Virus genome (UHGV): UHGV-0289908
Direction: 5' to 3' (one strand)
DNA from: a virus
Length of the DNA: 64,000 nt
Notes under the pieces: generated by a model
What the model saw: only the letters and a program-made list of their open reading frames with translations
Told to the model about the DNA's origin: nothing
Databases searched by the model: none
Part shown: one piece after another, positions 1-64,000 of the stretch
Layout of the letters: each line of letters opens with the position of its first letter
Numbering within the stretch: position 1 is the stretch's first letter
Made by a program: the position numbers and the translations under genes

Positions 1-267
1 CTTATGTTGGACTGTCATAATCTGTCCATATTGATTCATTAATTGAGTGGTCATACTGGTCAATTCATTGTTTTTCCCCATCTTGAAAGATTGGTTGACA
101 AATTTATTAAACTCTTTCGCCATGTCGTCGAAGTTAATTTTTAATCCTCCAACCTCCATGGTTGTTTTCTTACCAATATCATTGACTGCCTTTTGGACAT
201 TCCTAATGGATTGTGCTTGGTCAACTTCAAGCGTCATATTGACACTTAACGGCTTGTTTCCATCCAT
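1..267 (-). CDS. phage tail-module protein, N-terminal part (gene runs off left edge; position suggests tape-measure protein)
   Basis: ATG at 265-267 on minus strand, 6 nt after AGGAAGTGA RBS; open frame to window edge; lies directly downstream of two chaperone-like small genes. Confidence 0.45.
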   Translation of the reverse strand, partial: MDGNKPLSVNMTLEVDQAQSIRNVQKAVNDIGKKTTMEVGGLKINFDDMAKEFNKFVNQSFKMGKNNELTSMTTQLMNQYGQIMTVQHK

Positions 268-465
268 GTTTTATCACTTCCTTATCTCGTTTTAGGAGTA
301 ACTGCACCGCTAAAACTCCCGAATAATTCGGGATGTTTTTTGCGATAAAATCTCGATTTTACAGTATTTTTCTAAAAAAAGAGATAAGAAAGCTCTAAAA
401 CAAAGCTACCTTATCTCTCCTTATGTTTGTGTTCTTTTAACTTCATGTTTTACACCTCTTCAAAT

Positions 466-909
466 TTAGTGTATACTCATTTTAAAATCAACTTTAATCC
501 CATGCTGTGCGAACTTCTCTGTTATCACTGTTGGGAGCTCTCTGCGTAAAACTTCACGAGTTGCTTCATAAAAATCTCGCTTCATTGGCATGGTAGGTGT
601 TCCATTGACAATCATTACATCAAGGAAATATCCATCTGCTCGACCACTTGGTTCTGTGATGTTTTTGACAGATATCTCAATCGTATTGCCATATACGTCT
701 ATTGTCGAATCGAAATTGGTAGGGTCTGCAAGACCACCTTTCTCATATCTTCGTTCATATCGCTTTGGAACGTAGACATTGTAGACTTCTCTATCAATGA
801 CCTCTAACATCGTAGGGATAATCTCATCGTCTATAATCTCTTGCATTACCTGTTCCGCACTCTTTTGAATATACTTGAACAGGGCATTGAGATTGTTAAA
901 CTTAGGCAT
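466..909 (-). CDS. hypothetical tail-module protein (second of two small genes between putative major tail and tape-measure genes)
   Basis: 147-aa ORF; start overlaps stop of upstream gene by 1 nt (TAATG); no recognisable motif. Confidence 0.5.
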   Translation of the reverse strand: MPKFNNLNALFKYIQKSAEQVMQEIIDDEIIPTMLEVIDREVYNVYVPKRYERRYEKGGLADPTNFDSTIDVYGNTIEISVKNITEPSGRADGYFLDVMIVNGTPTMPMKRDFYEATREVLRRELPTVITEKFAQHGIKVDFKMSIH

Positions 910-1478
910 TATTTAACACCCAATTCTGCTAATTGAGCTTGAAGCTCTGCAATCTTTGCTTCTTTCTCTGCTCGTGCTTTAGCTTCCATGTCTTCCACAA
1001 TATCTTTGGCAATCATTTCAGTTGCATGTGGGTTGGATTGTAGGGTTCGTTGTGTTGCAATAAATGTTTCAAAAATAGACATTAAGATTTTGTCCACCTC
1101 AATCTTAATTGCAACAAATACATCATTAGGATTTGCGACTACTGATTCAATTAATTCTTTATCTTCTAAGTCGATTTCTAAATCTGTAAACATTACAAAT
1201 AACTGCATAATTAAATCAGCTTCTGTAATATTGATACTAACTGCCCCATCTTCGACAACAATGTTATCTTTTAATTTTTCCAACATTGCTTGTTTATCTT
1301 CTAAAGTAGCAGAGTACACTTTTGTTAAACGGTCTTTATCTGTTGTTTCAATAATAGATTGAAACTCAGATGGGTTGAAGTATTTAATTGCGTCTCCAAC
1401 AGAATCTTCAATAATTAAGCATTTAATTTGACGCTCTCCATCGTCTTTACGCATTTTTAGTGATTGTAATTTTGCCAT
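909..1478 (-). CDS. acidic protein, tail assembly chaperone-like by position
   Basis: 189-aa strongly acidic ORF directly after putative major tail gene; translational coupling to next gene. Confidence 0.5.
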   Translation of the reverse strand: MAKLQSLKMRKDDGERQIKCLIIEDSVGDAIKYFNPSEFQSIIETTDKDRLTKVYSATLEDKQAMLEKLKDNIVVEDGAVSINITEADLIMQLFVMFTDLEIDLEDKELIESVVANPNDVFVAIKIEVDKILMSIFETFIATQRTLQSNPHATEMIAKDIVEDMEAKARAEKEAKIAELQAQLAELGVK

Positions 1479-1575
1479 TTTTATTCCCCTTTCATTTTCA
1501 TATCCCTATTTAATCACACGAATAGTTGTCATGTGATTAAATAGAGAAGGGTGAGAACACCCTCCTTCTCAACAA

Positions 1576-2469
1576 CTATCCTTGGTTTACAGGAACGTAA
1601 GCTAAGAATCCTAAGTTATCGTGGTCGCTGTGTTTTAACACTGTGAAGCTAGTTGCGATAGCTGATTCTGATTTTTCTGCTGTTGCTTCATCAGCGAAGT
1701 CAGTAGAGAATGAAGCACGGTAGAATTTCCATACTTTTTCACATACAACTTTTTGAGCCGCATTTGATTGAGGACGAGTGATAGTGATTGATACGTCACG
1801 TCCAGAGCTTGAAGCAGGGATATCCACTTTTTCAGCTTGAACAGAGTATTTGTAAGAACCAACTAATACAGTATCTCCTTCTTCTGCTCCCTCGGTAATT
1901 GTTAATTTTTTACTAGATAATGACGCTTCAATAACTTCGCCAGTCTTTTTGTTGTAAACAACTGGAGCTCCACCTACTGGAGTTTGGTCTAAGTCAATAG
2001 CCTTTTCTGCTCCCACTCGGTAGTTTTTAGGGAATGCTTCTAACTCAACAGTAGCAGTCTCTAAAGTTCCACCTAATTTTAACGCTAACCAGTCACGCTT
2101 AGCTTGAATGTCAGTAACTTCAACAGTGATTTCGCTGTCCCCAACAATTTCTAACCATTGAGTGTTGTCACGACCTGCTCGCACTGGAGTTTTTGTTGCA
2201 GTTTTGTTAACGTTTGTTGACTTTAATGAACCAGAGAACATTTCTAAACCAGTTTCTAAATCTGTTACATGAATCTCTCCGATAGTCATGTCGTATAGTT
2301 CTTCTGTTAAGAACTTATTTGCTTTTGCCATCGTATTACCTCCTGTTCGTGGTTCTACACTTACGACTTGAGGAGTGTCCTCATTAACCACGAATTGTTC
2401 TTCTATTTCTAACTGTGCCATCATAGGAATGGCACGGTCGTAAGTTGCTCGCTTTTTCTTCTTTGCCAT
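1576..2469 (-). CDS. putative major tail protein
   Basis: 297-aa ORF just upstream of the two chaperone-like genes (lambda V-G-T-H-like order); assignment positional only. Confidence 0.4.
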   Translation of the reverse strand: MAKKKKRATYDRAIPMMAQLEIEEQFVVNEDTPQVVSVEPRTGGNTMAKANKFLTEELYDMTIGEIHVTDLETGLEMFSGSLKSTNVNKTATKTPVRAGRDNTQWLEIVGDSEITVEVTDIQAKRDWLALKLGGTLETATVELEAFPKNYRVGAEKAIDLDQTPVGGAPVVYNKKTGEVIEASLSSKKLTITEGAEEGDTVLVGSYKYSVQAEKVDIPASSSGRDVSITITRPQSNAAQKVVCEKVWKFYRASFSTDFADEATAEKSESAIATSFTVLKHSDHDNLGFLAYVPVNQG

Positions 2470-2470
2470 A

Positions 2471-3232
2471 TTATCCTCCTAATGCCCTTTGTAAGTCTGC
2501 GTCGGCTTTCTTGTCTGCCTTAACAAAGAACTTATCCCATGCGTTTGGATTTGATAATGTTTCCAATGCCTTGTAAGTATTAATATTATCAACCTTTGCT
2601 CCCTGTGCTCGATAAGGATGGATTGATTCATTGAAGTCAATTCTCTGAAACATCTCATTGTCACAGCGTAGTTGATAGTATGTATAGTCCTTCATTTGAG
2701 AAGGTAGGATTTGTTTTTTGTTGCACACATAGACCAACATGGATTGAAAGTCAAACTCTCCTCCAGACTTATTTCGAACCTTTACTGCTTTGTCGATTAA
2801 CTTTTGAGTATACTCATCCTCCACAATCAATGGTTCAAACATTAGGTTTTGACGCATAATAACTTCACGAATTGCGTCATAGTTGTGTTGATTGACAACT
2901 CCTGTGTCTTCAATTACAACTCCCCAATGACCTCTATCATCCATTTCCAGAGTTGACTTTCGTTTGGTGACAAGTTCAAACATTCTTTCGAAGTTTTTTA
3001 TTGCCTTGCAGTCAGTGTCTTGTTTTTCCAAAACCTCTGTTGCGATAATGGATATAACTAATTCAAACAGCTTCATTTTCTTTTGGGGTTTGAGTCGATA
3101 ATTAATAAAGTTGTAGCCATATAATAAATACTTGCTTCCTACTTCATTAAACTCTTCCCAATCAAGAACGCTAATGGGGAATAACTCTATGCCGTCAACT
3201 ATTTCGCTTTTGCCTAAGTAGTCTTTAATCAT
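2471..3232 (-). CDS. hypothetical structural protein
   Basis: 253-aa ORF tightly packed in structural operon. Confidence 0.5.
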   Translation of the reverse strand: MIKDYLGKSEIVDGIELFPISVLDWEEFNEVGSKYLLYGYNFINYRLKPQKKMKLFELVISIIATEVLEKQDTDCKAIKNFERMFELVTKRKSTLEMDDRGHWGVVIEDTGVVNQHNYDAIREVIMRQNLMFEPLIVEDEYTQKLIDKAVKVRNKSGGEFDFQSMLVYVCNKKQILPSQMKDYTYYQLRCDNEMFQRIDFNESIHPYRAQGAKVDNINTYKALETLSNPNAWDKFFVKADKKADADLQRALGG

Positions 3233-3911
3233 ATCGAGATTCCCCGCCTAGTTCATCTTCATCTACATGACCACCTAATACGATTACATAAAATGGGATA
3301 GTCATCCCCATGTATCCAGATGTTCCAACACGTAAATCGGTCACATCTCCTGCAAGATGAATAGTACAATCTCCCGTGAACTCTCGTGCCTCTCCCTCAA
3401 CAGATTTTTCATCCAAGAGGTCTACGATTTCGCAGGCGATTGAATTAGCTCGTTCTTCATATAAGCTATCTAATTGGTTGAATTCAATCGGGTAGATAAT
3501 GTCAATGTTAAAGAAGTGTTTTCCAACAATATTGTCTACTCCATAACTTAGTCGTCCACTGACCATGTTTGGATTAAACGTGCTTTTATGACAATGAACA
3601 TAGATACTAACCTGTCTATCAGATAATACCTCACCGCTGAAAGCATAGTCGTATAAAATACGCTTGTCAGCAGTTTCGCTTACATTGTCATTGGTAGTGG
3701 GGAATCTTAAACTGTCTACTAGGTCTGGTTGTTTGACCTTATCCCCATTGTATCCCACCCCTCTATTTAACAAAGGAGTGCGTGTATAGTATCGAGACAG
3801 TCGCTTAATCTTTTGCGAATTATCAATAAGCTCCATCATGTAGAGCTTAAGTGGGACAATTCGTTTCAGTTTCGCACTTTTCTTCCCCATGTATTTGTTA
3901 TTTCCATTCAT
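3225..3911 (-). CDS. hypothetical structural protein
   Basis: 228-aa ORF, overlaps neighbours by a few nt. Confidence 0.5.
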   Translation of the reverse strand: MNGNNKYMGKKSAKLKRIVPLKLYMMELIDNSQKIKRLSRYYTRTPLLNRGVGYNGDKVKQPDLVDSLRFPTTNDNVSETADKRILYDYAFSGEVLSDRQVSIYVHCHKSTFNPNMVSGRLSYGVDNIVGKHFFNIDIIYPIEFNQLDSLYEERANSIACEIVDLLDEKSVEGEAREFTGDCTIHLAGDVTDLRVGTSGYMGMTIPFYVIVLGGHVDEDELGGESRYD

Positions 3912-3921
3912 AAGAATCCCC

Positions 3922-4812
3922 CTAACAAATCATGATATCTTTTTCATATGCGATTCCTGTTTCATCTGTAGCGGTTAAAGTGACCCATCCTCGCTTTGTC
4001 CCTCGCAATTCTACAGAGGTTTCCGTCACAGATGTAGTTGTTGCAATGCTTGAATCATCAACACTCCAAATCACAGGTTTATCTATTGTGTATGTGCGAG
4101 ATTCATGAAGTCTAATTCTCTCGTCTCCAATGATTTCAGAAGGAGTGGCATTTTCAATGGCTTCTTCGTATGCGTTCCATGCAATGTTATTCGCAAAATC
4201 GTCCATAGGCATTGCTTCATCCCTTTGAGCGACACAAGTTAGCATGTTTGGATAAACTAAGTCGTCTAACTCGGTAATCTTGTATATGTATTTATTTGCG
4301 AACATAACACGCTGTCCAATGAACATTTTGTCGGTGACTGCATTGCGTTGAATATAAATCTTAGTCTTAGAGTCCAATTCATAAAATTTGTCTTGGTCTA
4401 AAATACCCTTTGAACCATATGTTGTAGAGTTTGTATAACAAGGAATAGGGTAGTCCACTCCTCGGAAATTCAATTCTCGATTACATAGGTAGCAGTCTGC
4501 TTTTGGCAAAACCACGTCTGTATTTACCTCTTTGACAATGTAGGTCTTGTCATTGTATAAGATGTATGAACCTGTTTTTGCGGTTGTGTTTGGACGTAAT
4601 AAAATATACTTCTGTAATTCGCTAGTCCCACTTCGGACAATAATGTCAATGTCTCTAGGCTCTTCCCCATCCTCTTTTAAAGTTGCGGGGAAGTAACCTT
4701 GAGCCGAAACAAAGTTTCGATTTATTGTTTTCTTTGCGGTTATTTCTCGGGTTGCGTGCACACTGGCTTCGCTCCCCAACATTCTTTTTTTGTAAAGCTC
4801 CAGATAAGACAT
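3922..4812 (-). CDS. structural protein with C-terminal bacterial Ig-like (Big_2-type) domain
   Basis: C-terminal ~80 aa (TTTSVTETSVELRGTKRGWVTLTATDETGIAYEKDIMI) resembles Big_2 beta-sandwich domains common on capsid/tail surface proteins. Confidence 0.5.
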   Translation of the reverse strand: MSYLELYKKRMLGSEASVHATREITAKKTINRNFVSAQGYFPATLKEDGEEPRDIDIIVRSGTSELQKYILLRPNTTAKTGSYILYNDKTYIVKEVNTDVVLPKADCYLCNRELNFRGVDYPIPCYTNSTTYGSKGILDQDKFYELDSKTKIYIQRNAVTDKMFIGQRVMFANKYIYKITELDDLVYPNMLTCVAQRDEAMPMDDFANNIAWNAYEEAIENATPSEIIGDERIRLHESRTYTIDKPVIWSVDDSSIATTTSVTETSVELRGTKRGWVTLTATDETGIAYEKDIMIC

Positions 4813-5234
4813 TACTCCTCATCCTCCTCGGGATATGTAAGAGCATAGTCATAATCCGTAACTAGGTTATTGTACTCAATCTCTGAATCATTTTTTAATG
4901 CACGCATTTCCGCCAATAGTCCAGAGTTACTAAAAGTTGTAGTATCCTTTGACGCAAGCTGAGTCTCCAAAAACTCATAGTTGTAAATCTTAGGTGATAA
5001 CCAGTAAATCATCATTCCATGGGCAAGAATGAGGGCTTCTGTATCATTTAATTCACGAGTAAACTCTTGTGTCTCTTTATCGAACTGTACCTTCTTAATA
5101 ACTCGTGTGCGTGCAAGTACCATTCGAACCTTAATTCCTAACTCCAGTTTAAGTTCATCAAGACTATACTCAATGTACTTTGCTTCTGAAAGAAGGTTAA
5201 GGAACATATCAATGACATCATCAAACGTATTCAT
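4812..5234 (-). CDS. head-tail connector-like small protein (positional)
   Basis: 140-aa ORF coupled (ATGA overlap) to downstream gene. Confidence 0.45.
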   Translation of the reverse strand: MNTFDDVIDMFLNLLSEAKYIEYSLDELKLELGIKVRMVLARTRVIKKVQFDKETQEFTRELNDTEALILAHGMMIYWLSPKIYNYEFLETQLASKDTTTFSNSGLLAEMRALKNDSEIEYNNLVTDYDYALTYPEEDEE

Positions 5235-5269
5235 TAAATCACCCCTCTATAACGAGGGGCAACCCCTCG

Positions 5270-5908
5270 CTAGTAATCAAAGTCTTTGCTTAATAATTCT
5301 TCGAATTTACGAATGACCAAAATATCTCGTAATTCTTTATTTTCTACTTTTTCGTCAATTAAACGTGCCAAAGTTCCTTTGAATCCTTTTGTTAGCTGAT
5401 TAACGTCTGCTTCAATTTGGTCTAAAGGCAGAGTAACGAAAGTATCAATGTCTTGAACTCGTTCAATTAGGTCATACATATCTTTTAATCCCATTGCTTC
5501 CACTACTTCTGGGTCATCAATTAACAACCATGGAGTACGTAAGAATTTGTGAGATTGATTATCCATAGTTAAGATTTCATCTACTGTTAAGTATAAGTCG
5601 TCCCCTGTGTCTAGCCACTTGTGGACTTCACCTGTCTTCTTGTTCTTGAAGATGACACGCTTGTTGCATGAAGTAACACGCACTTCACGGTCTTTTACTT
5701 CTTTTGATTTTAACCAACGCTTGTCAAATACCACTGGTTGCTCTTCCACTTCCTTCGCTTGTGTAAGCGGAGTTTGTTGTGCTAATAACACTTGTAACTG
5801 AGCAATCATTTCTGGTGTTAATTGACTTAAATCGAATGCAGGTGTTTCCACCGCTTGTGCAGTCTTCTTTGTTGTAGACTTGCGAGTTGTGGTTGTTTTA
5901 GTAGTCAT
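5270..5908 (-). CDS. hypothetical head-tail joining protein with Thr/Lys-rich N-terminus
   Basis: 212-aa ORF; N-terminus MTTKTTTTRKSTTKKT low complexity. Confidence 0.45.
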   Translation of the reverse strand: MTTKTTTTRKSTTKKTAQAVETPAFDLSQLTPEMIAQLQVLLAQQTPLTQAKEVEEQPVVFDKRWLKSKEVKDREVRVTSCNKRVIFKNKKTGEVHKWLDTGDDLYLTVDEILTMDNQSHKFLRTPWLLIDDPEVVEAMGLKDMYDLIERVQDIDTFVTLPLDQIEADVNQLTKGFKGTLARLIDEKVENKELRDILVIRKFEELLSKDFDY

Positions 5909-6102
5909 TAATATCTCCCCTTAACATCTTTCACAATAAATTCTTTGTTGTGCCAACGTTTTAACATATCTTCAAATTTCTCGTCTCGTTGGAAGACGAT
6001 TGCTACCTTGGTGTTGTTCCCAAATCCAATTCCCACTACTTTACACCCATGCTTAACAAAAGTGTCTGCTTGTGGAATGTTAAAAATCTTTACTGTATTC
6101 AT
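5908..6102 (-). CDS. small hypothetical protein
   Basis: 64-aa ORF coupled to downstream gene. Confidence 0.4.
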   Translation of the reverse strand: MNTVKIFNIPQADTFVKHGCKVVGIGFGNNTKVAIVFQRDEKFEDMLKRWHNKEFIVKDVKGRY

Positions 6103-6149
6103 TTTTTAAAAACTCCTTAAAATCACTTATTAAAATTTTCTACTCATTC

Positions 6150-6186
6150 ATTAGAAAAAGACTAGAGAGTGTTGACTCCCTAGTCT
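6150..6186 (-). terminator. rho-independent terminator after putative major capsid gene
   Basis: 11-bp stem AGACTAGAGAG/CTCCCTAGTCT (1 mismatch), 6-nt loop, followed by T-run on minus strand. Confidence 0.55.
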
Positions 6187-6200
6187 CTGTGTGCTATAAT
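6172..6200 (+). promoter_or_regulatory. consensus sigma-A-like promoter pointing antisense into capsid gene (TTGACT-17-TATAAT)
   Basis: TTGACT at 6172-6177 and TATAAT at 6195-6200 with 17-bp spacer; overlaps terminator hairpin, may be fortuitous. Confidence 0.25.
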
Positions 6201-7210
6201 TAAGCTAAAGTGATTTTACCAATAGCTTTGTCTAAGATTACAGATACACCCGCTTGGAATGTATAAGTGTATTCCATAGACATGTCATGGTTTTGGTAAC
6301 CAGAAGTTTCATTGATTAATCCAGAAGTTACAGCCATCTTAACTGGTTTAGTGTCTCCTGCGATTAAGTAGATTTCGTCGTTAGACATTAAGAAATCGAA
6401 TGTTCCTTGTTTATGAACTTGTTCTAACTCGATACAACGGTATCCATTCCATAATGAAACGTATCCTTTTTGATTACGTTCATTTTTCATAGCGTCAGAA
6501 GCAGGTAAAGCTACTTTCCCTTGTAATTTGTTTAACGCAATTTTAGTACCTACGAAAGTTACTTCTCCTGCGTCTGCTTCGATGTGAGCACATACTTCTA
6601 AGATTTCTGCTTCATCGAATGAACCAGATACTGTCCATTGTTCTGGTAAGCGGTTTAATAATGCTTCGAAAGTAGTGTACGAGATTTCACGTAATTTACG
6701 GTCAACAGCTTCTTGTAATAAGTTTACTAATGTTACGAAGTCGCAACGAGACGCTAAAACACGCTCTAAATATTCATAAACTTTAATACCGAAGTCACGC
6801 ATTTCAACAGAGAATGATTGACCAACGTCGATACGTTGACGTTTTAAGTCGAAGTGGCTACCAGAGAATTCAGCCGCTACTAATTGATGACGTGGTTCTA
6901 CGTAGAATTCGTTAATGTCTCCTGCGTCGATAGTTTTTGTTTCTACGAATTGGTCAAAGAATTCGTTTTTGTAAGTCCCTTTAATGATTCCTTCTGTGAT
7001 TACGTTTTCGATGATTTCGAATACTTTCACATTTGTTACAGGGTTACGCATAGCTTTACGGAAAGACATTACATCAAATTTAGTCATTCCTAAAACATCT
7101 AACATTTCTTGACGAATCATTTCGTCACGCTCTGCTTTCGTCTTTGCAGAGAATTGTGTAGGTAAATCATTGTTGTAGTTATCAATGATTAATTTTGCAA
7201 TTTCATTCAT
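6200..7210 (-). CDS. putative major capsid protein
   Basis: 336-aa ORF after scaffold-like gene, followed by strong terminator; lambda-like head module order TerL-portal-scaffold-(242 aa)-capsid. Confidence 0.5.
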   Translation of the reverse strand: MNEIAKLIIDNYNNDLPTQFSAKTKAERDEMIRQEMLDVLGMTKFDVMSFRKAMRNPVTNVKVFEIIENVITEGIIKGTYKNEFFDQFVETKTIDAGDINEFYVEPRHQLVAAEFSGSHFDLKRQRIDVGQSFSVEMRDFGIKVYEYLERVLASRCDFVTLVNLLQEAVDRKLREISYTTFEALLNRLPEQWTVSGSFDEAEILEVCAHIEADAGEVTFVGTKIALNKLQGKVALPASDAMKNERNQKGYVSLWNGYRCIELEQVHKQGTFDFLMSNDEIYLIAGDTKPVKMAVTSGLINETSGYQNHDMSMEYTYTFQAGVSVILDKAIGKITLA

Positions 7211-7257
7211 AAAAATAAATCCTCCTTGGGTATGTGTTGGTTAAGACTTAATTGAAA

Positions 7258-7986
7258 TTAGTTATATTTAACTTCAACCATTACCATTTTGTGTGCAACT
7301 GGGAATGCAGAGAAGTCGTCTGCTAATAAAGTTACTGATTGGAATGCGTCACGAACTCCAGTAACTTCTAAGTACATAACATCTGATTCTGGAGCAGAAG
7401 CTGTGTATTCATAGTGAGTTGCTTCATTTACCATTTTGAATTTGTCTCCAACTTTGATTTGGTCTGCACTACGTCCAGTGAAGTAGTCTTGAGATAATTC
7501 GAACTCATCATGTAATTCTAATGGAATAACTGGTACTGCTTTACCTGCACGGTTGCGGAAGATTCCTAATGCGTAATCAGTTTTCTTAGCTTGAGAGTAG
7601 TTAATCTCTGGCTTCATTACTAACATAGGTTTTACCTTACCTGCAATTAAATCAGTTGTAGGGATTTTCGCTTCACGAATCTCAGTTTCCCCTTCTTTTA
7701 ATCCTCCAACGAACACTAATGCCCCATTTGGCACTTCAACGTTTAATACTGCTGAGTGTAAACGTCCACCAGTGTTTGTCGCTTTAATTTTGCTTGTGTT
7801 ACAAACTAAATACTTGTTTGACATGTCTTTACCTCCGTCTGCTTGTGGCTCTACTGTTCTAGCGTAAGTTTTTGCCACTTTTGTTTTCTTTTCTTCTGTT
7901 TGAGTTTCTACCTGTTCCACTGCAACAACTTCTTCAACAAGAGTTGCCACTGGTTCAGATACTGATTTTTTGCGAGCCATTGACAC
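7258..7986 (-). CDS. head protein (decoration-like or minor capsid, positional)
   Basis: 242-aa ORF between scaffold-like and capsid-like genes. Confidence 0.45.
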   Translation of the reverse strand: MSMARKKSVSEPVATLVEEVVAVEQVETQTEEKKTKVAKTYARTVEPQADGGKDMSNKYLVCNTSKIKATNTGGRLHSAVLNVEVPNGALVFVGGLKEGETEIREAKIPTTDLIAGKVKPMLVMKPEINYSQAKKTDYALGIFRNRAGKAVPVIPLELHDEFELSQDYFTGRSADQIKVGDKFKMVNEATHYEYTASAPESDVMYLEVTGVRDAFQSVTLLADDFSAFPVAHKMVMVEVKYN

Positions 7987-7992
7987 TCCTCC

Positions 7993-9309
7993 TTATTTGA
8001 AGTATTTGTCGAAGCGTCCTCCATAGTAGCTCTTTGTCTCTGTTGGTGTCGCTCCTACTGCTAACTTAGCAGTTCCTTGTTTTTTAGGCTTGTTTGACAT
8101 ACTAAAGTTTTTCTTCCCTAAAAGAGCGAATAATTTTAATTCTAAGTCTTCAAGAGAGTATTCACGAGCTTTTTCTCGTAACTCAGCATATCCTTCGTAC
8201 CCTTCTAAAGCAGTAAATTGAGCAAATAATGCTTCCTCTGCTTCATTGCGTCGCTCTGCTAAAACCTCTGCTTCGAAGTCTGCTAATCGTGCATTTTCCT
8301 CACGCATAGTTTCTAGTTCACGAGTTGCATTTGCAAGAGCCATTTCTAACTCTTCAATACGAGCTTGGTAGTCCGCTTCTGGGGCTTCCTCTGCAACTTC
8401 CTCAGTTGCTTCATTTTCCTCAGTAACTTCTTCCACTTCTTCTTCAACCTCGGCAGTCTCTTCTTCTTGTGCTTCAACTTCCTCAGTTTCTTCCTCTGTA
8501 GCTTCAAAATCTTCTGATTGTTGGTTTTCTTCAACAACTTCTGTTTCTTCTGCTACTTCTGGGTTTTCGTTGTTTTCTTCGAACTCCTCAGTCACCTCAG
8601 TTTCTGGAGTGACAGCAGGCACTTCGTTTTCAACAACTTCGTTATTATCTAATACCTGTGACATGGTTTCACCTCCTAATTCTTCGACTGTGTATTGTTT
8701 GAATTTGTTAATCATTTCTTCGTATAGGTTATTGGCTTCATTTGCCGAGTATCCAATCGTTGCTTTTGCAGACTCGAAACATGGCTCTACCCCCAATAGG
8801 CATAGGGCTTGGAATCGTGCCTTCTTAATATCAAATACTCCGTTGTCGAGCCAATCACCATCCTCAATGGCAATCTCCATTGACTGACCAACATGTTTTT
8901 CAAACACTTCATCTAAAATTGGATAACGACCTCGCCATAAGTAGGCATAGCAACTTAAATATTTATTCACAGTCATTCCGTCTTTTTCAAGAATATCTTC
9001 AAAGAAGAATGGAGTAGTAGGGTCTACAAATCCATAAGGAATGGTCGTTTGAATCACTTTAAAACCATCGTCTGAAATCTCTAGTTTCCCACCGTGACCT
9101 TTGAAGGTCTTATTCTCTTCGTCAATTTCTCCAATAACAGGAACACCATAAATTGTTTGAGCTAAATCCATTAATACTGGTTCGTCAATTTTAGACCAGT
9201 TGCGGTTTTCGCCTTCATAGCATACATTGACTTTGACACGCATAAACTCTGGATTGACACGCTCAAAGTTTGTCATAGTCGTATTGAATTTTAACGTCTG
9301 TCCTTTCAC
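7993..9309 (-). CDS. putative scaffolding protein (possibly fused prohead protease) with Glu-rich acidic tract and coiled coil
   Basis: 438 aa; central ~90-aa run of E/T/V acidic repeats and C-terminal heptad-like segment (ELEMALANATRELETMREENARL). Confidence 0.5.
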   Translation of the reverse strand: MKGQTLKFNTTMTNFERVNPEFMRVKVNVCYEGENRNWSKIDEPVLMDLAQTIYGVPVIGEIDEENKTFKGHGGKLEISDDGFKVIQTTIPYGFVDPTTPFFFEDILEKDGMTVNKYLSCYAYLWRGRYPILDEVFEKHVGQSMEIAIEDGDWLDNGVFDIKKARFQALCLLGVEPCFESAKATIGYSANEANNLYEEMINKFKQYTVEELGGETMSQVLDNNEVVENEVPAVTPETEVTEEFEENNENPEVAEETEVVEENQQSEDFEATEEETEEVEAQEEETAEVEEEVEEVTEENEATEEVAEEAPEADYQARIEELEMALANATRELETMREENARLADFEAEVLAERRNEAEEALFAQFTALEGYEGYAELREKAREYSLEDLELKLFALLGKKNFSMSNKPKKQGTAKLAVGATPTETKSYYGGRFDKYFK

Positions 9310-9338
9310 TCACACACCTCCTTTCGAATATGGTCAAA

Positions 9339-9515
9339 TTAAAAAGTCAAGGTGTTTGTTACATTTGCCTTGACTTTTGCATTGCTGAATTTTAACTCTT
9401 TTGAGTTTGCAAAAACATATTTGACAGCAGATTCAAGAGGAACTTCACGAATTAATCGGTATCCGCTTTCAATTAGAGCGTCACGGTCAGATTCTGTATA
9501 TACTTCAATAAACAA
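9339..9515 (-). CDS. possible small protein in portal-scaffold gap (TTG start)
   Basis: 58-codon ORF with GAGGG RBS 7 nt upstream of TTG; same strand as operon; competes with RBS-less plus-strand ORF 9352-9567. Confidence 0.25.
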   Translation of the reverse strand: MFIEVYTESDRDALIESGYRLIREVPLESAVKYVFANSKELKFSNAKVKANVTNTLTF

Positions 9516-9520
9516 AGTAA

Positions 9521-11074
9521 CTACCCTCTTTCGTTTCCGTCATTTTCACGGGTTGATTCTCCCGTAGCTGACAAGTCTTCGTCTGCTACCTCTGGTCTTC
9601 CATCTTTGTCGTCTGTTACCTCTCCATCTCCACTTTGAGTGTATGATGAGTTTAATGGAATCCAGTTGTTGTGTAATTCTAGGATATCGTTTTCTAAGAA
9701 TGTTAATCCACTAATCTCTAATGGACTGCTTTGCCCAACGACTGCCGCCATTTGCATTTTTGTTGGTAACCCTAAAGTTGCGGCACTGGTTAATTGAGAA
9801 ATGACTTCCTCTTTGTTATATCCTGTCACATCTAATAGTTTGATTTTAAACATTCCATTGAAGCGACGTTTGAATTTACGGTTTAACCAACGCTCTAATG
9901 AGCGGTTAAGTTGGAACAAGATTGCTTCGTCAGTCTTGATAGAGTATTTTGTAGAAGTAGAGTTGTCTCCACCATTAAATAACATGTCTGTAACACCAAT
10001 GGTATCATAGAAGTTTTGCACTGCGTCTTTAACTTTATTCTTGTTATTGTTCGCATCACGGAAACTGATATCTTTTACTGGTAATGGAGTAACAAATGTT
10101 CCAATGCTCTCATCAATAGATTGACGAGCCATGTTGTAGAATTGTAAAGCGGTTGACGCTTTAACTTCAAAGTTGTCTGGCTTCTCTGATTTTCCACTCA
10201 TACGAGGGATTTCAAATGCTAATAAGCGATAGTTATTTTGTTCCGTGCTTACTTTCTCCAAGTTTTTATAGTCTTGGATATCAACGACATCTAAAGCCGC
10301 TGAAACATAGTAAGGGTAACAATAAGGTAAATCCTCTTGTAATTTAAAACAGATAGACTTGTCTGACGGAACTTCTTGCCATTGATACAATGAACTGTCA
10401 GACTTGTACTTTGTATATCCACTGCGGAAGAATGATGGCACAATCGTTTCATACGTGTTTAATAAAGTTTCTTCGTCATCATCGTTGTCGAAGAATGAGA
10501 AGTCAAACTCAAAATTGTAGCAAGCATCCTCTACAGATGAAATACGACAATAGTCTGGGTTTAATTGTTTAATGTAATATGAACTGTTTTTCTCGTCTTC
10601 GTACTCAATTCCATAGAAAACATCTTCTCGGAAGCAAGTTCTCTTGACTTTAACAAATTCATGTGGTATACTTAACATATCGAGATAAGCAACTGCTTTA
10701 TGATAGTTCTTAGCAATATTCTCACGATTCGTTTCAAACTTATCTACTTGAGCAGGAACAATGATGGGGCAATCAATTCCGATACTCGGTAAATAGTTAA
10801 CAATACGCTTATACATAAAGCTAGTGTTTTCCAAATAGCGAGATAGTTCTCGAAGTTGTTTTTCATAATCTTGAGGAGAAGACAGATACGAAGTGATTGC
10901 GTCTCGGTCATACTCTCCGACTTTGCTAATGATTGAGTCACTTACTCGTCGGTCGTGGCGAAGTCCAAGATTCATAGACTTCATTGCACGAGCAAATTCC
11001 ATCATGAACAATTCTTGTTCGGCTTGTTCTTGAGCCTGTTCTTGAAGAATTTTCTCAGTCATATCAGTAGACAT
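9521..11074 (-). CDS. putative portal protein
   Basis: 517-aa ORF immediately downstream of terminase large subunit; acidic C-terminus; positional assignment. Confidence 0.55.
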   Translation of the reverse strand: MSTDMTEKILQEQAQEQAEQELFMMEFARAMKSMNLGLRHDRRVSDSIISKVGEYDRDAITSYLSSPQDYEKQLRELSRYLENTSFMYKRIVNYLPSIGIDCPIIVPAQVDKFETNRENIAKNYHKAVAYLDMLSIPHEFVKVKRTCFREDVFYGIEYEDEKNSSYYIKQLNPDYCRISSVEDACYNFEFDFSFFDNDDDEETLLNTYETIVPSFFRSGYTKYKSDSSLYQWQEVPSDKSICFKLQEDLPYCYPYYVSAALDVVDIQDYKNLEKVSTEQNNYRLLAFEIPRMSGKSEKPDNFEVKASTALQFYNMARQSIDESIGTFVTPLPVKDISFRDANNNKNKVKDAVQNFYDTIGVTDMLFNGGDNSTSTKYSIKTDEAILFQLNRSLERWLNRKFKRRFNGMFKIKLLDVTGYNKEEVISQLTSAATLGLPTKMQMAAVVGQSSPLEISGLTFLENDILELHNNWIPLNSSYTQSGDGEVTDDKDGRPEVADEDLSATGESTRENDGNERG

Positions 11075-11088
11075 CTGTCCACCTCCTG

Positions 11089-14000
11089 TTATCTAATCTT
11101 AGGGCTAGAGAAGCAGTATAGAGAAGCAATGTTAAAGTCTTCTTCCTCTTCTTTTGCCTTATTTTCGTGTGTCATAATATACCAAATCATATAGACAAGT
11201 GCCGAGTAACGGTCTTTGTCAATCGACTTGGAATTACGTTTTACCGTCAGCTTCCCTCCATTTAGCTGTTCAAGACTTAAGTTAGCTATCTCTTCGATAA
11301 GTAGCTCTGTCTGAACATGAGGGAGCACTGTGCTCTTTAAGAAGTCTTGGTCTGAGTTGGCAACTACGTTCTGGTCTACTTTCTCAAGTAGCTGTAGCGT
11401 TCCATTCTCAACTAAGTTCATAAAGTTAACAATAATGTCAGTATTCAGACCTTGAGCCTGTAAAGCCCAAACACATTTTAATGCTTCTGCTTCGTCTGAC
11501 TCATGTTCTGTATTGATTGTGTCGAACGCAATTAACTCTTCACCTGTTATCGGGTCAATGTGAAGTTTCATTATCTCGTCAAGTAGTCCTACGCCTAATC
11601 CGTTAATATCTATGACAACGGTTACAGCTTTGTATAGCTTCTGTAGTCGCTTAACTGCAATGGCTTGCCCAGTGAAGTTTGTGCCGTTAGGCAGGTTGAC
11701 AATGTTGACAATCTGAATATGATTAACCTTGTCTTTTTTATCTCGTTTAACCTTACCTACTACAATAGAGGTCTGGTTGTTGTTCGTCTTTGTAGAGCGA
11801 GCCACATCGACTCCAATATAGTATTCGCTCTTCCCGTCAGACTTTAGCTCTGCCTTTGGAAGAGTTCGGATGTTGAATAGCTTATTTAAGTCGATGATAC
11901 ATGAGTCGGACGAGCCCACCCAACGGGATTCGTAGTTAGTTGCGAAGAATGTCGGAGATAGTTTCTCCTTCTTGGCAAGTAACTGTGAACGTGTCTCTCC
12001 ACGTCCATACTCGCAGGCAAGCTCCCAAGAGCTACCCAATACAATTTTACCTTTTAACTCTGCCATCTCTTTGACCATTGCTAAACAACGCTCATACTCA
12101 GTGTTCTTGAAGTATGCTGTTGTTAAGAAGTGGATTTGACCATTCATTTCACAAGGGTCTACTTGCGGATTGTAACCAATAGTACGACGAGGTACGTTGA
12201 CGATTGGTTCAAGGGCATCAGAGAAGACGAAGTCGTTAAGTAAGGCAGCCTCTTCCATCATCAAACGATGGCGACGCTTACCCTTACTTGACTGTGCATT
12301 GGCAAGAGTGCTGATAGTACTTCCACTTGTGAAGTGAATCTCGGCATTATCTTTTGAGAATTGTGGCTTACCTACAATCTCCGCTCCGATAAGAGGGAAG
12401 AATCGCACAATCTCACTGTGTTTCTCTTCAACTAATCCTGCGGCTGCTTGCATGGTCTGAGCCGACATAGATAGGTTGATATTTGGATAGAGAATAGCTG
12501 TTACATAGAGTGCTAACAACTCTGTAAATGTATTGTGACTAACTAATCCATTTGACACAAATGAATGAGTGTTGTCTAATGACAAGTCATACACATGAGC
12601 CTTAGAATCTTTAATGGTCTTAATCTTTGAATAGAAGTAATTTTCACACTGCAAAGATTTAAAATGCTCACAGTGTTTTGCTTCATGAAAGCGTTCATGA
12701 TTTAACATTTGGTTTAATTTTTTATAAGTGAATAAACCACCTTTGTTTGCCACTTGATATAGAGGATGACTTGATTTATTAACATTCTCCCCTATTGATT
12801 CATAGAACTCTCTAATCTTAGACTGCTGATTTGGAATAATGTCTTTTATGGTTCTTCCTTGATACTCTTTGCAGCGTTGTTCTAACAATTCTTGTTTTCT
12901 TTGACAAGAGAATCCTATTTCATCTCTGAATTTTAGTATGTTACTTCCCGTGATGGTAATAATGTAAGATTTCGTTTGATACTGTTTGCTTATCTTTGTT
13001 CGTCTGTTTGAAATAATTCCCAAGTTCAACAATAGTGTTTGAACCTGTTTAGACATTTTTTCAGAAGCTGTGCAGAATGAAACAGCTCTGCTCTCCACTC
13101 CACCGTCTGTATCAAATAATCCTTGCAAACATTTCACCACATATTTTTTCGGTGCTTCTAAAATAATGTTGGGGATAACCTTGGTAAAGGCATCTGACTG
13201 CGACAAACCAAGTTGTCTAAAGTATTCACGAACATATTTGCCGTTGACGACATAATCTATGCCTGTTTTACGCTGTTTAACCTCTACTCCTATGACATTG
13301 TTCATAAAAGAGTGGTAGCGTTCCACCATATCTTGGTCTTTTGATGTAAAGAGGATGATGTTATCTCTTGTCAAGCAGCCATCTCCTAAAAGATAGCCAA
13401 TTATCAGAGCTAAGTCCTCAGTTAATTCCGTCGGAGTGTTGCATTTGTTTTTTTCAATTTTCCATTTAGAGTCTCCACCAAAAGAATTTAACCACGAGTG
13501 CATATCAAAAGTCAATTTGGTTCTGCTACCCCAAACATTATCTCCTCGGCTTGTGATTAAATAATCTCCGACATGTAAATCCTCTGTTCGTTTCCAGTCA
13601 ATATTTCCATCTGTTGTCATAACTAGCACGGGGTGGTTTAACGAAGGTTCAATTTCAATACCTTCCTCGGTATATATTTTCTTTGTGTCCTTATATCCAC
13701 TATACACCCCTGCAATGACATTCTCCATCTGTTTATGACGATTGCTCACTGTCATTTGTTTAGGAATTATGTATGTTTCAACATTATCATCTTGATAATT
13801 AAAGTACGACCCAATCTCTTTAACTCCCTCGTTTGTTAAAATTAATGTATCGCCAGATACACATTTTCCATATCCACGTGGGAATACCCCGTAGACAGAA
13901 GCGAAACGGACTAGAACACGAATGAACACTCGTTGGTCTAAGTCGAGTCGGATACCCCCTGTCTCGGGCGTAATTAGGTCGAGAAAGAGGTCGGGGAAAA

Positions 14001-14139
14001 AGCGAGCCCACGAAATGAACTCTACCCATTTATCTAAATTCTGTTGAAATTTATCTCCATCTGGGTTAGAATAATATGGTATCCCAGTTTTTGGATTGAT
14101 TACTTTTTCAATAATCTGCTTGGCTTCTTCTTTATTCAT
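11089..14139 (-). CDS. terL: terminase large subunit containing an in-frame intein
   Basis: Extein reads ...FPRGYGK|TFTELLALY... giving Walker-A GYGKT once residues 93-536 are removed; C-terminal nuclease-like region present. Confidence 0.85.
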   Translation of the reverse strand: MNKEEAKQIIEKVINPKTGIPYYSNPDGDKFQQNLDKWVEFISWARFFPDLFLDLITPETGGIRLDLDQRVFIRVLVRFASVYGVFPRGYGKCVSGDTLILTNEGVKEIGSYFNYQDDNVETYIIPKQMTVSNRHKQMENVIAGVYSGYKDTKKIYTEEGIEIEPSLNHPVLVMTTDGNIDWKRTEDLHVGDYLITSRGDNVWGSRTKLTFDMHSWLNSFGGDSKWKIEKNKCNTPTELTEDLALIIGYLLGDGCLTRDNIILFTSKDQDMVERYHSFMNNVIGVEVKQRKTGIDYVVNGKYVREYFRQLGLSQSDAFTKVIPNIILEAPKKYVVKCLQGLFDTDGGVESRAVSFCTASEKMSKQVQTLLLNLGIISNRRTKISKQYQTKSYIITITGSNILKFRDEIGFSCQRKQELLEQRCKEYQGRTIKDIIPNQQSKIREFYESIGENVNKSSHPLYQVANKGGLFTYKKLNQMLNHERFHEAKHCEHFKSLQCENYFYSKIKTIKDSKAHVYDLSLDNTHSFVSNGLVSHNTFTELLALYVTAILYPNINLSMSAQTMQAAAGLVEEKHSEIVRFFPLIGAEIVGKPQFSKDNAEIHFTSGSTISTLANAQSSKGKRRHRLMMEEAALLNDFVFSDALEPIVNVPRRTIGYNPQVDPCEMNGQIHFLTTAYFKNTEYERCLAMVKEMAELKGKIVLGSSWELACEYGRGETRSQLLAKKEKLSPTFFATNYESRWVGSSDSCIIDLNKLFNIRTLPKAELKSDGKSEYYIGVDVARSTKTNNNQTSIVVGKVKRDKKDKVNHIQIVNIVNLPNGTNFTGQAIAVKRLQKLYKAVTVVIDINGLGVGLLDEIMKLHIDPITGEELIAFDTINTEHESDEAEALKCVWALQAQGLNTDIIVNFMNLVENGTLQLLEKVDQNVVANSDQDFLKSTVLPHVQTELLIEEIANLSLEQLNGGKLTVKRNSKSIDKDRYSALVYMIWYIMTHENKAKEEEEDFNIASLYCFSSPKIR
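12532..13863 (-). mobile_element. intein (444 aa) with LAGLIDADG homing-endonuclease domain inserted in terminase P-loop
   Basis: Starts with Cys (CVSGDTLIL), ends with His-Asn followed by Thr; internal LAGLIDADG-like motif IGYLLGDGCL. Confidence 0.75.
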
Positions 14140-15110
14140 TATAAGTCCTCACTTTCTGACTCTGTGTCTTGTGAGCGACTATAATCAGCTTTACGTTGTT
14201 CTAAGAAGTCATAAATTTCAGAATATTCGCAGTCTGGCAAGTTTTGCATTTTGCGAATGTAGTTGATATAACACCACAGAGTAAAGTCTACCTTATCCTG
14301 TGGTTTCTCAATGAACCGAGGTAGGATAGGGATAACATCAACCGCCTGTTCAACGGCACGTGTTAATTCTCCGAACCCACTAAGCCCCGATGTTAGGTCG
14401 TTCTTAGATAACTGACTCGGGTTGATACGAGCCGAAGTTGCCTGTTTCTGAGCTGCGTCTGCCCATTTTGACGCTTCTTTAAGGTCTCCTCTAGCAGTTG
14501 CAAACTCTTCTTTCACACGGAAACGACAATATGTAATTAATGCTTCCGTATGTAGAGCTGTATACTCTGGATAGCTTGCTCGTAACTGATTGTATTTTCG
14601 GTCAATGGCAATAAGCTCTTCATCTGTATAACCGAATCCATAAGTCTCTGTAAACTTATAGCGTCGCTCTGGTGACAATTTGTATACATCTGTACGCTCC
14701 ACTGCTTTGTCATTCATTAACTTTTCTTCACTTTCGGTAAACATACTATCATCCCAAGTGAAGTCTCGGTACTGGTGCATGGCAATGTCTTTCCAGTACT
14801 TCCCGATGATGGCACGTGGCTCATCATATTTGTTTGCATTTGTTACAAACACATGGTGAATATAAGGTCTGTCTAGTTGCTGTAATGTGCGTTTTAGATT
14901 GTCCATATCAATGGCACTCTTTTCTTCGTTAAGACACTTTTCAACTACACAAGCCTTACAGTATGGCATAAGCCCAGAAGCGGACTTAAAGCTCTTATAG
15001 AACTCTGTAGTACGCTTCTCAGTATTACATTCTGTGCATGTAATCTTTTTAATCTCTGGCTTTTCTTTTTTGGGCACTTTAATAGTACTTAAATCTTTTT
15101 TCCGAGACAT
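14139..15110 (-). CDS. Zn-ribbon protein upstream of and coupled to terL; possible small terminase/DNA-recognition subunit
   Basis: 323 aa; N-terminal CTEC...CKAC zinc ribbon; ATGA overlap with terL start. Confidence 0.45.
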   Translation of the reverse strand: MSRKKDLSTIKVPKKEKPEIKKITCTECNTEKRTTEFYKSFKSASGLMPYCKACVVEKCLNEEKSAIDMDNLKRTLQQLDRPYIHHVFVTNANKYDEPRAIIGKYWKDIAMHQYRDFTWDDSMFTESEEKLMNDKAVERTDVYKLSPERRYKFTETYGFGYTDEELIAIDRKYNQLRASYPEYTALHTEALITYCRFRVKEEFATARGDLKEASKWADAAQKQATSARINPSQLSKNDLTSGLSGFGELTRAVEQAVDVIPILPRFIEKPQDKVDFTLWCYINYIRKMQNLPDCEYSEIYDFLEQRKADYSRSQDTESESEDL

Positions 15111-15160
15111 GATAGCTCCTCCTTCTTTAAGGAGCTATAGCCCAACTCGATAACTCCTTA

Positions 15161-16339
15161 CTATTTTAAAATAATTTCGTGCAACACTCGACTGCCATCT
15201 GCATAATATACAACAAGTGTTTGTGATGGGTCGTTATTATAACGTTGTCGGTTGGCGAATGTGTCACTACCACATAAGCAACCGTTAATTACAGTGTTGT
15301 AAACGGTTTGGAAGTTGTGGAAATGTCCTAGGTGGACATAGTCAACGTCCATGTTCAAATATTCAGAGAGATTCTTTACTGCATCTTGAGGTTTCTTGCA
15401 GTTGTGCCCATGCTCTAATGCAACGACACGACCATTACCCAATGTGTAGACTTCAACTTCTTGGTCTACTCCACTCTTCTCGAACTCCATTCCAGTTCGA
15501 GCAGTAACTCCCCATTCAATTAAGCGAGTAAAGTTTTCCTCATGTAAATGCTCTTTATAGTTGGCATTGATTCTGTCATGATTCCCTGTAACGCTGTGTA
15601 GGCGAATGTGTTCTACACTAGGAGCTAGTGCTTCGATTGTTAAGCTGATTAGCTCACAAGCGAAACCAACCTGCTCCACAATGTCCATCTGTTGATAGAT
15701 GCGTGTTGTCGTATGGATTAACCCCGACAAAATGTCTCCACAGATGTCAATATTAAGCGTTTTCACGTTGTGCATTTTACAGTACTTGATTGTTTCTCCA
15801 ACTAAGTGTTCAACTCGTTTCGTTGCTATCTCTTGATTGAAGTGATTGTGAGGGGTATCAATCCCTAACCCCAAGTGCCAGTCTGACAAGATTAGGCATG
15901 CTTCTACATCGCTGTCCACCTTTTTGTGGACAATGTTTAAAGTAGGCTTTGCTTTCATTGCTTCAACAATGGCTTCTGCTAGTGCTTCCCAACGTGCTTC
16001 CCAACGTAAACGAGTGTTAATTTCTCGTTGAACATCTTGAAGTCGAACACGCTCTTTGAATAATTCTCTTTTCTTGGCTTCAATGTCTAACATTAAATCG
16101 CTACCCGCACTCTCTGATTGTGCGTTTGCAACTAATTGAACCATTTCATCATCTAATTGTTCAAGTAGTGGTTTTACAATGTAGTATGCTTTTCTCCCAT
16201 TGTCGCTTGAGCAGTCATAGTCACAAATGGCTTTAGCCCATTCCGAGTAATCCATGTCATACTCTTTGCGATTGTCTGTGATACGTTTAACATACTGCCA
16301 TTGTGTTTCATCTGTGCGTTTTCTTAAAATCTCGCTCAC
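15161..16339 (-). CDS. calcineurin-like metallophosphoesterase (Mre11/SbcD-type motifs) with ~140-aa N-terminal extension
   Basis: Motifs LSDWHLG, GDILSG, GNHD, EHGH, LGHFH in canonical order. Confidence 0.7.
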   Translation of the reverse strand: MSEILRKRTDETQWQYVKRITDNRKEYDMDYSEWAKAICDYDCSSDNGRKAYYIVKPLLEQLDDEMVQLVANAQSESAGSDLMLDIEAKKRELFKERVRLQDVQREINTRLRWEARWEALAEAIVEAMKAKPTLNIVHKKVDSDVEACLILSDWHLGLGIDTPHNHFNQEIATKRVEHLVGETIKYCKMHNVKTLNIDICGDILSGLIHTTTRIYQQMDIVEQVGFACELISLTIEALAPSVEHIRLHSVTGNHDRINANYKEHLHEENFTRLIEWGVTARTGMEFEKSGVDQEVEVYTLGNGRVVALEHGHNCKKPQDAVKNLSEYLNMDVDYVHLGHFHNFQTVYNTVINGCLCGSDTFANRQRYNNDPSQTLVVYYADGSRVLHEIILK

Positions 16340-16357
16340 CTTAAAATCCTCCCAGAA

Positions 16358-16612
16358 TTATTTAGTAATAACTAAGGTTTTCATTGGTTCTCCTAAGCTA
16401 TCATAGTTGTCAGAAGTATAGTCTAATAAAATCTCTTCTACCATGTAGCAGTCGTAACCCATGTTTTCAAAATGCTTATATACTTCGTCCATATCAATAT
16501 GTACTAAGTCATATAAGTCGTCCCCCATGAAATGTAACTCTGCACGGTCTTCGCCTTCTTTTAATAATTCTGTTCCTAATTCAATTAATGCTTCGGCAGT
16601 ATATGCGTCCAT
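16358..16612 (-). CDS. small acidic hypothetical protein
   Basis: 84-aa ORF, first gene after the tRNA/non-coding region. Confidence 0.45.
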   Translation of the reverse strand: MDAYTAEALIELGTELLKEGEDRAELHFMGDDLYDLVHIDMDEVYKHFENMGYDCYMVEEILLDYTSDNYDSLGEPMKTLVITK

Positions 16613-17487
16613 TTAAAATCACTCCTCTTAAAATCAAAGTCTCAAAACCATCTACCTTAAAGCAGATAAACAGTTTTGAGACTAGGAAGTCTCTATTGTG
16701 CAACACCTTGAGCTTCTTCTACCCTTAAGGCATTGTCTTATTGGTTTGGACAATCAAGCCCATTTCATGTATACTTCCAAGAAATCAATCTTGAAAGGCT
16801 AGTTGACGTTGCGTCTTCCGTTGAGCTTTATTTATTTTACCATTGTCACGCTCTATGACAACAAAGTGTGACTTGTTCCACTATTCTTTATTTTAAGCTA
16901 GTCTTAATGGCATAGACTAGAATCATTATAGGAAACAATGGGTAGTAACACAAACTTAATCGCCCTACCACCCATCCAAAACACTAGGTTTTATAGTTTA
17001 CAATGGCTTCAACTTTTAATTTGTTCCGACACTAGATAAATGTGAGTTGACAACACAATCGGGATTCTTCCCTCGCCAACATGGAGAACTTGTTCCATTA
17101 AGACTATTTCAAGTGTCACACAATTACAACATAGCCCTCTGTGAGTAAGCACAAGTAGTGTGGTTATTGTAACTTAACGTGCCTGTGGATAATGACCTAG
17201 GACGGCTTGACAGTGGTTGCGACCCTCGTCTGACAAGTCTTACACTCCCTATGTCCAATAAACAACTACGCTAGCTTAATCGCCCGTAGGTTCTGCGTGT
17301 ACAGTTAGAACACCTCACGACTACAGTAGTTATATTTTCTGTCGCACTCTGCAAGCGACTGTCTAGCCCATATGTCTAGCATTAATGATGACAATAAGAC
17401 TATGGATTGTCGCTATACACGTAGGTCATCACCCCTACGTATGCTCCCCTCTAGCCAAAAGCATGGTGGTCTAATGACCATGTTAAT

Positions 17488-17564
17488 TGGGGTTTCCTGT
17501 TGGATTCGAACCAACGATAGCTCGGTTATGAGCCGAGAGCTTTGACCGACTAAGCTAAGGAAAC
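17488..17564 (-). tRNA. tRNA-Met (anticodon CAU; could alternatively be lysidine-modified tRNA-Ile2), CCA encoded
   Basis: Manual cloverleaf: 7-bp acceptor GTTTCCT/AGGAAAC, D-arm GCTT/AAGC, anticodon loop CTCATAA, T-arm GTTGG-TTCGAAT-CCAAC, discriminator C + CCA. Confidence 0.8.
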
Positions 17565-17669
17565 AAAATAAAAAGAATGACCCTCATGACAGCCACGTGG
17601 ATAGCAGGAGAAAGAGTTTCAGCTCCCTTAGCCATTACTCGTGGATTTTTATGTAAGTTTAAAGTATCA

Positions 17670-17745
17670 TCTTTCAGCTTTGTAGTATAAATAGCTTTGA
17701 AGTTTCAACTTTCAACTTTAAACCTTCAACTTTGAGCTTTTCCCA
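17670..17745. repeat. short tandem AAAGTTGAA/TCAACTTT repeats upstream of tRNA-Met
   Basis: caacttt repeated 3-4 times plus agcttt repeats in 75 bp. Confidence 0.3.
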
Positions 17746-17942
17746 TGTATAAGTATTTACCCTTGCTCCGACGACTCTCTGCGTCTAGCCGTAAATCTTC
17801 CATTTATCTGTATTGTTCTATAGATAAGCACTTTTGCCCAATATAAGTAGAAAGTAACGATTTATTAACCCAAAACCGTTGGAAAGGGGAATCTCTCTTT
17901 GTGCCACTTCGTCACAAGGGTCATATTATTTATCTAGTCAAA

Positions 17943-18575
17943 TTAGTCTTCAATTACAATCTTAGTGATTGCATTTGAGACTGTTAAAGCAGTGTCAATC
18001 TCTAACTCGAAGTCTAAGATTTCTTGCTCACGTTTTTCGATTAAGTCACGTAACCCTAATGGGTCTACTAAATCCCAACCGTTTTTGTCACGATATGACT
18101 TTTCAAAAGAAGTGATGAACTCATCCCTCTTGTTTGCTAAGTCTCCGCTTGCCATAGCCAACACTTGACGTTGGATATAGTCTTCGACTTTATCGTTCTC
18201 ACGTGAAACTTTTGTTTCTGCATTGCGAAGAGCCTGCTTCATGCAAGCTAACACTTGTTTTTCGCTCTCAATGGTACGCTTGCGGTCAATGGCTGTCATC
18301 ACTGAATAAGTAACTCCTGCAACCTCAATCATTGTTTGAGCGTTGGATGTCATGATGGCATGTTTTAATTGTTGCTGACGTTTTAATAAAGCGTCCGCAG
18401 AGTCCATGATTGTTTTAGCACGCACTGCAAAGTCTGCTACAGGTTCACGAGTTTCAGAAACTCTGTTCTCAGAATTCTTGCGTGTTCCAATGATACGGAA
18501 GTCTGATAATCGTTTGTCAATACGGCTCTCTAAGGTATTTAACTCGTTTAAAGCTCTTTGAACTGTCATTTCCAT
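17943..18575 (-). CDS. hypothetical protein
   Basis: 210-aa ORF between tRNA genes; no motif recognised. Confidence 0.5.
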   Translation of the reverse strand: MEMTVQRALNELNTLESRIDKRLSDFRIIGTRKNSENRVSETREPVADFAVRAKTIMDSADALLKRQQQLKHAIMTSNAQTMIEVAGVTYSVMTAIDRKRTIESEKQVLACMKQALRNAETKVSRENDKVEDYIQRQVLAMASGDLANKRDEFITSFEKSYRDKNGWDLVDPLGLRDLIEKREQEILDFELEIDTALTVSNAITKIVIED

Positions 18576-18616
18576 ATGTATAACATCCCCTTTAAAATAA
18601 GTTTTTAAAATCGTTA

Positions 18617-18690
18617 TGGTGCTCCTACTCAGAATTGAACTGAGATTTCATCATTACCATTGATGTGTTCTGCCATTGAACTATAAGAGC
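18617..18690 (-). tRNA. tRNA-Thr (anticodon GGU), CCA encoded
   Basis: Manual fold: acceptor GCTCTTA/TAGGAGC, anticodon stem CATCA/TGATG with loop ATGGTAA, T-arm CTCAG-TTCAATT-CTGAG, ACCA end. Confidence 0.7.
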
Positions 18691-18736
18691 ATTTGTGGGA
18701 GGAATCCCACAGACTTTTACCTGCATTCTTCCATTT

Positions 18737-18828
18737 TGGCGGACAGGGTGGAATTCGAATCCACGCACGACTAAAAGCCGTCTAATGCCTTAGCAGGGCA
18801 CCCTCTTAAGCCACTTGAGTACCTATCC
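18737..18828 (-). tRNA. tRNA-Ser (anticodon GCU), class II with long variable arm, CCA encoded
   Basis: Acceptor GGATAGG/CCTGTCC, anticodon loop CTGCTAA, ~20-nt variable arm, T-arm GTGGA-TTCGAAT-TCCAC, GCCA end. Confidence 0.7.
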
Positions 18829-18935
18829 ATTTAGAGGGATGTAACACGCATGCCCATCCCTAGGTGTCGTCCGTAGACTTCCACCGCAATTCATATTTGA
18901 CATTAAAGTCCTCGTAAGGGTTCTCTAACTGGTCG

Positions 18936-20042
18936 CTAGTAGTTCATTCCTTCAACAGAATAATTATACTCGTCTAAGAACGTATTCAAGTCATCAAGTG
19001 AAGATGGCACTGCCACTGCTCCACACTTGACCTGTTCCATTGCTTCGTCAACTTTTGTGATGGTATCTTCTGTTAAGTTTGGATTTTCCACTGGTAATCC
19101 AACACCATCCGCTTTGATATCCATTACAATCGTTTCTCCACCTTTGAAAGTGTTGTTTGCATGGTTTTCCACATGCTCATATGAAGCTCGTCCTAAATTC
19201 TTCATGGCAGATGTCAAGATGACCGAACTACCATTGGAAATCAATCCTTCTGAATATTGGTCGATGTCAACTCCAACAATGTAAACGCTATCTCCAGACT
19301 CTGCTCGGCTCTTTGCTTCATTAATAGCTCCAACTCCGACTCCACCTGCTGCTTGCATGATAATGTCTGCTCCTTTATCATACATTGCTCCTGCAATAGC
19401 CTTTCCTGCGTCTACATCTGTGAATGTACCTTGATATAAATAGTCAATCACTTCAACATCTGTTCCGTAGATTGCATTGGCATAAGCCACACCTGCTACA
19501 AATCCCCATCCTAATTTTTGAACCGCAGGAACTTTCATTCCTCCAATGAATCCAACTTTGCCCGTTTGTGATTGTAAAGCTGACGCAACTCCCGTTAAGA
19601 AGCCTGCTTCATGTTCTGTGAAGAATACTGAGACGACATTGTCTCCAACTTCATAGTCCGACCCCACTAATGGAGTTCCATCAATCAATACAAAGTTGAT
19701 GTCTGGGTAAATGGCTTGGGCTTGCCCTATGGCTTCTTCAAACTTGAATCCTGCCACAACAATGACCTCATTGCCTGCCATTACCAGATTATCAATGGCA
19801 TTCATATAGTCTTGAGTTGACTCTCCGCTTGGTTGGATATATTGAATTTCTACGTTCTCATTATCTGCTTGATATTCCAATATTCCTTCCCAAGTCCCTT
19901 GGTTGAATGATTTGTCATCAATAGTTCCAGAATCTGTAACCATCCCAACTTTTAATGTTGACTCAGATGGGGCAATCTCTTTTTTGCTACAACCGATTAG
20001 TGTGAATGCACACACTGCCAATAATAGTGTAAACTTTTTCAT
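18936..20042 (-). CDS. BMP-family (PnrA/Med-like) substrate-binding lipoprotein
   Basis: Start at MKKFTLLLAVCAFTLIGCSKKE (lipobox LIGC) after GGAGGAAGA RBS; periplasmic-binding-protein-like sequence typical of nucleoside-binding BMP lipoproteins. Confidence 0.7.
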   Translation of the reverse strand: MKKFTLLLAVCAFTLIGCSKKEIAPSESTLKVGMVTDSGTIDDKSFNQGTWEGILEYQADNENVEIQYIQPSGESTQDYMNAIDNLVMAGNEVIVVAGFKFEEAIGQAQAIYPDINFVLIDGTPLVGSDYEVGDNVVSVFFTEHEAGFLTGVASALQSQTGKVGFIGGMKVPAVQKLGWGFVAGVAYANAIYGTDVEVIDYLYQGTFTDVDAGKAIAGAMYDKGADIIMQAAGGVGVGAINEAKSRAESGDSVYIVGVDIDQYSEGLISNGSSVILTSAMKNLGRASYEHVENHANNTFKGGETIVMDIKADGVGLPVENPNLTEDTITKVDEAMEQVKCGAVAVPSSLDDLNTFLDEYNYSVEGMNY

Positions 20043-20061
20043 GGGTGTTCTTCCTCCTCGT

Positions 20062-20283
20062 TTACATAAAGCAGTCGTCAGTTGCAACTTCTTCGTCTAA
20101 ATCTTTCTCAGCTTTTGCTTGGAATGATAATACTCCGTGTTTGTTATCAGCGTTTGCTAATAAATCTTGGATGAAGCAAACTCCTTCATCTTCTGTTTCG
20201 ATTGTCATGTCGTCAACATTTAAAGTCCCAGTGACTTTGATGGTATGAGTTTCGACAATCTTTTCTTGAATTGATTTTGCCAT
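20062..20283 (-). CDS. small acidic protein
   Basis: 73-aa ORF with AAGGAGG RBS. Confidence 0.5.
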   Translation of the reverse strand: MAKSIQEKIVETHTIKVTGTLNVDDMTIETEDEGVCFIQDLLANADNKHGVLSFQAKAEKDLDEEVATDDCFM

Positions 20284-20303
20284 ATTTAAAATCCTCCTTA
20301 AAT

Positions 20304-20597
20304 CTAGTTCATCTTTTTAAAGCGTTCTGTAATGGTGGCTTTAAGCCCCGTATATGGGGGAGATGTTACTCGTTCGCCATTCAGAATGCGAGTCGCTTCT
20401 GGTTTGTTCTGCTTATTGAAGACTACTAGGTCTCCAAATTTAACTGAGTCATAATCTTCTAATGACTCTAAGATTACTCCCTGCACTGTGTCAATGACAA
20501 GTGAGGTTGCTTCTTGAGAGATGTCTAGTCGTCGTGACAATAAGCGAATGAACTCTTGCTTTGGCATTTTCTTAGGTTTCTTTTTCGCCTTTGGCAC
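20304..20597 (-). CDS. HU/IHF-family histone-like DNA-binding protein with Lys-rich N-terminal tail
   Basis: C-terminal region ...GDLVVFNKQNKPEATRILNGERVTSPPYTGLKATITERFKK matches HU arm/beta-ribbon pattern (GxxxxFxxxxRxxRxxxNPxTGxxxxIxxxxxxxFKxG). Confidence 0.65.
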   Translation of the reverse strand: MPKAKKKPKKMPKQEFIRLLSRRLDISQEATSLVIDTVQGVILESLEDYDSVKFGDLVVFNKQNKPEATRILNGERVTSPPYTGLKATITERFKKMN

Positions 20598-20644
20598 TTA
20601 AAATCCTCCTTAAAATTTATTTGTATGTCATGTTTGTTAAGTCT

Positions 20645-20672
20645 AATTAAAAAGAGCGACACTAGGTCGCCC
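20645..20672 (-). terminator. rho-independent terminator between 20817-21584 gene and HU-like gene
   Basis: Hairpin GAGCGAC-actag-GTCGCCC followed by T-run on minus strand. Confidence 0.45.
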
Positions 20673-20816
20673 ATACATAAAAGGAAAAGAGAGAGAATGA
20701 AAAATGAAATGAAACATGGAGGGCGAGACACTTGTCCCTATATTCCCCTCCACGTAAAGAAAATGGACTAAAATCGCTAGAGCCCAAGTACTTCTTGGGC
20801 TCGAGGGCATTTTCTA

Positions 20817-21584
20817 TTACTCTACTTTTTCATTTTTTCGGTTTTTTCGTGCTTTTTCTGCACTTACTCTTTTGTGCTCTCGTTGTTTCTCTTTGGTACA
20901 TTCGGAGCAATATTTGGTTTTATTCCCCTTTATTATTACTCGCTTACCACACTCTTTGCAGTTGATGACTTTTGCTCCCTTATATGTACAATAATCCACA
21001 ATAAAGTCTTCAAAAGAAGTAATTGTCATAGCGGGCTCACCTTCAAAATCAATATAATTAATTTTCATAGCACACTTTCCAGAGCGGACAGAGTTAAACA
21101 CATACCCCAATTCCTCAAGTGTCCCAATCATCAGTTCTCGATTTACGGAGTTGCGATTCACTTTAATGTCCTTAAATAACTCGGAAGAGTTCTTTAACAC
21201 TATCCACTCTCCGTTTCTTCCCTTGGCTTTATTGTCTATCTTTAATAGTACAAGTAATCCAAAAGCTAGACGCTCCAGTGCTTCATTTTTTAACATTCCG
21301 ATTGCATTAAGTTCTGTTTGGGTAATGTGGATTTGTTCTACAGCGTTTAATTTAGAATCCTGTTTTGATTTGATGTCTCGTTTCAACTTCATCTTCCATG
21401 CTTTAGAGTTCCCCGTTGCTTCTTCCATGAATTCCATCATCTTATCCATTACCTCTTCTGGGGATAGTCCTAAGTGATAGAAGTATTTAATTAAAACAGA
21501 TATCTCAGTAGACGGTTTGCTACTGAGCTGTTTAGTTTCTAAAATCTGTTCTGCGTATTTTTTCTCATTTGGAATAATTTTCAT
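20817..21584 (-). CDS. hypothetical protein with C-terminal CxxC...CxxC zinc ribbon and basic tail
   Basis: 255 aa; NCKECGKRVIIKGNKTKYCSECTKEKQREHKR. Confidence 0.5.
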   Translation of the reverse strand: MKIIPNEKKYAEQILETKQLSSKPSTEISVLIKYFYHLGLSPEEVMDKMMEFMEEATGNSKAWKMKLKRDIKSKQDSKLNAVEQIHITQTELNAIGMLKNEALERLAFGLLVLLKIDNKAKGRNGEWIVLKNSSELFKDIKVNRNSVNRELMIGTLEELGYVFNSVRSGKCAMKINYIDFEGEPAMTITSFEDFIVDYCTYKGAKVINCKECGKRVIIKGNKTKYCSECTKEKQREHKRVSAEKARKNRKNEKVE

Positions 21585-21585
21585 T

Positions 21586-24339
21586 CTACTCTTCCTCCTT
21601 GAAATGCTTTGACCGTTTTGTGTGCATAGTAAATGTCATTCCTTTAAATTCAAATTCCCCTGTTGCTGACTGAATTGGATATGAGATTTGCCCTTGGTTT
21701 CTTTTCAGTAAGTTTTTAATAATCTGTTCTCCGCACACATTCCATACGACATATTTTGACTTGTTTGAAGAATAACAAATATCAATCATAATATTGCATA
21801 AAGTTTCCTCATTGGTGCATACTACAAGCAGGTCATTTTTAAATCTCTCTGTTAAGCGATTTTCAATGTCTGCTCGTTCATTTGAGGACATCTTCTGTTT
21901 AACCGATGTCTGATAGAACTTCTTAAGGTCGTCAATGTACTGCTCGTACAATGCAGCAACCTTCTTAGCCATACTACGTTTGTATTCAACATTAGGCGAT
22001 TTCAGAATTTCTTTGTCGAACTCTGTCTTGCGTGTGTCGAGCTTGACTTGCTGAAACACCTCTTCAACGTGCCAACAGATTTTGTTCATCAGACAAGCTG
22101 TCTCGTCTATAGGAAGTTGCTTTTTGAAGAAGTGAAGAGATTTTTCTTCCTCTTCTGTTCTGTCTGTTGACGCAATGATTTCGTCCATTGACTTCTTGAA
22201 CTTGCGTCGGCAACGAATGTTCTCACTCTTCACATAATCCATGTAATCCTTGCGTAGCTTTGGATAGATGTAAGTGAAGAAATATGGTTTTTTATCTGCC
22301 ACTAATTGACGATTAAACTCTTTAAAAGCGACTACCTCTTCCGAGTCTGTGTCCGAAGGCATTAAAGGTTGATAGCTTATCCATGACTTAGGAATCCCAC
22401 CAGAGGTTTCAATCCCTTTTGCTACGTCAATACTTTCTTGACTGTGTAGAATGGAAGACATAATTCGATAATCCAACTCTTCCCATTCTGGAGTCCCAAA
22501 GTCAAATCTCGCTTGAATACTTTGAATACATGTTGCCTTGTTTGTAATAACTCCAACATTCTCTGTCTTGCTTGCGAGCAATAACTTGTCAGAACGAATG
22601 TAGTCTTCTTCTGAACACATTTGCTTTTGAGCACTCTTTTGAAGGCAAATAACTGGCAAGGTGTCTCTTATCCCTTTCATAATGTATTCATTGTTTGTAA
22701 TGAAAACGGTATCACCATCACAGTCCATCCCCGATAGTCTAGGACATGTTGCGTCATAGGCATTTAGAACGTACAGCTCCCCAATGTGCTGATACCATTT
22801 TGCCATCTCTTCTGTGCAAACAATTTCAGCCTTACCAATGTTGTTATGAGAGACCATAGGTGCTCGGAACATCCCAACCTCTGACACTCCTTTGTCCACC
22901 CAGAATTTAGAATAAAATTGTCCAGATTTTAATAACCCTTTCACTTCCATTCCAAACATGTTCTCTGCCAAACATATAGGGTCAATAGTTACCGTTTGGT
23001 AATTTCCTTGTACTTTGATTTTCCCAATCTTGGTTTCGTCAATTCGTTTCTTTATCATGTTGTTGATAGATGTTCTAACATAAGGGTCGTTGATTAACTC
23101 TGGCTCAATCATAAGAGCACTAGCGTAATCATATGTATTGATATCTGTATTTTCAGACATCCCAATTCCTTTTAAGTATGCTAAAGATTTTCTAGGGTCT
23201 AGCCCTTTTACCTCAATTATCTCATCTATCGTCGGTTGAATAAGAGCATATATCTCTTCATCTGTTAAATCTAAAGACTGAATGAACTGATAGTTGGTAT
23301 CTCGAACCTCGTCCAATACCTTTGGAGTTTGCTTTGTGACACTAAATGTGTATTTGTTTTCTACACAACATCTATGATAGTGCTCCCATGAATCATAACT
23401 GTCCCACAACTTGAGCATTGAGGTTGTGATTACTAGGTCAACATCATCAACATTCCACTCTTTATCCCAAACATCTACAATGACCTCTTTGTTCGCTTTC
23501 TCTTTTGCAAACATCTTAAAGTCGAACACTAGGGCTACTCCTTTTAAGAAAGAATTCCTAATAATAAAACCGCTCGGAGTGTAATCTAGGTGCAGGTCTT
23601 TAGCCCAAACCTTCGCAAATTCGGGAGAGATAAAACCAGAGCCGTCGCTCGCATTTAGATTCATTTCATAATCTTCAATAACTCGCTTGTGTGGTCGTCC
23701 ATCTGTTACTTCTCCTAATTCGATAACGCTTGTTTTGAAATTCGTTTCCACATCGTGTACAATACAAACGTTAGGGGTGTCGGTTACTGGGTTACTAGCA
23801 CTCATTGTTAAGCTACGATAGGCACTTAATTTTGCAGGAACAAATTCTTTGTCATTACGACCATTGTCAATGCGTCTTTGTAATTCGTCTAAAATGGTTT
23901 CGTCCGCATAGAACACTTCTCCCTTTTTAATTGAAGCAGGAGTGGATAGGAAACGTTTGTATCGTGTTCCATTTATCACAAATCCTCGGTTAATTAAATC
24001 ATAGTGTTTTGATTTATCAATCTTGACACACACAAGATACTTCAAGAACAATATTTTGTCCAACTCTTGTTTCAGCGAAACGTATCTTTTACTATTGGCT
24101 TTATTATGCCCTTCCTGTGTTAAGTGAAAAATCTCTCTTTTGAGTTGTTGAACACGCTCTTCTTCATATCCCGTCTTGGCAATGTCGTCAATACTTCTAA
24201 TAACATACGAAGAAGCAAGTCCAACAATCCACCCTTCCTCTAATAGTTCGTCCATTTCAAGTTTTAAAGACATGTTAGAGTCAACAATCTCAGTGCTTGG
24301 AATTTTTATAATTTTTCTTATTGAATATAGGTTGCTCAC
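21586..24339 (-). CDS. large protein with DxDGD signature: candidate YonO-like single-subunit (two-barrel) DNA-dependent RNA polymerase
   Basis: 917 aa; motif YDATCPRLSGMDCDGDTVFITNN carries the DxDGD metal-binding signature of double-psi beta-barrel RNAPs (multisubunit beta', cellular RdRP, SPbeta YonO); HU-like gene nearby as in SPbeta yonN-yonO. Confidence 0.5.
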   Translation of the reverse strand: MSNLYSIRKIIKIPSTEIVDSNMSLKLEMDELLEEGWIVGLASSYVIRSIDDIAKTGYEEERVQQLKREIFHLTQEGHNKANSKRYVSLKQELDKILFLKYLVCVKIDKSKHYDLINRGFVINGTRYKRFLSTPASIKKGEVFYADETILDELQRRIDNGRNDKEFVPAKLSAYRSLTMSASNPVTDTPNVCIVHDVETNFKTSVIELGEVTDGRPHKRVIEDYEMNLNASDGSGFISPEFAKVWAKDLHLDYTPSGFIIRNSFLKGVALVFDFKMFAKEKANKEVIVDVWDKEWNVDDVDLVITTSMLKLWDSYDSWEHYHRCCVENKYTFSVTKQTPKVLDEVRDTNYQFIQSLDLTDEEIYALIQPTIDEIIEVKGLDPRKSLAYLKGIGMSENTDINTYDYASALMIEPELINDPYVRTSINNMIKKRIDETKIGKIKVQGNYQTVTIDPICLAENMFGMEVKGLLKSGQFYSKFWVDKGVSEVGMFRAPMVSHNNIGKAEIVCTEEMAKWYQHIGELYVLNAYDATCPRLSGMDCDGDTVFITNNEYIMKGIRDTLPVICLQKSAQKQMCSEEDYIRSDKLLLASKTENVGVITNKATCIQSIQARFDFGTPEWEELDYRIMSSILHSQESIDVAKGIETSGGIPKSWISYQPLMPSDTDSEEVVAFKEFNRQLVADKKPYFFTYIYPKLRKDYMDYVKSENIRCRRKFKKSMDEIIASTDRTEEEEKSLHFFKKQLPIDETACLMNKICWHVEEVFQQVKLDTRKTEFDKEILKSPNVEYKRSMAKKVAALYEQYIDDLKKFYQTSVKQKMSSNERADIENRLTERFKNDLLVVCTNEETLCNIMIDICYSSNKSKYVVWNVCGEQIIKNLLKRNQGQISYPIQSATGEFEFKGMTFTMHTKRSKHFKEEE

Positions 24340-25163
24340 TATTTTTTCATCTCCTTTTTCACTCTCTCTTGTACTCCATTTGCCTTTTGATAATACCGCT
24401 GTGCCTGTTCTTTGAATTTGGAAGGAGATTGCTTTTTACGAGAATGAGGTTGACGCTTCTCAAGAAGTCTCATGCAATAACTCGACACATCTTCAATCTC
24501 GTTGTTAACAAACTCTTTTTTCAATGACTCTGCACGGTCGCTTATCAAAGCATTTAAGCATGAACACCATTCGGTGGCGAAGAGCTGTCCTTGATTAAGG
24601 ATTAAGATACGCTCACTTACGTGTTCAACGATTCTTTTGAGCTCTGCTTTTGCAGTACTTGGAATCAAAGGGTCAATCTGTGTTATCATGGTTTTAATCT
24701 CCTTATGTCCTAATTGTTCCTTGTTCGATTCCTCAATCATTCGTTTTATTTCACACAGTCCTATAAACAACTGTAATTGTCGTCGTATGTCTTTTTCGAT
24801 TTGATTTTGGGTTCTTCGCTCTTCTGAAACTGAATGGTTGTTTCCTCCAAGTTGAACATTATAGCCCTTGTTGTTGTTGGTTGAGTCGTAATACTCTATC
24901 CAGAATTTTTCCTTTTCGTTTAATTCCGCAACTGTTAGTCCACGGTCAATTATTTCAACAATGAAGTTTTCCGCTCCGTATTTTCTAATGGAGTTTGCTA
25001 GGTATAGGTTTACTTTTGGAGAATTTGCGATTCTCTCCACTCCCACTCCTTTCCCACAATATCTTTTATTGAAGGTCTTTTGGGTTTGTCCTATGTACAC
25101 TTTTCCGTTTACTTGATTTGTAACCTTGTATATAATCATGGTTTCCGTTTCAAGTGCTTTCAT
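24339..25163 (-). CDS. GIY-YIG homing endonuclease (free-standing)
   Basis: N-terminal IIYKVTNQVNGKVYIGQTQ...FNKRY...ENFIVEIID...YN GIY-YIG module; start MKALETETM after AAAGGAG RBS; ATGA overlap with RNAP-like gene stop. Confidence 0.7.
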   Translation of the reverse strand: MKALETETMIIYKVTNQVNGKVYIGQTQKTFNKRYCGKGVGVERIANSPKVNLYLANSIRKYGAENFIVEIIDRGLTVAELNEKEKFWIEYYDSTNNNKGYNVQLGGNNHSVSEERRTQNQIEKDIRRQLQLFIGLCEIKRMIEESNKEQLGHKEIKTMITQIDPLIPSTAKAELKRIVEHVSERILILNQGQLFATEWCSCLNALISDRAESLKKEFVNNEIEDVSSYCMRLLEKRQPHSRKKQSPSKFKEQAQRYYQKANGVQERVKKEMKK

Positions 25164-25180
25164 CTCTCTACTCCTTTGTC

Positions 25181-25435
25181 TTATCCAATAAAAATAATTT
25201 TCACTTCTTCTCCTGTAATACGACAGTAACAATCTGCTACTCGACCCGAATCACGGATGAAATCAACAATCGACTCTGTTAATTCTTCAACGTATTCAAT
25301 CTTGTCTTTTTTTTCGTCCCCAAATCCTAAGAAGCGGTTCGGGGTAAAATACATACAACCATACCCCACTCTCGTTTGTACCTTGAACTCTTTTCCTACC
25401 ATGGACGCTAAAACCATACTGTCTAGCTTAGTCAT
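25181..25435 (-). CDS. small hypothetical protein
   Basis: 84-aa ORF with AAAGGAGG RBS. Confidence 0.45.
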   Translation of the reverse strand: MTKLDSMVLASMVGKEFKVQTRVGYGCMYFTPNRFLGFGDEKKDKIEYVEELTESIVDFIRDSGRVADCYCRITGEEVKIIFIG

Positions 25436-25555
25436 AAATATAAACCTCCTTTTGTCTTGTTTGTATTGGGAGAAACTTCCAGTTCACCCCTATACTTATA
25501 TTATAACTTGATTGGTGTTTTTTATCAATTCGTTTTATAATATTTAAGCGAAAGA

Positions 25556-26356
25556 CTAAGCTCTTTCAGTGTTCTCAATAATGCTAACCGAGATTGCTCG
25601 AAGGTCTCCCTCAAACACTCGTGCTACCACTTGATAAAACTCCCAAGTCATGTCCATATGCGAACAAATGTATTCCATACGATTGGTGTTTGACTTTACC
25701 TCTCCACGCTCAATGGCTCTTCGTAAACGGATATCAACATTCATGTGGTGAGCTAAGTCAAACTCCTTGTAAGCAAGGGCATAGCGTCCTTGATATCCAC
25801 CACGTGCTCCGAAACGGATGATTTGATTAATGCGTTGACGTAGTTCTGGTTTTGGTGAGTCTTGCGTTAATCCCATAATGATTTGCTTTTGATGTTCAAT
25901 CTCTTTCATTTGGGTTTCAATTTTGACATTCTGTTGCTGAATGATAGCATCTTTCTTATTCAGTGTTTGTTGGGCAATCATAAGAGCCTTAGCCATAATG
26001 GTTGCTTCATCATCTTCTTGAGCTACAGGGATGTAACCACCTGTCGTGCGAATTTGCTTTAGGATTTTCTTAACTTCTTTCTTGAATGCCTTAGCGATTG
26101 GTTTACGTGATTGCATAAGAACTTCATACAATCCATCTTCGGTTAAGAACCAAGCTCTTTGCTTTCCTCCAAGGGTACAAACATTGTTTGTAACCTTTTC
26201 TTCTTCATCAACTTTACGCAACATTGTTGAAACATCACTGTGTTCAATCCATTCTGCCACATCTTTTGCTAGGAACAATGGAGCTTCCTTAGTCCCATAC
26301 ATTTTAAATTCTTTTTCGAGCACTACCTGCTCATGCACTACTGTTAATGCTGTCAT
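25556..26356 (-). CDS. Bro-N domain protein (antirepressor-like) with C-terminal KilA-C-like region
   Basis: N-terminal FKMYGTKEAPLFLAKDVAEWIEHSDVSTMLRKVDEEEK...WFLTEDGLYEVLMQSRKPIAKAF typical of Bro-N/Ant N-terminal domain. Confidence 0.6.
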   Translation of the reverse strand: MTALTVVHEQVVLEKEFKMYGTKEAPLFLAKDVAEWIEHSDVSTMLRKVDEEEKVTNNVCTLGGKQRAWFLTEDGLYEVLMQSRKPIAKAFKKEVKKILKQIRTTGGYIPVAQEDDEATIMAKALMIAQQTLNKKDAIIQQQNVKIETQMKEIEHQKQIIMGLTQDSPKPELRQRINQIIRFGARGGYQGRYALAYKEFDLAHHMNVDIRLRRAIERGEVKSNTNRMEYICSHMDMTWEFYQVVARVFEGDLRAISVSIIENTERA

Positions 26357-26575
26357 TTCATTCTTTCTCCTTTATGTATTTTTCAGACATGCCCTCAGAA
26401 GCCATATAAGGCGATTTAAGAAGGCTAAGTATAACGATGATTAATTTATCGACCGAAACGCTATCTCTTCTCAGAGAGCCTTAAAATGCGTCTCAGAGGT
26501 ATTCTAGAGTTGCAAAACTCCGTATTTGAAGTTCTCATCGACATATTTGATTATAGCATTATTTGTCACTATTTG

Positions 26576-27646
26576 TCAAGAGGTTTTTCGTTCTTTTAAT
26601 TTTTCTTTTATTTTGGGTTCAAGATGGGTTTTTTGAGAGACATCTCCACAGGCTCTAAAAAGGACTTTCCCATCTTCTTTCCACTTTTTTGAGAGAATGC
26701 TCCGACTCGCTCTGTCCTTGTACCCTAACAAGGGCTTATCCTTTTCTACTTTCGATTGTTTGCGAGCAAATGTTTGTTCATTACTGGTTCGAGAGATGGC
26801 ATTGATTCTGGAAGTCAATGAGTCAATGGTAATTCCCAATTCTTGTTGTTGTTGATAACGTTCTTTTACCATTTCTTCATATCCTTCACTGATGGCTATT
26901 TCGTAACACTTGTAATAGAAACGAATTCCAATTTCCTTAAGACCTTCATTCACATTTCGGATATATTCTCCCCAACGTCCATCTGCAATAATGGCACTTT
27001 CCCCGCTACGTAAATCGTACCCCATGTGTTTCATAGCACCGTGACGAACATTGATGATATTTGCCAAATCTCCCCCAGTTGCTTCATGGTACTCTCCTTG
27101 AGTATCACAGAAGACAATGATATCCCGTTTAATTAAACGACCTTGACTTTCCATTCTTTTAAACATCGTTTGAATTCTGTCGTCAGCTTTATCATAAGTT
27201 CTTTCAAAGAAATATCGAGTGGCAATAGAAGAAGTACCCAATAACTTCTCTGTGATGTCTTGATTCTTATAGCAAATGTTAAAGTTGTGATTTACATAGC
27301 CCAAGGATTGAAATAGATTGAGCTTCGTGATTCGTAACACCCTAGAATTCCCGTTAACCTGTTCAGCATTGGCTAATAGGTTAATCATGACTTCCTCGGA
27401 TAAGTCCTGTAATTCAGACCTACGGGTTCTAACAACAGGAGTTGCTTCACCAGTAACTTCGGTAATGATGTATTTATGACCTGCACGTGTCCATTTGCAA
27501 TATTGCTCCAATGTTTTCATTTGTGCTTTCCAACTGTCGCTTCCACCTTTGTAGATTGTCCATCCCATAATAGCACAAATCTCTTTATAGTTCTTAAATT
27601 CACGTCCGACCCAAAGTTCGGATTTATTAACCTTGTACTTACTCAT
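26576..27646 (-). CDS. hypothetical protein, first gene of leftward operon
   Basis: 356-aa ORF directly after the large control region. Confidence 0.5.
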   Translation of the reverse strand: MSKYKVNKSELWVGREFKNYKEICAIMGWTIYKGGSDSWKAQMKTLEQYCKWTRAGHKYIITEVTGEATPVVRTRRSELQDLSEEVMINLLANAEQVNGNSRVLRITKLNLFQSLGYVNHNFNICYKNQDITEKLLGTSSIATRYFFERTYDKADDRIQTMFKRMESQGRLIKRDIIVFCDTQGEYHEATGGDLANIINVRHGAMKHMGYDLRSGESAIIADGRWGEYIRNVNEGLKEIGIRFYYKCYEIAISEGYEEMVKERYQQQQELGITIDSLTSRINAISRTSNEQTFARKQSKVEKDKPLLGYKDRASRSILSKKWKEDGKVLFRACGDVSQKTHLEPKIKEKLKERKTS

Positions 27647-27664
27647 AAATGTACCCCTTTCTAT

Positions 27665-28250
27665 GTTTCAAAAAAAGCCCCTATATTAACCCCCCTAATA
27701 TAGTTATTATATTATATATTTAGGGGTTTTAAACAGGGGTATTTTTTTTGTTTCAGCTCTGACATCAGTTCGTCAAAACTCGACTTCCTTATTTTATAAT
27801 ATTTAAGCACAGTTGTCAATAGTTTTTCGGTACAAAGTTTAACAACTTCGTACCTCACACATCCAAGCTCCGTCACTTCGTTCCTACCTTGTCTGTGGTT
27901 ATTGACCATGAAATGAAGTATTATGACCCGTCCGAACTGTGAGGGACGAACAGTTTGGCGGTAAGGTCACAATACGAATGGAATGAGTATTGTGACCGCA
28001 AAATCTTTTTATCAATAAAATTTTTTATTTACCGACATTTTATTGTAATGGGTATGAGCCTTAATATAGGACGATTTAAGAAGGGGTTATTTAGGGTATG
28101 GTTAATTTTATATGGGGATGTGTAACGTTGCTTAGAAAGGCTTATATTGCGTTATAGGGGTATTGTGAGCCATCTATATAATGATGAATGTGATATATGG
28201 GTATGGGGACAAATATAGAATATGGGGTATTTATACGGAAACACACCCCC
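27665..28250. repeat. cluster of ~8 copies of a TATA-n-GGGGTAT / CCCCTA-ATA motif (both orientations)
   Basis: e.g. gcccctatattaa, cccccctaatatag, atatatttaggggtttt, caggggtattttt, ttatatggggatg, gttataggggtattg, atatgggtatgggg, atatggggtattta. Confidence 0.5.
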
Positions 28251-28269
28251 TCCCCTTTCCATATATAGA

Positions 28270-28385
28270 AAATGGTGTTTTTCAATTTTTCACGTTTTTG
28301 AGCTATTTTTACGCATTTTTAACGTTTTTTGCTTAAAATTTGCTATTTTTTGTCGTTTTTCAGTGTTTTTTGTCGTTTTTTGCAA
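28270..28385. repeat. ~12 helically phased T5-6 tracts (intrinsically bent DNA)
   Basis: gtgttttt caattttt cacgttttt gctattttt gcattttt acgtttttt ... gtcgtttttt at ~10-11 bp period. Confidence 0.65.
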
Positions 28386-37144: not shown

Positions 37145-37741
37145 ATGAAAAAATTACAAAGATACACTAGCACTGACACAGGAATTAGTCGTTACTCTAA
37201 TAGTGAGTACCTTATCAGTTGGGACGGCTCGAAGATAGTAGTCCTTCATCGACCCACAGGAGAAAAAATGCACGTATTTGTATCCAATGCAAACAAGATT
37301 GAAGCATTCGCAACACATCCTTTCACTGGGGATGAATTCAAGTTGGAAATTCCTAATAAGGATATCAAAGAAGCGTGCCTTGAGATGGCGGCAGAAATTA
37401 CAGAGTACTTGAAAAATCTAACTAATGCAAAATTAACCCCACTGAGTGGATTTAGTAGATACATGGTAAATACAGAGGGGAAAATCTTCAAGATTGTGTC
37501 AGAAGGATTGAGAGAGGTAGCTTCCAATATGGATAGATACGGATTCTTACGAGTGAATCTACAACAAGACGCACCCAACACAGGACAAACTACTAAGCGT
37601 GTTCACATGCTTGTATATGAATCATTCAAAGGGAAACCTAATGGTGAACTTGTCTTTCTAGATGGAGACCGAGAAAATTGCAGACTCGACAATCTAGTAA
37701 GCATGGAAGAGTTAATCGAATGTTACAAAGCTAATAATTAA
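37145..37741 (+). CDS. HNH homing endonuclease (NUMOD4 + HNH_3 type)
   Basis: SGFSRYMVNTEGKIF (NUMOD4-like) and RVHMLVYESFKGKPNGELVFLDGDRENCRLDNL (HNH_3 signature). Confidence 0.7.
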   Translation: MKKLQRYTSTDTGISRYSNSEYLISWDGSKIVVLHRPTGEKMHVFVSNANKIEAFATHPFTGDEFKLEIPNKDIKEACLEMAAEITEYLKNLTNAKLTPLSGFSRYMVNTEGKIFKIVSEGLREVASNMDRYGFLRVNLQQDAPNTGQTTKRVHMLVYESFKGKPNGELVFLDGDRENCRLDNLVSMEELIECYKANN

Positions 37742-37846
37742 TGACAGAAAATAAAGAGTCACTGTTTTATACAATTCACAATATCTATTGTGGGTTGCAA
37801 TAAGGCTGTGAAGCTGAATTATATCTGTACGAAGGGTGGAATTGTC

Positions 37847-38089
37847 ATGAGAAAAATATTCGAATTGTTAAACACAAGTCCAAACGCTATTGATAGGGCG
37901 TTGGCAGACACAGGAGTTGATTATATTGTGATAGATGGGACGATTACTCAATTTATCAAAGATGAGCTAGAAGGAGATGTGTCAGACTCTATCTACATTG
38001 TTGAGCAAGAAGGAAAATCATATCGAGTACATAGTACATTAGCATTCGAAGAATCAAACAGTAGTAGTATGGTGGTTTATGAAATGTAG
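37847..38089 (+). CDS. small early protein
   Basis: 80 aa; GGGTGG RBS. Confidence 0.45.
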   Translation: MRKIFELLNTSPNAIDRALADTGVDYIVIDGTITQFIKDELEGDVSDSIYIVEQEGKSYRVHSTLAFEESNSSSMVVYEM

Positions 38090-38100
38090 CAAATGAAAAA

Positions 38101-38129
38101 TGTTGACAAAAATCATTGTATGATATACT
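38101..38129 (+). promoter_or_regulatory. early promoter
   Basis: aaaaTGTTGACAaaaatcattgtaTGaTATACT. Confidence 0.55.
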
Positions 38130-38159
38130 AAATATATATAAAATAAAGGAGCGAAAAAC

Positions 38160-38597
38160 ATGAGTGCAACTATTGGGAAAATTGGAGGATTCTTATTAAC
38201 AGGAGTATTAACAATGGGGGTGGCAACGGCAAGCGTTTACTCGGGACAGGAAAAACTCAATGCAGTGCAACAATCTGCAACATCATATAGCGAAAAAACA
38301 GAGCAAGTAATTGGCATGGTGAAAAATCTACAGACTGAGAACAAGGAGCTACATAATAAAATATCAGAGCTCCAACAAGAACTTGACCGCAACTGGAATA
38401 CGGTTAAGGAGGTTAATGCTCTAATTGAAGAAACAAAAGTATTGAGACATCAAATTTCTATTCTTGAGGAACAACTACAGAACAATTCATCAGAGCAAGA
38501 GATTGAAAAAGCAAATACATCTGTGGAAGAACATCTTGATACCATGATGAATATATTAGACGAGAGCGTTTTTGATACGGTCTTAAACAATAGCTAA
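38160..38597 (+). CDS. N-terminally membrane-anchored coiled-coil protein
   Basis: 145 aa; TM segment then heptad-rich region; AAGGAG RBS. Confidence 0.55.
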   Translation: MSATIGKIGGFLLTGVLTMGVATASVYSGQEKLNAVQQSATSYSEKTEQVIGMVKNLQTENKELHNKISELQQELDRNWNTVKEVNALIEETKVLRHQISILEEQLQNNSSEQEIEKANTSVEEHLDTMMNILDESVFDTVLNNS

Positions 38598-38716
38598 TTG
38601 AGAAGAATGATACAATGATGAATTATAATAAGAGATTTATCCTGTTCATGAAAAATCATGAGCAGAGCTAAGTCCCCTATTATGAGGACAGGAAAAATAA
38701 AAAGTAGCACAAAATG

Positions 38717-38746
38717 TGTTGACATTGAAAACAACATGTGATATTC
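38717..38746 (+). promoter_or_regulatory. early promoter, duplicate of the 33871 promoter
   Basis: tgTGTTGACAttgaaaacaacatgTGaTATTCT. Confidence 0.55.
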
Positions 38747-38789
38747 TTGAAAAGAATAAATTTGAATTATAGAAGGAGGATTGTAGGTC

Positions 38790-39134
38790 ATGGCAGAAAA
38801 ATCTACCCTTTCATGGGATGAACAATGTGAAGCAGACATAATAAGACTCAATGAGCGAATGAGAAAATTACAGACTTATGAAGAGTTTGTGGAGTTTGAG
38901 AGAGAGGTAGATGAACACGGACATGGTTTGATGATTGTTAGCAAGCGAGGTGGATGGTATGTGTTCTCATTTATCCATGTGTATGAAAAAGGTAGTTGGA
39001 AACGCAATACATCTCCTCACCTAGAAAAAAATAGAAATAGAATCTCGTATCTATTTAGCGACCACGTTTCAACAGGAGAATGTCATGTGAAAAATTTATA
39101 CAAGTATTTTAAGGTTAGTGATAGAGCAAGATGA
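38790..39134 (+). CDS. early protein
   Basis: 114 aa; AAGGAGG RBS. Confidence 0.55.
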   Translation: MAEKSTLSWDEQCEADIIRLNERMRKLQTYEEFVEFEREVDEHGHGLMIVSKRGGWYVFSFIHVYEKGSWKRNTSPHLEKNRNRISYLFSDHVSTGECHVKNLYKYFKVSDRAR

Positions 39135-39290
39135 AATAAGGGTATTTTGACAATACCGAGAAAATTTGGAGAGATAAAATGTAATCACTTGATTGAAATA
39201 CTAGAAGACCCGACAAAAAATATGATTATGGGCTATAGATTGCCAATGTAAAAAAATATGATTTTATAACATAAGACGGAGGTTATTATT

Positions 39291-39581
39291 ATGAAAATTA
39301 TTAATGAAACAAGTGCTGATTTTTTAAATGACTTTGTAGAGGACGTATTAGATAAATTTGTTCGTAAATTTAACACGTGTGAAATCAAGGATTATGATTT
39401 AGATAGAGTCTACCTATCTCTTGATGGAGAGGAGTTTGATATACGAACATGGGATATTAGAGAAGTTAATAACACCCTTCTTGTTCGTTGGACTCTATTT
39501 CAGATGATGTGCGGTGAGGATGGCACAGGAGGTGGCAAAGAAATGATTTTTGGGCATTATGTTAGGTTATTAGATAAATGA
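39291..39581 (+). CDS. small early protein
   Basis: 96 aa; GGAGG RBS. Confidence 0.5.
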   Translation: MKIINETSADFLNDFVEDVLDKFVRKFNTCEIKDYDLDRVYLSLDGEEFDIRTWDIREVNNTLLVRWTLFQMMCGEDGTGGGKEMIFGHYVRLLDK

Positions 39582-39612
39582 TAAAAGAATAATTTTACGG
39601 AGGAAAAATATT

Positions 39613-39966
39613 ATGGGATTAGATATTAGTTTTTATATTGTTCCAACCAAATTGAATCAAGAAGAGTTAAATAAAATTGTGAACGCTACTGGAATAGGTG
39701 AAGATTATAAAGTGCAAACTTTTAGTGGCAGAGGATACGTCTATATTTTAGACACATTAAGAGACGACTTAAAAAATCGCTATAAATCGTTCGAAGATTA
39801 TGTTGTATTGGAAAGAGAAGACGTTGAAAAATTAATAGTGAAGAATGTTGAGGGTATTATCAACGATATACATAGATACTACATCAATCCGTTGTCATTA
39901 TTTACGTGGATGTTGGAAGAGATTGATTTCGACAAGGAAACTATTATTAGACATGTAAGTAGTTAA
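39613..39966 (+). CDS. early protein
   Basis: 117 aa; ACGGAGG RBS (shared ttttacggagg upstream motif with next gene). Confidence 0.55.
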   Translation: MGLDISFYIVPTKLNQEELNKIVNATGIGEDYKVQTFSGRGYVYILDTLRDDLKNRYKSFEDYVVLEREDVEKLIVKNVEGIINDIHRYYINPLSLFTWMLEEIDFDKETIIRHVSS

Positions 39967-39998
39967 CACATTAAAAATAATTTTACGGAGGGAAAAAT

Positions 39999-40259
39999 AT
40001 GAAGGAGAACAAAGAGCAACTACAAAGGATGCACAATCAATATCTAGCACAGGAAAAAGGAAAACTAAGACAACTGGAGAAAAGCAGGGATAAGTTAAAA
40101 GTAGAAATAATAAACACATATGACAGCGGAGTGGCAAATCACTGGCAATGGGGGCTCGATAAAAAATATGAATGCCTTAGGGCTCAACATAAAGTAATAT
40201 GCAATATTATTGAAGCACAGAAAAAACATATTGAGAACATGATTAGCATTGAGTATTAA
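39999..40259 (+). CDS. small basic early protein
   Basis: 86 aa; ACGGAGGG RBS. Confidence 0.5.
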   Translation: MKENKEQLQRMHNQYLAQEKGKLRQLEKSRDKLKVEIINTYDSGVANHWQWGLDKKYECLRAQHKVICNIIEAQKKHIENMISIEY

Positions 40260-40275
40260 TAGGGAGGTGTTTTAA

Positions 40276-40479
40276 ATGGCAATCACAATCACAAGAGAAG
40301 AAATAATTGAGCAATACGCTGAATGGGGAATCGACTTTATAGATGAGATTGAGGAAAAAATCAGACGAGAATTGACAGATGAAGAATGCAAGAAAATATT
40401 ATTATTCTGTTTAGGATATGTTCCAAATAAATATGAGTTGGCAGAAAACTGTTTAAACCTTGATATAAGCTCTCGATAA
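40276..40479 (+). CDS. small acidic early protein
   Basis: 67 aa; GGGAGG RBS. Confidence 0.5.
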   Translation: MAITITREEIIEQYAEWGIDFIDEIEEKIRRELTDEECKKILLFCLGYVPNKYELAENCLNLDISSR

Positions 40480-40573
40480 AAGAATAGTGGAAAGGCTCAA
40501 TGAGTGACATTAACTCTAGTTAATGTTGCTACTGAGAATTTCGACAAGAAATTCGCTAAAATATTATAAAACA

Positions 40574-40604
40574 CGTTGACTTAATGGCAAATATGTGATA
40601 ATAT
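40574..40604 (+). promoter_or_regulatory. early promoter preceded by 29-bp element repeated exactly at 61632
   Basis: ttcgctaaaatattataaaacacgTTGACTtaatggcaaatatgTGaTAATAT. Confidence 0.6.
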
Positions 40605-40649
40605 TAGAACCGTAATGAAACACTAAACAAAGTAAGGAGAGTAGATTTT

Positions 40650-42497
40650 ATGAGTATTTTAGAAAATGAACAAGAGTTTTTAAACAGTAAGATTGAAACA
40701 GTATTCCGTTTAGCAAAAGAGACAGCCGCTCAAGATGGAGATGAAATTACCATCAAGGGAGTAAGAAAGTTAGCTCAAGTTTGGTTAGAAGCAAAACGTC
40801 CACTAATTGAATTGCTTGGAGGGCAGACTCGAATCGAGAAGGTTGTTGAATCAGAGCTTGAATTAGAAGACGCACGAAAATTTGTCAAGACATTCATGGA
40901 TAAAATCATCCAAGGAAAATTCACATACAAGCGTGAAGATTATCTAATGCAACGATTAAAATTCAACAGTTCAGACTTCATCTATGACTTAAATGGGATT
41001 CTAAACTCCAAAGAAGGGGTATCTGCACTCCATAACAACACGGTAACAGACGAATTGGTTGAGAATGTTCGCTTCACTCGAATCTGCTCAAATGTTGGGG
41101 TAGACCCTAAACGTCAAAAGGGAGCGAAGTTTACAAAGTTCTTCCTAACTGTATTTAAGGCGGGTATGGAGAAGTTTAACTTGTTACAAGACGCAGAAGC
41201 GATTAAAGAACTTGACATCATCTCACAAGACTTTAGTCAGCTTATCAATACAATGAAGACGGCAAAACGTCGTCAAACAGTGGTTCTATCATGTGACTTA
41301 GAAGACTTCATAACAATGTCAATGGGAACATCTTGGGACTCATGTCACCAGTTAGGTAAAATGTATGGAATGGGAGCTATTGCTTATGCTCAGTCTCCAA
41401 ATGTGTTGATTACATATGTTAAATCAGAAGACCATGAATATAGAAAAAAATGGCGACAAATTATTTACTGTGATGTTGAATCGGGATTCGCAGTTGGTTC
41501 TCGTCAATATCCTTCACCAAATAATGTTGCGACAGATGGGGCACGTAACTTATGGCAAGAATGCTACAATATGCACAATAATGGAACACGAGAAACAACA
41601 AACTTCAAATACTCTAAGAGTCCTCAAGGATTAAGAGGGCGTCTTAAAAAATCAAATGGTTTTGCATATGTCGACATTTTAGAGTTTAGTCCTTCTTCTG
41701 ATAAAATCAATGGTCATGTATGGTCTACATGGATTAACGGAACAGAAAAACCTACAATCAACTGTTGTCCAAGAGAAATCGTATGTCTAAAATGTGGAAA
41801 CCTTCATAGAAATGTTCGAAGCTATAAAGTGAGTTGCGGAGAATGTCCACGTCAAGGCGAGTTAAAATGTAGAGAATGTGGAAGATGGCACACAGAAGAA
41901 ACATGTACATACGTAGACAGAGAAGGTGGCTACATTTGTTCGGGATGTCTACGAAGCGATTATACTTATTGCCCAATGTGTCAACAATGGGAGCGAGATT
42001 ACAATATAACGACAGTAAATGGAGCTAGAATATGCGAAACATGTGCACTAGACAACTTCTACCGCTGTGGTAATTGTGGAGAATGGCACGAAAAAACAGA
42101 GTCAAGACCTGCCTATCGCAATGGACGAAAGCAACACTATTGTCCTACATGTGTTCAACACAATGAAATTGGAATATGCTCATGTTGTAACACCCCTCGA
42201 TTTGTCGAAGACTTGACGGATACACATGATGGAGAAAAAGTGTGTCGACACTGTCTACATCAGCGTTATGTTCAATGTGAAGTGTGTGGGGAGTATCACA
42301 AACGTCTAACTATTCATGTAGTAGAACGTGATGGAGAAAGAGTTAGAATGTGTGAAGGATGCAGAGAACATGAAGGATTGACAGGAACACCATTAACACG
42401 AGAGCTTGCAGGGCAAGTAGAAGATTCAGAATCTTCTACTTCTCGTACTGATACTGCCACGCTCTATCATAGTTTTCTCGGTAGGATGCGAAGATAA
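40650..42497 (+). CDS. large early protein with C-terminal array of ~10 CxxC pairs (multiple zinc ribbons)
   Basis: 615 aa; C-terminal 250 aa: CLKCG...CGECP...CRECG...CSGC...CPMC...CETC...CGNCG...CPTC...CRHC...CEVCG...CEGC. Confidence 0.65.
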   Translation: MSILENEQEFLNSKIETVFRLAKETAAQDGDEITIKGVRKLAQVWLEAKRPLIELLGGQTRIEKVVESELELEDARKFVKTFMDKIIQGKFTYKREDYLMQRLKFNSSDFIYDLNGILNSKEGVSALHNNTVTDELVENVRFTRICSNVGVDPKRQKGAKFTKFFLTVFKAGMEKFNLLQDAEAIKELDIISQDFSQLINTMKTAKRRQTVVLSCDLEDFITMSMGTSWDSCHQLGKMYGMGAIAYAQSPNVLITYVKSEDHEYRKKWRQIIYCDVESGFAVGSRQYPSPNNVATDGARNLWQECYNMHNNGTRETTNFKYSKSPQGLRGRLKKSNGFAYVDILEFSPSSDKINGHVWSTWINGTEKPTINCCPREIVCLKCGNLHRNVRSYKVSCGECPRQGELKCRECGRWHTEETCTYVDREGGYICSGCLRSDYTYCPMCQQWERDYNITTVNGARICETCALDNFYRCGNCGEWHEKTESRPAYRNGRKQHYCPTCVQHNEIGICSCCNTPRFVEDLTDTHDGEKVCRHCLHQRYVQCEVCGEYHKRLTIHVVERDGERVRMCEGCREHEGLTGTPLTRELAGQVEDSESSTSRTDTATLYHSFLGRMRR

Positions 42498-42639
42498 CCA
42501 ATCAACAGTCAGAGCATTCGAACGAATGGGAAGCACAGGCGAAAGGATTGGTATTAGAGGTCATTCTCATCAAGTATCTCTCCTTCTCAGTTAAAAGAGT
42601 AGATAAAGTAGATTAATACAAAATAAGGACGTGTAATAT

Positions 42640-43743
42640 ATGATTAAATTTAAAGAAGAATTATTTGAACAGATTGTACGAGCAACTCAAACCGAATTAT
42701 TAAATGAGATTTTAATTGACAAAATGGGAGCTTTAGGGATGATTGACTATGTTCATACAGAAGATTATTTAATGTACCATGGAGATACTCCTGTGATGTT
42801 GGTCGCTCATTTAGACACAGTTCACAAAGAGCCTGTGCAATCAATCTCAAAATTAAATAGAACATGGACTTCTCCTCAAGGGATTGGAGGAGACGACCGT
42901 TGTGGGGTCTATATGATATTAGACCTAATCGAAGCTCTTCCTTTTAAGCCTTATGTTTTGTTTTCAACAGAGGAGGAGGTTGGTTGCTTAGGAACTAAAA
43001 AGTTCTTGCAAGACTTCCCTGTTAATGAATTCGATATTAAATTCTTAATTGAATTTGACCGAAAAGGGAGAGATGAGGTTGTTTTCTATGATTGTGACAA
43101 TCATGATTTCCACGCTTTCATTACAGAGAATACAAGCTATGAAAAGAAGTTCGGCTCTTATACTGACATCTGTCACATCATGGAGAAGTGGGACACGGCA
43201 GGAGTTAACTTCTCTTGTGGATATTATAATGCTCACACACTGTCAGAGTATGTGAAGATTGGGGAAATGATGAATACGATTCGTGTCGTATACACATTAC
43301 TTGAGAAATTAGACTTTGACTCTCTTCCTCACTATACCGCAGAGATTAAACAACGATATTCATACTACGGAGGAAGCTATGGAAATTACTATTGGAACAG
43401 AGGACTGTCAAACTTTGACTGGGGAGCTTATTATCGAGAATTAGGATATGACGTATATGGAGATGAAGGGATTCTCCCTAGTGTGGGACAGGGGTTGGCT
43501 AATATTAGCTCAACCAATAGCGACAATCAAGACGGAGATAGCTTTTGGCTACGAACAAGCTACTATGGGACATGGGGAGGAGTAAACTACTACAAATGTG
43601 AGTGTGGAGAGTTAGTCGACGAAGATACATTTAAAAACAACGAATACTACTGCTCTACTTGCTACGCTCAGTACTTTCTAGGATGGGAAGAAGACATGGG
43701 GTATCCAACAGAACATGACCAAGACCCACAAGTAGATGAATAA
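42640..43743 (+). CDS. putative zinc metallopeptidase (M20/M28/M42-like motifs) with Tyr/Gly-rich and Zn-ribbon C-terminus
   Basis: VAHLDTVH, GIGGDDRCGV, STEEEVGCLG in the order of HxD / Asp / EE metal-ligand motifs of M20/M28 peptidases; C-terminal YKCECGE...CSTCY. Confidence 0.4.
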   Translation: MIKFKEELFEQIVRATQTELLNEILIDKMGALGMIDYVHTEDYLMYHGDTPVMLVAHLDTVHKEPVQSISKLNRTWTSPQGIGGDDRCGVYMILDLIEALPFKPYVLFSTEEEVGCLGTKKFLQDFPVNEFDIKFLIEFDRKGRDEVVFYDCDNHDFHAFITENTSYEKKFGSYTDICHIMEKWDTAGVNFSCGYYNAHTLSEYVKIGEMMNTIRVVYTLLEKLDFDSLPHYTAEIKQRYSYYGGSYGNYYWNRGLSNFDWGAYYRELGYDVYGDEGILPSVGQGLANISSTNSDNQDGDSFWLRTSYYGTWGGVNYYKCECGELVDEDTFKNNEYYCSTCYAQYFLGWEEDMGYPTEHDQDPQVDE

Positions 43744-43754
43744 TATTAAATAGT

Positions 43755-43785
43755 CGTTGACTTCAAACACAACTTATGATATTAT
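43755..43785 (+). promoter_or_regulatory. early promoter
   Basis: gtcGTTGACTtcaaacacaacttaTGaTATTAT. Confidence 0.55.
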
Positions 43786-43806
43786 AATATCGAAGGAGGT
43801 CGTAAT

Positions 43807-43959
43807 ATGAAGATTACAGGAATTGAAATCACTCGCAAGTCTCGTAAGATGAGCAAGGAAGAGTTACAGGAACACATGAAGAACAGTCGTCAAGGAGTTG
43901 GAGTGCAAAGAAATAAAAAGAAGTATACACGCAAACAAAAACACAATAAAGAATGGTAG
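43807..43959 (+). CDS. 50-aa highly basic peptide
   Basis: GAAGGAGG RBS; Lys/Arg-rich. Confidence 0.4.
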   Translation: MKITGIEITRKSRKMSKEELQEHMKNSRQGVGVQRNKKKYTRKQKHNKEW

Positions 43960-43983
43960 TTAACACAAGAAAGGAAGAATGAT

Positions 43984-44214
43984 ATGCACATTCGAGGAAC
44001 AATTTTAGTTACGTATCAAGAATGGATGGAATTCCTAGAGTGGTACAAAAGGTATTCAAACATTAGAGTATTAAATGTCAAGGATAAGTCCCCATTCAGA
44101 TACATTATTGACAAGAAGGATAAGTCATATGTGGCTTATTCTCATGGTCAGCGCCAAACTGTGACCTATGGAATCTATCAACCATGGTATGAACGCTATA
44201 TGGACAGTGAATAA
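43984..44214 (+). CDS. small early protein
   Basis: 76 aa; AAAGGAAG RBS. Confidence 0.5.
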   Translation: MHIRGTILVTYQEWMEFLEWYKRYSNIRVLNVKDKSPFRYIIDKKDKSYVAYSHGQRQTVTYGIYQPWYERYMDSE

Positions 44215-44241
44215 AATGCTAGACTACAGAGAGAGGAGGGG

Positions 44242-44622
44242 TTGATATTGACTATTGAAATATCAGAAACGACAGGGCATGTAGAAGTTGCCACCAACAT
44301 TGAAGGCAAGGTTGTTATGATTGACAAAGAATGTGTAGACCTTGTAACATGGTTTAACAATTATGGTTTAAAGACAAAGTATTCTTGTCGTGGAGGAGAT
44401 GGACAAAACCGTTTCTATATCATGTTTCAAGACGACACAAAAGACTCAGACATAGACCGCCTATTGACACTCTATCATGATAAGTTTGGATTCATCCCAA
44501 CAAAAGGGAGATTTATTAAGTGGAGCAGATGGTTTGCAGGTGGTGTTGTTCCTAATTGGATATATGAGAGTTTTTCAGTTGAAGAAGCCAATATTGATTA
44601 TAAAAAGTTTACGTTGTTGTAG
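44242..44622 (+). CDS. early protein (TTG start)
   Basis: 126 aa; GAGGAGGGG RBS. Confidence 0.5.
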   Translation: MILTIEISETTGHVEVATNIEGKVVMIDKECVDLVTWFNNYGLKTKYSCRGGDGQNRFYIMFQDDTKDSDIDRLLTLYHDKFGFIPTKGRFIKWSRWFAGGVVPNWIYESFSVEEANIDYKKFTLL

Positions 44623-44670
44623 AGATTAAAGTAAAACAGCATTTTACAGACATTTAGTAGAGGTGATATT

Positions 44671-45063
44671 GTGAATATTAAAGCGTTTATCCCACTAAGT
44701 CTCACCCTCCTGTGTTTGGGAGGATGTAACACTTATGAGCGATATAATGAATCAAATTATTTAGGAGCAGTCGTCACTAATGTGTACGGAGAAAGCTACA
44801 TTGAACACAGTGGGAGCGGCATTGGTCGCACCAGTTATAGTGTAAATGAATGTCATGTTACAGTCACCTATGAAGACGGATATTCTAAAACATTCACTGA
44901 GAATATTGAACCAGTCTATTGCTATAAGTTGCAAGTGAATGACTGGGTTGATGGTTGGACAAATGAAGAATATCGAAAGAATATCGAAACACAAGAGGTA
45001 GAATTGATTAACATGACAAGACATATAAACATTGCACAGGAGATTTCAAAAAGATTGAATTAG
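44671..45063 (+). CDS. lipoprotein (GTG start)
   Basis: MNIKAFIPLSLTLLCLGGCNTYE lipobox; AGAGGTGA RBS. Confidence 0.55.
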   Translation: MNIKAFIPLSLTLLCLGGCNTYERYNESNYLGAVVTNVYGESYIEHSGSGIGRTSYSVNECHVTVTYEDGYSKTFTENIEPVYCYKLQVNDWVDGWTNEEYRKNIETQEVELINMTRHINIAQEISKRLN

Positions 45064-45105
45064 AGCAATAGAAACAAGGATTGCAAACAGAACATGAGGT
45101 GTGAT

Positions 45106-45441
45106 ATGTGTAAATTTTGTAGTGCTTTATTAGAAAATAAAAAGGTATACTGGCAAGAGAGAAGCACAGTGGCTGATGACAACTTCTGTGAAACGGTCTG
45201 TAATAATGACTGTGATGGATGTCATGGGTGTGACAAAAGAGAATTCACGCTGACACCATCTATTATTAACGGAAATGTTTATGTGTCTGTTGACTACTAT
45301 AGGGAAGCATATGAGACAATTATTTACCCATTTTCAGAACTTATGCCATTCTCATACTGTCCATTTTGTGGAAAACAGATTTCAAAAAGCATAGAGCCGT
45401 TTAATGAAAATGACCATAGATATTCAGTAGAGGATGTGTAA
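45106..45441 (+). CDS. Cys-rich early protein
   Basis: ~111 aa; CKFC...CNNDCDGCHGC...CPFCG. Confidence 0.5.
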   Translation: MCKFCSALLENKKVYWQERSTVADDNFCETVCNNDCDGCHGCDKREFTLTPSIINGNVYVSVDYYREAYETIIYPFSELMPFSYCPFCGKQISKSIEPFNENDHRYSVEDV

Positions 45442-45484
45442 ACAAGAGTAGTTAGACCTTGTAACAATTTAGGAGGGATTAGTT

Positions 45485-45679
45485 TTGAACAGTATATTTT
45501 TAATTGTTGCATTGCTATCGGTAATATTGGCTATTTATTGGAGATGTAAGTCTGAATATTATAGATGTTTGGCAAGGGACTTTAGTTGTAAGTATTCAAC
45601 TCTTGAATATGAAGTTAAATTCCTAAGAAGAAAGTACGAGGAATTTAAAGAAAATGAAAGTGACGGTAAACAAATCTAG
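45485..45679 (+). CDS. small N-terminally membrane-anchored protein (TTG start)
   Basis: 64 aa; AGGAGGG RBS. Confidence 0.45.
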   Translation: MNSIFLIVALLSVILAIYWRCKSEYYRCLARDFSCKYSTLEYEVKFLRRKYEEFKENESDGKQI

Positions 45680-45710
45680 ACTTTTTATTAACGTTAAGGA
45701 GTGGTTATAA

Positions 45711-45893
45711 ATGAAAGTGAAATGCCCTCATTGTGGTAGTATTAATATTTTAAATATTTATAGTGGAGATAGCATAGAGGAAGATATTTCTTGTGGAATT
45801 AATATTGTAGAATATAACTGTGAGTGTGAAGATTGTTTTGAGTCTTTTGATTGTATGATTCATTATGCTATTTCTGATGTAGTTTACAAATAG
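45711..45893 (+). CDS. small Zn-ribbon protein
   Basis: 60 aa; CPHCGS...CECEDC; AAGGAG RBS. Confidence 0.5.
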   Translation: MKVKCPHCGSINILNIYSGDSIEEDISCGINIVEYNCECEDCFESFDCMIHYAISDVVYK

Positions 45894-45925
45894 CAACTAA
45901 AAATAATTTTTTATGAGGTGATAAA

Positions 45926-46084
45926 TTGTATAAAGTGCTGTGCGTAAGCGATTATGATTGGGATTATTTAATTACAATAGGAAGTGAATATCAAGTTGTG
46001 GATGATTATAAAGATGTAGTTGGTGTATTGATTTACGACAGAGTGATTTATATGCCAAAATACTTATTTAAGAAAATAGATTGA
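45926..46084 (+). CDS. 52-aa protein (TTG start)
   Basis: GAGGTGA RBS; ends in AAATAAAATTAAAATTTA spacer motif. Confidence 0.35.
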   Translation: MYKVLCVSDYDWDYLITIGSEYQVVDDYKDVVGVLIYDRVIYMPKYLFKKID

Positions 46085-46124
46085 TAAAATTAAAATTTAT
46101 TTATATATAGGGGGGGTTGATAAT

Positions 46125-46286
46125 ATGATTGAAGAATTATTTGCATATACAGATATTGATGATGATTACATTCTTATTTACAAAAGTTTAGAAGAACATT
46201 ACATTATGGTAAATGGTCAAACAGTCGAATTACCAATAGAAGTGGTTCAACAAATTATAAAGATTCTTAGTTATAAAAATAATTAA
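46125..46286 (+). CDS. 53-aa protein, paralog of 47268-47429
   Basis: MIEELFAYTDIDDDYILIYKSLEEHYIMVNGQTVELPIEVVQQIIKILSYKNN vs VSEELFEYTDIDGDYILIYKSLEEYYIMVNGGTVELPIEVVQQMVKVLSCKNN. Confidence 0.55.
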   Translation: MIEELFAYTDIDDDYILIYKSLEEHYIMVNGQTVELPIEVVQQIIKILSYKNN

Positions 46287-46322
46287 AATACAAATTTTAA
46301 AAACAAATTAGGAGGAGTTATT

Positions 46323-46838
46323 ATGAAATATTATACATCAGACTTACATTTGAATCATGCTAAAATTATTACACTGTGTGATAGACCATTTAAAGATGTT
46401 AAGGAAATGAACGAGACAATTATTAACAACTGGAACACTCGTGTTAAAAAAGGTGATATAGTATATATTTTAGGTGATGTTGGACTTCCAAAATCAAAAC
46501 AGGATGTTATTGAAGTGTGTGATATGTTAGAGACATTGAATGGTGAAAAGATTTTAGTTACAGGAAATCATGATAAAGAATTACTAAAACATTCAAGATT
46601 CCATGCTTGTTTTTCAAAAGTAGTTCCATATGCAGAAACAAAAGACAATGGCAAAAAGGTTTGTATGTTCCATTACCCTATCGAAGAATGGAATGGATAT
46701 TACAAAGATTCAATTCACCTATATGGTCACGTTCACAATTCGGATGTAGGATTAAAGGATATTAAAAACCGTTATAACGTTGGTGTAGATGTTAATGATT
46801 TTGAACCTAAAACATTAGAAGAATTAATTAACAAATAA
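46323..46838 (+). CDS. small calcineurin-like metallophosphoesterase
   Basis: DLHLNH, GDVG, GNHD, GHVHN motifs; AGGAGG RBS. Confidence 0.7.
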   Translation: MKYYTSDLHLNHAKIITLCDRPFKDVKEMNETIINNWNTRVKKGDIVYILGDVGLPKSKQDVIEVCDMLETLNGEKILVTGNHDKELLKHSRFHACFSKVVPYAETKDNGKKVCMFHYPIEEWNGYYKDSIHLYGHVHNSDVGLKDIKNRYNVGVDVNDFEPKTLEELINK

Positions 46839-46865
46839 AATTAAATTTTATGAGGAGTGGTTGAC

Positions 46866-47018
46866 TTGCGTTGTGAGAAATGTGAATCTCTATGCGAAGA
46901 AGTTAGCAAAAACAACGAATTGCATGAAAGTTTTTATATAACTCATGAGCAATGGGTTGTTACGGTTGTTAAATTCAAGTGTTTGAATTGTGGACATGAG
47001 TTTACAGAAGAGTTTTAA
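46866..47018 (+). CDS. 50-aa Zn-ribbon peptide (TTG start)
   Basis: CEKCESLC ... CLNCGH; GAGGAG RBS. Confidence 0.35.
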   Translation: MRCEKCESLCEEVSKNNELHESFYITHEQWVVTVVKFKCLNCGHEFTEEF

Positions 47019-47051
47019 GAAATAAAATAGAACATTTATGAGGTGGTTAAA

Positions 47052-47231
47052 GTGGAAGAGTATTACAAAGTATTTTATGAAGAAGATAAAATCTTAAAGT
47101 GTGCAAGATATAGTTACGAAGATGAATGTAAAGCAATTAAAGTTGCAGATATGTATTCACAAAAAGAAAATGTAACAAACGTTCAAGTTTATAAATATGA
47201 AGTAGTTAGTACATTAATCAAGCAGTATTAA
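47052..47231 (+). CDS. 59-aa protein, paralog of 47892-48071
   Basis: VEEYYKVFYEEDKILKCARYSYEDECKAIKVADMYSQKENVTNVQVYKYEVVSTLIKQY vs MEEYYKVFYREDGILKCTRYGYDDEYEAQNVAEYYSQKDGIMDVEVHKYTITSELIRKY. Confidence 0.55.
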   Translation: MEEYYKVFYEEDKILKCARYSYEDECKAIKVADMYSQKENVTNVQVYKYEVVSTLIKQY

Positions 47232-47267
47232 TAAAATTAGATTTTATATGGGTTTAGGGGTGATGGT

Positions 47268-47429
47268 GTGAGCGAAGAATTATTTGAATATACAGATATT
47301 GATGGTGATTATATTCTTATTTACAAAAGTTTAGAAGAATACTACATTATGGTAAACGGTGGAACAGTTGAATTGCCAATAGAAGTTGTTCAACAAATGG
47401 TAAAGGTTCTTAGTTGTAAAAATAATTAA
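47268..47429 (+). CDS. 53-aa protein (GTG start), paralog of 46125-46286
   Basis: ~75% identical to 46125 ORF product. Confidence 0.5.
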   Translation: MSEELFEYTDIDGDYILIYKSLEEYYIMVNGGTVELPIEVVQQMVKVLSCKNN

Positions 47430-47464
47430 AATTAAATTTTAAAGGTATTAAGGAGAGGTTACTA

Positions 47465-47680
47465 ATGAGATGCAAGTTTAGAGTAGGAAGAAAATTAAAA
47501 ATTGATGATGATATGTTTATTATTGCAATGGTGGATTCTAAAAGGGAAACCTTATACAATTTGATAGATATTAATACAGGTGAGCGATGGTTTGCCTTTG
47601 CACTTGACCAACATAGGTTTCTTCTTGCTATACAAAAATTAGAGAAAGATTACGGTTTTGAGTTTGTTGATAGTAAATAA
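47465..47680 (+). CDS. small protein
   Basis: 71 aa; AAGGAGAGG RBS. Confidence 0.5.
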   Translation: MRCKFRVGRKLKIDDDMFIIAMVDSKRETLYNLIDINTGERWFAFALDQHRFLLAIQKLEKDYGFEFVDSK

Positions 47681-47718
47681 AATTAGACTTTTTATAAACA
47701 TTTAAGGAGGGAAGATGA

Positions 47719-47856
47719 ATGAATTTAACGAAAGAGGAACTTAAATTAATTATGGAAGCTATAAGACGTTTGTCACCAACGTATATAGTTAATTTTTATA
47801 GTTGGGAAGAGCTGGGAGTATTAGCAGATAAGCTGAAACAAGAGTATAATAAATAA
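47719..47856 (+). CDS. 45-aa peptide
   Basis: AAGGAGGG RBS; not in ORF track. Confidence 0.35.
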   Translation: MNLTKEELKLIMEAIRRLSPTYIVNFYSWEELGVLADKLKQEYNK

Positions 47857-47891
47857 AATTAAATACTTATAAACATTTGGGAGTGATTAGA

Positions 47892-48071
47892 ATGGAAGAA
47901 TACTACAAAGTTTTCTATCGTGAAGATGGAATTTTAAAATGTACCCGATATGGATATGATGATGAATATGAAGCTCAAAATGTTGCAGAATATTATTCTC
48001 AAAAAGATGGTATTATGGATGTAGAGGTTCACAAATACACAATTACTAGCGAACTTATAAGAAAATATTAA
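47892..48071 (+). CDS. 59-aa protein, paralog of 47052-47231
   Basis: GGGAGTGA RBS; see paralog alignment. Confidence 0.55.
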   Translation: MEEYYKVFYREDGILKCTRYGYDDEYEAQNVAEYYSQKDGIMDVEVHKYTITSELIRKY

Positions 48072-48097
48072 TTATAGGAGGATAATATAACAAGACA

Positions 48098-48298
48098 ATG
48101 AAAATAGGTGAATTTAAGGTCGAATGCGTGTTTTACAACAAAAAGCAAAACATAAGAATACCAATGTGTCAAATATTTAGCGATAAGGCTCATGTTGATT
48201 GTTGGGTAGAATGGTTAAAAAACCAAGATGAAATAGTTACGATTACAGTAACAAAACAAACAAAATACGGTGAAGAAACAATATTATATTGGTGGTAG
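48098..48298 (+). CDS. small protein
   Basis: 66 aa; weak RBS. Confidence 0.4.
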   Translation: MKIGEFKVECVFYNKKQNIRIPMCQIFSDKAHVDCWVEWLKNQDEIVTITVTKQTKYGEETILYWW

Positions 48299-48341
48299 TA
48301 AATAAAATCAGAATTTAACTGACATTTAAGGAGAGGTCGAT

Positions 48342-48512
48342 ATGAAAGTTTATATTGTTGTGGAATATAGAGGAGTATCTCTTGAATATGTTGAATCTAC
48401 AATCATTAAAGTTTTCAAAAATGAAAAACAAGCACATGATTTTGTAAGATTAAATGAAAACGAATGTGGGTATCGAGAATGGTTGGAAGTTGAAGAGTTT
48501 GAGTGCGAGTAA
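48342..48512 (+). CDS. 56-aa acidic protein
   Basis: AAGGAGAGG RBS; preferred over overlapping minus-strand ORF 48450-48710. Confidence 0.45.
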   Translation: MKVYIVVEYRGVSLEYVESTIIKVFKNEKQAHDFVRLNENECGYREWLEVEEFECE

Positions 48513-48540
48513 AAAATAGACTTTTATAAGGAGTAATAGT

Positions 48541-48714
48541 GTGGAAACGTTATGGATACAAGTTAAGGTTGATAAAAGAAATGGTGAAATTGTCATGTAT
48601 GATAGTTCACTTCCAAAAGAGTTTTTAAAGACAGAAAAACAACATGAAGAGTTTTTTGAATTGTGTATGGATTTTAAAAATAAATTACAAATACTTAAAG
48701 ATAAAAGCAAATAA
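48541..48714 (+). CDS. 57-aa protein (GTG start)
   Basis: AAGGAG RBS 5 nt upstream. Confidence 0.3.
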   Translation: METLWIQVKVDKRNGEIVMYDSSLPKEFLKTEKQHEEFFELCMDFKNKLQILKDKSK

Positions 48715-48748
48715 GGTCAAAATTTGATGGACTTGTAGGAGGAATAAT

Positions 48749-48898
48749 ATGGTTAAGTTAAAAGAGATTCAAAGCATTATTAGTAGCCTAGATGGTGACT
48801 ATAATGTAATTATCTGTCCAACAGATGGAGACGGTTCTAACGATACTATTATTGAAATAAATATTTCTCAAGGAACAGTTTACATTAAGTGTGAATAA
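48749..48898 (+). CDS. 49-aa protein
   Basis: AGGAGG RBS 7 nt upstream of ATG. Confidence 0.4.
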   Translation: MVKLKEIQSIISSLDGDYNVIICPTDGDGSNDTIIEINISQGTVYIKCE

Positions 48899-48930
48899 AA
48901 GAATCATTTTACAGTATGAAAGGAGAAGTA

Positions 48931-49611
48931 AAAGTGTACATCATATACTGTCCAAAATGTAAACATGAGAATAAGGTTACTGATGATGAACAAAATAAAA
49001 TCAAGAGTTATTACCCATCTTTAGGTGATGGTTGGGGTGCTCGTATTAATTTAGTTGATTGCCCTATTTGCAATTATCAACTATGTGGGTTAGCTCCATT
49101 ATTGGTTGGCGACAAAAATGATGAAGTTCATTTAAAAGATAGAATTGATGCCTACGTCAGTCCAACAGAGCATTATTATTTAAACGATAATGAAATTGAA
49201 CAGATACTAGAGCGTATTGAAATTGAAAAAGGAAAACATAAATCATTGAAAGAATTAAGAAACAAAAATAAATTAGAAGATTCAATCATATATGCCAAAC
49301 GCAAAAATGAAATTCCACATAATGTGGCACAGACAATAAAAGATGACATATTTCATGGTTTTATAGAGCCATTGGGGGCGACAACTTTAAGTCGCTTCTA
49401 CTTACGTGAGGATGAGGAAATGCCTAATCCAAGAGTTTGTCAAATTCTTTCAGTAGGAGAGCTACTAGACCAGTTACAAAACATACCTAAAGACTATGCT
49501 ATTTTAACACAACATGATTTCAATAAGAAGTATTCCGAACCAATAGTAAGAGTATTGAATGATTCAAAAGAAGTGATTATTCTTGATTGTGGAGTTGACA
49601 AAAATGACTAG
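48931..49611 (+). CDS. protein with N-terminal Zn-ribbon (GTG start)
   Basis: ~226 aa; CPKCKHENKV...CPICNYQLC; AAAGGAG RBS. Confidence 0.55.
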   Translation, partial: KVYIIYCPKCKHENKVTDDEQNKIKSYYPSLGDGWGARINLVDCPICNYQLCGLAPLLVGDKNDEVHLKDRIDAYVSPTEHYYLNDNEIEQILERIEIEKGKHKSLKELRNKNKLEDSIIYAKRKNEIPHNVAQTIKDDIFHGFIEPLGATTLSRFYLREDEEMPNPRVCQILSVGELLDQLQNIPKDYAILTQHDFNKKYSEPIVRVLNDSKEVIILDCGVDKND

Positions 49612-49780
49612 ACCAAAGCCGAAGTATTTTGAATATCATTGCAACAAGTGTGGAAATCTGCTACACCCTATGAACCATAATTATTCACGATTGAAATTAG
49701 ATATGTCTTGGCAAAACTACTATTGTTATGAGTGCAAACGAGTAATGTATACAGATTGTGGTTGGGATGGTAAGAAATAA
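49604..49780 (+). CDS. 58-aa double CxxC Zn-ribbon protein
   Basis: CNKCGN...CYECKR; GGAG RBS. Confidence 0.45.
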   Translation: MTRPKPKYFEYHCNKCGNLLHPMNHNYSRLKLDMSWQNYYCYECKRVMYTDCGWDGKK

Positions 49781-50002
49781 AAATCATTTTTAAACAAAAA
49801 GGAGTGATTAATATGGCGATTAATGGTTATACAAAAGACGAAATGTAGTTTGCAAAAATGTGTTACCAATTTGCTAGTCTTGGTGTTTATGAACTGTTCG
49901 GAAGAAAACTAACTGTTGATTTAAAATTTATGGATTGATATATGAATTCAAGGTATACTAAAAAGTAATAAAATAACTGTTATAAGTGAAAGGAGGAATA
50001 TC

Positions 50003-50221
50003 ATGAATGGTAAGAGATTGACAATACACATTTTGGGGACGTTGATAGTGTTCGCTACAATAACAATGGCAACATCAAGAGTCTTATCAGAAATTGAACA
50101 AAGTATATTCAGTGAGACAGAAGTCCTTATCATGTTTGGATTTTGTTGTGTGGTGTTAGGGACAGAGCTTAAGAGCTATATAATTGAATATTGGTACTAC
50201 AAATACAACATGGTAGATTAA
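50003..50221 (+). CDS. small two-TM membrane protein
   Basis: 72 aa; AAAGGAGG RBS. Confidence 0.55.
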   Translation: MNGKRLTIHILGTLIVFATITMATSRVLSEIEQSIFSETEVLIMFGFCCVVLGTELKSYIIEYWYYKYNMVD

Positions 50222-50257
50222 AACAATCGTAACAATTTTAAAATAAATACTTAAACA

Positions 50258-50288
50258 TGTTGACTAAAAAGTCAATCTGTGATATTAT
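50258..50288 (+). promoter_or_regulatory. early promoter with dyad TTGAC-N6-GTCAA
   Basis: catgTTGACTaaaaagtcaatctgTGaTATTAT. Confidence 0.6.
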
Positions 50289-50375
50289 ATATACATAAGT
50301 TGGTTATGGTTTTGCCCCTCCTCTTCTCACTGAGAGAGGAGCAACAAGACCACAACTAGGAAGGAGGAGAAAGAT

Positions 50376-50672
50376 ATGATAAAGGTTAATAAAGGAGCAA
50401 TTACAAAAGCAATTCGTGACGCTCGATACTACTACAACATGGGAATTGAGGTCAAGTCGGTAATTGCAAGAATCAATAATGAGCGTCTTGAATACGCAGT
50501 GTCAACAAAACAAACAAAACAAACAGAACACCCAACAGAGGATATACTGGATTTAACAGGATTAGTCAACGAATATTTATACAAGAATACTTTGAATTTA
50601 ACTAAGGCAACAGCTAAAGCATACAAAATGGTACAGGAGTTTGTATCTACCAAGGAGGAGGAGCAATGTTAG
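50376..50672 (+). CDS. early protein
   Basis: 98 aa; GGAAGGAGG RBS. Confidence 0.55.
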   Translation: MIKVNKGAITKAIRDARYYYNMGIEVKSVIARINNERLEYAVSTKQTKQTEHPTEDILDLTGLVNEYLYKNTLNLTKATAKAYKMVQEFVSTKEEEQC

Positions 50673-51046
50673 AGAAAGCACTAAAAACAGCGACATTGAC
50701 ACACATGGAAGTGTGTCGCAGATTAAAGGCAGACAAAGGGTTGTTATCACGAACTATTAGATGTACAACTTATCGCCCAAAGGTATTTTACGATTCTTTA
50801 TACGACCTATTGCATGAGTATGGAGGGATTGTTCCCATTAACAATGAGATGGACATTCGTGCCTACCCTAGCGGTCAAGACCGAGGAACATGGAGCATTT
50901 ACTACAAAGGAGAGTTTCTTACAACTCTACGTTTCACAAATTACAATGATGTATTAGAGTTTGTCAAAGGTGATGAGCGATTCAAAGCAATCAGTTCATT
51001 TGCTCGCAGTACCACAGAGTTCGATAACGATATCCGACTTAAATAA
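50666..51046 (+). CDS. early protein
   Basis: 126 aa; AAGGAGGAGG RBS; overlaps upstream stop. Confidence 0.55.
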   Translation: MLEKALKTATLTHMEVCRRLKADKGLLSRTIRCTTYRPKVFYDSLYDLLHEYGGIVPINNEMDIRAYPSGQDRGTWSIYYKGEFLTTLRFTNYNDVLEFVKGDERFKAISSFARSTTEFDNDIRLK

Positions 51047-51068
51047 GTTGGATATATTTTAAAACAAA

Positions 51069-51099
51069 GTGTTGACAATGTAGTCAATACATGGTAATA
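51069..51099 (+). promoter_or_regulatory. early promoter with dyad TTGAC-N6-GTCAA
   Basis: aaagTGTTGACAatgtagtcaatacaTGgTAATAT. Confidence 0.6.
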
Positions 51100-51143
51100 T
51101 AAGAGTATAGAGGAAAACAAATAGAATAAAGGAGGACACAAGA

Positions 51144-51389
51144 ATGTCAAAGATGAAAACAAAAACGATGAAACTAGAAATCGGAGCAAAGAAGGATATC
51201 GTGGTTATGGTGCATGACGCACCAATCTATGAAGACTGCAAGTCGTTAACTCAGCTATTTGAAGGGGTGATTCAAAGAGGAATTAAACTCGGTCAAAAGA
51301 TTGAAGCATGGAAGTTTTATGACACTTCTTGTAGCTATCGTTTTGTTAAGAAGGATAATGACCGCAGACTATACTTCCAGTCTTGCTAA
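51144..51389 (+). CDS. small early protein
   Basis: 81 aa; AAAGGAGG RBS. Confidence 0.55.
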   Translation: MSKMKTKTMKLEIGAKKDIVVMVHDAPIYEDCKSLTQLFEGVIQRGIKLGQKIEAWKFYDTSCSYRFVKKDNDRRLYFQSC

Positions 51390-51489
51390 ATCTTTTAAAA
51401 GTTAGCATATAATTGAATAACTCTCTGATTATTTGCTATAATAAGAACGTAGTAAACAAATAAAACAAATTAATATGAGGTGAACAACT

Positions 51490-51921
51490 ATGGAAAGCAA
51501 GCAAATCGAAGTAATGTCAAAAGGGCAATTTGAATTGTTAGGAAAAGCAGAGCAAGTTCGCTTAATGGAACTTTGGAGACAACAGCATACCAACAAAGAA
51601 ATCTTTGAAGCAATGGGATACACTTCTCACCAGTTCTACAAAATAATTAATAGGCTAGGGGTTAAGGCAAAAGATAACGCTCCATCCGCTACAAAACTTC
51701 GAACAGAAGACGATTTAGAAACAAAGTCGGTCGAAACAGGAACTCCCACAATGGAGCGGGTTCTTGAACTCGCTTCAAATGAATCACAAGACACAAAAAC
51801 AATCAGTATCTCTGTTTCTGATACTGTTGATAAAGAAGGGGCGACGGCTCTATTCCAAAGCATACTATCATTCCTATCAACTGGTGGGGAATACAACGTA
51901 ACAATCGAGGTATCAAAATAA
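51490..51921 (+). CDS. putative HTH DNA-binding protein (regulator)
   Basis: 143 aa; N-terminal HTH-like KEIFEAMGYTSHQFYKIINRLGV shared with 52320 ORF product. Confidence 0.5.
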   Translation: MESKQIEVMSKGQFELLGKAEQVRLMELWRQQHTNKEIFEAMGYTSHQFYKIINRLGVKAKDNAPSATKLRTEDDLETKSVETGTPTMERVLELASNESQDTKTISISVSDTVDKEGATALFQSILSFLSTGGEYNVTIEVSK

Positions 51922-51954
51922 TAATCATGGTGCAGATTATTATTTTCAAAAAAC

Positions 51955-51985
51955 CATTGACTGAATAGGCAACAAATGGTACAAT
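51955..51985 (+). promoter_or_regulatory. early promoter
   Basis: aaaaccaTTGACTgaataggcaacaaaTGgTACAAT. Confidence 0.5.
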
Positions 51986-52083
51986 AAAGAAGTCGAGATT
52001 TGTAGTTCAAAACTCCCTCTCAATAAATCCATTGGGGAGGAGGAACGGGACTATAAACCCGAGAATTGAATGAGAGGAGGGTT

Positions 52084-52287
52084 AGTGTGAAAGAGTATCA
52101 AGAAGAGATATTTGTTGACAAGGTCTTACGAATTGTTGATGGAGAGCTTCGCCAATTAGAACGAATGTTGGAATCAATGAATGGTGATGAAGTACAGATT
52201 GCCCATCTTCGAGGAGAGAGGTCACGTTTATTACAGATGAAAGGTATCTTCGAGGAGCACAAGCAGGAATTAAATTCTAATACTTAA
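52084..52287 (+). CDS. small helical protein (GTG start)
   Basis: 67 aa; GAGGAGGG RBS. Confidence 0.45.
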   Translation, partial: SVKEYQEEIFVDKVLRIVDGELRQLERMLESMNGDEVQIAHLRGERSRLLQMKGIFEEHKQELNSNT

Positions 52288-52319
52288 GGCAGTGCTATGA
52301 TACATAAAGGAGATAATAC

Positions 52320-52934
52320 ATGGAAAACATCGAGAGAATGATTAGTAGTGACATTAAGACTATGAAAAGGATTGGTCATAATGTTAAACGTCAAAAAGGG
52401 AAAAGAGGTCTAGGCACAGGGAATTTTGACCCATTGCGTGGCATGACTCAACGACAAATTGCGAAACTACATGGAGAGACGAAGGTGTACGATATGACAA
52501 AAATTTTAAACAAAGATGAATTCAATAAATTAGATGAAACAATGAAGAAAATCCATTTAGAATCTTGGCGAGCACGATTCTCTACAGAAGAGATTGTTCA
52601 AGGAATGGGGATTGCGTCTCCAACCTATTATAAATACTGTAGGAAGCTAGGGGTTACAGGAGGAGATGCACCTCGCAAGAACATGAAACGCAATCCAAAA
52701 AAACAAGGAGATGAGAAAGTGGCGACCATTATTGATTTACCAGTAAAGGAAGAGGTTGTAGAACAATCAGCAACAGTCACTCCAATGGAAGAGATTTCAA
52801 CTAAGAAGGTATCAGCATTACTTACTTTAGACGAAACAGTGAGTGGGGAGAAATTAGCGGCTCGATTACGAGCAATCGCAGAACTTGTCAACGACGACGA
52901 AACATATACTATCAACATGACTCTTGAGCGTTAA
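52320..52934 (+). CDS. putative DNA-binding regulator with two HTH-like segments
   Basis: 204 aa; TQRQIAKLHG and EEIVQGMGIASPTYYKYCRKLGV; second is paralogous to 51490 product. Confidence 0.5.
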   Translation: MENIERMISSDIKTMKRIGHNVKRQKGKRGLGTGNFDPLRGMTQRQIAKLHGETKVYDMTKILNKDEFNKLDETMKKIHLESWRARFSTEEIVQGMGIASPTYYKYCRKLGVTGGDAPRKNMKRNPKKQGDEKVATIIDLPVKEEVVEQSATVTPMEEISTKKVSALLTLDETVSGEKLAARLRAIAELVNDDETYTINMTLER

Positions 52935-52948
52935 AATAAGTATGAATT

Positions 52949-52996
52949 AAAAGAGCTTACGATTAACGTAGGCTCTTTTGGTTTGGGTTTATTTTA
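52949..52996. terminator. bidirectional rho-independent terminator between convergent operons
   Basis: AAGAGCTTACGattaaCGTAGGCTCTT stem followed by TTTTGGTTTGGGTTTATTTT. Confidence 0.55.
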
Positions 52997-55322
52997 ACTT
53001 AAAGAACTTGTCTTGCAAGTGTACAACAAATTCAAATTTTTCATTATCATAGGTGGTGGTCACAAGAGCATGTCGAGGTTTGAGTTCCTTGATTTCATCC
53101 CATGAGAAGCTCACGAGGTCGTCTTCAATACTCTTAACTGCTTCTCGCTTAACCCCACTTAAGATAAATAGATTCAGACCCGAGCTGTTAATACTAGACA
53201 AGGCATGTTGGAACTGATTTAAGTTATGACATGCAAATAAAGTTGATAGTCGGTGTCGTCTAAATTGAGTGATGTATTTAGCAAGGAAGTCGCTAGTATT
53301 TGGAATCATTTTCACCTCATCTAGCAACAAGTGAGTGAGCTTTAATTGACTGCCTTTTCGGGTCTGACATGTGAGCCACAACTTGGTACAGAAGAATGTG
53401 GTAAGAATATCCCGAACACAATCATCTGTAAACTCTGTTTGTGGAATTTGGATAAACACAATCTTGTTCTCATCAATGTATCTATTAAAGTCAATAGAGT
53501 TATCAACAGGGGAACTAAAGAATTCAATCAAGCGTAGGTCTAAAGACTGAATCCCTGCAAAGCGATTCATGATTCCTTTAATATCCGACATGCGAGTACT
53601 TGACTCCCCTTTGTCATCTTTTGTGAGATACAATAGGTTTTTAATATCTACATGGTCTTCACTATAGATATTGTTTGCGATTGCCTTGGAAACATACATA
53701 CTTCTTATGTCGCAATCTTCTAAACAATAATAAACATCCATGATGGTCGCTTGAGGGGTGGTAGCGAATACCACTCGGCAAGCAGAAGATAAATATTTTA
53801 ACATTTGACTGGAAAGCGGTTCTGTAGCTCCAAAGGTGACTCCATTTAATAGTTCACATAATTGAGCAGAAATGAAGTTAGCCCCCTTTAATCTATCTCT
53901 AGGGTTCTTGCTTTCAAGCAATGGGCGAACCTCATTATATCCCAATCCTAAGATGTTGTCACTTTCAGAGTAGTTATGAAGATTGATTACCTCAACACGA
54001 CTTCTATCAAGATACGGTAATACCTCATTGGTTAGCTCGCAATCTTGAACATAATCAATGACTATAAGAGGTTGACCGAGTTTGTAAACTTCGTAAATGT
54101 AATTTTGCATAAAGGTGGTTTTCCCTCCACCTTGGGTACAGACCAGAGCCTTTGATTGAGCAAGGTCATCATTCTTGGAACTAAAGCTCACGGGAACTTC
54201 TTGTCCTCCTCGATTATATAATCCCATTTTTAAATACTCATCAAATGCCTGTTGAGGTAAATCCGTTTGAGTATTTGCAATGGCTTTTAACTGCTTGTAC
54301 TGTCGTTGCATGGTTTTATTTGGAAGCGTTACCATTTGTTGAATCTCTTTTGTATTCAATACCTGTGGGAACAGGAAGCTATAGCGACCCATTTCACGTT
54401 TAATTTTGATAACGGGAGTCATATCTGTTGGTTTAAGAGCATTGTCCCCGTCTAGGGTTCTGAATGCTACAATTAAACTATTCAGATTCTCACGTCTTCG
54501 GATATCATTTTGACTGTAGCTGAACAACCGAATACGAGTGTTGAATCCTTCATACATGGTTTTGTCCGTCTTGATGGAGTTCGTTCCACGCATAGCATAA
54601 GAATGTTTCTTTTCCTTTTTGACTGGCTCAACATCAAGAATCGCTTCGAAGATATCCTCGATAATTTCAACCACATAATCTATTATATTCTCATAGAACC
54701 ATATATATGCTTTCATCAAAAAGTTTCGACTAGATGTAACGTCTTTTCCTTGACGATAGGCTTCGTATTTGCTATCTGCTGATTCATGCCACCAATTATT
54801 AATTGGCTCAAGTAGGAGTTGAAACAGTAACTTATCGTCCTCCATTAAGCCATGTGTTACATTCAACACAGAGCCTAATGGAGAATGACTACGTCCATCT
54901 GTCAATAATGACATAAAGAAATGATTTTTTAATTCTAGGTCGCAGGTTAGAGAATTATCATTTTCAAAAACATGAATATAGTCCTCAGTTTCTGCGACTC
55001 CAATATTCCCCCAACTATTTTTGACCTTGTTCTGAATAAATGAGTCATATCGAGTTGGGATTGCGAGAGTGAATTTAATCTGCTGTTTACTTAAAAGGAT
55101 TTCATAGGTCGTGACATCTTTTCTGTGACACGACCATTTCATTCCATCTCGCTTGATTCTATCTTTTAAGTCCCGATTAACTTGGTGAAGAGCCTTTACC
55201 AACTCGTCGCTACAGTGAACATTATCTATAGTAGCGTCGGGAATAAGTTGATACAAAGTGTGAGTATCCTTGATTCGTTCAAAGCCTATATTAATAGGTA
55301 GGGCTTTTGGTTGAAGATTCAT
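52989..55322 (-). CDS. 777-aa P-loop NTPase (VirB4/TraC-like size and Walker-A placement), last gene of membrane-protein operon
   Basis: Start MNLQPK after AAGGAGGG RBS (ATGA overlap with upstream gene); Walker A CTQGGGKTT near residue 430; Walker-B-like PLIVIDY. Confidence 0.6.
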   Translation of the reverse strand: MNLQPKALPINIGFERIKDTHTLYQLIPDATIDNVHCSDELVKALHQVNRDLKDRIKRDGMKWSCHRKDVTTYEILLSKQQIKFTLAIPTRYDSFIQNKVKNSWGNIGVAETEDYIHVFENDNSLTCDLELKNHFFMSLLTDGRSHSPLGSVLNVTHGLMEDDKLLFQLLLEPINNWWHESADSKYEAYRQGKDVTSSRNFLMKAYIWFYENIIDYVVEIIEDIFEAILDVEPVKKEKKHSYAMRGTNSIKTDKTMYEGFNTRIRLFSYSQNDIRRRENLNSLIVAFRTLDGDNALKPTDMTPVIKIKREMGRYSFLFPQVLNTKEIQQMVTLPNKTMQRQYKQLKAIANTQTDLPQQAFDEYLKMGLYNRGGQEVPVSFSSKNDDLAQSKALVCTQGGGKTTFMQNYIYEVYKLGQPLIVIDYVQDCELTNEVLPYLDRSRVEVINLHNYSESDNILGLGYNEVRPLLESKNPRDRLKGANFISAQLCELLNGVTFGATEPLSSQMLKYLSSACRVVFATTPQATIMDVYYCLEDCDIRSMYVSKAIANNIYSEDHVDIKNLLYLTKDDKGESSTRMSDIKGIMNRFAGIQSLDLRLIEFFSSPVDNSIDFNRYIDENKIVFIQIPQTEFTDDCVRDILTTFFCTKLWLTCQTRKGSQLKLTHLLLDEVKMIPNTSDFLAKYITQFRRHRLSTLFACHNLNQFQHALSSINSSGLNLFILSGVKREAVKSIEDDLVSFSWDEIKELKPRHALVTTTYDNEKFEFVVHLQDKFFKLK

Positions 55323-55663
55323 ATAATCCCTCCTTGAACGATACAGGCACATATGTATACTATAGCACTAAAATATAATCCTGTAAAGGTTTTTTCGTTG
55401 TCATCTCCAAACATTAGGCGGTAACAATAATATGCAAAGAATGCCACAGAGCCGATGGTGGCAATCTCCACAGCTCCTGCGAGCAACATGTCAAGTAATC
55501 GGTTTAAGAAGTTCATTAATGCGTCACTGATAGCGTCTCCAACTGCTTGGATAACTTCGGATATTTGTTGAGCTACCCAACCTTTGCTAGCCCCTTCGTC
55601 TGCAATATTGGTAAGAACGACAGGGACACTTTTTATTAATTGTCCGTTCACTTTAACTATCAT
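55319..55663 (-). CDS. membrane protein (two C-terminal TM helices)
   Basis: 114 aa; ATGA coupling at both ends. Confidence 0.55.
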   Translation of the reverse strand: MIVKVNGQLIKSVPVVLTNIADEGASKGWVAQQISEVIQAVGDAISDALMNFLNRLLDMLLAGAVEIATIGSVAFFAYYCYRLMFGDDNEKTFTGLYFSAIVYICACIVQGGII

Positions 55664-56163
55664 AATACCCCTCCAATCATATGGATGACATTTTGAGCCA
55701 CCTCTACTGCCCCAGTGACAGCACCTTCCATTAATCCCTCTTTCACAGATTCTACATAAGTCTCAATAAAGTACATAATTCCATCTAAAGCAATTAGTAA
55801 AGTATATCCCATGGCAACATCCTTAAATTGTCGAATAGCTCCTTTGGGGTCTCCTCCGCACATGCGATAGATAGCTTTTGCTCCATTTACATAAAAGATG
55901 ATACGTCCTGCATCAAATAGGATAGGAAGAAGGACGGGGGATAATTTGTCCCATAGTCCAACCCCTCCTGTCATATTCATAACTGTAAATCCAGTTGCTA
56001 TGGCAACAGGAACAGCAGAACACTTCATTTTCAATGCGACAGGTTTCGACAAATCTTTTTCAAAGAGAACTGGAACATTTACAATTTCAACCTCAGCTTG
56101 TTTCCCCATTTCAATTCTATGTGTTGAGTAGTTTTCAGTTAAGTTTAAAACATTATTAATCAT
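55660..56163 (-). CDS. polytopic membrane protein
   Basis: ~167 aa from MINNVLNL after AAGGGGGA RBS; several hydrophobic segments. Confidence 0.55.
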   Translation of the reverse strand: MINNVLNLTENYSTHRIEMGKQAEVEIVNVPVLFEKDLSKPVALKMKCSAVPVAIATGFTVMNMTGGVGLWDKLSPVLLPILFDAGRIIFYVNGAKAIYRMCGGDPKGAIRQFKDVAMGYTLLIALDGIMYFIETYVESVKEGLMEGAVTGAVEVAQNVIHMIGGVL

Positions 56164-56176
56164 TTTCATTTCCCCC

Positions 56177-56278
56177 TTATTTACGTTTTTTACTTTTCTT
56201 ATAAGCCACAACTGCCCCAGTTAATAAAGCCAATGAAACTGTAGACCCGATTCTAAATAATAAAGCAACTTCAAACAT
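56177..56278 (-). CDS. 33-aa single-TM peptide
   Basis: MFEVALLFRIGSTVSLALLTGAVVAYKKSKKRK after AAAGGAGGGAGA RBS. Confidence 0.45.
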   Translation of the reverse strand: MFEVALLFRIGSTVSLALLTGAVVAYKKSKKRK

Positions 56279-56280
56279 GA

Positions 56281-56397
56281 TTATCTCCCTCCTTTACGAA
56301 TTTTATATTTAACTTGAGAAGCAATACTCCCTGTTAAACCAAGACCAACAATAACAATCATGTCTCTGACGATATTCATAGCCAAATATTCTAACAT
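56281..56397 (-). CDS. 38-aa single-TM peptide
   Basis: MLEYLAMNIVRDMIVIVGLGLTGSIASQVKYKIRKGGR after CAGGGGGA RBS; stop overlaps RBS of next peptide. Confidence 0.45.
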   Translation of the reverse strand: MLEYLAMNIVRDMIVIVGLGLTGSIASQVKYKIRKGGR

Positions 56398-56564
56398 TTT
56401 TTAATTCCCCCTGTATAATATTTTCGAAACCGTCCATAATACTACTGTAATCAAACGAAAGGAGTGAACAACTATGGCATATCTTGGGCTAGGTATTTTA
56501 TGGGCATTAGAAGCCGTTGAATGGGTAAACTTTTTTGCTCGATTCTAAGATTTTTTGCAAATTT

Positions 56565-56593
56565 TTTGAAAATGGCATATTTCGGGCATGCCC
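56565..56593. promoter_or_regulatory. GC-rich palindromic operator candidate between divergent operons
   Basis: GCATATT-TCGGGCATGCCCGA-GCATATGC: 14-bp perfect palindrome flanked by GCATAT(GC) elements. Confidence 0.5.
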
Positions 56594-56837
56594 GAGCATA
56601 TGCTTTAGCAAAGCGTAACGCATGTAAGCGTCAGCTAAAAGCGTGTTACCACTTTCCTACCCTACTGGGATTCTTCCTTTGATTTTATAGTATTTGACGG
56701 AGTGTTCATATAATAGCCTGTGTGAACAGGCTAGGTCATGAACGCTTTTGTTTTGTTGCTTAGTACACTATATGTTGCCAACGATATCAATATTCCCAAA
56801 TGAGATAGAAAATATTTTTTCTTTTTACTGGAATTTG

Positions 56838-56868
56838 TGTTGACTTTAAATGCAACCCATGTTAATAT
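56838..56868 (+). promoter_or_regulatory. promoter of recombinase gene (same family as early promoters)
   Basis: tgTGTTGACTttaaatgcaacccaTGtTAATAT. Confidence 0.55.
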
Positions 56869-56907
56869 AGATGTATCGAAGGACAATAATAATAAGGAGG
56901 AGTCAAT

Positions 56908-57810
56908 ATGGACTTAATTCAACGTTTTTTGCGAGCTAAGGCTCATTGTTACACAGAAGATACAACAAAAAGCTATCGAGCAGACCTTGAACAATTTTTT
57001 GAGTTTTTGGCTGAACGTCATGAAACAACTGACCAAACAGTGCTTATTAAAAAGGCAGATTACTCAGAATGTTTGGATTATTTATTTTATTTACAAGACC
57101 GCAAGTTATCTGTTTTTACCATCAATAGAAAACTAGGAAGTGTTACGTCATTGTTTAAGTTTTGTGTGGATTTGGGGCTTATTGCAGAAAATCAGATGAA
57201 GAAGGTAGACCGAAACCCCACTAAACACTTAATTCAAGATAACGATTTTTTAACAAAGGACGAATATGATAAATTGTTCTTGGCAATTCAGACACGACAA
57301 GCTAGACAACCAAATTTTGAATTTACAAAGACCCGTGACCTAGCTTTGTTCTCAATGATTATCTCATTAGGATTGCGTATCACAGAAGCTCGAACACTAA
57401 CATATGACCAAATCGACCTCCAAACTGGACGCATTAGATTGGTGCGAAAAGGATTAAAGGCTCAGACACTTAAGCTAACCAGTCATCTTATAGAATTGTT
57501 GAATGAATACCTTGAGCAACGCAAAAAGGTTCACATTACAGAAGGATTAGAGAATCGAATCTTCCTTACTGCAAATGGGAATGAGTTAACAACAAAAGAT
57601 TGCAACCGTGCCTTAGAACGCTACTGCAAACGAGCAGGAATTAAACAAATCAGCAATCATGACCTACGACATACCTGTGCCACAAATCTAGCTTCACGTG
57701 GAGCTTCAATTAATGATATAAAAGAATTATTAGGTCACAAGCAATTAGCAACGACCAGTCGCTACGTTCATGGGGATTCCTCGAATATTGAAGACCTTAT
57801 TGGATTATAA
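56908..57810 (+). CDS. tyrosine recombinase (integrase/Xer-like) with intact catalytic residues
   Basis: GLRITEAR..., KG, HDLRHTCAT, TSRYVHG (R-K-HxxR-Y pattern); 300 aa; AAGGAGG RBS. Confidence 0.8.
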   Translation: MDLIQRFLRAKAHCYTEDTTKSYRADLEQFFEFLAERHETTDQTVLIKKADYSECLDYLFYLQDRKLSVFTINRKLGSVTSLFKFCVDLGLIAENQMKKVDRNPTKHLIQDNDFLTKDEYDKLFLAIQTRQARQPNFEFTKTRDLALFSMIISLGLRITEARTLTYDQIDLQTGRIRLVRKGLKAQTLKLTSHLIELLNEYLEQRKKVHITEGLENRIFLTANGNELTTKDCNRALERYCKRAGIKQISNHDLRHTCATNLASRGASINDIKELLGHKQLATTSRYVHGDSSNIEDLIGL

Positions 57811-57928
57811 AAAGTAGTTATCGACTACTTTTTATTTTTTTCTACAAAAACATACAAAAACTATTGTAACCCTTATAACAATATGTTATAATTTACATGG
57901 GTGAATATTATAAAATGAGCTGTAAAAC

Positions 57929-57961
57929 TGTTGATTTCTTAGGGAAGAATGTGGTATAATC
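57929..57961 (+). promoter_or_regulatory. promoter for 412-aa gene
   Basis: aaaactgTTGATTtcttagggaagaatgTGgTATAAT. Confidence 0.5.
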
Positions 57962-57995
57962 ATCATATAATATAAAACAGGAAGGAGTCTTAAGA

Positions 57996-59234
57996 TTGGA
58001 AAACAGTATATTTGCTACTCTTAATAGCGTGATTGATACTCATAACAGCGAACAAACAGTAGACTACCTCACCAAACATTTTCGTAGTCATGGACTAAAT
58101 AAAGCAACACCAAGCCTTGTATTTGCCAAAATGGTGAGCTTAGACAAATTGTCTCAAACAGAATTAATCTGTCTATCAGAAGGGTTGTATAGTATTACAG
58201 GAATTGAGAAGATTAACCCTAAAAATCTGTTTGAAGGTGAGGAACTAGAGGTATATCATGAATTACAGGAGCAAACGGATTATTACCCAACAACAATAGC
58301 TGCTCAGAGAGCCCTAGATTATAGGGACAAAAAGGTATTAGATTTTTTAAATGAAACATATGGTAATTATAAGACAAAACACACATACTTTTTTATTTAC
58401 GATTCAAAGATAAGACAAGAAGAAAGAGACAATTCAAAACAATTAGGAGATTTTGACGCAGTTGAAATCATCACCCTAATGCAATCCATGAAGGGGAGCT
58501 TAAGCACTCGCAAGAATGCTCTCTCTTTCGTGAAGAAATATATGAAATGGTATTGGAGAGAGAATCCCGAAGAGAATCCTATGTTGGATATCGAGAAGGG
58601 GACACCGCTAGTTCTAGTCAATGACAGCCATTTATCAAGTAAATACATCCCGATGATGGAACTAGAGGAAGAAGCTAAAAAACTGGTCGTGGCAGAAGAC
58701 AACCCTGTATTTCCTATTGATGGAATGATAGCAACTCTTATTCGTCAAGGGTTGACGGCAGAGGAGGTTGCTTCCCTTAGATTTTCAGATTTTAATTATC
58801 AAACAAATACGGTCAAAATAAAAACAAAAACAAGTGGACTCAAGTTGGTCAAGTTGGATTCCCATGTACTGCATTGGGTTAGAGAAACAGAAGAGGACAA
58901 TCGACCCGTGGGTCATCCACCTATTTATCTAAACATAGTAGACGACCATATTATTCGAGTACCGTCCACAACATATGATGAAAAGAAAGCAGTAGAGAAT
59001 ATTAGAAGAAGATTAAGTAAATTTAAAAATGCAGGATACAGACCACTAAGTGAGAACGTGCTCATTATCAGCAAAAAGATTGACCTTCTTGACAATATTG
59101 TGAAAACAAAAGGTGTTGTTACTAAGGATGATTTTATAAGAGTACAAGAGATGTTCGGAAACAAAGGTTCAAGTTGGTTCAAGATTCGCACTGAATATGA
59201 AGCTGTTCGTGGAGCTAAAAACATTAGGTTGTAG
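57996..59234 (+). CDS. recombinase-like protein lacking catalytic residues; candidate MrpR/YopR-type DNA-binding repressor (TTG start)
   Basis: 412 aa; segment GLTAEEVASLRFSDFNYQTNTVKIKTKTSG resembles start of tyrosine-recombinase catalytic domain but no HxxR or Y motifs; AGGAAGGAG RBS. Confidence 0.45.
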   Translation: MENSIFATLNSVIDTHNSEQTVDYLTKHFRSHGLNKATPSLVFAKMVSLDKLSQTELICLSEGLYSITGIEKINPKNLFEGEELEVYHELQEQTDYYPTTIAAQRALDYRDKKVLDFLNETYGNYKTKHTYFFIYDSKIRQEERDNSKQLGDFDAVEIITLMQSMKGSLSTRKNALSFVKKYMKWYWRENPEENPMLDIEKGTPLVLVNDSHLSSKYIPMMELEEEAKKLVVAEDNPVFPIDGMIATLIRQGLTAEEVASLRFSDFNYQTNTVKIKTKTSGLKLVKLDSHVLHWVRETEEDNRPVGHPPIYLNIVDDHIIRVPSTTYDEKKAVENIRRRLSKFKNAGYRPLSENVLIISKKIDLLDNIVKTKGVVTKDDFIRVQEMFGNKGSSWFKIRTEYEAVRGAKNIRL

Positions 59235-59260
59235 AAAGAGTATAGATTGTAAAAGAAATG

Positions 59261-59290
59261 CCACCTCTATCATGAGGTGGTTTTTATTTT
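59261..59290 (+). terminator. rho-independent terminator
   Basis: CCACCTCtatcatgaGAGGTGG followed by TTTTTATTTT. Confidence 0.65.
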
Positions 59291-59564
59291 ATTTAAAATT
59301 CGACAAATTTCAACATTTTTCTCTTGCATTAAGCAAAGCACATATGGTAAGATAATAAACGTGGAAGCGAGAAGTATAAATTTCAATCCCCCTAGTCTCG
59401 CTTCCACCTCTCCTAACCCCATATATCTGTTTCAACAACTGCTCGAACAAGAGCAAGCAGATATGTACTCTCTTTTATTTTCCCATGGCAACTACTCATC
59501 CTCGTTCTTGCGGTTGTCATGGGATTCTTTTCTCATATTACAATCTCCCCTATTTCAACTCATT

Positions 59565-59595
59565 TTAAAAAAGGGCAACCCGTTACCAGTTGCCC
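59565..59595 (-). terminator. rho-independent terminator after ParR-like gene
   Basis: GGGCAACtggtaacggGTTGCCC then TTTTTT on minus strand. Confidence 0.55.
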
Positions 59596-59846
59596 CAGTT
59601 ATTATTAGAATGGGGAATCTTGTTCGATGTAACAGGAACTGATTCTCCATTTACTATAATGTTGTTTAAGCTATCAACATTAACATTAATATTCTCTTCC
59701 CCCAAAAAGGTTTCGACAGCGAGCAGAATGAATCCCCGCAGATTCATTCTCTTGCTCTTAGAAACCTTTTTTATTGCGTCATAGAGGGCTTTGTCATCTT
59801 CATAGAAAACAAGCGGATGAGTCTTGTAAATCTCTTGTTTAGCCAT
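59583..59846 (-). CDS. parR: ParR-like small DNA-binding adaptor (RHH-like)
   Basis: 87 aa immediately downstream of and coupled to ParM-like gene (ATGA overlap). Confidence 0.45.
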   Translation of the reverse strand: MAKQEIYKTHPLVFYEDDKALYDAIKKVSKSKRMNLRGFILLAVETFLGEENINVNVDSLNNIIVNGESVPVTSNKIPHSNNNWGNW

Positions 59847-60805
59847 TATTTTGCCCCCTTATGTAAACCAAATTTAAAATATCCACGAGCATTACCTGTT
59901 TGAGCATGAGGATGAACCTTAATGTTTTCTGCAACAGGTAAATGCCCATCTAAGGCTTTTGAGCCCCCTCCTGTATAAATAACCCTATCAGCCATTTTAA
60001 AACTGATTCCAGAATCATTAATGAAGGTCATAATCTGTTTATGAATTTCCTCTTTAGCCACGGCTAAGTGCTTAGAGAAGTCAAAAGTCTGTTCGTATTT
60101 ATTAATTTTTGATTGGTTGTTTACCCCAATATCCTCAAGAGTGAATCGGAAATCACGACCTGCATAATCTTGATTGATATATTGGAGATACAGATTAGAT
60201 ATATCCATACAACCAATATCTGCTCCGATTAGGGTTTCAGCGGTCATTCCATCACTAAGTAGAATATCTGTTGTTCCTCGCCCGATATCAATTACCAAAT
60301 ACTTGTATTCGTTGCGTCCATTGATAACTTGCAAATTGCCGTCAAACATAAAGTCAATGAGTGTTCCAAGTGGTTGAGGAATCACATGCACTTCTACAAC
60401 CTTAATATCATGTTTTGTTTCTCCTTTGTAAATGGTATGGTTACCAAGTAATCTAGACTTCGTCTGAGCAATCAGAGCGGGGTCGTTGTAATCTTCACAT
60501 GGCAGTCCCGTTGTTAAGATTACATTCTTCTCTTTTTGTACCCGAGATATTGCAACTAGATTTTCAATAAGGAACTCTTTCGTGGTGTATCTCTTCATAT
60601 TGCGACCACCCGAAGTACTTCCTTTATTGGATAGCACATATCGTTCTCCCATGTAAGTATATTCTGTCTCTTGTGTCTTACCTCCAAGTAATGCCATTTC
60701 ACGACCATGGCGACGCAAAAGTCGATTCTCATATGTATCCACCTTTGCATTTGTAACTGTTTTTGTGAAGCCATTAGCGGCTTCTAGCCCTATGATTTGA
60801 GTCAT
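59846..60805 (-). CDS. parM: ParM/StbA-like actin-family partition ATPase
   Basis: 319 aa; phosphate-2 motif YLVIDIGRGTTD and N-terminal IGLEAANGFTK typical of actin-like ParM proteins. Confidence 0.7.
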   Translation of the reverse strand: MTQIIGLEAANGFTKTVTNAKVDTYENRLLRRHGREMALLGGKTQETEYTYMGERYVLSNKGSTSGGRNMKRYTTKEFLIENLVAISRVQKEKNVILTTGLPCEDYNDPALIAQTKSRLLGNHTIYKGETKHDIKVVEVHVIPQPLGTLIDFMFDGNLQVINGRNEYKYLVIDIGRGTTDILLSDGMTAETLIGADIGCMDISNLYLQYINQDYAGRDFRFTLEDIGVNNQSKINKYEQTFDFSKHLAVAKEEIHKQIMTFINDSGISFKMADRVIYTGGGSKALDGHLPVAENIKVHPHAQTGNARGYFKFGLHKGAK

Positions 60806-61163
60806 AATCTCACCTCTATTTTGTTTTGCTTAGTACATCATATTACTTCTGTTGCTTCTTTAGAACTAAAAGGAAATAAAAATATATATTTTTTATGTAT
60901 AAAACTTAGGACTTTGAATCATAATACAAACAGATGGGTTATAAACCACCTATATTAATAGGATATACATATCATATATCGACGGCAAAGTACTTATATA
61001 TTTATACATAATTTTAGGTGGTTCACCATGCCCCGACATCAAGTGCTTCTTGGTGTTGAAGAGGGTCGAACGATTCACGCTCAAATACTATAAAACCCCA
61101 TTTACAATCCCCACAAGGGATGTTATGATGTACTCAAGAACTGATACGAAAGGATGATTAATA

Positions 61164-61550
61164 ATGAATGAACAAGCAAAAGAGATTAAGATTTTACGAG
61201 GACAAATCCACATGGTTGATTTTGGGAACGTGGATGAATATAGTGGAAGTTTACAAAGAGGTAAGCGACCTGCAATCGTCATCACAAATGATACGGGATG
61301 TCGTTTTAGTCCCATTATTTCTGTAATCCCCCTAACAACCCAAAAGACGAAACGCAATCTTCCAACGCACTGTCATATTAAAAGAGATGAAACAAACAGA
61401 TTGTTAAAAGATTCAATAGCACTAACGGAACAGGTAGTAACAGTGAATCGTTTCCAAATTGGCGAACGAACAGGAAAACTATCTCCTAAAGATATGCAAC
61501 GAGTGGCGAACTGTTTAGGAGTGTCTGTGGGTTTATCCCTCGCAGTGTAG
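61164..61550 (+). CDS. MazF/PemK-family endoribonuclease toxin
   Basis: ILRGQIHMVDFGNVDEYSGSLQRGKRPAIVITNDTGCRFSPIISVIPLTTQ matches the PemK signature (G-ihhh-hDF-Gse-GkrRPalVis). Confidence 0.7.
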   Translation: MNEQAKEIKILRGQIHMVDFGNVDEYSGSLQRGKRPAIVITNDTGCRFSPIISVIPLTTQKTKRNLPTHCHIKRDETNRLLKDSIALTEQVVTVNRFQIGERTGKLSPKDMQRVANCLGVSVGLSLAV

Positions 61551-61653
61551 GTAAAACATTATAAAACATTTTATAATTTTCATACATACAAGTCATCAAA
61601 ATACCTACACCGTTTCCCACTTTAAAACTTTTTCGCTAAAATATTATAAAACA

Positions 61654-61684
61654 CGTTGACACCCCTGTCGAAAGATGATATTAT
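61654..61684 (+). promoter_or_regulatory. promoter preceded by the 29-bp element shared with 40552
   Basis: ttcgctaaaatattataaaacacgTTGACAcccctgtcgaaagaTGaTATTAT. Confidence 0.55.
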
Positions 61685-61727
61685 TAGGGTGTCAATTTTT
61701 TAGTTGGCGGAAAGAGGTGATAAAGAA

Positions 61728-61925
61728 ATGTGTGAACACGTGAAAGAGCGACTGCTAGAACTACAGCTACTGACAAAACGCAAGATGACGGTTCTCAAGT
61801 CTCTTGAATGGGCAATCAGTAATGGGGATAAGGGAATGTCAGATATGTGCGAACGAGAGCTCAAGATTATCCTTAAGAGGATTAGCACGATTAAAAAGGA
61901 ATTGGCACGATTAAAAAGAAATTAA
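61728..61925 (+). CDS. small coiled-coil protein
   Basis: 65 aa from MCEHV; AGAGGTGA RBS. Confidence 0.45.
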   Translation: MCEHVKERLLELQLLTKRKMTVLKSLEWAISNGDKGMSDMCERELKIILKRISTIKKELARLKRN

Positions 61926-61947
61926 CAAAATAAAGGGGGAAATCAAA

Positions 61948-62340
61948 ATGGAGAAACGTAAACATATTTCTGAAATGAAGTATGAGGAAAAGAATATGCT
62001 TCGCAAGATTGTAAAGCAAAACAAGTTTGTATTCAGTGACCACTGTATCAAACGAACCATGCAACGCAGGGTGATGGTAACAGACATCGTGAAAACAATC
62101 CGCAAGGGGAACATCATTGAATTCCATGTGGTTGGCGACAGCATAAGAGTGTTGTTGCGAGGGAAGCCGAATGGAAAAGACAAGTGCCCGTGTGTGGTAC
62201 TAAATGTGGGGACAAAAGAAGTGGTGACAGTATATCACAATTACAAATACAATCACCATCAATATTCAAAACGCACTCTGTATTCAAAAGATTTGGATAT
62301 ATGTTCATTAGTGCAACCATACTTAAAGAAATGCAATTAA
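61948..62340 (+). CDS. basic protein
   Basis: 130 aa; AAGGGGGA RBS. Confidence 0.55.
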   Translation: MEKRKHISEMKYEEKNMLRKIVKQNKFVFSDHCIKRTMQRRVMVTDIVKTIRKGNIIEFHVVGDSIRVLLRGKPNGKDKCPCVVLNVGTKEVVTVYHNYKYNHHQYSKRTLYSKDLDICSLVQPYLKKCN

Positions 62341-62377
62341 TACATACGAAAACAGGAAACCAAGGAGAAAAGTAATC

Positions 62378-62788
62378 ATGTGTAAATCAATCGAATTATT
62401 AAGTCAAATGAAATCATTAGGAGCAGAATTAGTTGGACAATTTGAGTATTTAAAAAAGGAACTCGGGAAGTGCGAGCGTATTCGCCAAGACATTCTTCAC
62501 AAAATTGAAGATATCGAAGATTTGAATGCGTCAGCTTCATACAATTATACGAAAGCACTCAACATCATTTCAAAGCACCGACGCAAGATTAAAAATGAAT
62601 TAGTAGCAATCGAACCCTACATGAAGGCTCTAGGCAATTATCACAAAACGGCAGGAGCGACATTAGGGAACATTGAAATTAGATATCAGACACTGTCAAG
62701 CAAAACAGGAGCAGACTATGAACCAAAAGTTTTAAATCTTAACGATAACATCTTGACGCAAGTTAAGGAAATTTGTGGAATCGAATAG
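62378..62788 (+). CDS. hypothetical protein
   Basis: 136 aa; AAGGAGAA RBS. Confidence 0.55.
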   Translation: MCKSIELLSQMKSLGAELVGQFEYLKKELGKCERIRQDILHKIEDIEDLNASASYNYTKALNIISKHRRKIKNELVAIEPYMKALGNYHKTAGATLGNIEIRYQTLSSKTGADYEPKVLNLNDNILTQVKEICGIE

Positions 62789-62806
62789 ATAAAATATTAT
62801 AAAATG

Positions 62807-62837
62807 TGTTGACAAAATCCTACAAAAAAGGTATAAT
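62807..62837 (+). promoter_or_regulatory. sigma-A promoter
   Basis: aaaaTGTGTTGACAaaatcctacaaaaaaggTATAAT. Confidence 0.6.
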
Positions 62838-62853
62838 ATAAGAGGTGAAAGTA

Positions 62854-62949
62854 ATGGAACAAAACAGCCGACTAACACTAGATATGTTGATTATGGAACT
62901 TAAAAATCAACAGGCAGAAAAGTCAGAAAAGCAATCAGCAAACAGATGA
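62854..62949 (+). CDS. 31-aa peptide
   Basis: AGAGGTGAAAGTA-ATG ~10 nt after predicted TSS of promoter 62807. Confidence 0.35.
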   Translation: MEQNSRLTLDMLIMELKNQQAEKSEKQSANR

Positions 62950-63008
62950 TTGTCTCAATGACCATCTGTCAAGAGCTTTGCAACTACTATAATAACGGAG
63001 GGATTTGC

Positions 63009-63215
63009 ATGGTATTGATTAAACTGTACGAATATGGAGATGGAGCGGTGATTAGTAAATACTGCTCTCCGATTGCTCCGTATCAAAATGAAAGAATTTA
63101 TTTAGGTGAAAAAGTAGGAATTGTTAAAGAAGTGGCTCACATTATTGCCCCTGCCTTATCACCAGAAGAAACGGATTCTCTACATTGGATTGAAGTAGGA
63201 ATTGAATTTATTTAG
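63009..63215 (+). CDS. small protein
   Basis: 68 aa from MVLIKLYEY; ACGGAGGG RBS. Confidence 0.45.
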   Translation: MVLIKLYEYGDGAVISKYCSPIAPYQNERIYLGEKVGIVKEVAHIIAPALSPEETDSLHWIEVGIEFI

Positions 63216-63224
63216 GAGGTCATT

Positions 63225-64000
63225 ATGAAGGAATATATTAAGTTAAACAATGAAGTCATGCAGAAAGTAGATGGGTTCTACCAATTAGAAAAAGACAAAG
63301 AAGCAGTAGAGAAGTTTGAAGCAGAAGTAGAAGTTAAGATGATGAAGTTCAATAACTACGCAGACCGTATCAACTGGTTAATTAACAACGACTATTATGT
63401 GAATCTTCTTGAGATGTATCCTATGGAAGTAATTGAAAACATTGCCAAAGAAGTATTTGCACATGGGTTTAAATTCCAGTCGTACATGGCAATTTCTAAA
63501 TTCTATAGCGGATATGCTTTAAAAACAAATGACAAGAAGCAGTATTTAGAATACTATGAAGACCGTATTATTGCTTGTGCCTTATTCTTAGCCCAAGGAA
63601 ATGCAGAATTTGCTAAAGACTTAGCTATCGCTATGATTCGACAAGAGTATCAACCTGCCACACCAACGTTCCAAAATGCGGGTAAAGCACGTGGTGGAGA
63701 AATGATTTCATGTTTCTTATTAGAGATGGATGACTCATTAAACTCTATCAATTACAACTTATCAACTTGTGGTCAGTTGTCTAAAATTGGTGGAGGAGTT
63801 GCAGTCAACTTATCTAAGTTACGTAGCCGTGGTGAAGCCATCAAAGGTGTAGACGGTGCTGCCAGTGGAGTAGTGCCAGTTATGAAGTTAATGGAAGACA
63901 CTTTCTCATATGTTAACCAATTAGGGCAACGTGCAGGAGCAGGAGTAGCCAACTTAAATATCTTCCATTGGGACATTGAAGAGTTCCTATCGACCAAAAA
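63225..64000 (+). CDS. nrdE: ribonucleotide reductase class Ib alpha subunit NrdE, N-terminal part (continues beyond window)
   Basis: FYSGYALKTNDKKQYLEYYEDRI...EYQPATPTFQNAGKARGGEMISCFLLEMDDSLNSI...GGGVAVNLSKLRSRGEAIKG...ANLNIFHWDIEEF closely parallels Firmicute NrdE; AGGAGG RBS. Confidence 0.9.
   Translation, partial: MKEYIKLNNEVMQKVDGFYQLEKDKEAVEKFEAEVEVKMMKFNNYADRINWLINNDYYVNLLEMYPMEVIENIAKEVFAHGFKFQSYMAISKFYSGYALKTNDKKQYLEYYEDRIIACALFLAQGNAEFAKDLAIAMIRQEYQPATPTFQNAGKARGGEMISCFLLEMDDSLNSINYNLSTCGQLSKIGGGVAVNLSKLRSRGEAIKGVDGAASGVVPVMKLMEDTFSYVNQLGQRAGAGVANLNIFHWDIEEFLSTK

Follow-up and report, generated by a model that had tools for sequence, protein, structure and literature searches.

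A YonO-family two-barrel RNA polymerase gene and its conserved neighbour ahead of the putative late block of viral genome UHGV-0289908

Described relatives of the polymerase

To our knowledge, no relatives of cellular RNA polymerases are smaller than the YonO-type enzymes, which have been proposed to resemble the single-chain ancestor of the cellular enzymes. We know of no characterised bacterial or phage member other than YonO of SPbeta. This enzyme is DNA-dependent, with a strong preference for DNA templates; it is synthesised upon induction, and its targets are late genes, 37 of which need it and are read as a single operon that starts upstream of yonK (PMC5467207). Substitution of the three DxDGD aspartates by asparagine abolishes its activity (Forrest et al., PMC5467207). 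The promoter was left undetermined in 2017 (PMC5467207), and no later report on it was found in the literature searched. Across all two-barrel RNA polymerases, eight residues are invariant (listed in PMC2919709).

The DNA analysed here (the window) is the whole 64,000-nucleotide stretch of UHGV virus genome UHGV-0289908. An original prediction, made from the letters alone, had proposed that a 917-aa protein with a DxDGD motif is a YonO-like RNA polymerase heading the late genes. Megablast of the window against the phage collection gave no match, and a scan of genome contigs for the host matched only a 1.9-kb fragment of an Anaeroplasma MAG. Feature coordinates are collected in Table 1.

Table 1. 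Features of the polymerase locus, the late leader and the head of the late block (positions in the window; sigma-70-like sites counted at 10 or more of 12 matches)
Feature	Position	Strand	Basis or remark
Portal gene	9521-11074	minus	PHROG portal, E 3.5e-100
Terminase large subunit gene with intein	11089-14139	minus	Intein domains
yonG-like gene	14139-15110	minus	Late block head
yonJ-like exonuclease gene	15161-16339	minus	Late block head (9521..16339)
ORF-free 1.3-kb leader before virion operon	16613..17942	minus	Analogous to 1.7-kb yonN-yonK gap of SPbeta
Conserved 20-bp hairpin	16638-16683		Within leader
Sigma-A-like site in leader, 10/12 with TG	16861-16834	minus	Promoter scan
80-nt block, identical in L002-L004	about 17311-17390		Within leader
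tRNA-Met	17488-17564		Within leader
78-nt two-hairpin element common to window and SPbeta late-operon leader	18825..18902	minus	blastn to SPbeta gap, E 1e-7
Gene for HU-family DNA-binding protein, at the position of yonN in SPbeta	20304..20597	minus	PF00216, phrog_379
Terminator-like hairpin between partner and HU genes	20654..20672	minus	Compare SPbeta stem-loop after yonO
Single-copy motif TTTCATTTTTCATTCT, candidate regulatory site	20694..20709	minus	Upstream of HU gene
255-aa partner gene	20817..21584	minus	Between polymerase and HU genes
Partner zinc ribbon codons (C209, C212, C226, C229)	20898..20960	minus	Cysteines invariant
YonO-family single-chain two-barrel RNA polymerase gene (almost certain)	21586..24339	minus	ORF listing; 917 aa, GTG start
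DCDGD codons (D539, D541, D543), predicted Mg-binding triad, beta-prime-like barrel	22711..22725	minus	Alignment with YonO DNDGD
R492-A493-P494 codons, RxP motif	22858..22866	minus	Invariant; aligned to YonO RSP
D232...R261...K266 codons, beta-like barrel residues	23542..23646	minus	Invariant; aligned to YonO TDGCG and VRLPWVKG
Free-standing GIY-YIG homing-endonuclease gene abutting polymerase start	24339..25232	minus	PHROG families, E 9e-24
Sigma-A-like promoter TTGATA-17-TATAAT, 11/12	25500..25528	minus	Upstream of 84-aa ORF, homing-endonuclease gene and polymerase gene
Sigma-A-like site, 12/12 with TG	26550-26579	minus	Upstream of polymerase gene
Sigma-A-like site, 11/12	27791-27819	minus	Upstream of polymerase gene
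Virion block	1-20300		1 sense-strand sigma-70-like site in 20.3 kb; 8 antisense
Leftward cluster holding polymerase gene	20301-28000		5 sense-strand sites in 7.7 kb; 4 antisense
Rightward block	28001-52950		19 sense-strand sites in 25 kb; 9 antisense

Sequence, predicted fold and family of the polymerase

Both the predicted 917-aa ORF and its motif were real: DCDGD occupies residues 539-543 in the context ...RLSGMDCDGDTVFITNNEY..., and the GTG start fits homologues that align from residue 1 (P0001: 917 aa, 98% identity, 100% coverage). Taken on its own, DCDGD is suggestive only. Six-frame translation of the window contained two D.DGD motifs, one in the polymerase ORF and one in a 62-codon open stretch at 47295, against a chance expectation of 0.09 (mean over 100 mononucleotide shuffles of the window). 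The motif gains its meaning from the homology of the 917-aa protein to YonO. BLASTP aligned the two proteins at 27% identity over 515 residues (E = 6e-35), and the profile comparison suggested earlier, carried out with hhalign, joined window residues 116-877 to YonO 130-789 with a probability of 99.94% (E = 2e-36, 642 columns).

Eight residues of the window polymerase (D232, R261, K266, R492, P494, D539, D541, and D543) were invariant across 50 homologues of 38-84% identity, and they correspond to the published list of two-barrel signature residues (PMC2919709). R492 and P494 are the equivalents of R446/P448 in Rpb1 and of R962/P964 in Qde1, while D232, R261, and K266 are those of Qde1 D709, R738, and K743; the spacing of five between the arginine and the lysine is the same as in Qde1. 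Direct searches with the window protein alone gave no Pfam, NCBIfam or PDB sequence match, and neither this protein nor YonO matched the Pfam RdRP family (PF05183). A homologue that is 74% identical to the window protein (P0004) matched this family with 64.1 bits (cut-off 23.8), and many further homologues carry a precomputed PF05183 match. When a profile was compared with PDB sequences, a marginal link to RDR2 was obtained on the D232-K266 segment (E = 0.05); short matches to haemagglutinin coiled coils were discarded as noise.

The AlphaFold model of the window polymerase (pLDDT 90.4, pTM 0.84) was compared with the PDB using Foldseek. The best 21 matches were all RDR2 or QDE-1 (E = 1e-18 to 2e-12; probability 1.0, TM about 0.4-0.5 over about 900 columns), followed by weak matches to bacterial beta-prime (E about 2e-3, TM 0.07). 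Of the comparators named in the original prediction, QDE-1 was matched strongly and beta-prime weakly; no YonO-family structure was detectable in the PDB copy searched. A fold search of the BFVD library agreed with the assignment to two-barrel polymerases. In the DSSP assignment of the model, residues 539-543 form part of the loop that joins H531-534 to E544-548, and the alignment together with the global fold match suggests that DCDGD would lie at the barrel interface. An unrelated fold, the outcome that would have spoken against the prediction, was not returned by the Foldseek search.

QDE-1 and RDR2 (PDB 2J7N, 7W82, 7ROZ) share with the window model the overall single-chain two-barrel architecture and the eight active-site residues, but their sequence identity to it is 11-15%. 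Unlike the phage gene, they serve silencing in eukaryotes and use RNA templates, and they have no phage context, partner gene or HU neighbour. In their two double-psi beta-barrels, the multi-subunit beta/beta-prime enzymes carry a DxDGD loop and basic residues (PMC2919709), as does the window protein. Their fold matches to the model were weak and local, however, and they belong to a polymerase of five subunits rather than one chain; the window enzyme showed no detectable homology to trigger loop, flap or clamp. YonO has a homologous polymerase body with the same DxDGD, RxP, R...K, and D signature. It differs in length (839 aa) and in a C-terminal CxxC-x13-CxxC zinc ribbon with basic tail, whereas the window enzyme, at only 27% identity, is free of cysteine pairs and has a small beta domain at its end.

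BLASTP, hhalign, the aligned DxDGD, and the fold matches all bear out the YonO-like identity, and the window gene almost certainly encodes a two-barrel polymerase of this family. It is a further member of an already known family. The earlier description 'barely characterised' understates the size and sampling of this family, which has 1775 representatives at 50% clustering. tblastn detected yonO in 26 Bacillus phage records, and cultured-phage homologues already bore the name 'RNA-dependent RNA polymerase' in PMBT24 and 'DNA-directed RNA polymerase' in the Goe SPbeta phages. The window subfamily includes the proteins of c-st (CST179/178/177), Enterocloster PMBT24, and Bacillus BUCT082 (29-38% identity, 95-98% of length), with the order polymerase, partner, HU as in the window. 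The c-st polymerase is broken into two ORFs close to the DxDGD loop and has IS elements on all sides, and the 2005 annotation names CST177 'YonO-homolog (C-ter only)'. The PMBT24 partner has a variant ribbon (CxC...CxxC); the published description of PMBT24 does not discuss the polymerase gene.

Partner gene, gene order, and late leader

The 255-aa partner starts 1 nt past the polymerase stop. In every relative examined, including c-st, PMBT24, and BUCT082, the partner gene directly follows or overlaps this stop. The protein consists of an N-terminal helical domain, a winged helix, a CxxC-x13-CxxC zinc ribbon, and a basic C-terminal helix. In the metagenomic protein P0236 the partner is fused to the polymerase (hhalign 98%, E = 1.9e-13, 228 columns; the match of the P0236 tail to the partner family was obtained with hhalign and with hmmsearch run with --max), and this fusion was present on at least five contigs. 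The SPbeta-type C-terminal ribbon is absent from the window polymerase, which has no CxxC; one of 268 clade members has such a motif, namely the fusion P0236. In the window, the ribbon is instead found on the separate partner, together with the helical and winged-helix domains, and SPbeta has no such gene. The partner ribbon gave a short alignment with YonO 790-839 (CCIC...CQSC and basic tail; hhalign 86%, E = 4.7e-6, 56 columns). Archaeal TFE and eukaryotic TFIIE-alpha, in which a winged helix precedes a zinc ribbon, provide an analogy only. They were not the top matches, as ORC2 and CRP/FNR winged helices scored higher, and they have no sequence similarity to the partner; the likeness is generic to winged-helix domains and establishes no kinship. 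Whether the partner functions with the polymerase, as its subunit or as a factor, appears evenly balanced.

The HU gene begins 989 nt downstream of the polymerase stop. Its product scored 30.6 bits against PF00216 (cut-off 22.4), the family to which YonN also belongs (124.8 bits); the two proteins were not aligned directly by BLASTP. In L002, L005, L007, PMBT24, c-st, BUCT082, and L025, HU likewise comes after the polymerase module. Thus, the HU family and the distance of about 1 kb were predicted correctly, while the parallel to yonN beside yonO is loosened by the conserved 255-aa gene in between. SPbeta has an annotated stem-loop directly 3' of yonO. On the other side of the polymerase gene, the homing endonuclease scored slightly under the Pfam GIY-YIG cut-off (20.2 bits); its gene was missing from the equivalent position in L005 but was found in the P0283 contig and L011.

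At the head of the late block, BLASTP matched YonJ (E = 4e-22), YonG (E = 3e-18), and YonF (E = 9e-20). From yonO through HU, the long leader, yonJ, yonG, and yonF to yomZ and yomU, gene order is collinear with that of SPbeta, in which YonO likewise precedes HU, an extended non-coding leader, and a block with yonJ, yonG, terminase, and portal. The Pfam families YonJ_CC, YonG_N, YonD_N, and YonB are represented in relatives. The predicted genomic context, a polymerase heading the virion genes with HU downstream, is therefore confirmed.

Three tRNAs and conserved RNA-like elements accompany a long non-coding leader downstream of the polymerase module. The tRNAs and a Bmp lipoprotein gene are additions relative to SPbeta, whose yonN-yonK gap (1.7 kb) contains the YonO-dependent start site. 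The 78-nt element shared with SPbeta reached covariance-model scores of 85-95 bits. All nine of its viral-contig matches were located between yonN and yonK/yonJ of SPbeta-like phages, and three compensatory pairs distinguish SPbeta from the window lineage. No covariation was seen inside the SPbeta-like set, the fold z-score was only -1.5, no Rfam family matched, and the covariance model found no copies in L005, L007, PMBT24, c-st or L011. An exact match to TTTCATTTTTCATTCT was present in single copy in each of the window, L002-L004, and L005-L006, and every copy was located upstream of HU.

A repeated late-promoter motif was not found within the window. Three candidates were rejected: (i) TTTCATNTTTCATTCT, because it is single-copy in the window; (ii) the 80-nt block, which is single-copy and confined to the close relatives L002-L004; and (iii) as late promoter or leader, an Rfam '6A RNA' match at 16816-16866 (42.5 bits, gathering score 41.2), which overlaps a sigma-70-like site and lies in a window-specific insertion of about 600 nt. 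The '6A RNA' region was not present in L002, L005, L007 or SPbeta. The start-site region of SPbeta (L001 8847-9204) had no homology in the window, L002, L005, L007, PMBT24 or c-st, and was also missing from the SPbeta-like L015.

The late leader of the Spbetavirus BUCT082 is 94-97% identical in DNA to that of SPbeta, including the mapped start-site region, and yet a window-type polymerase and partner replace YonO (25% protein identity). This is a natural polymerase swap, and the two architectures would be interchangeable at a near-identical leader.

For host promoters, strong sigma-70-like sites were counted on the sense strand of each region (Table 1). The scan yielded 52 sites for positions 1-20000 (52.3 expected) and 112 for 40001-60000 (78.5 +/- 7.1 expected). 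The claim that all leftward genes lack sigma-A promoters was largely right for the virion block, with one sense-strand site per 20 kb, and wrong for the polymerase cluster, since near-consensus sites at 25528, 26579, and 27819 precede the polymerase gene. Good sigma-A-like promoters at this gene are the pattern expected of a host-transcribed early or middle gene for a late polymerase. The decent site in the leader implies that host polymerase could contribute to late transcription.

Proposed role and alternatives

The best overall explanation, to which we assign a probability of roughly 0.8, is a YonO-family two-barrel polymerase that is transcribed by the host and drives the late block. Host sigma-A RNA polymerase would transcribe the leftward cluster (27.8-20.8 kb) from the near-consensus promoters, and the transcript would yield the polymerase and, by translational coupling, the partner. 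Catalysis would involve D539/D541/D543 together with D232, R261, K266, R492, and P494 between the two double-psi beta-barrels. The polymerase would then transcribe the leftward late block, DNA-dependently and independently of the host, as YonO does in SPbeta: the non-coding leader with tRNAs, the yonJ-like and yonG-like genes, terminase, portal, and the head and tail genes. The partner would probably be a subunit that binds DNA for initiation or specificity, or else a clamp on the polymerase. The analysis shows the homology, the conserved catalytic residues, the predicted fold, the gene order, and the co-occurrence of polymerase and partner with their fusion in one homologue; from these, catalytic activity, preference for DNA templates, target genes, start site, and partner role are inferred, with the functional statements carried over from a homologue of 27% identity. 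YonO homology and the SPbeta-collinear context support the original prediction of a phage-encoded polymerase for the late genes, and we consider a late-gene, DNA-dependent transcriptase the probable function.

A DNA-dependent polymerase might have a main job other than the virion genes, such as the tRNA/non-coding RNA cluster, replication priming, or middle genes. The RNA-like elements and tRNAs directly downstream, the lack of an identified late promoter, and the sigma-A-like site in the leader fit such a role, which we nevertheless judge unlikely: the YonO-dependent transcript of SPbeta starts in the equivalent leader and spans structural and lysis genes as one operon, and sense-strand sigma-A-like sites are nearly absent across the 20 kb of virion genes.

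Somewhat less likely still is an RNA-dependent enzyme copying phage or host RNA, e.g. into dsRNA or antisense RNA for regulation or counter-defence. Since the closest solved structures, RDR2 and QDE-1, are both RNA-dependent, structure does not settle template preference, and the PF05183 match of the 74%-identity homologue (64 bits) and the name 'RNA-dependent RNA polymerase' in PMBT24 and UniRef records point the same way. These names, however, come from the Pfam family name and not from experiments. YonO, by contrast, strongly prefers DNA and is required for late-gene transcription (PMC5467207), the window gene takes the equivalent position of a collinear module, and in BUCT082 the window-type enzyme stands in for YonO beside a 94% identical late leader.

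Two-barrel virion polymerases are known in crAss-like phages and P23-45, and the window gene adjoins the structural block, so that we also considered a polymerase that, like those of N4 or crAss-like phages, is packaged in the virion and injected with the DNA to transcribe early genes. This appears very improbable given that the gene has strong sigma-A-like promoters of its own and precedes the virion genes instead of lying among them, that crAss-like proteins gave only insignificant BFVD matches (E above 0.1), and that YonO is produced after induction with late genes as its target. That DCDGD arose by chance in an unrelated fold, e.g. a primase or structural protein, is ruled out for practical purposes, despite the second D.DGD at 47295 and the missing direct Pfam match, by YonO homology over 642 profile columns, the eight invariant signature residues, and fold matches exclusively to two-barrel polymerases.

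The window enzyme represents a well-preserved member of the largest, uncharacterised YonO subfamily, which occurs in phages of Firmicutes from gut and soil. The comparison adds (i) a candidate accessory subunit, backed by gene fusion and strict adjacency; (ii) the natural polymerase swap between BUCT082 and SPbeta at a nearly identical late leader; and (iii) a conserved leader element. If the point on annotation holds, 'RNA-dependent RNA polymerase' labels on such phage genes are probably misleading. More tentatively, and with the odds somewhat against it, YonO-type polymerases may commonly be two-component, with the helical/winged-helix/zinc-ribbon protein as a dedicated promoter-recognition or initiation subunit. 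Equally tentatively, this subunit might be sigma- or TFE/TFIIE-like in action and unrelated by descent; fully fused to the polymerase in P0236, it would be translationally coupled to it in the window clade and reduced to a fused ribbon in YonO; and, with the 78-nt leader element, it might define how the late operon is found and committed to. If true, this would answer whether YonO needs a factor, a question open since 2017.

A YonO-family polymerase and its gene neighbourhood

The original prediction named a 917-aa DxDGD protein as a candidate YonO-like single-subunit RNA polymerase, and both the observation and its interpretation proved correct. The ORF is real, starting with GTG and carrying MDCDGDTV (DCDGD at residues 539-543); its annotated start is supported by close homologues, which align from residue 1. 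Six-frame translation of the window contained two copies of D.DGD, one in the polymerase ORF and one in a 62-codon stretch at 47295, with 0.09 per window in shuffled windows. The motif is rare and, taken alone, just a hint.

Single-sequence searches of Pfam, NCBIfam and PDB sequences gave no match, and PHROGs assign the polymerase to three families of unknown function. By tblastn, 42 records of annotated phages were matched, including Clostridium phage c-st, Enterocloster phage PMBT24 (homologue annotated as 'RNA-dependent RNA polymerase'), Bacillus phage BUCT082, and yonO of SPbeta and relatives. BLASTP against YonO (E = 6e-35, 27% over 515 residues) paired DCDGD with DNDGD, RAP with RSP, IIRNSFLKG with VRLPWVKG, and ASDGSG with TDGCG. 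A 50-homologue profile aligned with YonO across 642 columns at 99.94% probability (residues 116-877 of the window protein, 130-789 of YonO). Eight residues are invariant across all two-barrel RNA polymerases, in Qde1 D709, R738, K743, R962, P964, D1007, D1009, and D1011 (Ruprich-Robert and Thuriaux, PMC2919709); the residues invariant in the 50-homologue alignment (D232, R261, K266, R492, P494, D539, D541, and D543) are exactly this set.

Every one of the 21 significant PDB matches to the confident AlphaFold model (pLDDT 90.4, pTM 0.84) was RDR2 or QDE-1 (E = 1e-18 to 2e-12); weak matches to bacterial beta-prime came next. In BFVD, phage 'RdRP' models came first, then weak matches to giant-virus and poxvirus polymerase large subunits. 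The DCDGD loop is predicted to lie at the two-barrel interface.

The YonO-type family comprised 1775 cluster representatives at E ≤ 1e-3 and 519 at E ≤ 1e-30. Many homologues are half-proteins (P0229, P0232, P0235, P0264, P0270, P0275, P0287 and P0102, P0188, P0194, P0203, P0208, P0213), with ends either within DxDGD (query residues 539-541) or close to the invariant IDxAKG (~637-640). PHROGs 25339 and 35857 represent the two polymerase halves. Together with the c-st polymerase, which consists of two ORFs separated by 369 nt, the half-protein ends suggest that catalytic motifs have repeatedly been sites of introns, inteins or splits.

All window genes between 27.6 and 0.5 kb point leftward. 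Collinear matches to SPbeta proteins (BLASTP, phmmer) were found for yonO, yonJ (E = 4e-22), yonG (3e-18), yonF (9e-20), yomZ, and yomU, and polymerase-homologue loci display the same order, with Pfam YonJ_CC, YonG_N, YonD_N, and YonB. Judged by these matches, the window is a distant SPbeta-like module, with the polymerase at the head of the late/structural block and an HU-like gene downstream, as had been proposed.

Coordinates of features in the window and in related loci (L001, SPbeta; L002, close relative of the window; L013, c-st; L014, BUCT082; L015, SPbeta-like contig)
Locus	Feature	Position	Strand or direction	Remarks
Window	Head and tail genes	below 9521	leftward	
Window	Portal gene	9521-11074	leftward	
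Window	Terminase large-subunit gene	11089-14139	-	1016 aa
Window	yonG-like gene	14139-15110	leftward	
Window	yonJ-like exonuclease gene	15161-16339	leftward	
Window	84-aa ORF	16358-16612	leftward	
Window	ORF-free 1.3-kb stretch	16613-17942		holds tRNA-Met
Window	Rfam 6A RNA	16816-16866	-	42.5 bits (threshold 41.2)
Window	80-nt non-coding block	17311-17390	-	
Window	Three tRNAs (Ser, Thr, Met; minus strand)	17488-18828		
Window	210-aa gene	17943-18575	leftward	
Window	tRNA-Thr	18617-18690	-	
Window	tRNA-Ser	18737-18828	-	
Window	78-nt element	18825-18902	-	
Window	Bmp/PnrA-type lipoprotein gene	18936-20087	-	PF02608, E = 1e-68
Window	73-aa ORF	20062-20283	leftward	
Window	HU-family gene	20304-20597	leftward	PF00216, 30.6 bits
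Window	Terminator-like hairpin	20654-20672		
Window	Partner gene	20817-21584	leftward	255 aa; starts 1 nt past polymerase stop
Window	Polymerase gene	21586-24339	-	917 aa
Window	GIY-YIG homing-endonuclease gene	24339-25232	-	free-standing; abuts polymerase start
Window	84-aa ORF	25181-25435	leftward	
Window	Bro-N/anti-repressor gene	25556-26356	leftward	
Window	Gene of unknown function	26576-27646	leftward	
Window	Pistol ribozyme	31875-31941	+	60.8 bits (gathering score 34.5)
Window	Tyrosine-integrase-like gene	56908-57810	+	
Window	Tyrosine-integrase-like gene	57996-59234	+	
Window	Partition (ParB-like) gene	59846-60805	-	
L001	Interval containing the mapped start site	8946-9139		
L001	78-nt element	9204-9282		
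L001	DUF3800-VIII motif	10021-10086		47.5 bits
L002	Pistol ribozyme	2805-2868	-	54.6 bits
L002	80-nt non-coding block	17294-17373		
L013	Two polymerase ORFs	6977-10086		
L014	DUF3800-VIII motif	8632-8697		47.5 bits
L015	78-nt element	7246-7324		

Unrelated lineages (L011/L012 and the contig carrying homologue P0283) also have GIY-YIG genes just 5′ of the polymerase; none was present in the relative locus L005. The terminase gene contains an intein (Intein_splicing, 60 bits, and LAGLIDADG_3, 72 bits; residues ~100-536), in place of which L002 and L005 have group I introns at the terminase region (Rfam 51-88 bits). The Bmp gene and the three tRNAs are located between HU and virion genes, within the region corresponding to the late leader of SPbeta; L002 and L005 keep the Bmp gene, and the relative locus L007 lacks it. 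A Pistol self-cleaving ribozyme lies in the rightward block, with a copy in L002. The host search gave no megablast match in the phage collection and a single result in the genome collection, an Anaeroplasma MAG fragment. Two tyrosine-integrase-like genes and a ParB-like gene were detected; c-st, which is maintained as a plasmid prophage, has ParB as well, so the window element too may be plasmid-borne or temperate.

A conserved putative partner protein

The protein encoded by the adjoining gene has a basic tail and a CxxC-x13-CxxC set of cysteines, all four of them invariant. In its model (pLDDT 87.6), an N-terminal helical domain is followed by a winged helix, a zinc ribbon, and a basic helix that is long. 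In each lineage examined (L002, L005, L007, PMBT24, c-st [CST177], BUCT082, L024 [a Paenibacillus genome], and L025), the polymerase stop is directly followed or overlapped by a homologue. On the P0283 contig, a 241-aa ORF in this place is a candidate homologue by position alone.

The window polymerase lacks cysteine pairs. Among 268 polymerase homologues, a CxxC pair occurred in one, P0236 (1173 aa), which separate sequencing runs recovered on five or more contigs. Its C-terminal 263 residues matched the partner family (228 columns, 98%, E = 1.9e-13), and P0236 is a natural polymerase-partner fusion. In YonO, the polymerase body stops at about residue 789, and the last 50 residues, a zinc ribbon and basic tail, matched the C-terminal module of the partner (86%, E = 4.7e-6). 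Three architectures occur: a polymerase body with fused zinc ribbon (SPbeta YonO), a polymerase body plus a separate helical/winged-helix/zinc-ribbon protein (window and most relatives), and a single chain that combines everything (P0236). This set of arrangements speaks for a partnership, physical or functional, and we infer that the partner may be a DNA-binding initiation or specificity factor.

Promoters and the late leader

Sigma-70-like sites on the sense strand (10 or more of 12 matches) numbered 1 in 20.3 kb in the virion block (1-20300), 5 in 7.7 kb in the polymerase-gene cluster (20301-28000), and 19 in 25 kb in the rightward block (28001-52950); promoter tool scans agreed. The proposed sigma-A promoter contrast is therefore real for the virion block, but does not hold for all leftward genes, given the five sites in the polymerase cluster. 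Near-consensus sites there (25528, 26579, and 27819) fit transcription of the polymerase gene by the host enzyme.

YonO is a strictly DNA-dependent, processive polymerase whose activity is abolished when the aspartate triad is changed to asparagine; its promoter and any factor requirement were left open (Forrest et al., PMC5467207). The primer-extension primers of that study place the SPbeta start site 0.3-0.5 kb past yonN and 1.2-1.4 kb ahead of yonK, so the late transcript begins with a long non-coding leader, resembling the ORF-free stretch of the window. No counterpart of the start-site region was detected in the window, nor was a repeated late-promoter motif found there. The 6A match, an identical 80-nt block, and a TTTCAT motif each occurred once or were confined to close relatives.

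The 6A match overlaps a sigma-70-like site (TTGTCA-16-TAAAAT with TG) and sits in a window-specific insertion of ~600 nt, absent from the close relatives L002 and L003. The 80-nt block, a single copy with a GCTAGACA direct repeat and a hairpin, is essentially identical in the window and L002-L004, despite polymerases only 84% identical as proteins.

Directly 3′ of the SPbeta start-site region lies a 78-nt two-hairpin element that recurs in the window, L002-L004, and BUCT082 (blastn E = 1e-7; covariance model 85-95 bits). Its invariant core matched nine times in a scan of viral contigs, each time in an SPbeta-like one and between yonN and yonK/yonJ. Three compensatory stem-pair changes distinguish SPbeta from the window lineage, and an Rfam search matched no family. 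Since the element showed no variation among the SPbeta-like set and its fold z-score was -1.5, an RNA structure appears plausible rather than established.

In L015, the 78-nt element follows immediately on the yonN stop codon, and the locus lacks the region in which the SPbeta start site was mapped. Either close relatives use different late start sites, or the element itself is closer to the signal for initiation than SPbeta data indicate. An Rfam DUF3800-VIII motif lies ~260 nt 5′ of yonK in SPbeta and BUCT082, within the leader that depends on YonO; it may belong to what Forrest et al. described as 'unannotated non-coding RNA'. In c-st, a RAGATH-18 match (64 bits) was found just 5′ of the HU gene.

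A natural polymerase swap in BUCT082

BUCT082 is classified in the genus Spbetavirus. Along 1.55 kb of the yonN-yonK leader, a stretch that takes in the start-site region, its DNA matches SPbeta at 94% identity, and at 97% beyond it, yet a window-type polymerase (924 aa, no CxxC, 25% identical to YonO) and partner occupy the place of YonO. The two forms thus appear interchangeable before essentially one late leader. This swap is the strongest available indirect support for transferring YonO function to the window enzyme.

The window polymerase is an addition to the YonO family, already known but thinly studied, and annotations of its cultured-phage homologues as RNA-dependent are probably sometimes misleading. 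To this family the present analysis adds a conserved partner with its pattern of fusion and fission, a polymerase swap, and a shared leader element.

Follow-up and report, generated by a model that had tools for sequence, protein, structure and literature searches.

The window analysed here, a 64,000-nt stretch of the virus genome UHGV-0289908 from a human-gut phage, holds between about 45.9 and 48.9 kb a run of very small genes separated by a short AT-rich palindrome, which raises the question of whether this sequence is an element at all and, if it is, what it does for the genes on either side of it. The original prediction, made from the letters alone, saw in it a recombination hotspot that shuffles micro-genes, an RNase processing site or an attenuator. 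We consider it fairly probable that the palindrome belongs to a start-associated linker, which is also the mosaic joint of a shared pool of micro-gene cassettes.

The micro-genes form part of a longer array (Table 1), which we interpret as a single early operon spanning about 6 kb. The promoter at its head is the only TG-extended promoter on the + strand before 50260, and there is no terminator-like site on that strand in 43.8-50.2 kb. The micro-genes are real, with dN/dS values of 0.07-0.27 (0.27 for the two copies of the 53-aa gene, 53A and 53B) and, for copy A of the 59-aa protein, an AlphaFold2 model with a beta-beta-alpha-beta fold at a pLDDT of 89.8; 17 members of this family were aligned. 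Neither of the two genome-collection scans gave any match indicating the host.

Table 1. Positions of the AT boxes, the repeat and the genes in the window
Feature	Position	Strand	Remarks
AT box TAAAAATAATTTTTTA	45898..45913	+	short class, TGAGGTG directly 3'; score 14.1
AT box TAAAATTAAAATTTAT	46085..46100	+	score 12.2
AT box TAAAATACAAATTTTA	46284..46299	+	score 19.2; 53A terminates at its TAA
AT box TAAAATTAAATTTTAT	46836..46851	+	short class; score 12.2
AT box TAAAATAGAACATTTA	47023..47038	+	7 nt 3' of the true stop; score 12.3
AT box TAAAATTAGATTTTAT	47232..47247	+	type example of the original prediction; score 12.1
AT box TAAAATTAAATTTTAA	47427..47442	+	score 16.4; 53B terminates at its TAA
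Full long-class linker TAAAATTAGACTTTTTATAAACATTTAAGGAGGGAAGATGA	47678..47718	+	reaches the ATG at 47719; score 16.9
AT box TAAAATCAGAATTTAA	48303..48318	+	7 nt off the true stop TAG; score 15.0
Degenerate box TAGACTTTTTAT	45677..45688	+	T-arm only; repeat D8
Degenerate box TAAAATTAAATACTTA	47854..47869	+	
Degenerate box TAAAAAATAGACTTTTAT	48510..48527	+	
Degenerate box TAAAAGAATCATTTTA	48896..48911	+	
AT box remote from stop codons	31958..31973	+	score 16.8
Direct repeat, 187 nt, 87% identical DNA	46114..46300 and 47257-47443	+	spacing 1143 nt
Sigma-A-type early promoter, TTGACT-17-TATTAT with upstream TG	43757..43785	+	heads the micro-gene operon
Array of about 22 small genes	43807..49780	+	spacers 16-48 nt; without internal promoter or terminator
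52-aa micro-gene (family F1)	45926..46084	+	usual upstream partner of the 53-aa gene
53-aa micro-gene, copy A (53A, family F0)	46125..46286	+	
171-aa calcineurin-like phosphoesterase, copy A cargo	46323..46838	+	Metallophos_2 E = 1.6e-6, passes the Pfam cut-off
50-aa protein, two CxxC pairs, zinc-ribbon-like	46866..47018	+	Pfam zinc-ribbon matches under the cut-off
59-aa micro-gene, copy A (family F13)	47052..47231	+	
53-aa micro-gene, copy B (53B)	47268..47429	+	
71-aa micro-gene (F39), copy B cargo	47465..47680	+	
45-aa micro-gene (F40), copy B cargo	47719..47856	+	
59-aa micro-gene, copy B	47892..48071	+	
56-aa DUF7336 gene and 57-aa gene, two-gene cassette	48342..48714	+	DUF7336 E = 3.5e-7

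The AT box is part of a longer linker

The box is strongly enriched in the window. As an exact 17-mer with at most three mismatches it occurs 13 times against 1.7 expected, and a position weight matrix gives 12 matches on the + strand and 6 on the - strand, where shuffles preserving local composition give 2.1 for both strands together. Distant relatives of similar G+C content carry 36 matches in 773 kb, compared with 15-25 per 20 kb in linker-bearing loci, and the T-arm and ACATTT words are missing from 447 composition-matched spacers of such relatives. Word order and the distance to the Shine-Dalgarno site are conserved across unrelated phages. The null named in the original prediction, an AT-rich stop codon and ribosome-binding context that yields palindrome-like strings by chance and without conserved spacing, is thus refuted by the shuffles, the distant-relative controls and the spacing itself. 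We give it next to no credence, even though 5-bp inverted repeats are expected in sequence of about 85% A+T by our own estimate.

Across the 15 spacers of 45679-48934, a strong box (TAAAAT-TARA-nTTTTA) is present in nine and a degenerate one in five, with no box in the spacer at 48071. The earlier observation that nearly every gene ends with the motif stands as a matter of frequency, but its anchoring to the stop codon does not. The box is displaced 3' of the true stop codon, by 1-14 nt or more, in 46 of 89 linkers, whereas its distance to the Shine-Dalgarno site is bimodal, at 15-17 nt (n=20) or 23-27 nt (n=58). The box keeps its register with the Shine-Dalgarno site that follows it and not with the stop codon that precedes it; where box and stop codon coincide, the upstream reading frame runs into the linker and terminates at one of the linker's own TAA or TAG triplets. 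A box far from the array, at 31958, has the same arrangement: it begins approximately 90 nt past the upstream stop and 17 nt past a pistol ribozyme, directly 5' of the Shine-Dalgarno site of gene 31987. The palindrome is thus a real element but not a complete one, forming only the 5' half of a conserved linker of about 30-40 nt that reads TAAAAT-TARA-nTTTTA, an optional WRNACRTT(T), (A)AGGAGG, 7-9 nt and the start codon. The form in which the palindrome was originally quoted is also inexact at 47229, where the sequence reads TAATAAAATTAGATTTTAT.

Linkers always have the same orientation as the genes, are absent from the structural genes (1-28 kb of the window) and are confined to early micro-gene arrays, where they stand in front of genes from different families. 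Fifty distinct linkers align almost without gaps, with A3, A4, T13 and T14 of the box invariant in 50/50. The box has a 7-2-7 dyad symmetry (TAAAAnT, 2 nt, then the complement), in which conservation is weaker in the right arm than in the left, and changes in the right arm have no compensating partner.

Such an inverted repeat might act as an attenuating or terminating RNA hairpin, or its TAAAAT might serve as the -10 element of an internal sigma-A promoter. Six proposed base pairs can form in 82.8% of cells of the alignment, although this pairing is reached by 497/500 shuffles, and TAAAAT matches TATAAT at 5/6 positions and is preceded by TGn in 9/89 linkers. However, the folding energy of the core is 0 to -0.5 kcal/mol, structure in the spacers does not exceed that of shuffles (mean z = +0.17), compensatory changes are absent, and RNAalifold recovers no fold. 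The linker also lacks the G+C-rich stem and U tract of an intrinsic terminator or attenuator, no site of terminator type lies on the + strand, and correctly spaced -35 matches do not outnumber those in shifted controls (10/89 against 13.3/89). Fold energy, covariation, RNAalifold and the -35 controls largely refute this reading, including the attenuator first proposed, and we regard it as highly improbable.

We propose instead that a portable intercistronic linker precedes most micro-genes of the long early operon, and that it may act as a self-contained leader and translation-initiation region. Each cassette would bring its own leader and initiation region, and so would be expressed wherever it lands in the operon.

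Exchange of cassettes between phages

The two paralog pairs first described in this region do exist, but they are more similar than had been estimated: the 53-aa products are identical at 44/53 positions (83%, not about 75%) and the 59-aa products at 35/59 (59%, not about 50%). The phosphoesterase assigned to the copy A cargo was confirmed by its domain match, whereas the zinc-ribbon assignment rests on two CxxC pairs whose Pfam matches stay below the cut-off. The tandem duplication is a single polymorphic unit of 1,143 bp bounded by the two 53-aa genes. Sibling phage L044 has a single 53-aa gene, a 53A/53B chimera, and the crossover giving this single-copy state maps inside the 187-nt direct repeat; L043 has the reciprocal 53B/53A chimera.

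Comparison with relatives and non-relatives strongly bore out the idea that cassettes are exchanged at the spacers. At least five phage backbones from gut metagenomes, unrelated in other respects, carry this linker next to different micro-genes, and they have single cassettes in common at 84-100% identity. The module of the 52-aa and 53-aa genes (45899-46301) is 95-96% identical in unrelated backbones, and the 53-aa gene has seven different downstream neighbours. All 216 nt of the 71-aa gene recur unchanged (100%) at another position in L048, an unrelated backbone, and 48303-48714, whose left end is the box at 48303, is 99% identical in the otherwise unrelated L060. The phosphoesterase gene has other neighbours in L043, and L075 has an array pieced together from cassettes that also occur in nine other loci.

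The ends of these homology blocks fall within 10 nt of a spacer in 26 of 35 cases (p = 8e-11), although block ends at gene boundaries are also expected from selection for intact genes, and box-less spacers in the array are too few to separate the two effects. Many blocks join at the box of 46284..46299, at 46300/46301. When the window is compared with L047, L044 and L043, the joints of indels and replacements fall in linkers; homology to L047, for example, resumes at 47667. The crossover point is not fixed, with identity ending 3-6, 14-19 or 39-49 nt into the linker, and crossovers also occur inside homologous genes, as in the 53A/53B chimeras. Pairs of long-class linkers share a median exact identity of 7 nt, and only 0.3% of pairs reach 23 nt or more. 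The minimal efficient pairing segment is reported to be 23-27 bp for Red-beta and 31-34 bp for RecA (PMC3945230). Linker-pair identity falls below these values, and recombination in linkers would therefore be of the microhomology type and rare.

These features leave the hotspot proposal half intact: exchange at the spacers holds, but variable crossovers, intragenic chimeras and some 7 nt of shared identity speak against a dedicated hotspot. One might still imagine that the box is the target of a machine that actively drives cassette exchange, either a site-specific recombinase of the kind that works on integron attC sites, or a free-standing endonuclease, homing or nicking, with a co-infecting phage supplying the template for repair of its cut. 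The arrays of promoter-less cassettes, with an imperfect inverted repeat at each junction, would suit such a machine, and candidate enzymes exist, namely tyrosine recombinase genes at 56908-57810 and 57996-59234 and genes for HNH, GIY-YIG and I-HmuI-like endonucleases in the window and in L048-L051. We nonetheless judge this very unlikely: besides the shifting crossover point and the chimeras within homologous genes, the recombinase genes are about 9 kb away, no such gene appears in those parts of the small phages that were fetched, and a 16-nt box is far shorter than an attC site.

As far as can be judged from sequence comparison, the data fit general homology- or microhomology-guided recombination combined with selection for intact genes, and not a dedicated hotspot. 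General recombination would join cassettes in the linker because the linker is the only sequence that unrelated cassettes share, while homologous neighbouring genes would direct crossovers into the genes, as in the 53A/53B chimeras. The joining activity could be of the phage RecT/YqaJ type or come from the host; L053 carries RecT and YqaJ genes.

Possible readers of the box

The position invariance and 7-2-7 dyad of the box exceed the needs of an unstructured AU-rich leader and point to a specific reader. Candidates for reading the invariant A and T runs are the ribosome, another host factor or a phage protein.

The box could be an operator through which a sequence-specific trans-acting factor tunes the micro-genes jointly or shuts them all off. 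This might be an RNA-binding protein that targets each leader, either as a translational repressor or as an endoribonuclease, like T4 RegA or RegB, or a dimeric DNA-binding protein forming a roadblock, like mycobacteriophage stoperators, and cassette exchange at linkers would then be a by-product. The near-invariant positions, the dyad-symmetric conservation and the restriction to early micro-gene arrays all favour such a factor, as does an XRE/HTH regulator (family F44) at the head of the array in L045, L050 and L051, and a common shut-off site would be of use to a long polycistronic early mRNA. We nevertheless find an operator unlikely, since the factor, unless it belongs to the host, would need a gene in each of the five or more unrelated backbones, and no protein family common to all the backbones was found. 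A search for a candidate RNA-binding protein gave none; furthermore, the fixed Shine-Dalgarno distance is unexpected for a DNA roadblock, and the weaker, uncompensated right arm fits an operator poorly.

An RNase processing site, as initially suggested, would imply that a host or phage endoribonuclease splits the polycistronic early mRNA into single-gene messages at the box. The box is AU-rich, single-stranded, intercistronic and often has a lone central G (UUAG|A, UCAG|A), and the pistol ribozyme processes RNA at another intergenic site of the same phage. The central G is, however, missing from roughly half of the linkers (TAAA and ACAA centres), and no covariance model of Rfam 15 matched the 43.7-50.3 kb region, even with the threshold relaxed to E <= 1. 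We consider such cleavage quite improbable.

Comparison with known systems

The closest analogues of the linker are the PeSLs of T4 and the SAS/ESAS repeats of mycobacteriophages. PeSLs (promoter-early stem-loops) are conserved intergenic cassettes beside small ORFan genes in the variable early regions of T4-type phages, and have been proposed as linkers for homologous recombination that bring expression signals with each gene; they are about 100 bp long, combine a strong sigma-70-like promoter with a stable, often G/C-rich stem-loop terminator, and give rise to mini-circles when neighbouring copies recombine (Arbiol et al. 2010, PMC2839356; Comeau et al. 2014, PMC4122927). Similarly, the present linker flanks ORFan genes in variable regions and contains the indel and replacement joints of close relatives. 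Unlike PeSLs, it has no strong promoter (none TG-extended in 43785-50260; TGn in 9/89) and no stable stem-loop terminator (0 to -0.5 kcal/mol; none by RNAalifold), measures about 35 nt inside one operon and, where PeSLs belong to one phage family, is common to unrelated backbones of a Gram-positive-type host.

SAS/ESAS repeats of Cluster K mycobacteriophages include a Shine-Dalgarno core just 5' of start codons (Pope et al. 2011, PMC3203893). The SAS has a 13-bp consensus, GGGATAGGAGCCC, 3-8 bp before the start codon, while the ESAS adds 17-bp inverted repeats with a variable spacer; many SAS copies are preceded by the imperfect inverted repeat, whose departures from symmetry give no support for an RNA hairpin, and the repeats are suspected to take part in translation initiation (PMC3203893). 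The linker is likewise start-associated, in a single orientation, before non-structural genes of different families only, with an upstream imperfect inverted repeat lacking RNA-pairing support and sometimes containing the upstream gene's stop codon. The resemblance is in kind only: the linker reads ..ACRTT(T)AGGAGG, followed after 7-9 nt by the start codon, sharing no more than the AGGAG core, its AT box has a fixed rather than variable spacing, and the host phylum differs. In contrast to the linker, SAS/ESAS occur in one phage cluster only, and no part as mosaic joints is described for them.

Stoperators of Cluster A mycobacteriophages (L5) are 13-bp asymmetric sites for a monomeric immunity repressor, distributed genome-wide including early and late operons (PMC9283540). 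Like them, the box is a short site in many copies in short intergenic operon spaces, often at stop codons; unlike them, it is dyad-symmetric, limited to early micro-gene arrays and tied to a Shine-Dalgarno site.

Integron attC sites are 57-141 bp long, and the IntI integrase encoded next to them recombines them at a single defined position, in arrays that also have an attI site and a Pc promoter. The linker arrays share with integrons promoter-less small genes behind one upstream promoter, imperfect inverted repeats and cassettes on unrelated replicons. They differ in having no adjacent IntI (the nearest tyrosine recombinase genes lie at 56.9-59.2 kb), an ordinary early promoter, variable junction points and chimeras within genes. 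Under the modular theory of lambdoid phages, different phages are proposed to undergo homologous exchange at short conserved stretches that mark gene boundaries. Boundary and linker sequences of modular phage evolution are also discussed in PMC2839356. Unlike these, the linker has one recurring consensus, stands at dozens of genes per genome and includes the ribosome-binding site.

Finally, it is conceivable, if unlikely, that a dedicated factor of the cassette pool or the host reads the box, for example an endonuclease of the nicking or homing kind, a recombinase or a protein that regulates all leaders. If so, the units of linker and micro-gene would constitute a true mobile cassette system of unrelated gut phages, large and small, and a phage-borne, promoter-less counterpart of integron cassette arrays. 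The linker would then offer a search handle for phage accessory genes, probably those serving host takeover or anti-defence.

Genomic setting of the micro-gene operon

The window derives from a contig of ~155 kb in the human-gut metagenome ERZ919609. The contig is that of a large tailed phage, and its portal protein has only ~35% identity with its counterparts in large siphoviruses of Bacillus, Brevibacillus and Alicyclobacillus. No DNA-level relative was present among 50,697 deposited phage records, DNA and protein searches found no close relative among cultured phages, and scans of genome collections for a host returned no match. The portal and a terminase with an intein are among the - strand genes at 1-28 kb. 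On the + strand, 30-53 kb has the character of an early region, and its sigma-A promoters are strong. Several of these promoters carry their -35 element within an inverted repeat (e.g. ATGTTGACAGTAAAATCAACAT..TGATAATAT), which could be either an arrangement of promoter and stem-loop resembling the PeSLs of T4-type phages or an operator. Around 22 small + strand genes run from 43.8 to 49.8 kb. One TG-extended promoter lies ahead of this run (43757-43785) and none within it, and it contains no + strand terminator-like sites; we read it as a single operon of ~6 kb. These and other features are collected in the table below.

Locations of features in the window and, where a locus is named, in comparison contigs
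Feature	Location	Strand	Details
Terminase-like gene, 1016 aa	11089-14139	-	Intein (Intein_splicing, E = 2.4e-16) with LAGLIDADG homing endonuclease (LAGLIDADG_3, E = 5.3e-20)
Rfam "6A" small RNA match	16816-16866	-	42.5 bits; gathering score 41.2
tRNA genes (Met, Thr, Ser)	17.5-18.8 kb		Adjoin the PnrA/Bmp-like gene
PnrA/Bmp-like ABC-transporter substrate-binding lipoprotein gene	18936-20087	-	Pfam Bmp, E = 1.3e-68
Early sigma-A promoters	~30385, 33215, 33900, 43757, 50255, 51068	+	-35 TTGAC within inverted repeat extending into spacer
Pistol self-cleaving ribozyme	31875-31941	+	Rfam RF02679, 60.8 bits; gathering score 34.5; between genes 31603-31869 and 31987-32208
Repeated intergenic cassettes	32208-32292, 32795-32900, 33487-33575
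Repeated intergenic cassettes	35440-35500, 35850-35900, 37790-37830
53-aa genes (53A, 53B)	46125-46286, 47268-47429
Direct DNA repeat	46114-46300 / 47257-47443		87% identity
59-aa genes (59A, 59B)	47052-47231, 47892-48071
Two tyrosine recombinase-like genes	56908-57810, 57996-59234	+	One XerC/D-like (Phage_integrase, E = 1.4e-34); other a weak MrpR core-binding domain match
XRE/HTH-type regulator (family F44, 198-213 aa)	L051 6570-7211; L050 7376-8017; L045 550-1146		Heads small-phage arrays
ISL3-family transposase	L050 1-1085		End of 38.9-kb contig
Third-class linkers (examples)	L051 8526-8557, 9773-9804; L050 8349		No AT box

The micro-genes are real genes, with dN/dS values of 0.07-0.27 for the measurable pairs; almost none has a Pfam or PHROG family. 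The two paralog pairs of the original prediction stand as duplicate products, with identities higher than those claimed: 83% rather than ~75% for the 53-aa pair, and 59% rather than ~50% for the 59-aa pair. The phosphoesterase cargo of copy A is a Metallophos_2 member, and its "Zn-ribbon" companion does contain two CxxC pairs, but its Pfam matches are sub-threshold. The 59-aa family gives a confident model (pLDDT 89.8), which is beta-beta-alpha-beta and has no structural match in the PDB.

A conserved linker anchored to the Shine-Dalgarno sequence

The palindromic AT box (TAAAAT-TARA-nTTTTA) reported after nearly every micro-gene proved real, with corrections to its extent and position. Allowing up to three mismatches, the 17-mer occurs 13 times against 1.7 expected, and with a weight matrix derived from the linker alignment there are 12 matches on the + strand and 6, mostly mirror images, on the - strand, versus 2.1 in shuffles that retain local composition. 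The + strand matches are all in spacers of that strand, from 31.9 to 48.3 kb, and among the 15 spacers of 45679-48934 the box is strong in nine, degenerate in five and missing from one.

Comparison of 159 distinct spacers, some in the window and others in loci retrieved via the micro-gene proteins, showed that the palindrome is only the front part of a longer conserved linker. Fifty distinct linkers of the long class align almost without gaps to the consensus TAAAATTAAAnTTTTATAnACATTTAGGAGG, with A3, A4, T13 and T14 invariant and T1, A2, A5, A10 and A16 at least 90% conserved; the box approximates a 7-2-7 dyad (TAAAAnT, AR, complement). In 43 of 89 linkers the upstream gene truly stops at the TAA of the box, and in the remaining 46 the box lies downstream, nearly always 1-14 nt past the stop (e.g. 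TAG TAAATAAAAT, TGATAAAAT, TAACAATAGCAATAAAAT). Despite this displacement, the distance to the Shine-Dalgarno sequence is steady at 15-17 nt in the short class (n = 20) and 23-27 nt in the long class (n = 58), and the box at 31958 sits ~90 nt past the previous stop and 17 nt past the pistol ribozyme, immediately ahead of a Shine-Dalgarno sequence. The linker is therefore a start-associated rather than a stop-associated element, conserved and oriented within one operon, and reading frames from upstream just extend into it.

Composition shuffles and distant-relative controls together reject the view that the motif merely reflects AT-rich stop and ribosome-binding context. The T-arm and ACATTT words are practically missing from 447 spacers of 41 distant relatives with similar G+C (ACATTT, 23 versus 1; TTTAGGAG, 20 versus 0), and the matrix finds 36 matches in 773 kb of the distant relatives' loci versus 15-25 per 20 kb for loci with the linker. 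At 31.5-35.5 kb a second "dialect" of ribosome-binding site, GGAGGAAWT...ATG, found no support as the vertically inherited type, being present in just 8 of the same 447 spacers. Further families of repeated intergenic cassettes occur elsewhere in the window, one of the form TAATTAGT..hairpin..GCTAATTAATAGCATGAAAAA..TGGAGGAAATTAAAATG and another with GTCTACAA..TTGTAGATTG hairpins.

An attenuator had been among the functions proposed for the box; an attenuator or RNA hairpin is rejected on folding, covariation and RNAalifold. The folding energy of the core is 0 to -0.5 kcal/mol, and shuffles are at least as structured as the 15 window spacers (mean z = +0.17). Of the cells in the six pairs proposed, 82.8% are pairable, a level reached by column shuffles in 497 of 500 cases, with zero compensatory changes; RNAalifold predicted no structure. 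Pairing of the T-arm with the Shine-Dalgarno sequence, or of ACAUUU with the start codon, gave folds no better than shuffles, and no Rfam family matched the micro-gene array even at E <= 1. An internal sigma-A promoter was likewise rejected: TGn precedes TAAAAT in just 9 of 89 linkers, and -35 matches at the proper distance are no commoner than in shifted controls. Position-specific invariance and dyad symmetry suggest that the box has a specific reader, be it a protein or the ribosome, and they keep alive a regulator-operator model in which a specific factor recognises it, a model we hold to be unlikely.

Cassettes shared between unrelated phages

The assembly collection has 46 blocks with a 53-aa protein that matches copy A at 98% identity, on several distinct backbones. 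One is that of L047, a sibling of the window phage with 98% identity across 19.3 kb. The others are a 105-125 kb type with DnaB and xanthine permease (L048, L049, L052, L060), small phages with Rep, SSB, RecT, YqaJ and RusA (L050, L051, L053-L056), a 42-kb contig (L057) and a 136.8-kb contig with ParM-like, thymidine kinase and RNA ligase genes (L075). The non-sibling backbones have merely 0.4-1.3 kb in common with the whole window, as single cassettes of high identity: 95-96% for the module of 52- and 53-aa genes, 100% for the 71-aa gene and 99% for 48303-48714. The array of L075 is a patchwork whose cassettes recur in nine other loci in different order, and in a family map the neighbours of a given micro-gene family change from array to array, the 53-aa gene having seven different downstream partners. 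All these arrays carry the same linker, which is thus found in unrelated phages. Pattern scans recovered it from only 4 IMG/VR and 14 metagenome contigs; its distribution is therefore narrow. Arrays of the small phages are headed by an XRE/HTH-type regulator, and the ISL3-family transposase at the end of one small-phage contig (L050) may mark a prophage edge or be an insertion sequence within the phage.

Alignment of relatives confirmed that cargo differs between conserved paralogs, the order being 53A-171-50-59A-53B-71-45-59B in the window, 53-71-45-59 in a second sibling (L044) and 53A-63-68-69-45-59B in L047. This mosaicism is at the level of cassettes, with joints in or beside the linker. 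Between 43.7 and 50.0 kb, 26 of 35 distinct ends of homology blocks fall within 10 nt of a spacer, against an expectation of 22% (p = 8e-11). Where only the upstream gene is shared, identity stops at TAAAA or right after ..AAATTTTA(AA), and where only the downstream gene is shared, it extends back 14-31 nt or across the entire linker. The crossover thus has no one fixed nucleotide, and this speaks against a site-specific reaction of the integron kind; such a fixed crossover was rejected on these varied junction points and on chimeras inside genes.

Where neighbouring genes are homologous, crossovers occur inside them. The single 53-aa gene of L044 begins with the 5' end of 53A and continues as 53B from ~codon 8, and a further copy (in L043) is 53B with the 3' end of 53A. 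What looked like a "tandem duplication" is therefore a unit of 1,143 bp that is polymorphic, gained or lost via unequal exchange between the two 53-aa genes. Nearly every array spacer bears a box or a junction, and a comparison of breakpoints in box-bearing and box-less spacers has no statistical power. The proposed reading of recombination and cassette exchange is supported in a softened form, a fixed crossover site being rejected.

Proposed working and relation to known systems

We propose that leader and translation-initiation region are both contained in the linker, and that a cassette would therefore be expressed wherever it lands. A second proposal is that unrelated cassettes are joined by general recombination at the short stretch of similarity that the linker offers; one of the small linker-bearing phages (L053) encodes RecT and YqaJ. 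However, exact identity between any two long-class linkers has a median of just 7 nt, below the minimal pairing segments reported for Red-beta (23-27 bp) and RecA (31-34 bp) (PMC3945230). Efficient homologous recombination via long exact identity is accordingly not supported for this class, and exchange would be a rare event resembling microhomology-based joining. A third class of linker, which lacks the AT box, AATAATCTATGAGGTGAGAG, i.e. (A)ATAATCTATGAGGTGAGAG(T/AG)ATG, occurs in L048-L055, with 21-29 nt common to unrelated gene junctions in the small RecT-type phages, a length sufficient for Red-beta-type pairing. Selection for intact genes would likewise concentrate surviving joints at gene boundaries.

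By evolutionary role, the closest known system is the PeSLs of T4-type phages, conserved intergenic cassettes that lie beside ORFan genes and through which modules are shuffled (PMC2839356; PMC4122927). PeSLs are, however, defined by an early promoter and a stem-loop terminator, both of which were looked for in the linker and found to be missing. By anatomy, the closest are the SAS/ESAS of Cluster K mycobacteriophages, conserved repeats with a Shine-Dalgarno core that precede non-structural genes of different families in one orientation, often after an imperfect inverted repeat without RNA covariation (PMC3203893); the linker differs from them in sequence, host phylum and sharing across backbones. 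The likeness to stoperators (PMC9283540) and integron attC sites is superficial, and the element did not pass the tests that define each. The element is therefore filed outside the PeSL, SAS/ESAS, stoperator and attC families.

The ~35-nt linker is a sequence handle for a pool of tiny, fast-moving early genes common to large (105-155 kb) and small (~40 kb) human-gut phages, some of them 99-100% identical between unrelated genomes. The idea of mobile regulatory cassettes (PeSLs) and start-associated repeats (SAS/ESAS) now reaches uncultured phages of Gram-positive-type hosts, in which a linker with neither promoter nor terminator can fill the same role in evolution. It also makes an old question testable, namely whether mosaicism is guided by conserved linkers or whether selection merely keeps gene boundaries. 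Finally, scans for the linker could list accessory micro-genes, for host takeover or anti-defence, that homology searches miss because most lack a PHROG or Pfam family.

Follow-up and report, generated by a model that had tools for sequence, protein, structure and literature searches.

A conserved plasmid-like operon with a predicted VirB4-family ATPase and small membrane proteins in an uncultured human-gut phage

Pathria et al. described in 2012 the 'DNA translocation operon' of phage 0305phi8-36 (orf200-207) and the related genes gp27.3-gp29.1 of SPO1. The ATPase was taken as a coupling protein of the VirD4/TraG type, a pilin was not recognised, and 0305phi8-36 showed no defect of laboratory growth after the block was deleted (PMC3357382). 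In 2022 a 'plasmid-like' block, gp11-gp19, was reported for the Tyroviruses, Tsamsa/Thrax-type Bacillus siphoviruses of 160-170 kb (PMC9703825). The archaeal Ced and Ted DNA-import systems consist of a pilin (CedA1/TedC), a VirB6-like protein (CedA/TedA) and a VirB4-like ATPase (CedB/TedB), and such a set can move DNA; monoderm (single-membrane) bacteria are regarded as lacking conjugative pili, as the same paper notes (PMC9905601). ParM of R1 binds the VirB4-like protein TraC (PMC4949242).

We analyzed a window of 64,000 nucleotides from the ~150 kb genome of an uncultured human-gut phage (UHGV-0289908). The operon found here belongs to the known plasmid-like block, which has been noted in phages of spore-formers and is functionally unexplained. 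An earlier note on this DNA had presented the operon as a candidate novel system, a view that the publications of 2012 on 0305phi8-36 and SPO1 and of 2022 on the Tyroviruses do not support; the main contribution of the window is to add a phage of this size, uncultured and from the human gut, to the family. The features are as follows.

52943..52985, no strand assigned: hairpin with a 19-bp stem between the convergent ATPase gene and a 204-aa HTH gene, closing the operon
52989..55322, minus strand: 777-aa predicted VirB4-family ATPase (Pfam DUF8128, phrog_5156), from profile matches and structure comparison
55319..55663, minus strand: p114, 114 aa with two C-terminal transmembrane helices, gene ATGA-coupled to the ATPase gene (ORF, hydropathy, homologues)
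55660..56163, minus strand: p167, 167 aa, candidate TrbC/VirB2-like pilin (topology, homologues, weak profile similarity)
56177..56278, minus strand: p33, 33-aa single-pass membrane micro-protein (ORF, RBS, one hydrophobic segment)
56281..56397, minus strand: p38, 38-aa membrane micro-protein that spans the membrane once and ends in a basic C-terminal tail; its gene opens the operon (ORF, RBS, one hydrophobic segment)
56474..56548, plus strand: divergently oriented 24-aa hydrophobic micro-ORF with a strong RBS, MAYLGLGILWALEAVEWVNFFARF, peptide conserved in the related lineages L007, L019 and L020
56908..57810, plus strand: XerC/D-like tyrosine recombinase (Pfam Phage_integrase, 1.4e-34)
57996..59234, plus strand: MrpR-like tyrosine recombinase, the second of two that separate the ParM pair from the operon (MrpR_N_CB 6e-5; precomputed MrpR_N_CB/MrpR_C_cat)
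59583..59846, minus strand: 87-aa probable ribbon-helix-helix (RHH) adaptor, ParR/ParG-like, after the actin gene (gene call, sequence inspection)
59846..60805, minus strand: ParM/Alp-type actin-like partition ATPase (phrog_691 7.5e-39; ParM NF010498 4e-26; Pfam ALP_N/MreB-like_C)

Like the blocks of 0305phi8-36 and SPO1, the window combines an actin, a small protein, a pilin-like protein with micro-transmembrane peptides and an ATPase in this order. The ATPase is homologous to SPO1 gp27.4 (E 2e-45) and to orf201 of 0305phi8-36 (E 5e-18), and the ParM-like actin is homologous as well (E 2.5e-10 to SPO1 gp27.9, and 6e-6). In contrast to both phages, two recombinase genes are located between the actin pair and the operon, and the window has neither the replication-relaxation ('relaxase') gene nor the polytopic VirB6-like protein of 0305phi8-36. 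The Tyroviruses share ParM, a ParG-like RHH protein, small proteins and a 'type IV secretion system protein', followed by a recombinase of the Xer type. The window differs by the absence of a replication-relaxation gene, identity of the ATPases is only about 21-23%, and the host of the window phage is a human-gut bacterium. The phage backbone is also distantly related to the Tyroviruses, since its portal protein shares 33-36% identity with the portal proteins of Tsamsa, Sundance and relatives.

The order ParM, small protein, small transmembrane proteins and ATPase was found in L007, L019, L020, SPO1, CP-51, 0305phi8-36, PJN02 and D6E, and the block is present in SPO1, CP-51, 0305phi8-36, the Tsamsa-type Tyroviruses and Clostridium plasmids. 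Endospore-forming Firmicutes (Bacillus, Geobacillus, Lysinibacillus, Alicyclobacillus, Brevibacillus, Clostridium and Terrisporobacter) are the hosts of the phages or plasmids in which nearly all detected homologues occur; the heavily sampled phages of Staphylococcus, Listeria, Enterococcus, Lactococcus and Streptococcus yielded none. The exceptions to this distribution are single records of a Microcystis phage and of a Halococcus plasmid.

Gene calling confirmed that five co-directional genes form a minus-strand operon from 56397 to 52989, as the earlier note had stated, and independent gene calls on three metagenome contigs yielded the same five genes of 38, 33, 167, 114 and 777 aa. All five are real genes and not chance ORFs: they are kept, including both micro-peptides, in gut-metagenome relatives whose ATPase is 59-69% identical. 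Of the three ATGA overlaps previously assigned to the operon, those at the p167/p114 and p114/ATPase junctions are present, whereas p33 and p167 are separated by a gap of 13 nt. Hydropathy analysis revealed one transmembrane segment each in p38 and p33, two each in p167 and p114 and none in the ATPase. The ATPase shares its transcript with the four small membrane proteins and is translationally coupled to them; they are conserved alongside it.

The start of the ATPase gene at ATG 55322 is backed by the RBS GGAGGG, which favors it over a start at 55352 (787 aa). For p167, ATG 56163 has the best-spaced RBS; ATG 56169 is an alternative, and the TTG at 56211 given in the ORF list is unlikely. The hairpin at 52943-52985 is a probable terminator for both directions. 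Upstream of the operon there is a perfect, GC-rich palindrome of 14 bp (56582-56595), adjoined by an AT-rich imperfect palindrome (56550-56573). An operator role, formerly suggested for a palindrome at 56565-56593, is unsupported, since the palindrome is not conserved in a relative with 66% identity.

Homologues of p38 occur at an unchanged position in L007, L019 and L020. The same lineages conserve p33, which shows the motif R-I/V-G/A-STVSLA-x-LT and the tail KKSKKRK; a codon comparison with L007 revealed 17 identical codons, 13 with synonymous changes only and 3 that change the amino acid. The divergent micro-ORF lies 77 nt upstream of p38 and is possibly a sixth component or a regulator.

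The ATPase matches phrog_5156 over its full length (E 2e-110) as well as Pfam DUF8128, and clustering at 50% identity divides its family into 437 clusters, almost all of which are full-length. The soluble protein is predicted to consist of a VirB4-type N-terminal domain (residues ~20-375) and a RecA-like ATPase domain (~380-770). Walker A (GGGKTT) and Walker B (D668-E669) are both intact; Walker A spans residues 398-403 and not a position about 430 aa in, as had been assumed. The proposed resemblance to VirB4/TraC was borne out by structure prediction for both domains. TrwK/VirB4 chains occupied the first 14 places among the Foldseek matches (E 2e-5 to 5e-3), and the match after them had an E-value of 0.04; the TM-scores against TrwK were low (0.35-0.40). 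Using two structure-comparison methods, VirB4 was the sole match for the N-terminal 375 residues, and it was also the best structural match for the C-terminal domain, which is of the VirB4/TrwB (VirD4)/HerA type. Sequence models for VirB4 (Pfam CagE_TrbE_VirB/AAA_10, NCBIfam) did not match the window ATPase, AAA_10 matched one of 49 relatives, and models for T4SS components gave no match at threshold on the window proteins. These comparisons of predicted structure identify the 777-aa protein as a divergent VirB4-family ATPase.

In p167 a leader of ~65 aa is followed by two hydrophobic helices, which are joined by a short loop with basic residues, and nine homologues share an invariant core. 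An hhalign comparison of the p167 family with pilin-like proteins of other modules aligned the same core (P 9e-5, probability 59%; P 6e-4, probability 29%). Pfam TrbC (PF04956) and T4SS_pilin (PF18895) matched neither the window protein nor its L007 homologue. Among the equivalents in other modules, a protein of the C. botulinum plasmid pCLK that overlaps the start of the ATPase gene is annotated as TrbC/VirB2 and scores 28.5 bits with Pfam TrbC against a gathering threshold of 27.9, and gp49 of phage 055SW001, the positional equivalent of p167, matches TrbC (E 6.5e-6, 26.7 bits) and T4SS_pilin (3e-5). A protein of pilin-like size and layout was found in all modules examined, with two hydrophobic segments resolved in some only. 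From its topology and these weak profile similarities p167 may be regarded as a candidate pilin of the TrbC/VirB2 type.

Homologues of p114 are encoded in L006, L007, L019 and L020, and a Pfam VirB3 match was not obtained for the window protein. Its position, the ATGA coupling and the two transmembrane helices fit the place of VirB3. Apart from pCLK and 055SW001, in which this place belongs to the pilin-like protein, all modules examined have small transmembrane proteins immediately 5' of the ATPase gene; two hydrophobic segments were resolved in four of them (TPDSL_ph2, L007, a C. tetani plasmid and pCBI). The topology, the position and the TrbC matches of the equivalents in other modules are consistent with the VirB2/VirB3-like gene order noticed before.

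The actin gene and the RHH gene directly precede the operon in L007, L019 and L020, and ancestrally the actin is the first gene of the block, contiguous with the operon. The 87-aa protein has no Pfam match and was recognised by inspection as a probable RHH adaptor; PJN02 and the Tyroviruses encode a ParG-like protein at the equivalent place. The two recombinase genes of the window appear to have been inserted between the actin/RHH pair and the operon. XerC and XerD models matched the first of them with 1e-48 and 8e-46, both below their cut-offs. In PJN02, Stahl, D6E, TPDSL_ph2 and the Tyroviruses, too, the module has genes of the Xer or integrase type next to it. The earlier assignment to a moron or defence-island position between lysogeny genes and an integrase therefore does not hold: the operon follows ParM/RHH in the three related lineages, in SPO1 and in CP-51, and the neighboring recombinases are Xer-like and MrpR-like. 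SPO1 and CP-51 are virulent, non-temperate phages.

To interpret the operon we weighed several explanations. It is unlikely that the ATPase is a coupling protein of the VirD4/TraG/TrwB type or an FtsK-like DNA pump with separate membrane anchors, acting in a relaxase-coupled 'DNA translocation operon', as was argued in PMC3357382. Weak matches to TrwB_AAD_bind (E 0.056; also in 13 of 49 family members), to VirD4-like CD1115 (27 bits against a cut-off of 250) and to TraD speak for it, together with the replication-relaxation gene located directly 3' of the ATPase gene in SPO1, CP-51, 0305phi8-36 and PJN02. However, the N-terminal domain resembles VirB4 and not TrwB, the C-terminal domain also has its best match there, and the protein possesses neither an N-terminal transmembrane domain nor a qualifying match to the T4CP models. 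A relaxase or replication-relaxation (MobC_CloDF13-like) homologue was not found in the window, either by tblastn with SPO1 gp27.3 and 0305phi8-36 orf200 (none better than E 0.6) or by Pfam scans of candidate ORFs.

A module that moves no DNA but makes a membrane structure or a filament on the cell surface, using VirB4 in its pilus-biogenesis role only and serving, for example, cell aggregation, biofilm formation or lysogenic conversion, would agree with the pilin-like protein as the most consistently present partner, with a window free of coupling protein and relaxase, and with signal peptidase I genes near the module in a C. beijerinckii plasmid and L019. We assign a low probability to this explanation: the tight, recurrent linkage to ParM/RHH partition genes, often together with nicking and Xer genes, points to DNA, and the operon encodes no adhesin or cell-wall hydrolase. 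Defence against phages or superinfection exclusion by a moron is very improbable. Membrane proteins are encoded, recombinases adjoin and a PemK/MazF toxin is located ~5 kb away, but the defence function suggested earlier was not substantiated, as the sole PADLOC match is a weak one to mad8 (E 3e-7), with the similarity to mad8/DptH limited to the shared ATPase fold; PADLOC detected no complete known system, and the four membrane proteins gave no match. Furthermore, the virulent SPO1 and CP-51 and siphoviruses that are only distantly related all have the same ParM synteny, which makes the block unlike a variable island.

Our preferred explanation, for which we see a somewhat better than even chance, is that a type IV secretion or conjugation machine has given rise to this operon as a reduced derivative carried by a phage, which handles the phage genome as a plasmid-like replicon. 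The VirB4-centred, T4SS-derived character of the module is highly probable; phage DNA as its substrate is a tentative assignment. An ATPase hexamer would dock on the inner face of the membrane via p114, acting like VirB3. Once the long leader of the pilin-like p167 is removed, the hexamer would spend ATP on extracting and assembling this protein. With the single-pass p38 and p33, p167 could form a membrane conduit or a short filament, to which the ParM filament and its adaptor would bring the phage DNA. The likeliest purpose would be to position the phage genome, as a plasmid-like replicon, at a membrane or to translocate it across. To assemble virions or to defend against phages would be a less likely purpose; in line with the earlier note, a role in the virion or at the replication fork is not evident. 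A further, improbable reading is a virion-independent DNA-delivery device of endospore formers, in which the ParM filament would bring the phage or plasmid genome to a minimal pilin/VirB4 conduit across a membrane; the destination could be the forespore (spore carriage) or a neighboring cell in a chain or biofilm, and the near-restriction of detected homologues to endospore formers is compatible with it.

The module is a conserved conjugation-derived machine in tailed phages, including virulent ones, and more than ten years have passed with no function assigned to it. If the ATPase is read as VirB4 with a pilin partner and not as a coupling protein, experiments are redirected to pilin processing and assembly, conduit formation and ParM-guided DNA delivery. 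If the module moves phage DNA without virions or loads spores, this would be a new route of persistence and spread for phages of Bacillus, Clostridium and gut Firmicutes, and also evidence for VirB2-like pilins in single-membrane bacteria.

In comparison with defence ATPases of the HerA/FtsK clade (DndH/DptH, MADS mad8), the window protein differs by its VirB4-type N-terminal domain and by its partners, which are small membrane proteins and the ParM pair, other defence components being absent. The Ced and Ted systems are also minimal T4SS derivatives, in which small two-helix membrane proteins and a VirB2-like pilin accompany a VirB4-like ATPase, without relaxase and coupling protein. In contrast to the window, they include a VirB6-like channel protein of polytopic type; they are encoded on the chromosome and serve to import DNA between cells, and sequence similarity to them would not be expected. 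Conjugative T4SS differ by VirB6, VirB8, VirB10, VirB11, VirD4, relaxase and cell-wall hydrolase, which this operon of a tailed phage does not contain; VirB6-like polytopic and VirB8-like proteins, a coupling protein and a relaxase were not found anywhere in the 64 kb. The window proteins are not members of the VirB4, VirB3 and VirB2 sequence models, but the locus resembles the VirB2/VirB3/VirB4 core (TrwL/TrwM/TrwK of R388) in the match of both predicted ATPase domains to VirB4 structures, in the combination of a soluble ATPase with a small membrane partner, and in the gene order of pilin-like protein, small two-helix protein and ATPase.

The operon occupies 56397 to 52989 of the window and consists of five co-directional minus-strand genes, in agreement with the earlier note. 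The coupling of the genes is slightly looser than described there: two junctions are ATGA overlaps (p167/p114 and p114/ATPase) and not three, since p33 and p167 are separated by a gap of 13 nt. The stop codon of p38 is located 2 nt before the ATG of p33.

Genes of the operon and the adjoining hairpin (TM segments by hydropathy).
56397-56281, minus strand: p38, ORF with RBS; one TM segment
56278-56177, minus strand: p33, RBS AAGGAGGGAG inside the 3' end of p38; one TM segment
56163-55660, minus strand: p167, 167-aa protein; two TM segments
55663-55319, minus strand: p114, 114-aa protein, ATGA overlap; two TM segments
55322-52989, minus strand: 777-aa ATPase, ATGA overlap, GGAGGG before the start; no TM segment
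52943-52985: hairpin with a 19-bp stem, between the operon and a convergent 204-aa gene

The same five genes were called independently on three metagenome contigs. A protein search with the ATPase revealed 12 close homologues (56-100% identical), which are metagenomic without exception, and the identical ATPase is present on contigs from human-gut metagenomes, the longest of which, ERR414459 k127_72480, measures 154,609 bp. Close relatives were found neither in the GTDB species genomes nor in IMG/VR, and the phage collection contained no match at the DNA level. The contigs L007, L019 and L020, with ATPases 66%, 59% and 69% identical, share this set of small genes 5' of the ATPase. The p33 motif R-I/V-G/A-STVSLA-x-LT-...-YKK is kept, and a codon comparison of p33 with L007 showed 17 identical codons, 13 with synonymous changes only and three replacements. 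The p38 peptide is more variable than p33, with length, hydrophobic core and basic tail retained, and nine homologues of p167 share a long invariant core. All five are real genes.

Direct scans of the five proteins against Pfam, NCBIfam and PADLOC yielded nothing above the curated thresholds. The only Pfam matches of the ATPase, AAA_14 and TrwB_AAD_bind, were both below threshold, and its precomputed Pfam label is DUF8128, a term without any full-text literature match. An end-to-end match was obtained with phrog_5156 (E 2e-110), which is labelled unknown function. An exhaustive search (E <= 1e-3) yielded 437 clusters at 50% identity, almost all of them with full-length matches. The comparison values for the VirB4 C-terminal domain of T. 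pseudethanolicus (26.8), the C-domain of DndH (26.5), TrwB and HerA (24.3 each) and DotL (21.4) place the ATPase in the clade without telling the members apart. The L019 locus contains a second ATPase (3300-5129, 609 aa, DUF87/AAA_10) of the HerA/VirB4 clade about 3 kb upstream of its ParM gene; further downstream is a primase-like gene (DnaG/DUF3854).

In pCLK, a C. botulinum plasmid, the gene of the ATPase homologue starts within the 3' end of a gene for a 133-aa protein that is annotated as TrbC/VirB2 family protein and scores above the Pfam TrbC threshold (28.5 versus 27.9 bits). The equivalent of the B. subtilis phage 055SW001 matched TrbC (E 6.5e-6) and T4SS_pilin (3e-5), and weaker T4SS_pilin matches were found for the equivalents in CP-51, 0305phi8-36 and SPO1. 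Each module examined encodes a protein of 116-171 aa with pilin-like size and layout, in most cases a long leader with a signal-peptide-like end followed by a mature core whose hydrophobic segments are connected by a short basic loop; a simple hydropathy scan resolved two hydrophobic segments only in some of them. The p167 protein shows the same layout, and hhalign aligned its family with the pilin-like proteins over the same core, with weak values (P 9e-5, 59% probability; P 6e-4, 29%). Taken together, p167 is probably a pilin. TrbC pilins are processed by LepB/TraF, and signal peptidase I genes (LepB/Peptidase_S26) are located near the module in the C. beijerinckii plasmid p1 (L012, 6738-7253) and in L019 (20234-20349). 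Spo0E-like sporulation regulators are encoded within a few kb of the ATPase gene both in L012 and on plasmid pCBI.

The p114 protein, whose gene is ATGA-coupled to that of the ATPase, is soluble over about its first 55 aa, ends in two C-terminal helices and occupies the place of VirB3. Most other modules also have small TM proteins directly upstream of the ATPase, and two hydrophobic segments could be resolved in four of these (TPDSL_ph2, L007, a C. tetani plasmid and pCBI). A relationship of p114 to the 120-aa protein of phage PJN02 was considered and rejected, the N-terminal MIVK(V/I)NG being the sole common stretch. Single-pass micro-peptides of 34-50 aa are present in SPO1 (gp27.6, gp27.7), CP-51 (gp93, gp94), Stahl, PJN02 and 0305phi8-36 (orf202); sequence similarity of p38 or p33 to these phage peptides was not detectable.

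Immediately 5' of the operon, and on the same strand, L007, L019 and L020 carry a ParM/Alp-type actin gene together with a small gene. The same pair is located at 60805-59583 of the window on the strand of the operon, and two plus-strand tyrosine recombinase genes (XerC/D-like and MrpR-like) lie between the pair and p38. The actin belongs to phrog_691 ("partition protein"), is ParM-like and is homologous to SPO1 gp27.9 (E 2.5e-10); the 87-aa partner reads, by inspection, as a putative ribbon-helix-helix (RHH) protein. Because the pair adjoins the operon in the three related loci and is separated from it in the window, the recombinases appear to have been inserted into a block that was ancestrally contiguous. 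The recombinase pair (56908-59234, plus strand) holds this position in the window lineage only, the ParM pair abutting p38 in all three compared regions (L007 4795-8004, L019 6416-9001, L020 6571-9028). As the recombinases are downstream of the ATPase in L007 and 5' of the operon in the window, the cassette appears to have moved. A gamma-mobile-trio identity of the two recombinases was rejected (GmtY 23 bits, cut-off 340). We also judged a 121-aa ORF with a GTG start (59277-59642, plus strand) to be spurious and probably no gene, since the conserved gene of the putative 87-aa RHH protein runs across it in the other direction. A PemK/MazF-type toxin gene was identified near ParM (61164-61550, plus strand). 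The toxin, ParM and the Xer/MrpR recombinases lend the region a plasmid-maintenance flavour, and the phage may be a phage-plasmid.

The intergenic region upstream of p38 was inspected as well. The palindrome that the earlier note proposed as an operator exists, but it is absent from L007 and from L008, another compared locus, and has a weak terminator-like hairpin score, so that an operator function found no support. This palindrome, a perfect GC-rich one of 14 bp, TCGGGCATGCCCGA, is located at 56582-56595, just 3' of a divergent micro-ORF with a strong RBS (56474-56548, plus strand). This micro-ORF encodes the hydrophobic 24-aa peptide MAYLGLGILWALEAVEWVNFFARF, which fell below the 25-aa minimum of the ORF list and is kept with synonymous changes in L007, L019 and L020. 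No clear centromere-like iteron array was found in the intergenic regions, which contain short repeat families at chance level only. Convergent with the ATPase gene are the genes of two paralogues, 143 and 204 aa long (51490-51921 and 52320-52934, plus strand; BLASTP E 1e-10, 27% identity), both with a weak HTH signal.

The order of actin, small protein, pilin-like and micro-TM proteins and ATPase was found in five named phages, and three others contain the module without the actin gene.

The module in named phages.
SPO1: gp29.1, 27.9, 27.8, 27.7, 27.6, 27.5, 27.4
CP-51: gp97-gp91
0305phi8-36: orf207-201
PJN02: partition protein through ATPase
D6E: partition protein through ATPase
TPDSL_ph2: module without actin
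Stahl: module without actin
055SW001: module without actin

A replication-relaxation ("nicking") gene is located 3' of the ATPase in SPO1, CP-51, 0305phi8-36 and PJN02; neither a relaxase nor a replication-relaxation gene was found in the window. In PJN02, Stahl, D6E, TPDSL_ph2 and the window, the module has a Xer-type recombinase or an integrase gene next to it. Among the carriers of the module, SPO1, 055SW001, PJN02 and SP-10 are phages of B. subtilis.

Phage matches of the window ATPase came from Bacillus (78), Geobacillus (3), the Deep-sea thermophilic phage D6E (2), Terrisporobacter, Brevibacillus and Clostridium (1 each), those of SPO1 gp27.4 from Bacillus (133), Geobacillus (5), D6E and Lysinibacillus (2 each), Alicyclobacillus, Brevibacillus, Clostridium and Microcystis (1 each). 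A tblastn search of plasmids with the window ATPase gave 52 records (Clostridium 32, Bacillus 19, Halococcus 1). Nearly all detected homologues belong to phages or plasmids of endospore-forming Firmicutes, the exceptions being a Microcystis phage and a Halococcus plasmid with a single record each. None came from phages of Staphylococcus, Listeria, Enterococcus, Lactococcus or Streptococcus, all of them heavily sampled, and SPO1 relatives in the Herelleviridae infect several of these five genera. This restriction motivates the speculative reading of a virion-independent DNA delivery specific to endospore formers, into the forespore or a neighbouring cell. The window also carries portal, terminase, exonuclease and tRNA genes, and the portal shares 33-36% identity with the portals of Tsamsa, Skywalker, Brevibacillus Sundance and Alicyclobacillus KKP_3916, all large siphoviruses of spore formers. 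A 1016-aa ORF (11089-14139, minus strand) may contain an inserted domain or intein, because it matches the terminase large subunit in separate pieces, with matches to other PHROG families in between. In the early region an ArdA antirestriction domain was detected (32235-32795, plus strand; Pfam 29.9 bits, threshold 27); in conjugative elements, ArdA is a typical component of the leading region.

In the VirB4/pilin model that we favor, p114 would dock the ATPase to the membrane, the ATPase would power both the extraction of the p167 pilin and its assembly into a conduit or short filament that also includes p38 and p33, and the ParM/RHH pair would bring phage DNA to the ATPase. Three other functions rank below this model. 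A coupling-protein-type DNA pump would be in line with the VirD4-like NCBIfam match (CD1115, 27 bits, cut-off 250). The 777-aa protein lacks a membrane anchor and has an N-terminal domain of VirB4 type, and for these reasons it is predicted to be a divergent VirB4-family ATPase and not a coupling protein, at low TM-scores of 0.35-0.40. The type IV secretion (T4SS/VirB4) reading of the operon in the earlier note is supported. A filament-only function would build a filament or membrane structure but move no DNA. Defence or exclusion could be linked to the PADLOC match mad8 (E 3e-7); the idea of a novel defence island was not supported.

This module has been described before. Pathria et al. (2012) named orf200-207 of 0305phi8-36 a "DNA translocation operon", listed a relaxase, a VirD4/TraG-like translocase, a VirB6-like and an MreB-like protein, pointed out the SPO1 counterpart and detected no growth defect after deletion of the region (PMC3357382). 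In Tyroviruses, ParM, a "type IV secretion system protein", a ParG-like RHH protein and a replication-relaxation protein are encoded in gp11-18, and the gene of a XerD-type recombinase comes next; the authors called the block plasmid-like and suggested that it may stem from a conjugative plasmid and may support a plasmid-prophage state (PMC9703825). The literature searched contained no published identification of the ATPase as VirB4-type or of a pilin, and no functional experiment on the module besides the 2012 deletion. The main added value of our analysis is the reclassification of the ATPase as VirB4-type and the recognition of its pilin-like partner.

The operon is a new, divergent gut-phage representative of a known, functionally unexplained phage/plasmid module. 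The analysis established that an ATPase, assigned by modelling to the VirB4 family, and small membrane proteins that are conserved are co-expressed, and that the ATPase is linked to a ParM partition pair. Proteins with at least four TM segments are absent from the 64-kb window, which therefore lacks a VirB6-like channel protein, whereas 0305phi8-36 has one (orf203). In the archaeal Ced/Ted systems a set of pilin, VirB6-like and VirB4-like proteins moves DNA (PMC9905601), and the ParM of plasmid R1 binds the VirB4-like TraC as well as TraD and TraI and promotes conjugation (PMC4949242).

Follow-up and report, generated by a model that had tools for sequence, protein, structure and literature searches.

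The DNA analysed here, a window of 64,000 nt from the virus genome UHGV-0289908, raises the question of how a phage that carries plasmid-type genes is inherited. The original prediction read positions 56908-61550 as a plasmid-type maintenance module (tyrosine recombinase, ParM-ParR partition pair, MazF toxin) that, with an adjacent origin, would provide for stable episomal inheritance. A probable repressor, an active recombinase, a ParM pair and a lone MazF are found side by side in this interval, an arrangement that suggests inheritance as a circular plasmid and not by chromosomal insertion. On balance we lean toward the view that it is the lysogeny/maintenance island of a circular, ~152-kb SPbeta-like gut phage, whose prophage would be carried in lysogens as a plasmid. 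Such a lifestyle is already known in other phages.

Metagenome contigs and the 64-kb window together display a gut-derived genome of SPbeta-like character, with a YonO RNA polymerase homologue (6e-35) and a structural module of YonB/YonD/YomU/YomN-family proteins. Contig SRR9333227_226 has parM at 111,536 and, in identical orientation, the gene of window positions 466-909 at 19,206; in the window the same two genes are joined the other way round, across 59.9 kb. This opposite linkage shows that the genome is a circle of ~152.2 kb, in agreement with contigs of 151,923, 148,216 and 154,609 bp, the last of which is 100% identical to the window across 12.9 kb. Look-ups of the recombinase, ParM and a tail gene (up to 23 contigs read in each) revealed no host junction, and the phage context was identical at every place displayed. 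No carrying contig longer than 200 kb is present in any index block, and a SprA-like serine integrase was not found in the ~81 kb read of the ~152 kb. The contigs support a circular topology, in line with the circular extrachromosomal state that the original prediction proposed to look for. It should be noted, however, that headful-packaging phage DNA, in virions or during replication, also assembles as a circle, so that topology is no proof of plasmid carriage in lysogens.

The same replicon has one origin-like region:

29269..29530, no strand: tandem iterons and three perfect DnaA boxes, at a switch of coding strand and GC skew

The iteron arrays (29269-29488) and the only DnaA-box cluster (29487-29530) are ~27 kb away from the maintenance module, which is thus not next to the origin as had been proposed. 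No plasmid-type Rep protein was recognised flanking this region.

The left part of the island consists of two rightward genes:

56682..56700, minus strand: copy of a 19-bp element associated with promoters, oriented toward the leftward DUF8128 ATPase operon
56840..56868, plus strand: candidate recombinase promoter TTGACT-N17-TAATAT (consensus scan, a pattern match only)
56908..57810, plus strand: catalytically intact 300-aa tyrosine recombinase of Xer/Cre type, placed as YopP/SroD is in SPbeta
57807..57835, plus strand: terminator-like hairpin 3′ of the recombinase gene, a perfect 12-bp inverted repeat (I10) followed by a T-run
57996..59234, plus strand: catalytically dead 412-aa protein with an integrase fold, SroF/MrpR (YopR)-like
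59260..59281, plus strand: intrinsic terminator 3′ of the repressor gene

The recombinase matches Pfam Phage_integrase (1.4e-34) and has a SAM-like N-terminal domain. Aligned with XerD (1A0P), it retains the full catalytic set of six residues, R-K-H-R-H-Y, as expected of the intact Xer/Int-like enzyme that had been predicted here. Matches to the XerC/XerD/XerA models are strong (1e-48 to 5e-43), yet under the equivalog cut-offs. The protein is made up of core-binding and catalytic domains only, without an arm-binding domain. Its N-terminal domain is similar to that of YopP (5e-7), and the match is limited to this domain of YopP. Together with the neighbouring repressor gene the recombinase gene corresponds to the SPbeta yopP-yopR (sroD-sroF) cassette. 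Thus, of the multimer resolution or integration originally proposed, the intact enzyme stands, but it is not simply a plasmid multimer resolvase.

The 412-aa gene was overlooked in the original prediction. Pfam MrpR_N_CB matches 14 of 14 members of its family (best 5.1e-10), and the AF2 model (pLDDT 82.8) has as its top PDB matches in Foldseek phi3T SroF, MrpR (8A0A) and YopR (E 1.3e-6 to 5e-6), which rank above true recombinases. Alignment shows Thr in place of the first catalytic Arg, and no His-x-x-Arg box. From its sequence and modelled fold, the protein is probably the master repressor; SroF/MrpR-type proteins are lysogeny repressors in the sole characterised cases (PMC10516654; bioRxiv 10.1101/2025.11.27.690993).

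The partition genes are on the opposite strand:

59572..59596, minus strand: intrinsic terminator 3′ of parR
59583..59846, minus strand: 87-aa candidate for a ParR-like adaptor, its translation coupled to that of parM
59846..60805, minus strand: ParM-type actin-fold partition ATPase, 319 aa
60837..60865, minus strand: probable parM promoter TTCTAA-N17-TATGAT (alignment A1 and sequence), without the 19-bp element

The predicted ParM is confirmed by Pfam (ALP_N 9.7e-14, MreB-like_C 3.3e-8), by PHROG 691 'partition protein' (7.5e-39) and by its nearest solved structure, pSK41 ParM (3JS6, 1.4e-11). The DIGRGTTD motif is present; across the family, neither the phosphate-2 motif DIGxxTTD nor the GGG adenosine motif varies. 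The predicted downstream partner is likewise present, its start overlapping the parM stop by one base (TAATG), although it matches no known ParR family: no Pfam, PDB or fold match was obtained. In four different phage contexts ParM is followed by a small partner that shares the N-terminal conservation VFY...K..Y and ends in an aromatic-Gly tail. The AF2 model of the 87-aa protein shows a strand-helix-helix at residues 5-50 (core pLDDT 84-91). The position of the parM promoter is conserved in two relatives (TATAAT in L019, TATATT in L008).

The linkage of recombinase, repressor, ParR and ParM is kept in relatives at 81%, 58% and ~38% identity, the last in the repressor. In one of them, L034, the ParM at this place of the island is from another ParM family (21% identity, StbA_N), a non-orthologous replacement. 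A different ParM family at the same place indicates selection for function. All five module genes have dN far under a saturated dS; for ParM against L019, dN is 0.13, with dS saturated.

Between the divergent parM and mazF genes are several short motifs:

60944..61023, no strand: inverted pair AACCACCTA / TAGGTGGTT, proposed earlier as parC
61036..61056, no strand: single 21-bp palindrome ACATCAAG-TGCTT-CTTGGTGT, candidate operator
61078..61129, plus strand: 19-bp element (61078-61096) and, 3′ of it, the mazF promoter TTTACA-N17-TATGAT (61101-61129)
61164..61550, plus strand: MazF/PemK endoribonuclease toxin, 128 aa, without an adjacent antitoxin gene (PemK_toxin 4.5e-22)

The original prediction placed a candidate centromere in this AT-rich region. 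The motifs that it named, GGTTATAAACCACC (60937) and GGTGGTTCACC (61017), do exist, but 28 of 1000 shuffles (2.8%) also contain an exact 9-nt inverted repeat with four or more G/C. A search of the parM-mazF intergenic region for ParR-type repeats, suggested at the time, revealed no iteron-type parC or centromere-like repeat array, and the inverted pair is not an iteron array. The palindrome has its arms kept and a different spacer in L019, and L008 displays another palindrome at the same place. The 19-bp element, searched as CGCTMAAATAYTATAAAAC with up to 3 mismatches, has 8 matches in the window where 0.13 are expected. It is common to the promoters of mazF and of other phage genes, and its core, AATAYTATAAAAC, is kept in L019 and L008.

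The identity of the toxin is upheld by matches to S. aureus MazF (3e-18) and B. subtilis EndoA (5e-14), with an Arg and a Thr taken to be catalytic in alignment. Whether it is the toxin of an addiction module, stabilising an episome by post-segregational killing, is another matter. The intact fold, the position of mazF beside the partition genes and its conservation (92% aa identity with L019, the highest in the module) are consistent with this, as is phage P1, a circular prophage that unites ParAB-parS partition, Cre-lox cyclisation and dimer resolution, and the Phd-Doc toxin. However, the 358 bp upstream of mazF contain promoters only, with no antitoxin ORF there or overlapping mazF. The downstream gene, a coiled-coil protein of 65-73 aa, has its own copy of the 19-bp element and is not MazE-like. 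A search of the window, a weak test, revealed no MazE-like ORF, and MazF is absent from the L034 island. With no antitoxin gene found and a promoter element shared with phage genes, plasmid addiction is unsupported, and we consider this role distinctly unlikely. Thus of the toxin's proposed part in stable inheritance only its identity is retained. Host shut-off, exclusion or abortive infection would be as likely as addiction.

The island could also belong to an ordinary integrating temperate phage, in which the recombinase is the integrase, attP is nearby and the ParM-like pair acts in lytic growth, where it would move or organise phage DNA as it replicates. AlpC/AlpA of the Corynebacterium prophage CGP3, likewise a phage actin-like protein and a small DNA-binding adaptor, would be the parallel; CGP3 is integrated, and AlpC aids viral DNA replication after induction, not plasmid inheritance. 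The PHROGs class of the recombinase is 'integrase', and in phage contigs L013 and L021 ParM and a small partner are found among the replication genes, in their orientation. Three short contigs stop upstream of the recombinase gene, at points no more than 165 bp apart (window 56470-56633), as a fork at attP could cause, but they match the window right to their ends, and no contig examined carries host DNA by the module. The lack of an arm-binding domain also speaks against an integrase, and parMR runs against the flanking early genes without their promoter element. Among 185,579 species-representative genomes no relative was found, and a host or isolate was likewise not found. We regard integration as unlikely.

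A virulent or only pseudolysogenic phage is quite improbable. All island genes would then serve lytic growth, with concatemers resolved or circularised by the recombinase, DNA positioned by ParM, the host shut off by MazF and temporal regulation provided by the integrase-fold protein. Circular contigs and absent host junctions fit this equally well, and so does the promoter element that mazF has in common with other phage genes. The related phage PMBT24, which has a YonO homologue (34.5% identity) and a similar Xer-like recombinase (27.6%), is reported as virulent and circularly permuted, although in that paper lifestyle-prediction software was used on the genome. Against a virulent phage are the characterised role of SroF/MrpR-type proteins in lysogeny, the survival of ParMR through deep divergence, one replacement included, and the presence of one tail gene in 57 index blocks, and thus of the element in many bulk gut metagenomes.

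In the plasmid prophage that we favor, the repressor would probably silence lytic promoters, perhaps by binding the 19-bp element that precedes many phage promoters. The recombinase probably acts like Cre in P1, closing incoming DNA into circles and/or resolving dimers. ParM filaments, with the ParR-like adaptor, most likely force sister prophage copies away from each other when the cell divides, which would let the prophage be inherited as a low-copy plasmid, without integration. Of the stable episomal inheritance first proposed, the ~152-kb circle, the lack of host junctions in the contigs read and the ParM-ParR linkage down to ~38% repressor identity remain, whereas a parC array and a nearby origin do not.

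[quoted passage not shown] B83 is also a temperate siphophage whose recombinase adjoins ParM and a small RHH-type adaptor unlike known ParR, and ~60-kb Bacillus plasmids, apparently B83-like, are among the best ParM matches (~29-30% identity). In contrast, B83-type genomes are ~50-60 kb, with a RepA-like initiator, an arbitrium system and XRE-type regulators; here the genome is ~152 kb, SPbeta-like (YonO RNA polymerase, YonB capsid) and from the human gut, with an integrase-fold repressor.

SPbeta and phi3T share the order of the sroA-F (yopM-yopR) region, a recombinase followed by an integrase-fold repressor on the early-gene strand (yopP-yopQ-yopR in SPbeta), as well as the repressor fold, closest to SroF/MrpR (YopR), and a short repeated element in many phage promoters, comparable to SPBRE. 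However, sequence identity is only 15-21%, the repressor here has an extra N-terminal domain of ~110 aa, and SPbeta lacks ParMR and relies on SprA, a serine recombinase, for integration. The window revealed neither a separate YopQ/SroE gene nor arbitrium genes.

The type II system ParMRC of the Staphylococcus aureus plasmid pSK41, which provides the nearest solved ParM, also has parM followed by a small adaptor gene. Its ParR is an RHH protein and its parC a direct-repeat array upstream of parM; such an array was not found here, and the adaptor fits no ParR family. The likeness to P1 is one of functional logic, partition with a simple tyrosine recombinase and a toxin on a circular prophage, but P1 is an enterobacterial phage with type I (ParA) partition and a full toxin-antitoxin pair, in place of type II and a lone toxin. 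The closest YonO RNA polymerase homologue (37.6% identity) is from Clostridium botulinum phage c-st, whose sequence is likewise recorded under a C. botulinum plasmid. It is a plasmid prophage that segregates by the tubulin-like TubZ system and not by ParM, and searches for homologues of ParM and of the 412-aa repressor found none in c-st. Plasmid-type maintenance, originally considered unusual for an SPbeta-like genome, is not so in this lineage, as c-st and B83 illustrate.

One further element separates the two halves of the island:

59285..59571, no strand: non-coding spacer between the convergent terminators, predicted to be strongly structured

The folding z-scores of this spacer are -5.9 on the plus strand and -4.0 on the minus strand. 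It has no match in Rfam, and it is weakly conserved in L019.

The segment 56908-61550 is best read as an island for lysogeny and maintenance in a circular, approximately 152-kb, SPbeta-like gut phage, carrying a SroF-type repressor, a catalytically intact Xer/Cre-like recombinase, a ParM-adaptor pair and an orphan MazF. The genes named in the original prediction are all there, but the segment holds five genes and not four, as a 412-aa open reading frame had been missed:

56908-57810, plus strand: Xer/Cre-type tyrosine recombinase, 300 aa (Pfam Phage_integrase, 1.4e-34)
57996-59234, plus strand: putative SroF/MrpR (YopR)-like integrase-fold protein, 412 aa
59583-59846, minus strand: ParR-like open reading frame, 87 aa, with a one-base overlap with the parM stop codon (TAATG)
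59846-60805, minus strand: ParM-type actin-fold protein, 319 aa (ALP_N 9.7e-14, MreB-like_C 3.3e-8)
61164-61550, plus strand: MazF/PemK toxin, 128 aa (4.5e-22)

The Pfam model MrpR_N_CB is matched by 14 of the 14 collected homologues of the 412-aa protein (best 5.1e-10), and for the window protein itself the score is 24.1 bits, short of the cut-off of 27. When its AlphaFold model (pLDDT 82.8) was compared with PDB structures by Foldseek, ranks 1-7 were occupied by phi3T SroF, in a structure of its complex with DNA and antirepressor, SPbeta MrpR (8A0A) and YopR (E 1.3e-6 to 1.3e-5), and every true recombinase ranked behind these. In the alignment with YopR, the position of the first catalytic Arg is a Thr (GLTAEE) and the His-x-x-Arg box is missing; N/I/I are found at the MrpR positions N254/V257/R258. 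MrpR displays the same kind of catalytic-residue loss, and these three residues are as listed for it (PMC10516654). As in SPbeta, where the order is yopP (tyrosine-recombinase-like), yopQ, yopR, a recombinase-type gene in the window lies ahead of the integrase-fold gene, and in the related locus L008 a 96-aa gene is found between the recombinase and the repressor. Pure sequence comparisons with YopR are weak (BLASTP 1e-3; hhalign 0.013), and no MrpR was retrieved by phmmer or by a profile search against PDB. What supports the assignment as a probable SroF/MrpR-type integrase-fold repressor is therefore the Pfam model together with fold and synteny. Finding this gene changes how the recombinase is read, in that the two together display a yopP-yopR-like order.

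The repressor gene and parR end in convergent terminators, which are separated by a 290-bp non-coding spacer (59285-59571). The spacer folds far better than shuffled sequences (z = -5.9, plus strand), with several long hairpins, is without an Rfam match and is poorly conserved in the related locus L019.

The recombinase is a two-domain protein, with an N-terminal SAM-like core-binding domain at residues 15-87, a catalytic domain at 114-290 and no arm-binding domain. It was predicted to be catalytically intact, and an alignment to XerD (1A0P) bears this out, with all six residues of the R-K-H-R-H/W-Y set in place (GLRITE, VRKGLK, HDLRH, LLGH, RYVH). XerC, XerD and XerA models match at 1e-48 to 5e-43, in each case far short of the ortholog cut-off. 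An assignment as a chromosomal XerC or XerD ortholog was rejected, as the scores (166 and 157 bits) do not reach the equivalog cut-offs (335 and 330). In a search for a core site (inverted arms, 6-8 bp spacer), palindromes were found nearby at 56701-56746 and 57807-57835, none of them assignable to the recombinase. On the 5′ side of the gene, three independent short metagenome contigs stop within 165 bp of each other, at 56470, 56593 and 56633. All three align to the window up to their ends, with no foreign junction visible there; the stops could come from differences between strains or from a recombination site at which the assembly forks.

The ParM protein matches PHROG 691, "partition protein", at 7.5e-39, and its nearest solved structure is the ParM of pSK41 (1.4e-11). 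It has the motif DIGRGTTD, and across the family alignment both DIGxxTTD (phosphate-binding) and GGG (adenosine) are invariant. It was not accepted as an ortholog under the NCBIfam ParM equivalog model (92 bits against a cut-off of 417). A small gene follows that of ParM in four different phage contexts and is co-conserved with it. All versions of the ParR-like protein share an N-terminus of the form VFY...K..Y...R..I...E and a C-terminal aromatic-Gly tail (WGNW, MGDW, FGN, FDD), and in its model a strand-helix-helix predicted at residues 5-50 would be compatible with a ribbon-helix-helix (RHH). The family has no significant match in Pfam, in a profile search of PDB sequences or in Foldseek, and a profile search of 1.84 billion representative proteins gave only 10 relatives. 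Across these searches and Pfam scans of the relatives, only faint Arc/TacA hints appeared. By position and co-occurrence, the ParR-like protein is a candidate adaptor.

Of a type II ParM-ParR system, the actin-fold ATPase is present and the coupled small gene is a candidate for the adaptor; no parC array was found. A candidate centromere had been placed in the AT-rich region upstream of parM, and the two motifs quoted for it were located at 60937 and 61017. The 358-bp parM-mazF region has two divergent promoters, TTCTAA-N17-TATGAT for parM, whose position is kept in L019 and L008, and TTTACA-N17-TATGAT for mazF. Repeat finders and a k-mer scan revealed no iterons or tandem repeats in 60806-61163. 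What is present in place of a centromere-type array is one 9-nt inverted pair, AACCACCTA / TAGGTGGTT, of a length reached by 2.8% of shuffles, and one 21-bp palindrome, ACATCAAG-N5-CTTGGTGT, whose arms are conserved in L019 and which is replaced by a different palindrome in L008. A parC within this region, perhaps as a non-canonical centromere, is therefore rated as possible. An 11-nt inverted repeat that flanks the intergenic region, AGTACATCATA, was set aside as a binding site, as it represents the similar -10 regions of the divergent promoters.

Related loci on other contigs carry the same island. Recombinase, repressor, ParR with ParM, and MazF are all present in L019 (ParM 81% identical) and in L008, L035 and L036 (ParM 58% in L008; repressor 53-55%). 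In the more distant L034 (repressor 38%), recombinase and repressor are again followed by a small gene and a ParM of a different family, and MazF is absent. This ParM, encoded with a 106-aa partner at L034 15196-16462, belongs to the StbA_N family and is 21% identical to that of the window. Such a non-orthologous replacement at the same position speaks for selection in favour of a partition pair in this phage lineage. For all five genes, non-synonymous divergence from L019 is 0.04-0.23 and synonymous sites are saturated, so that no dN/dS value could be derived. MazF is the most conserved of the five, with 92% aa identity.

Outside of these loci, a near-identity DNA search with the module gave no match in phage or plasmid collections, a ParM scan of the IMG/VR viral contigs found nothing, and neither a ParM scan nor the repressor profile detected a relative in GTDB species-representative genomes. 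The ParM scan of JGI metagenomes produced one 2-kb contig. With no relatives in these other collections, host and habitat are read from contig names only. The element is present in dozens of public gut metagenomes.

MazF aligns with S. aureus MazF (3e-18) and B. subtilis EndoA (5e-14), and an Arg and a Thr, which we take to be catalytic, line up. There is no antitoxin open reading frame upstream of mazF or overlapping it in the 358-bp promoter region, and the gene downstream has its own promoter. No MazE-like open reading frame was found in the window, in what is a weak test with the MazE query sequences used.

The mazF -35 box is directly preceded by a 19-bp element, CGCT[ACT]AAATA[CT]TATAAAAC, of which the window has eight copies (25532, 27791, 40554, 56682, 61078, 61549, 61634 and 62787) against 0.13 expected by chance. 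Every copy is oriented in the direction in which the local genes are transcribed, and for most of them a near-consensus -35 box follows after 2-3 nt. Nine copies are found within 10 kb in L008 (225-9700), and the parM promoter is without one. In SPbeta-type phages MrpR/SroF is the master repressor and binds SPBRE, a short element in about ten early promoters. By analogy, the 19-bp element may be a counterpart of SPBRE, serving the SroF-like repressor as its operator, or alternatively an UP element. Whichever role it has, mazF belongs to a phage-wide promoter class and parM does not. MazF had been proposed as a stability component; with no adjacent antitoxin and a promoter element shared across the phage, an addiction role is therefore not supported by the layout of the locus. 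Host shut-off, exclusion and a repressor-gated toxin are open alternatives. Were the repressor to gate mazF, the toxin would be freed by loss of repression and not by loss of an antitoxin, i.e., it would be a switch and not a classical addiction module.

Downstream of mazF (61704-62340, plus strand) are genes for a conserved 65-73-aa coiled-coil protein and a DUF4258 protein, driven by their own copy of the 19-bp promoter element. The coiled-coil protein has a repeated MCE motif and is 57% identical in L008, and a 20-bp tandem repeat is present at 61881-61924.

The genome that carries the island is SPbeta-like, with a YonO RNA polymerase and SPbeta-type structural proteins. The 917-aa open reading frame at 21586-24339 is a homologue of the YonO single-chain RNA polymerase (6e-35 against SPbeta), with its nearest relatives in Clostridium phage c-st (37.6% identity) and Enterocloster phages, and structural genes fall in the Pfam families named for SPbeta YonD, YonB, YomU and YomN. 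Virion genes (terminase with an intein, portal, YonB capsid, tail tube, tape measure) are on one contig with ParM and its ParR-like partner. A comparison over 12.9 kb gave 100% identity between the window and a human gut metagenome contig of 154,609 bp.

Contig SRR9333227_226 (137,054 bp) has parM starting at 111,536 and the gene of window 466-909 starting at 19,206, in the same orientation, and the window joins these two genes the opposite way round, across 59,896 bp. Both connections are compatible only with a circular or concatemeric molecule of approximately 152.2 kb, a size with which other contigs of 151,923, 148,216 and 154,609 bp agree. The large contigs break at differing places, one of them inside the ribonucleotide reductase gene near the insertion site of a GIY-YIG endonuclease gene. 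Look-ups of ParM, of the recombinase and of a tail gene covered up to 23 contigs each; every place read had the same phage neighbours and no host junction, and carrying contigs above 200 kb were absent from all index blocks (ParM, 32 blocks; tail gene, 57). No SprA-type serine integrase was detected by tblastn in the window and its flanks (approximately 81 of 152 kb), and no member of the AimR (arbitrium) family among the approximately 20 window open reading frames scanned against family libraries or among the Pfam labels of the flanking genes.

The origin-like region, with three perfect DnaA boxes (29487-29530) and tandem iterons (29269-29488), is at the strand and GC-skew switch. It was described as next to the module and is indeed on the same replicon, yet about 27 kb away. 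No plasmid-type Rep protein was recognised beside it.

Inheritance as a plasmid prophage is the likeliest lifestyle, at slightly better than an even chance. The original prediction had asked for a circular extrachromosomal state, and both the circular topology and the lack of a host junction agree with it; however, circular contigs free of host junctions would equally well be virion DNA or replicating DNA of a headful-packaging phage. Also counting against a plasmid are PMBT24, a relative with a similar Xer-like recombinase that was reported as virulent, and AlpC of prophage CGP3, which illustrates that a ParM with its adaptor can serve lytic replication instead. On the side of the plasmid prophage is phage c-st, which is itself a plasmid prophage; its YonO is the nearest relative of that in the window, and its sequence has a plasmid entry as well. 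The functional logic of partition, Cre and toxin is the same in phage P1. The closest described analogue of the island is found in Bacillus phage B83 and its relatives, B83 being a circular plasmid prophage that has together a XerC/XerD-family recombinase, a ParM and an RHH adaptor unlike ParR (PMC6669507). The best ParM matches include Bacillus plasmids of approximately 60 kb, apparently B83-like, at about 30% identity. The observations first made on this segment largely hold, and their interpretation holds in part, with the plasmid prophage still the leading reading.

No part of the island is a new kind of system, and the combination of an Xer-like recombinase, ParM and an RHH adaptor has already been described for Bacillus plasmid prophages. 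A composite scenario, which we consider improbable as a whole, is that a gut branch of the SPbeta/c-st phages gave up integration, with a SroF-type repressor coupled to a Cre-like recombinase and to ParM with an adaptor of an unclassified family, and gating an orphan mazF through the 19-bp element. If the plasmid lifestyle is true, phage-plasmids would come to include human gut phages of the SPbeta-like type as large as approximately 150 kb, and SroF/MrpR-type repressors would be found well outside of Bacillus, beside a catalytically intact sister recombinase. The recombinase-repressor pairing would be useful as a naturally occurring comparison when asking how a recombinase turned into a repressor. 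Prophage finders keyed to integration junctions are likely to overlook such elements, which are also likely to be absent from genome bins.

No PADLOC defence-system model matches the module, and no Rfam RNA family was found over 56000-63000. Elsewhere in the window, a Pistol self-cleaving ribozyme match (RF02679, 31875-31941, plus strand; 60.8 bits against a gathering score of 34.5) is among the early genes immediately to the right of the origin region, and a 6A RNA family match (16816-16866, minus strand) is barely above threshold (42.5 against 41.2 bits). Between the structural and RNA polymerase genes are three tRNA genes on the minus strand:

17488-17564, minus strand: tRNA-Met
18617-18690, minus strand: tRNA-Thr
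18737-18828, minus strand: tRNA-Ser

Adjoining these is a gene for a Bmp/PnrA-like ABC-transporter substrate-binding lipoprotein (18936-20087, minus strand; Pfam 1.3e-68), which may be auxiliary or host-derived and could hint at the host. The 1016-aa large terminase (11089-14139, minus strand) has an intein with a LAGLIDADG endonuclease, inserted directly after a Gly-Lys that resembles a Walker A motif; the start boundary of the intein is GYGK|CVSGDT and its end boundary VSHN|T. Variants differ in the gene for the ribonucleotide reductase large subunit: some have it split by the GIY-YIG endonuclease gene, others have it uninterrupted. The insert is at 5880-6811 of the loci L001/L005, corresponding to about window 63995-64926, past the right end, and the break in one contig of 151.9 kb is at window 63847, some 150 bp ahead of the insert.

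An operon at 52989-56211 (minus strand) encodes small membrane proteins and a 787-aa P-loop ATPase (DUF8128, phrog_5156, 1.9e-110) with a weak VirD4-like C-terminal match. A conjugation system was considered for this operon and rejected, as the homologues of the ATPase are phage proteins (SPO1 gp27.4 and those of many other Bacillus phages; phrog_5156). Flanking the origin region are genes for an ArdA-type antirestriction protein (32235-32795, plus strand; 1e-6) and a Bro-N protein (25556-26356, minus strand; 3.9e-16).
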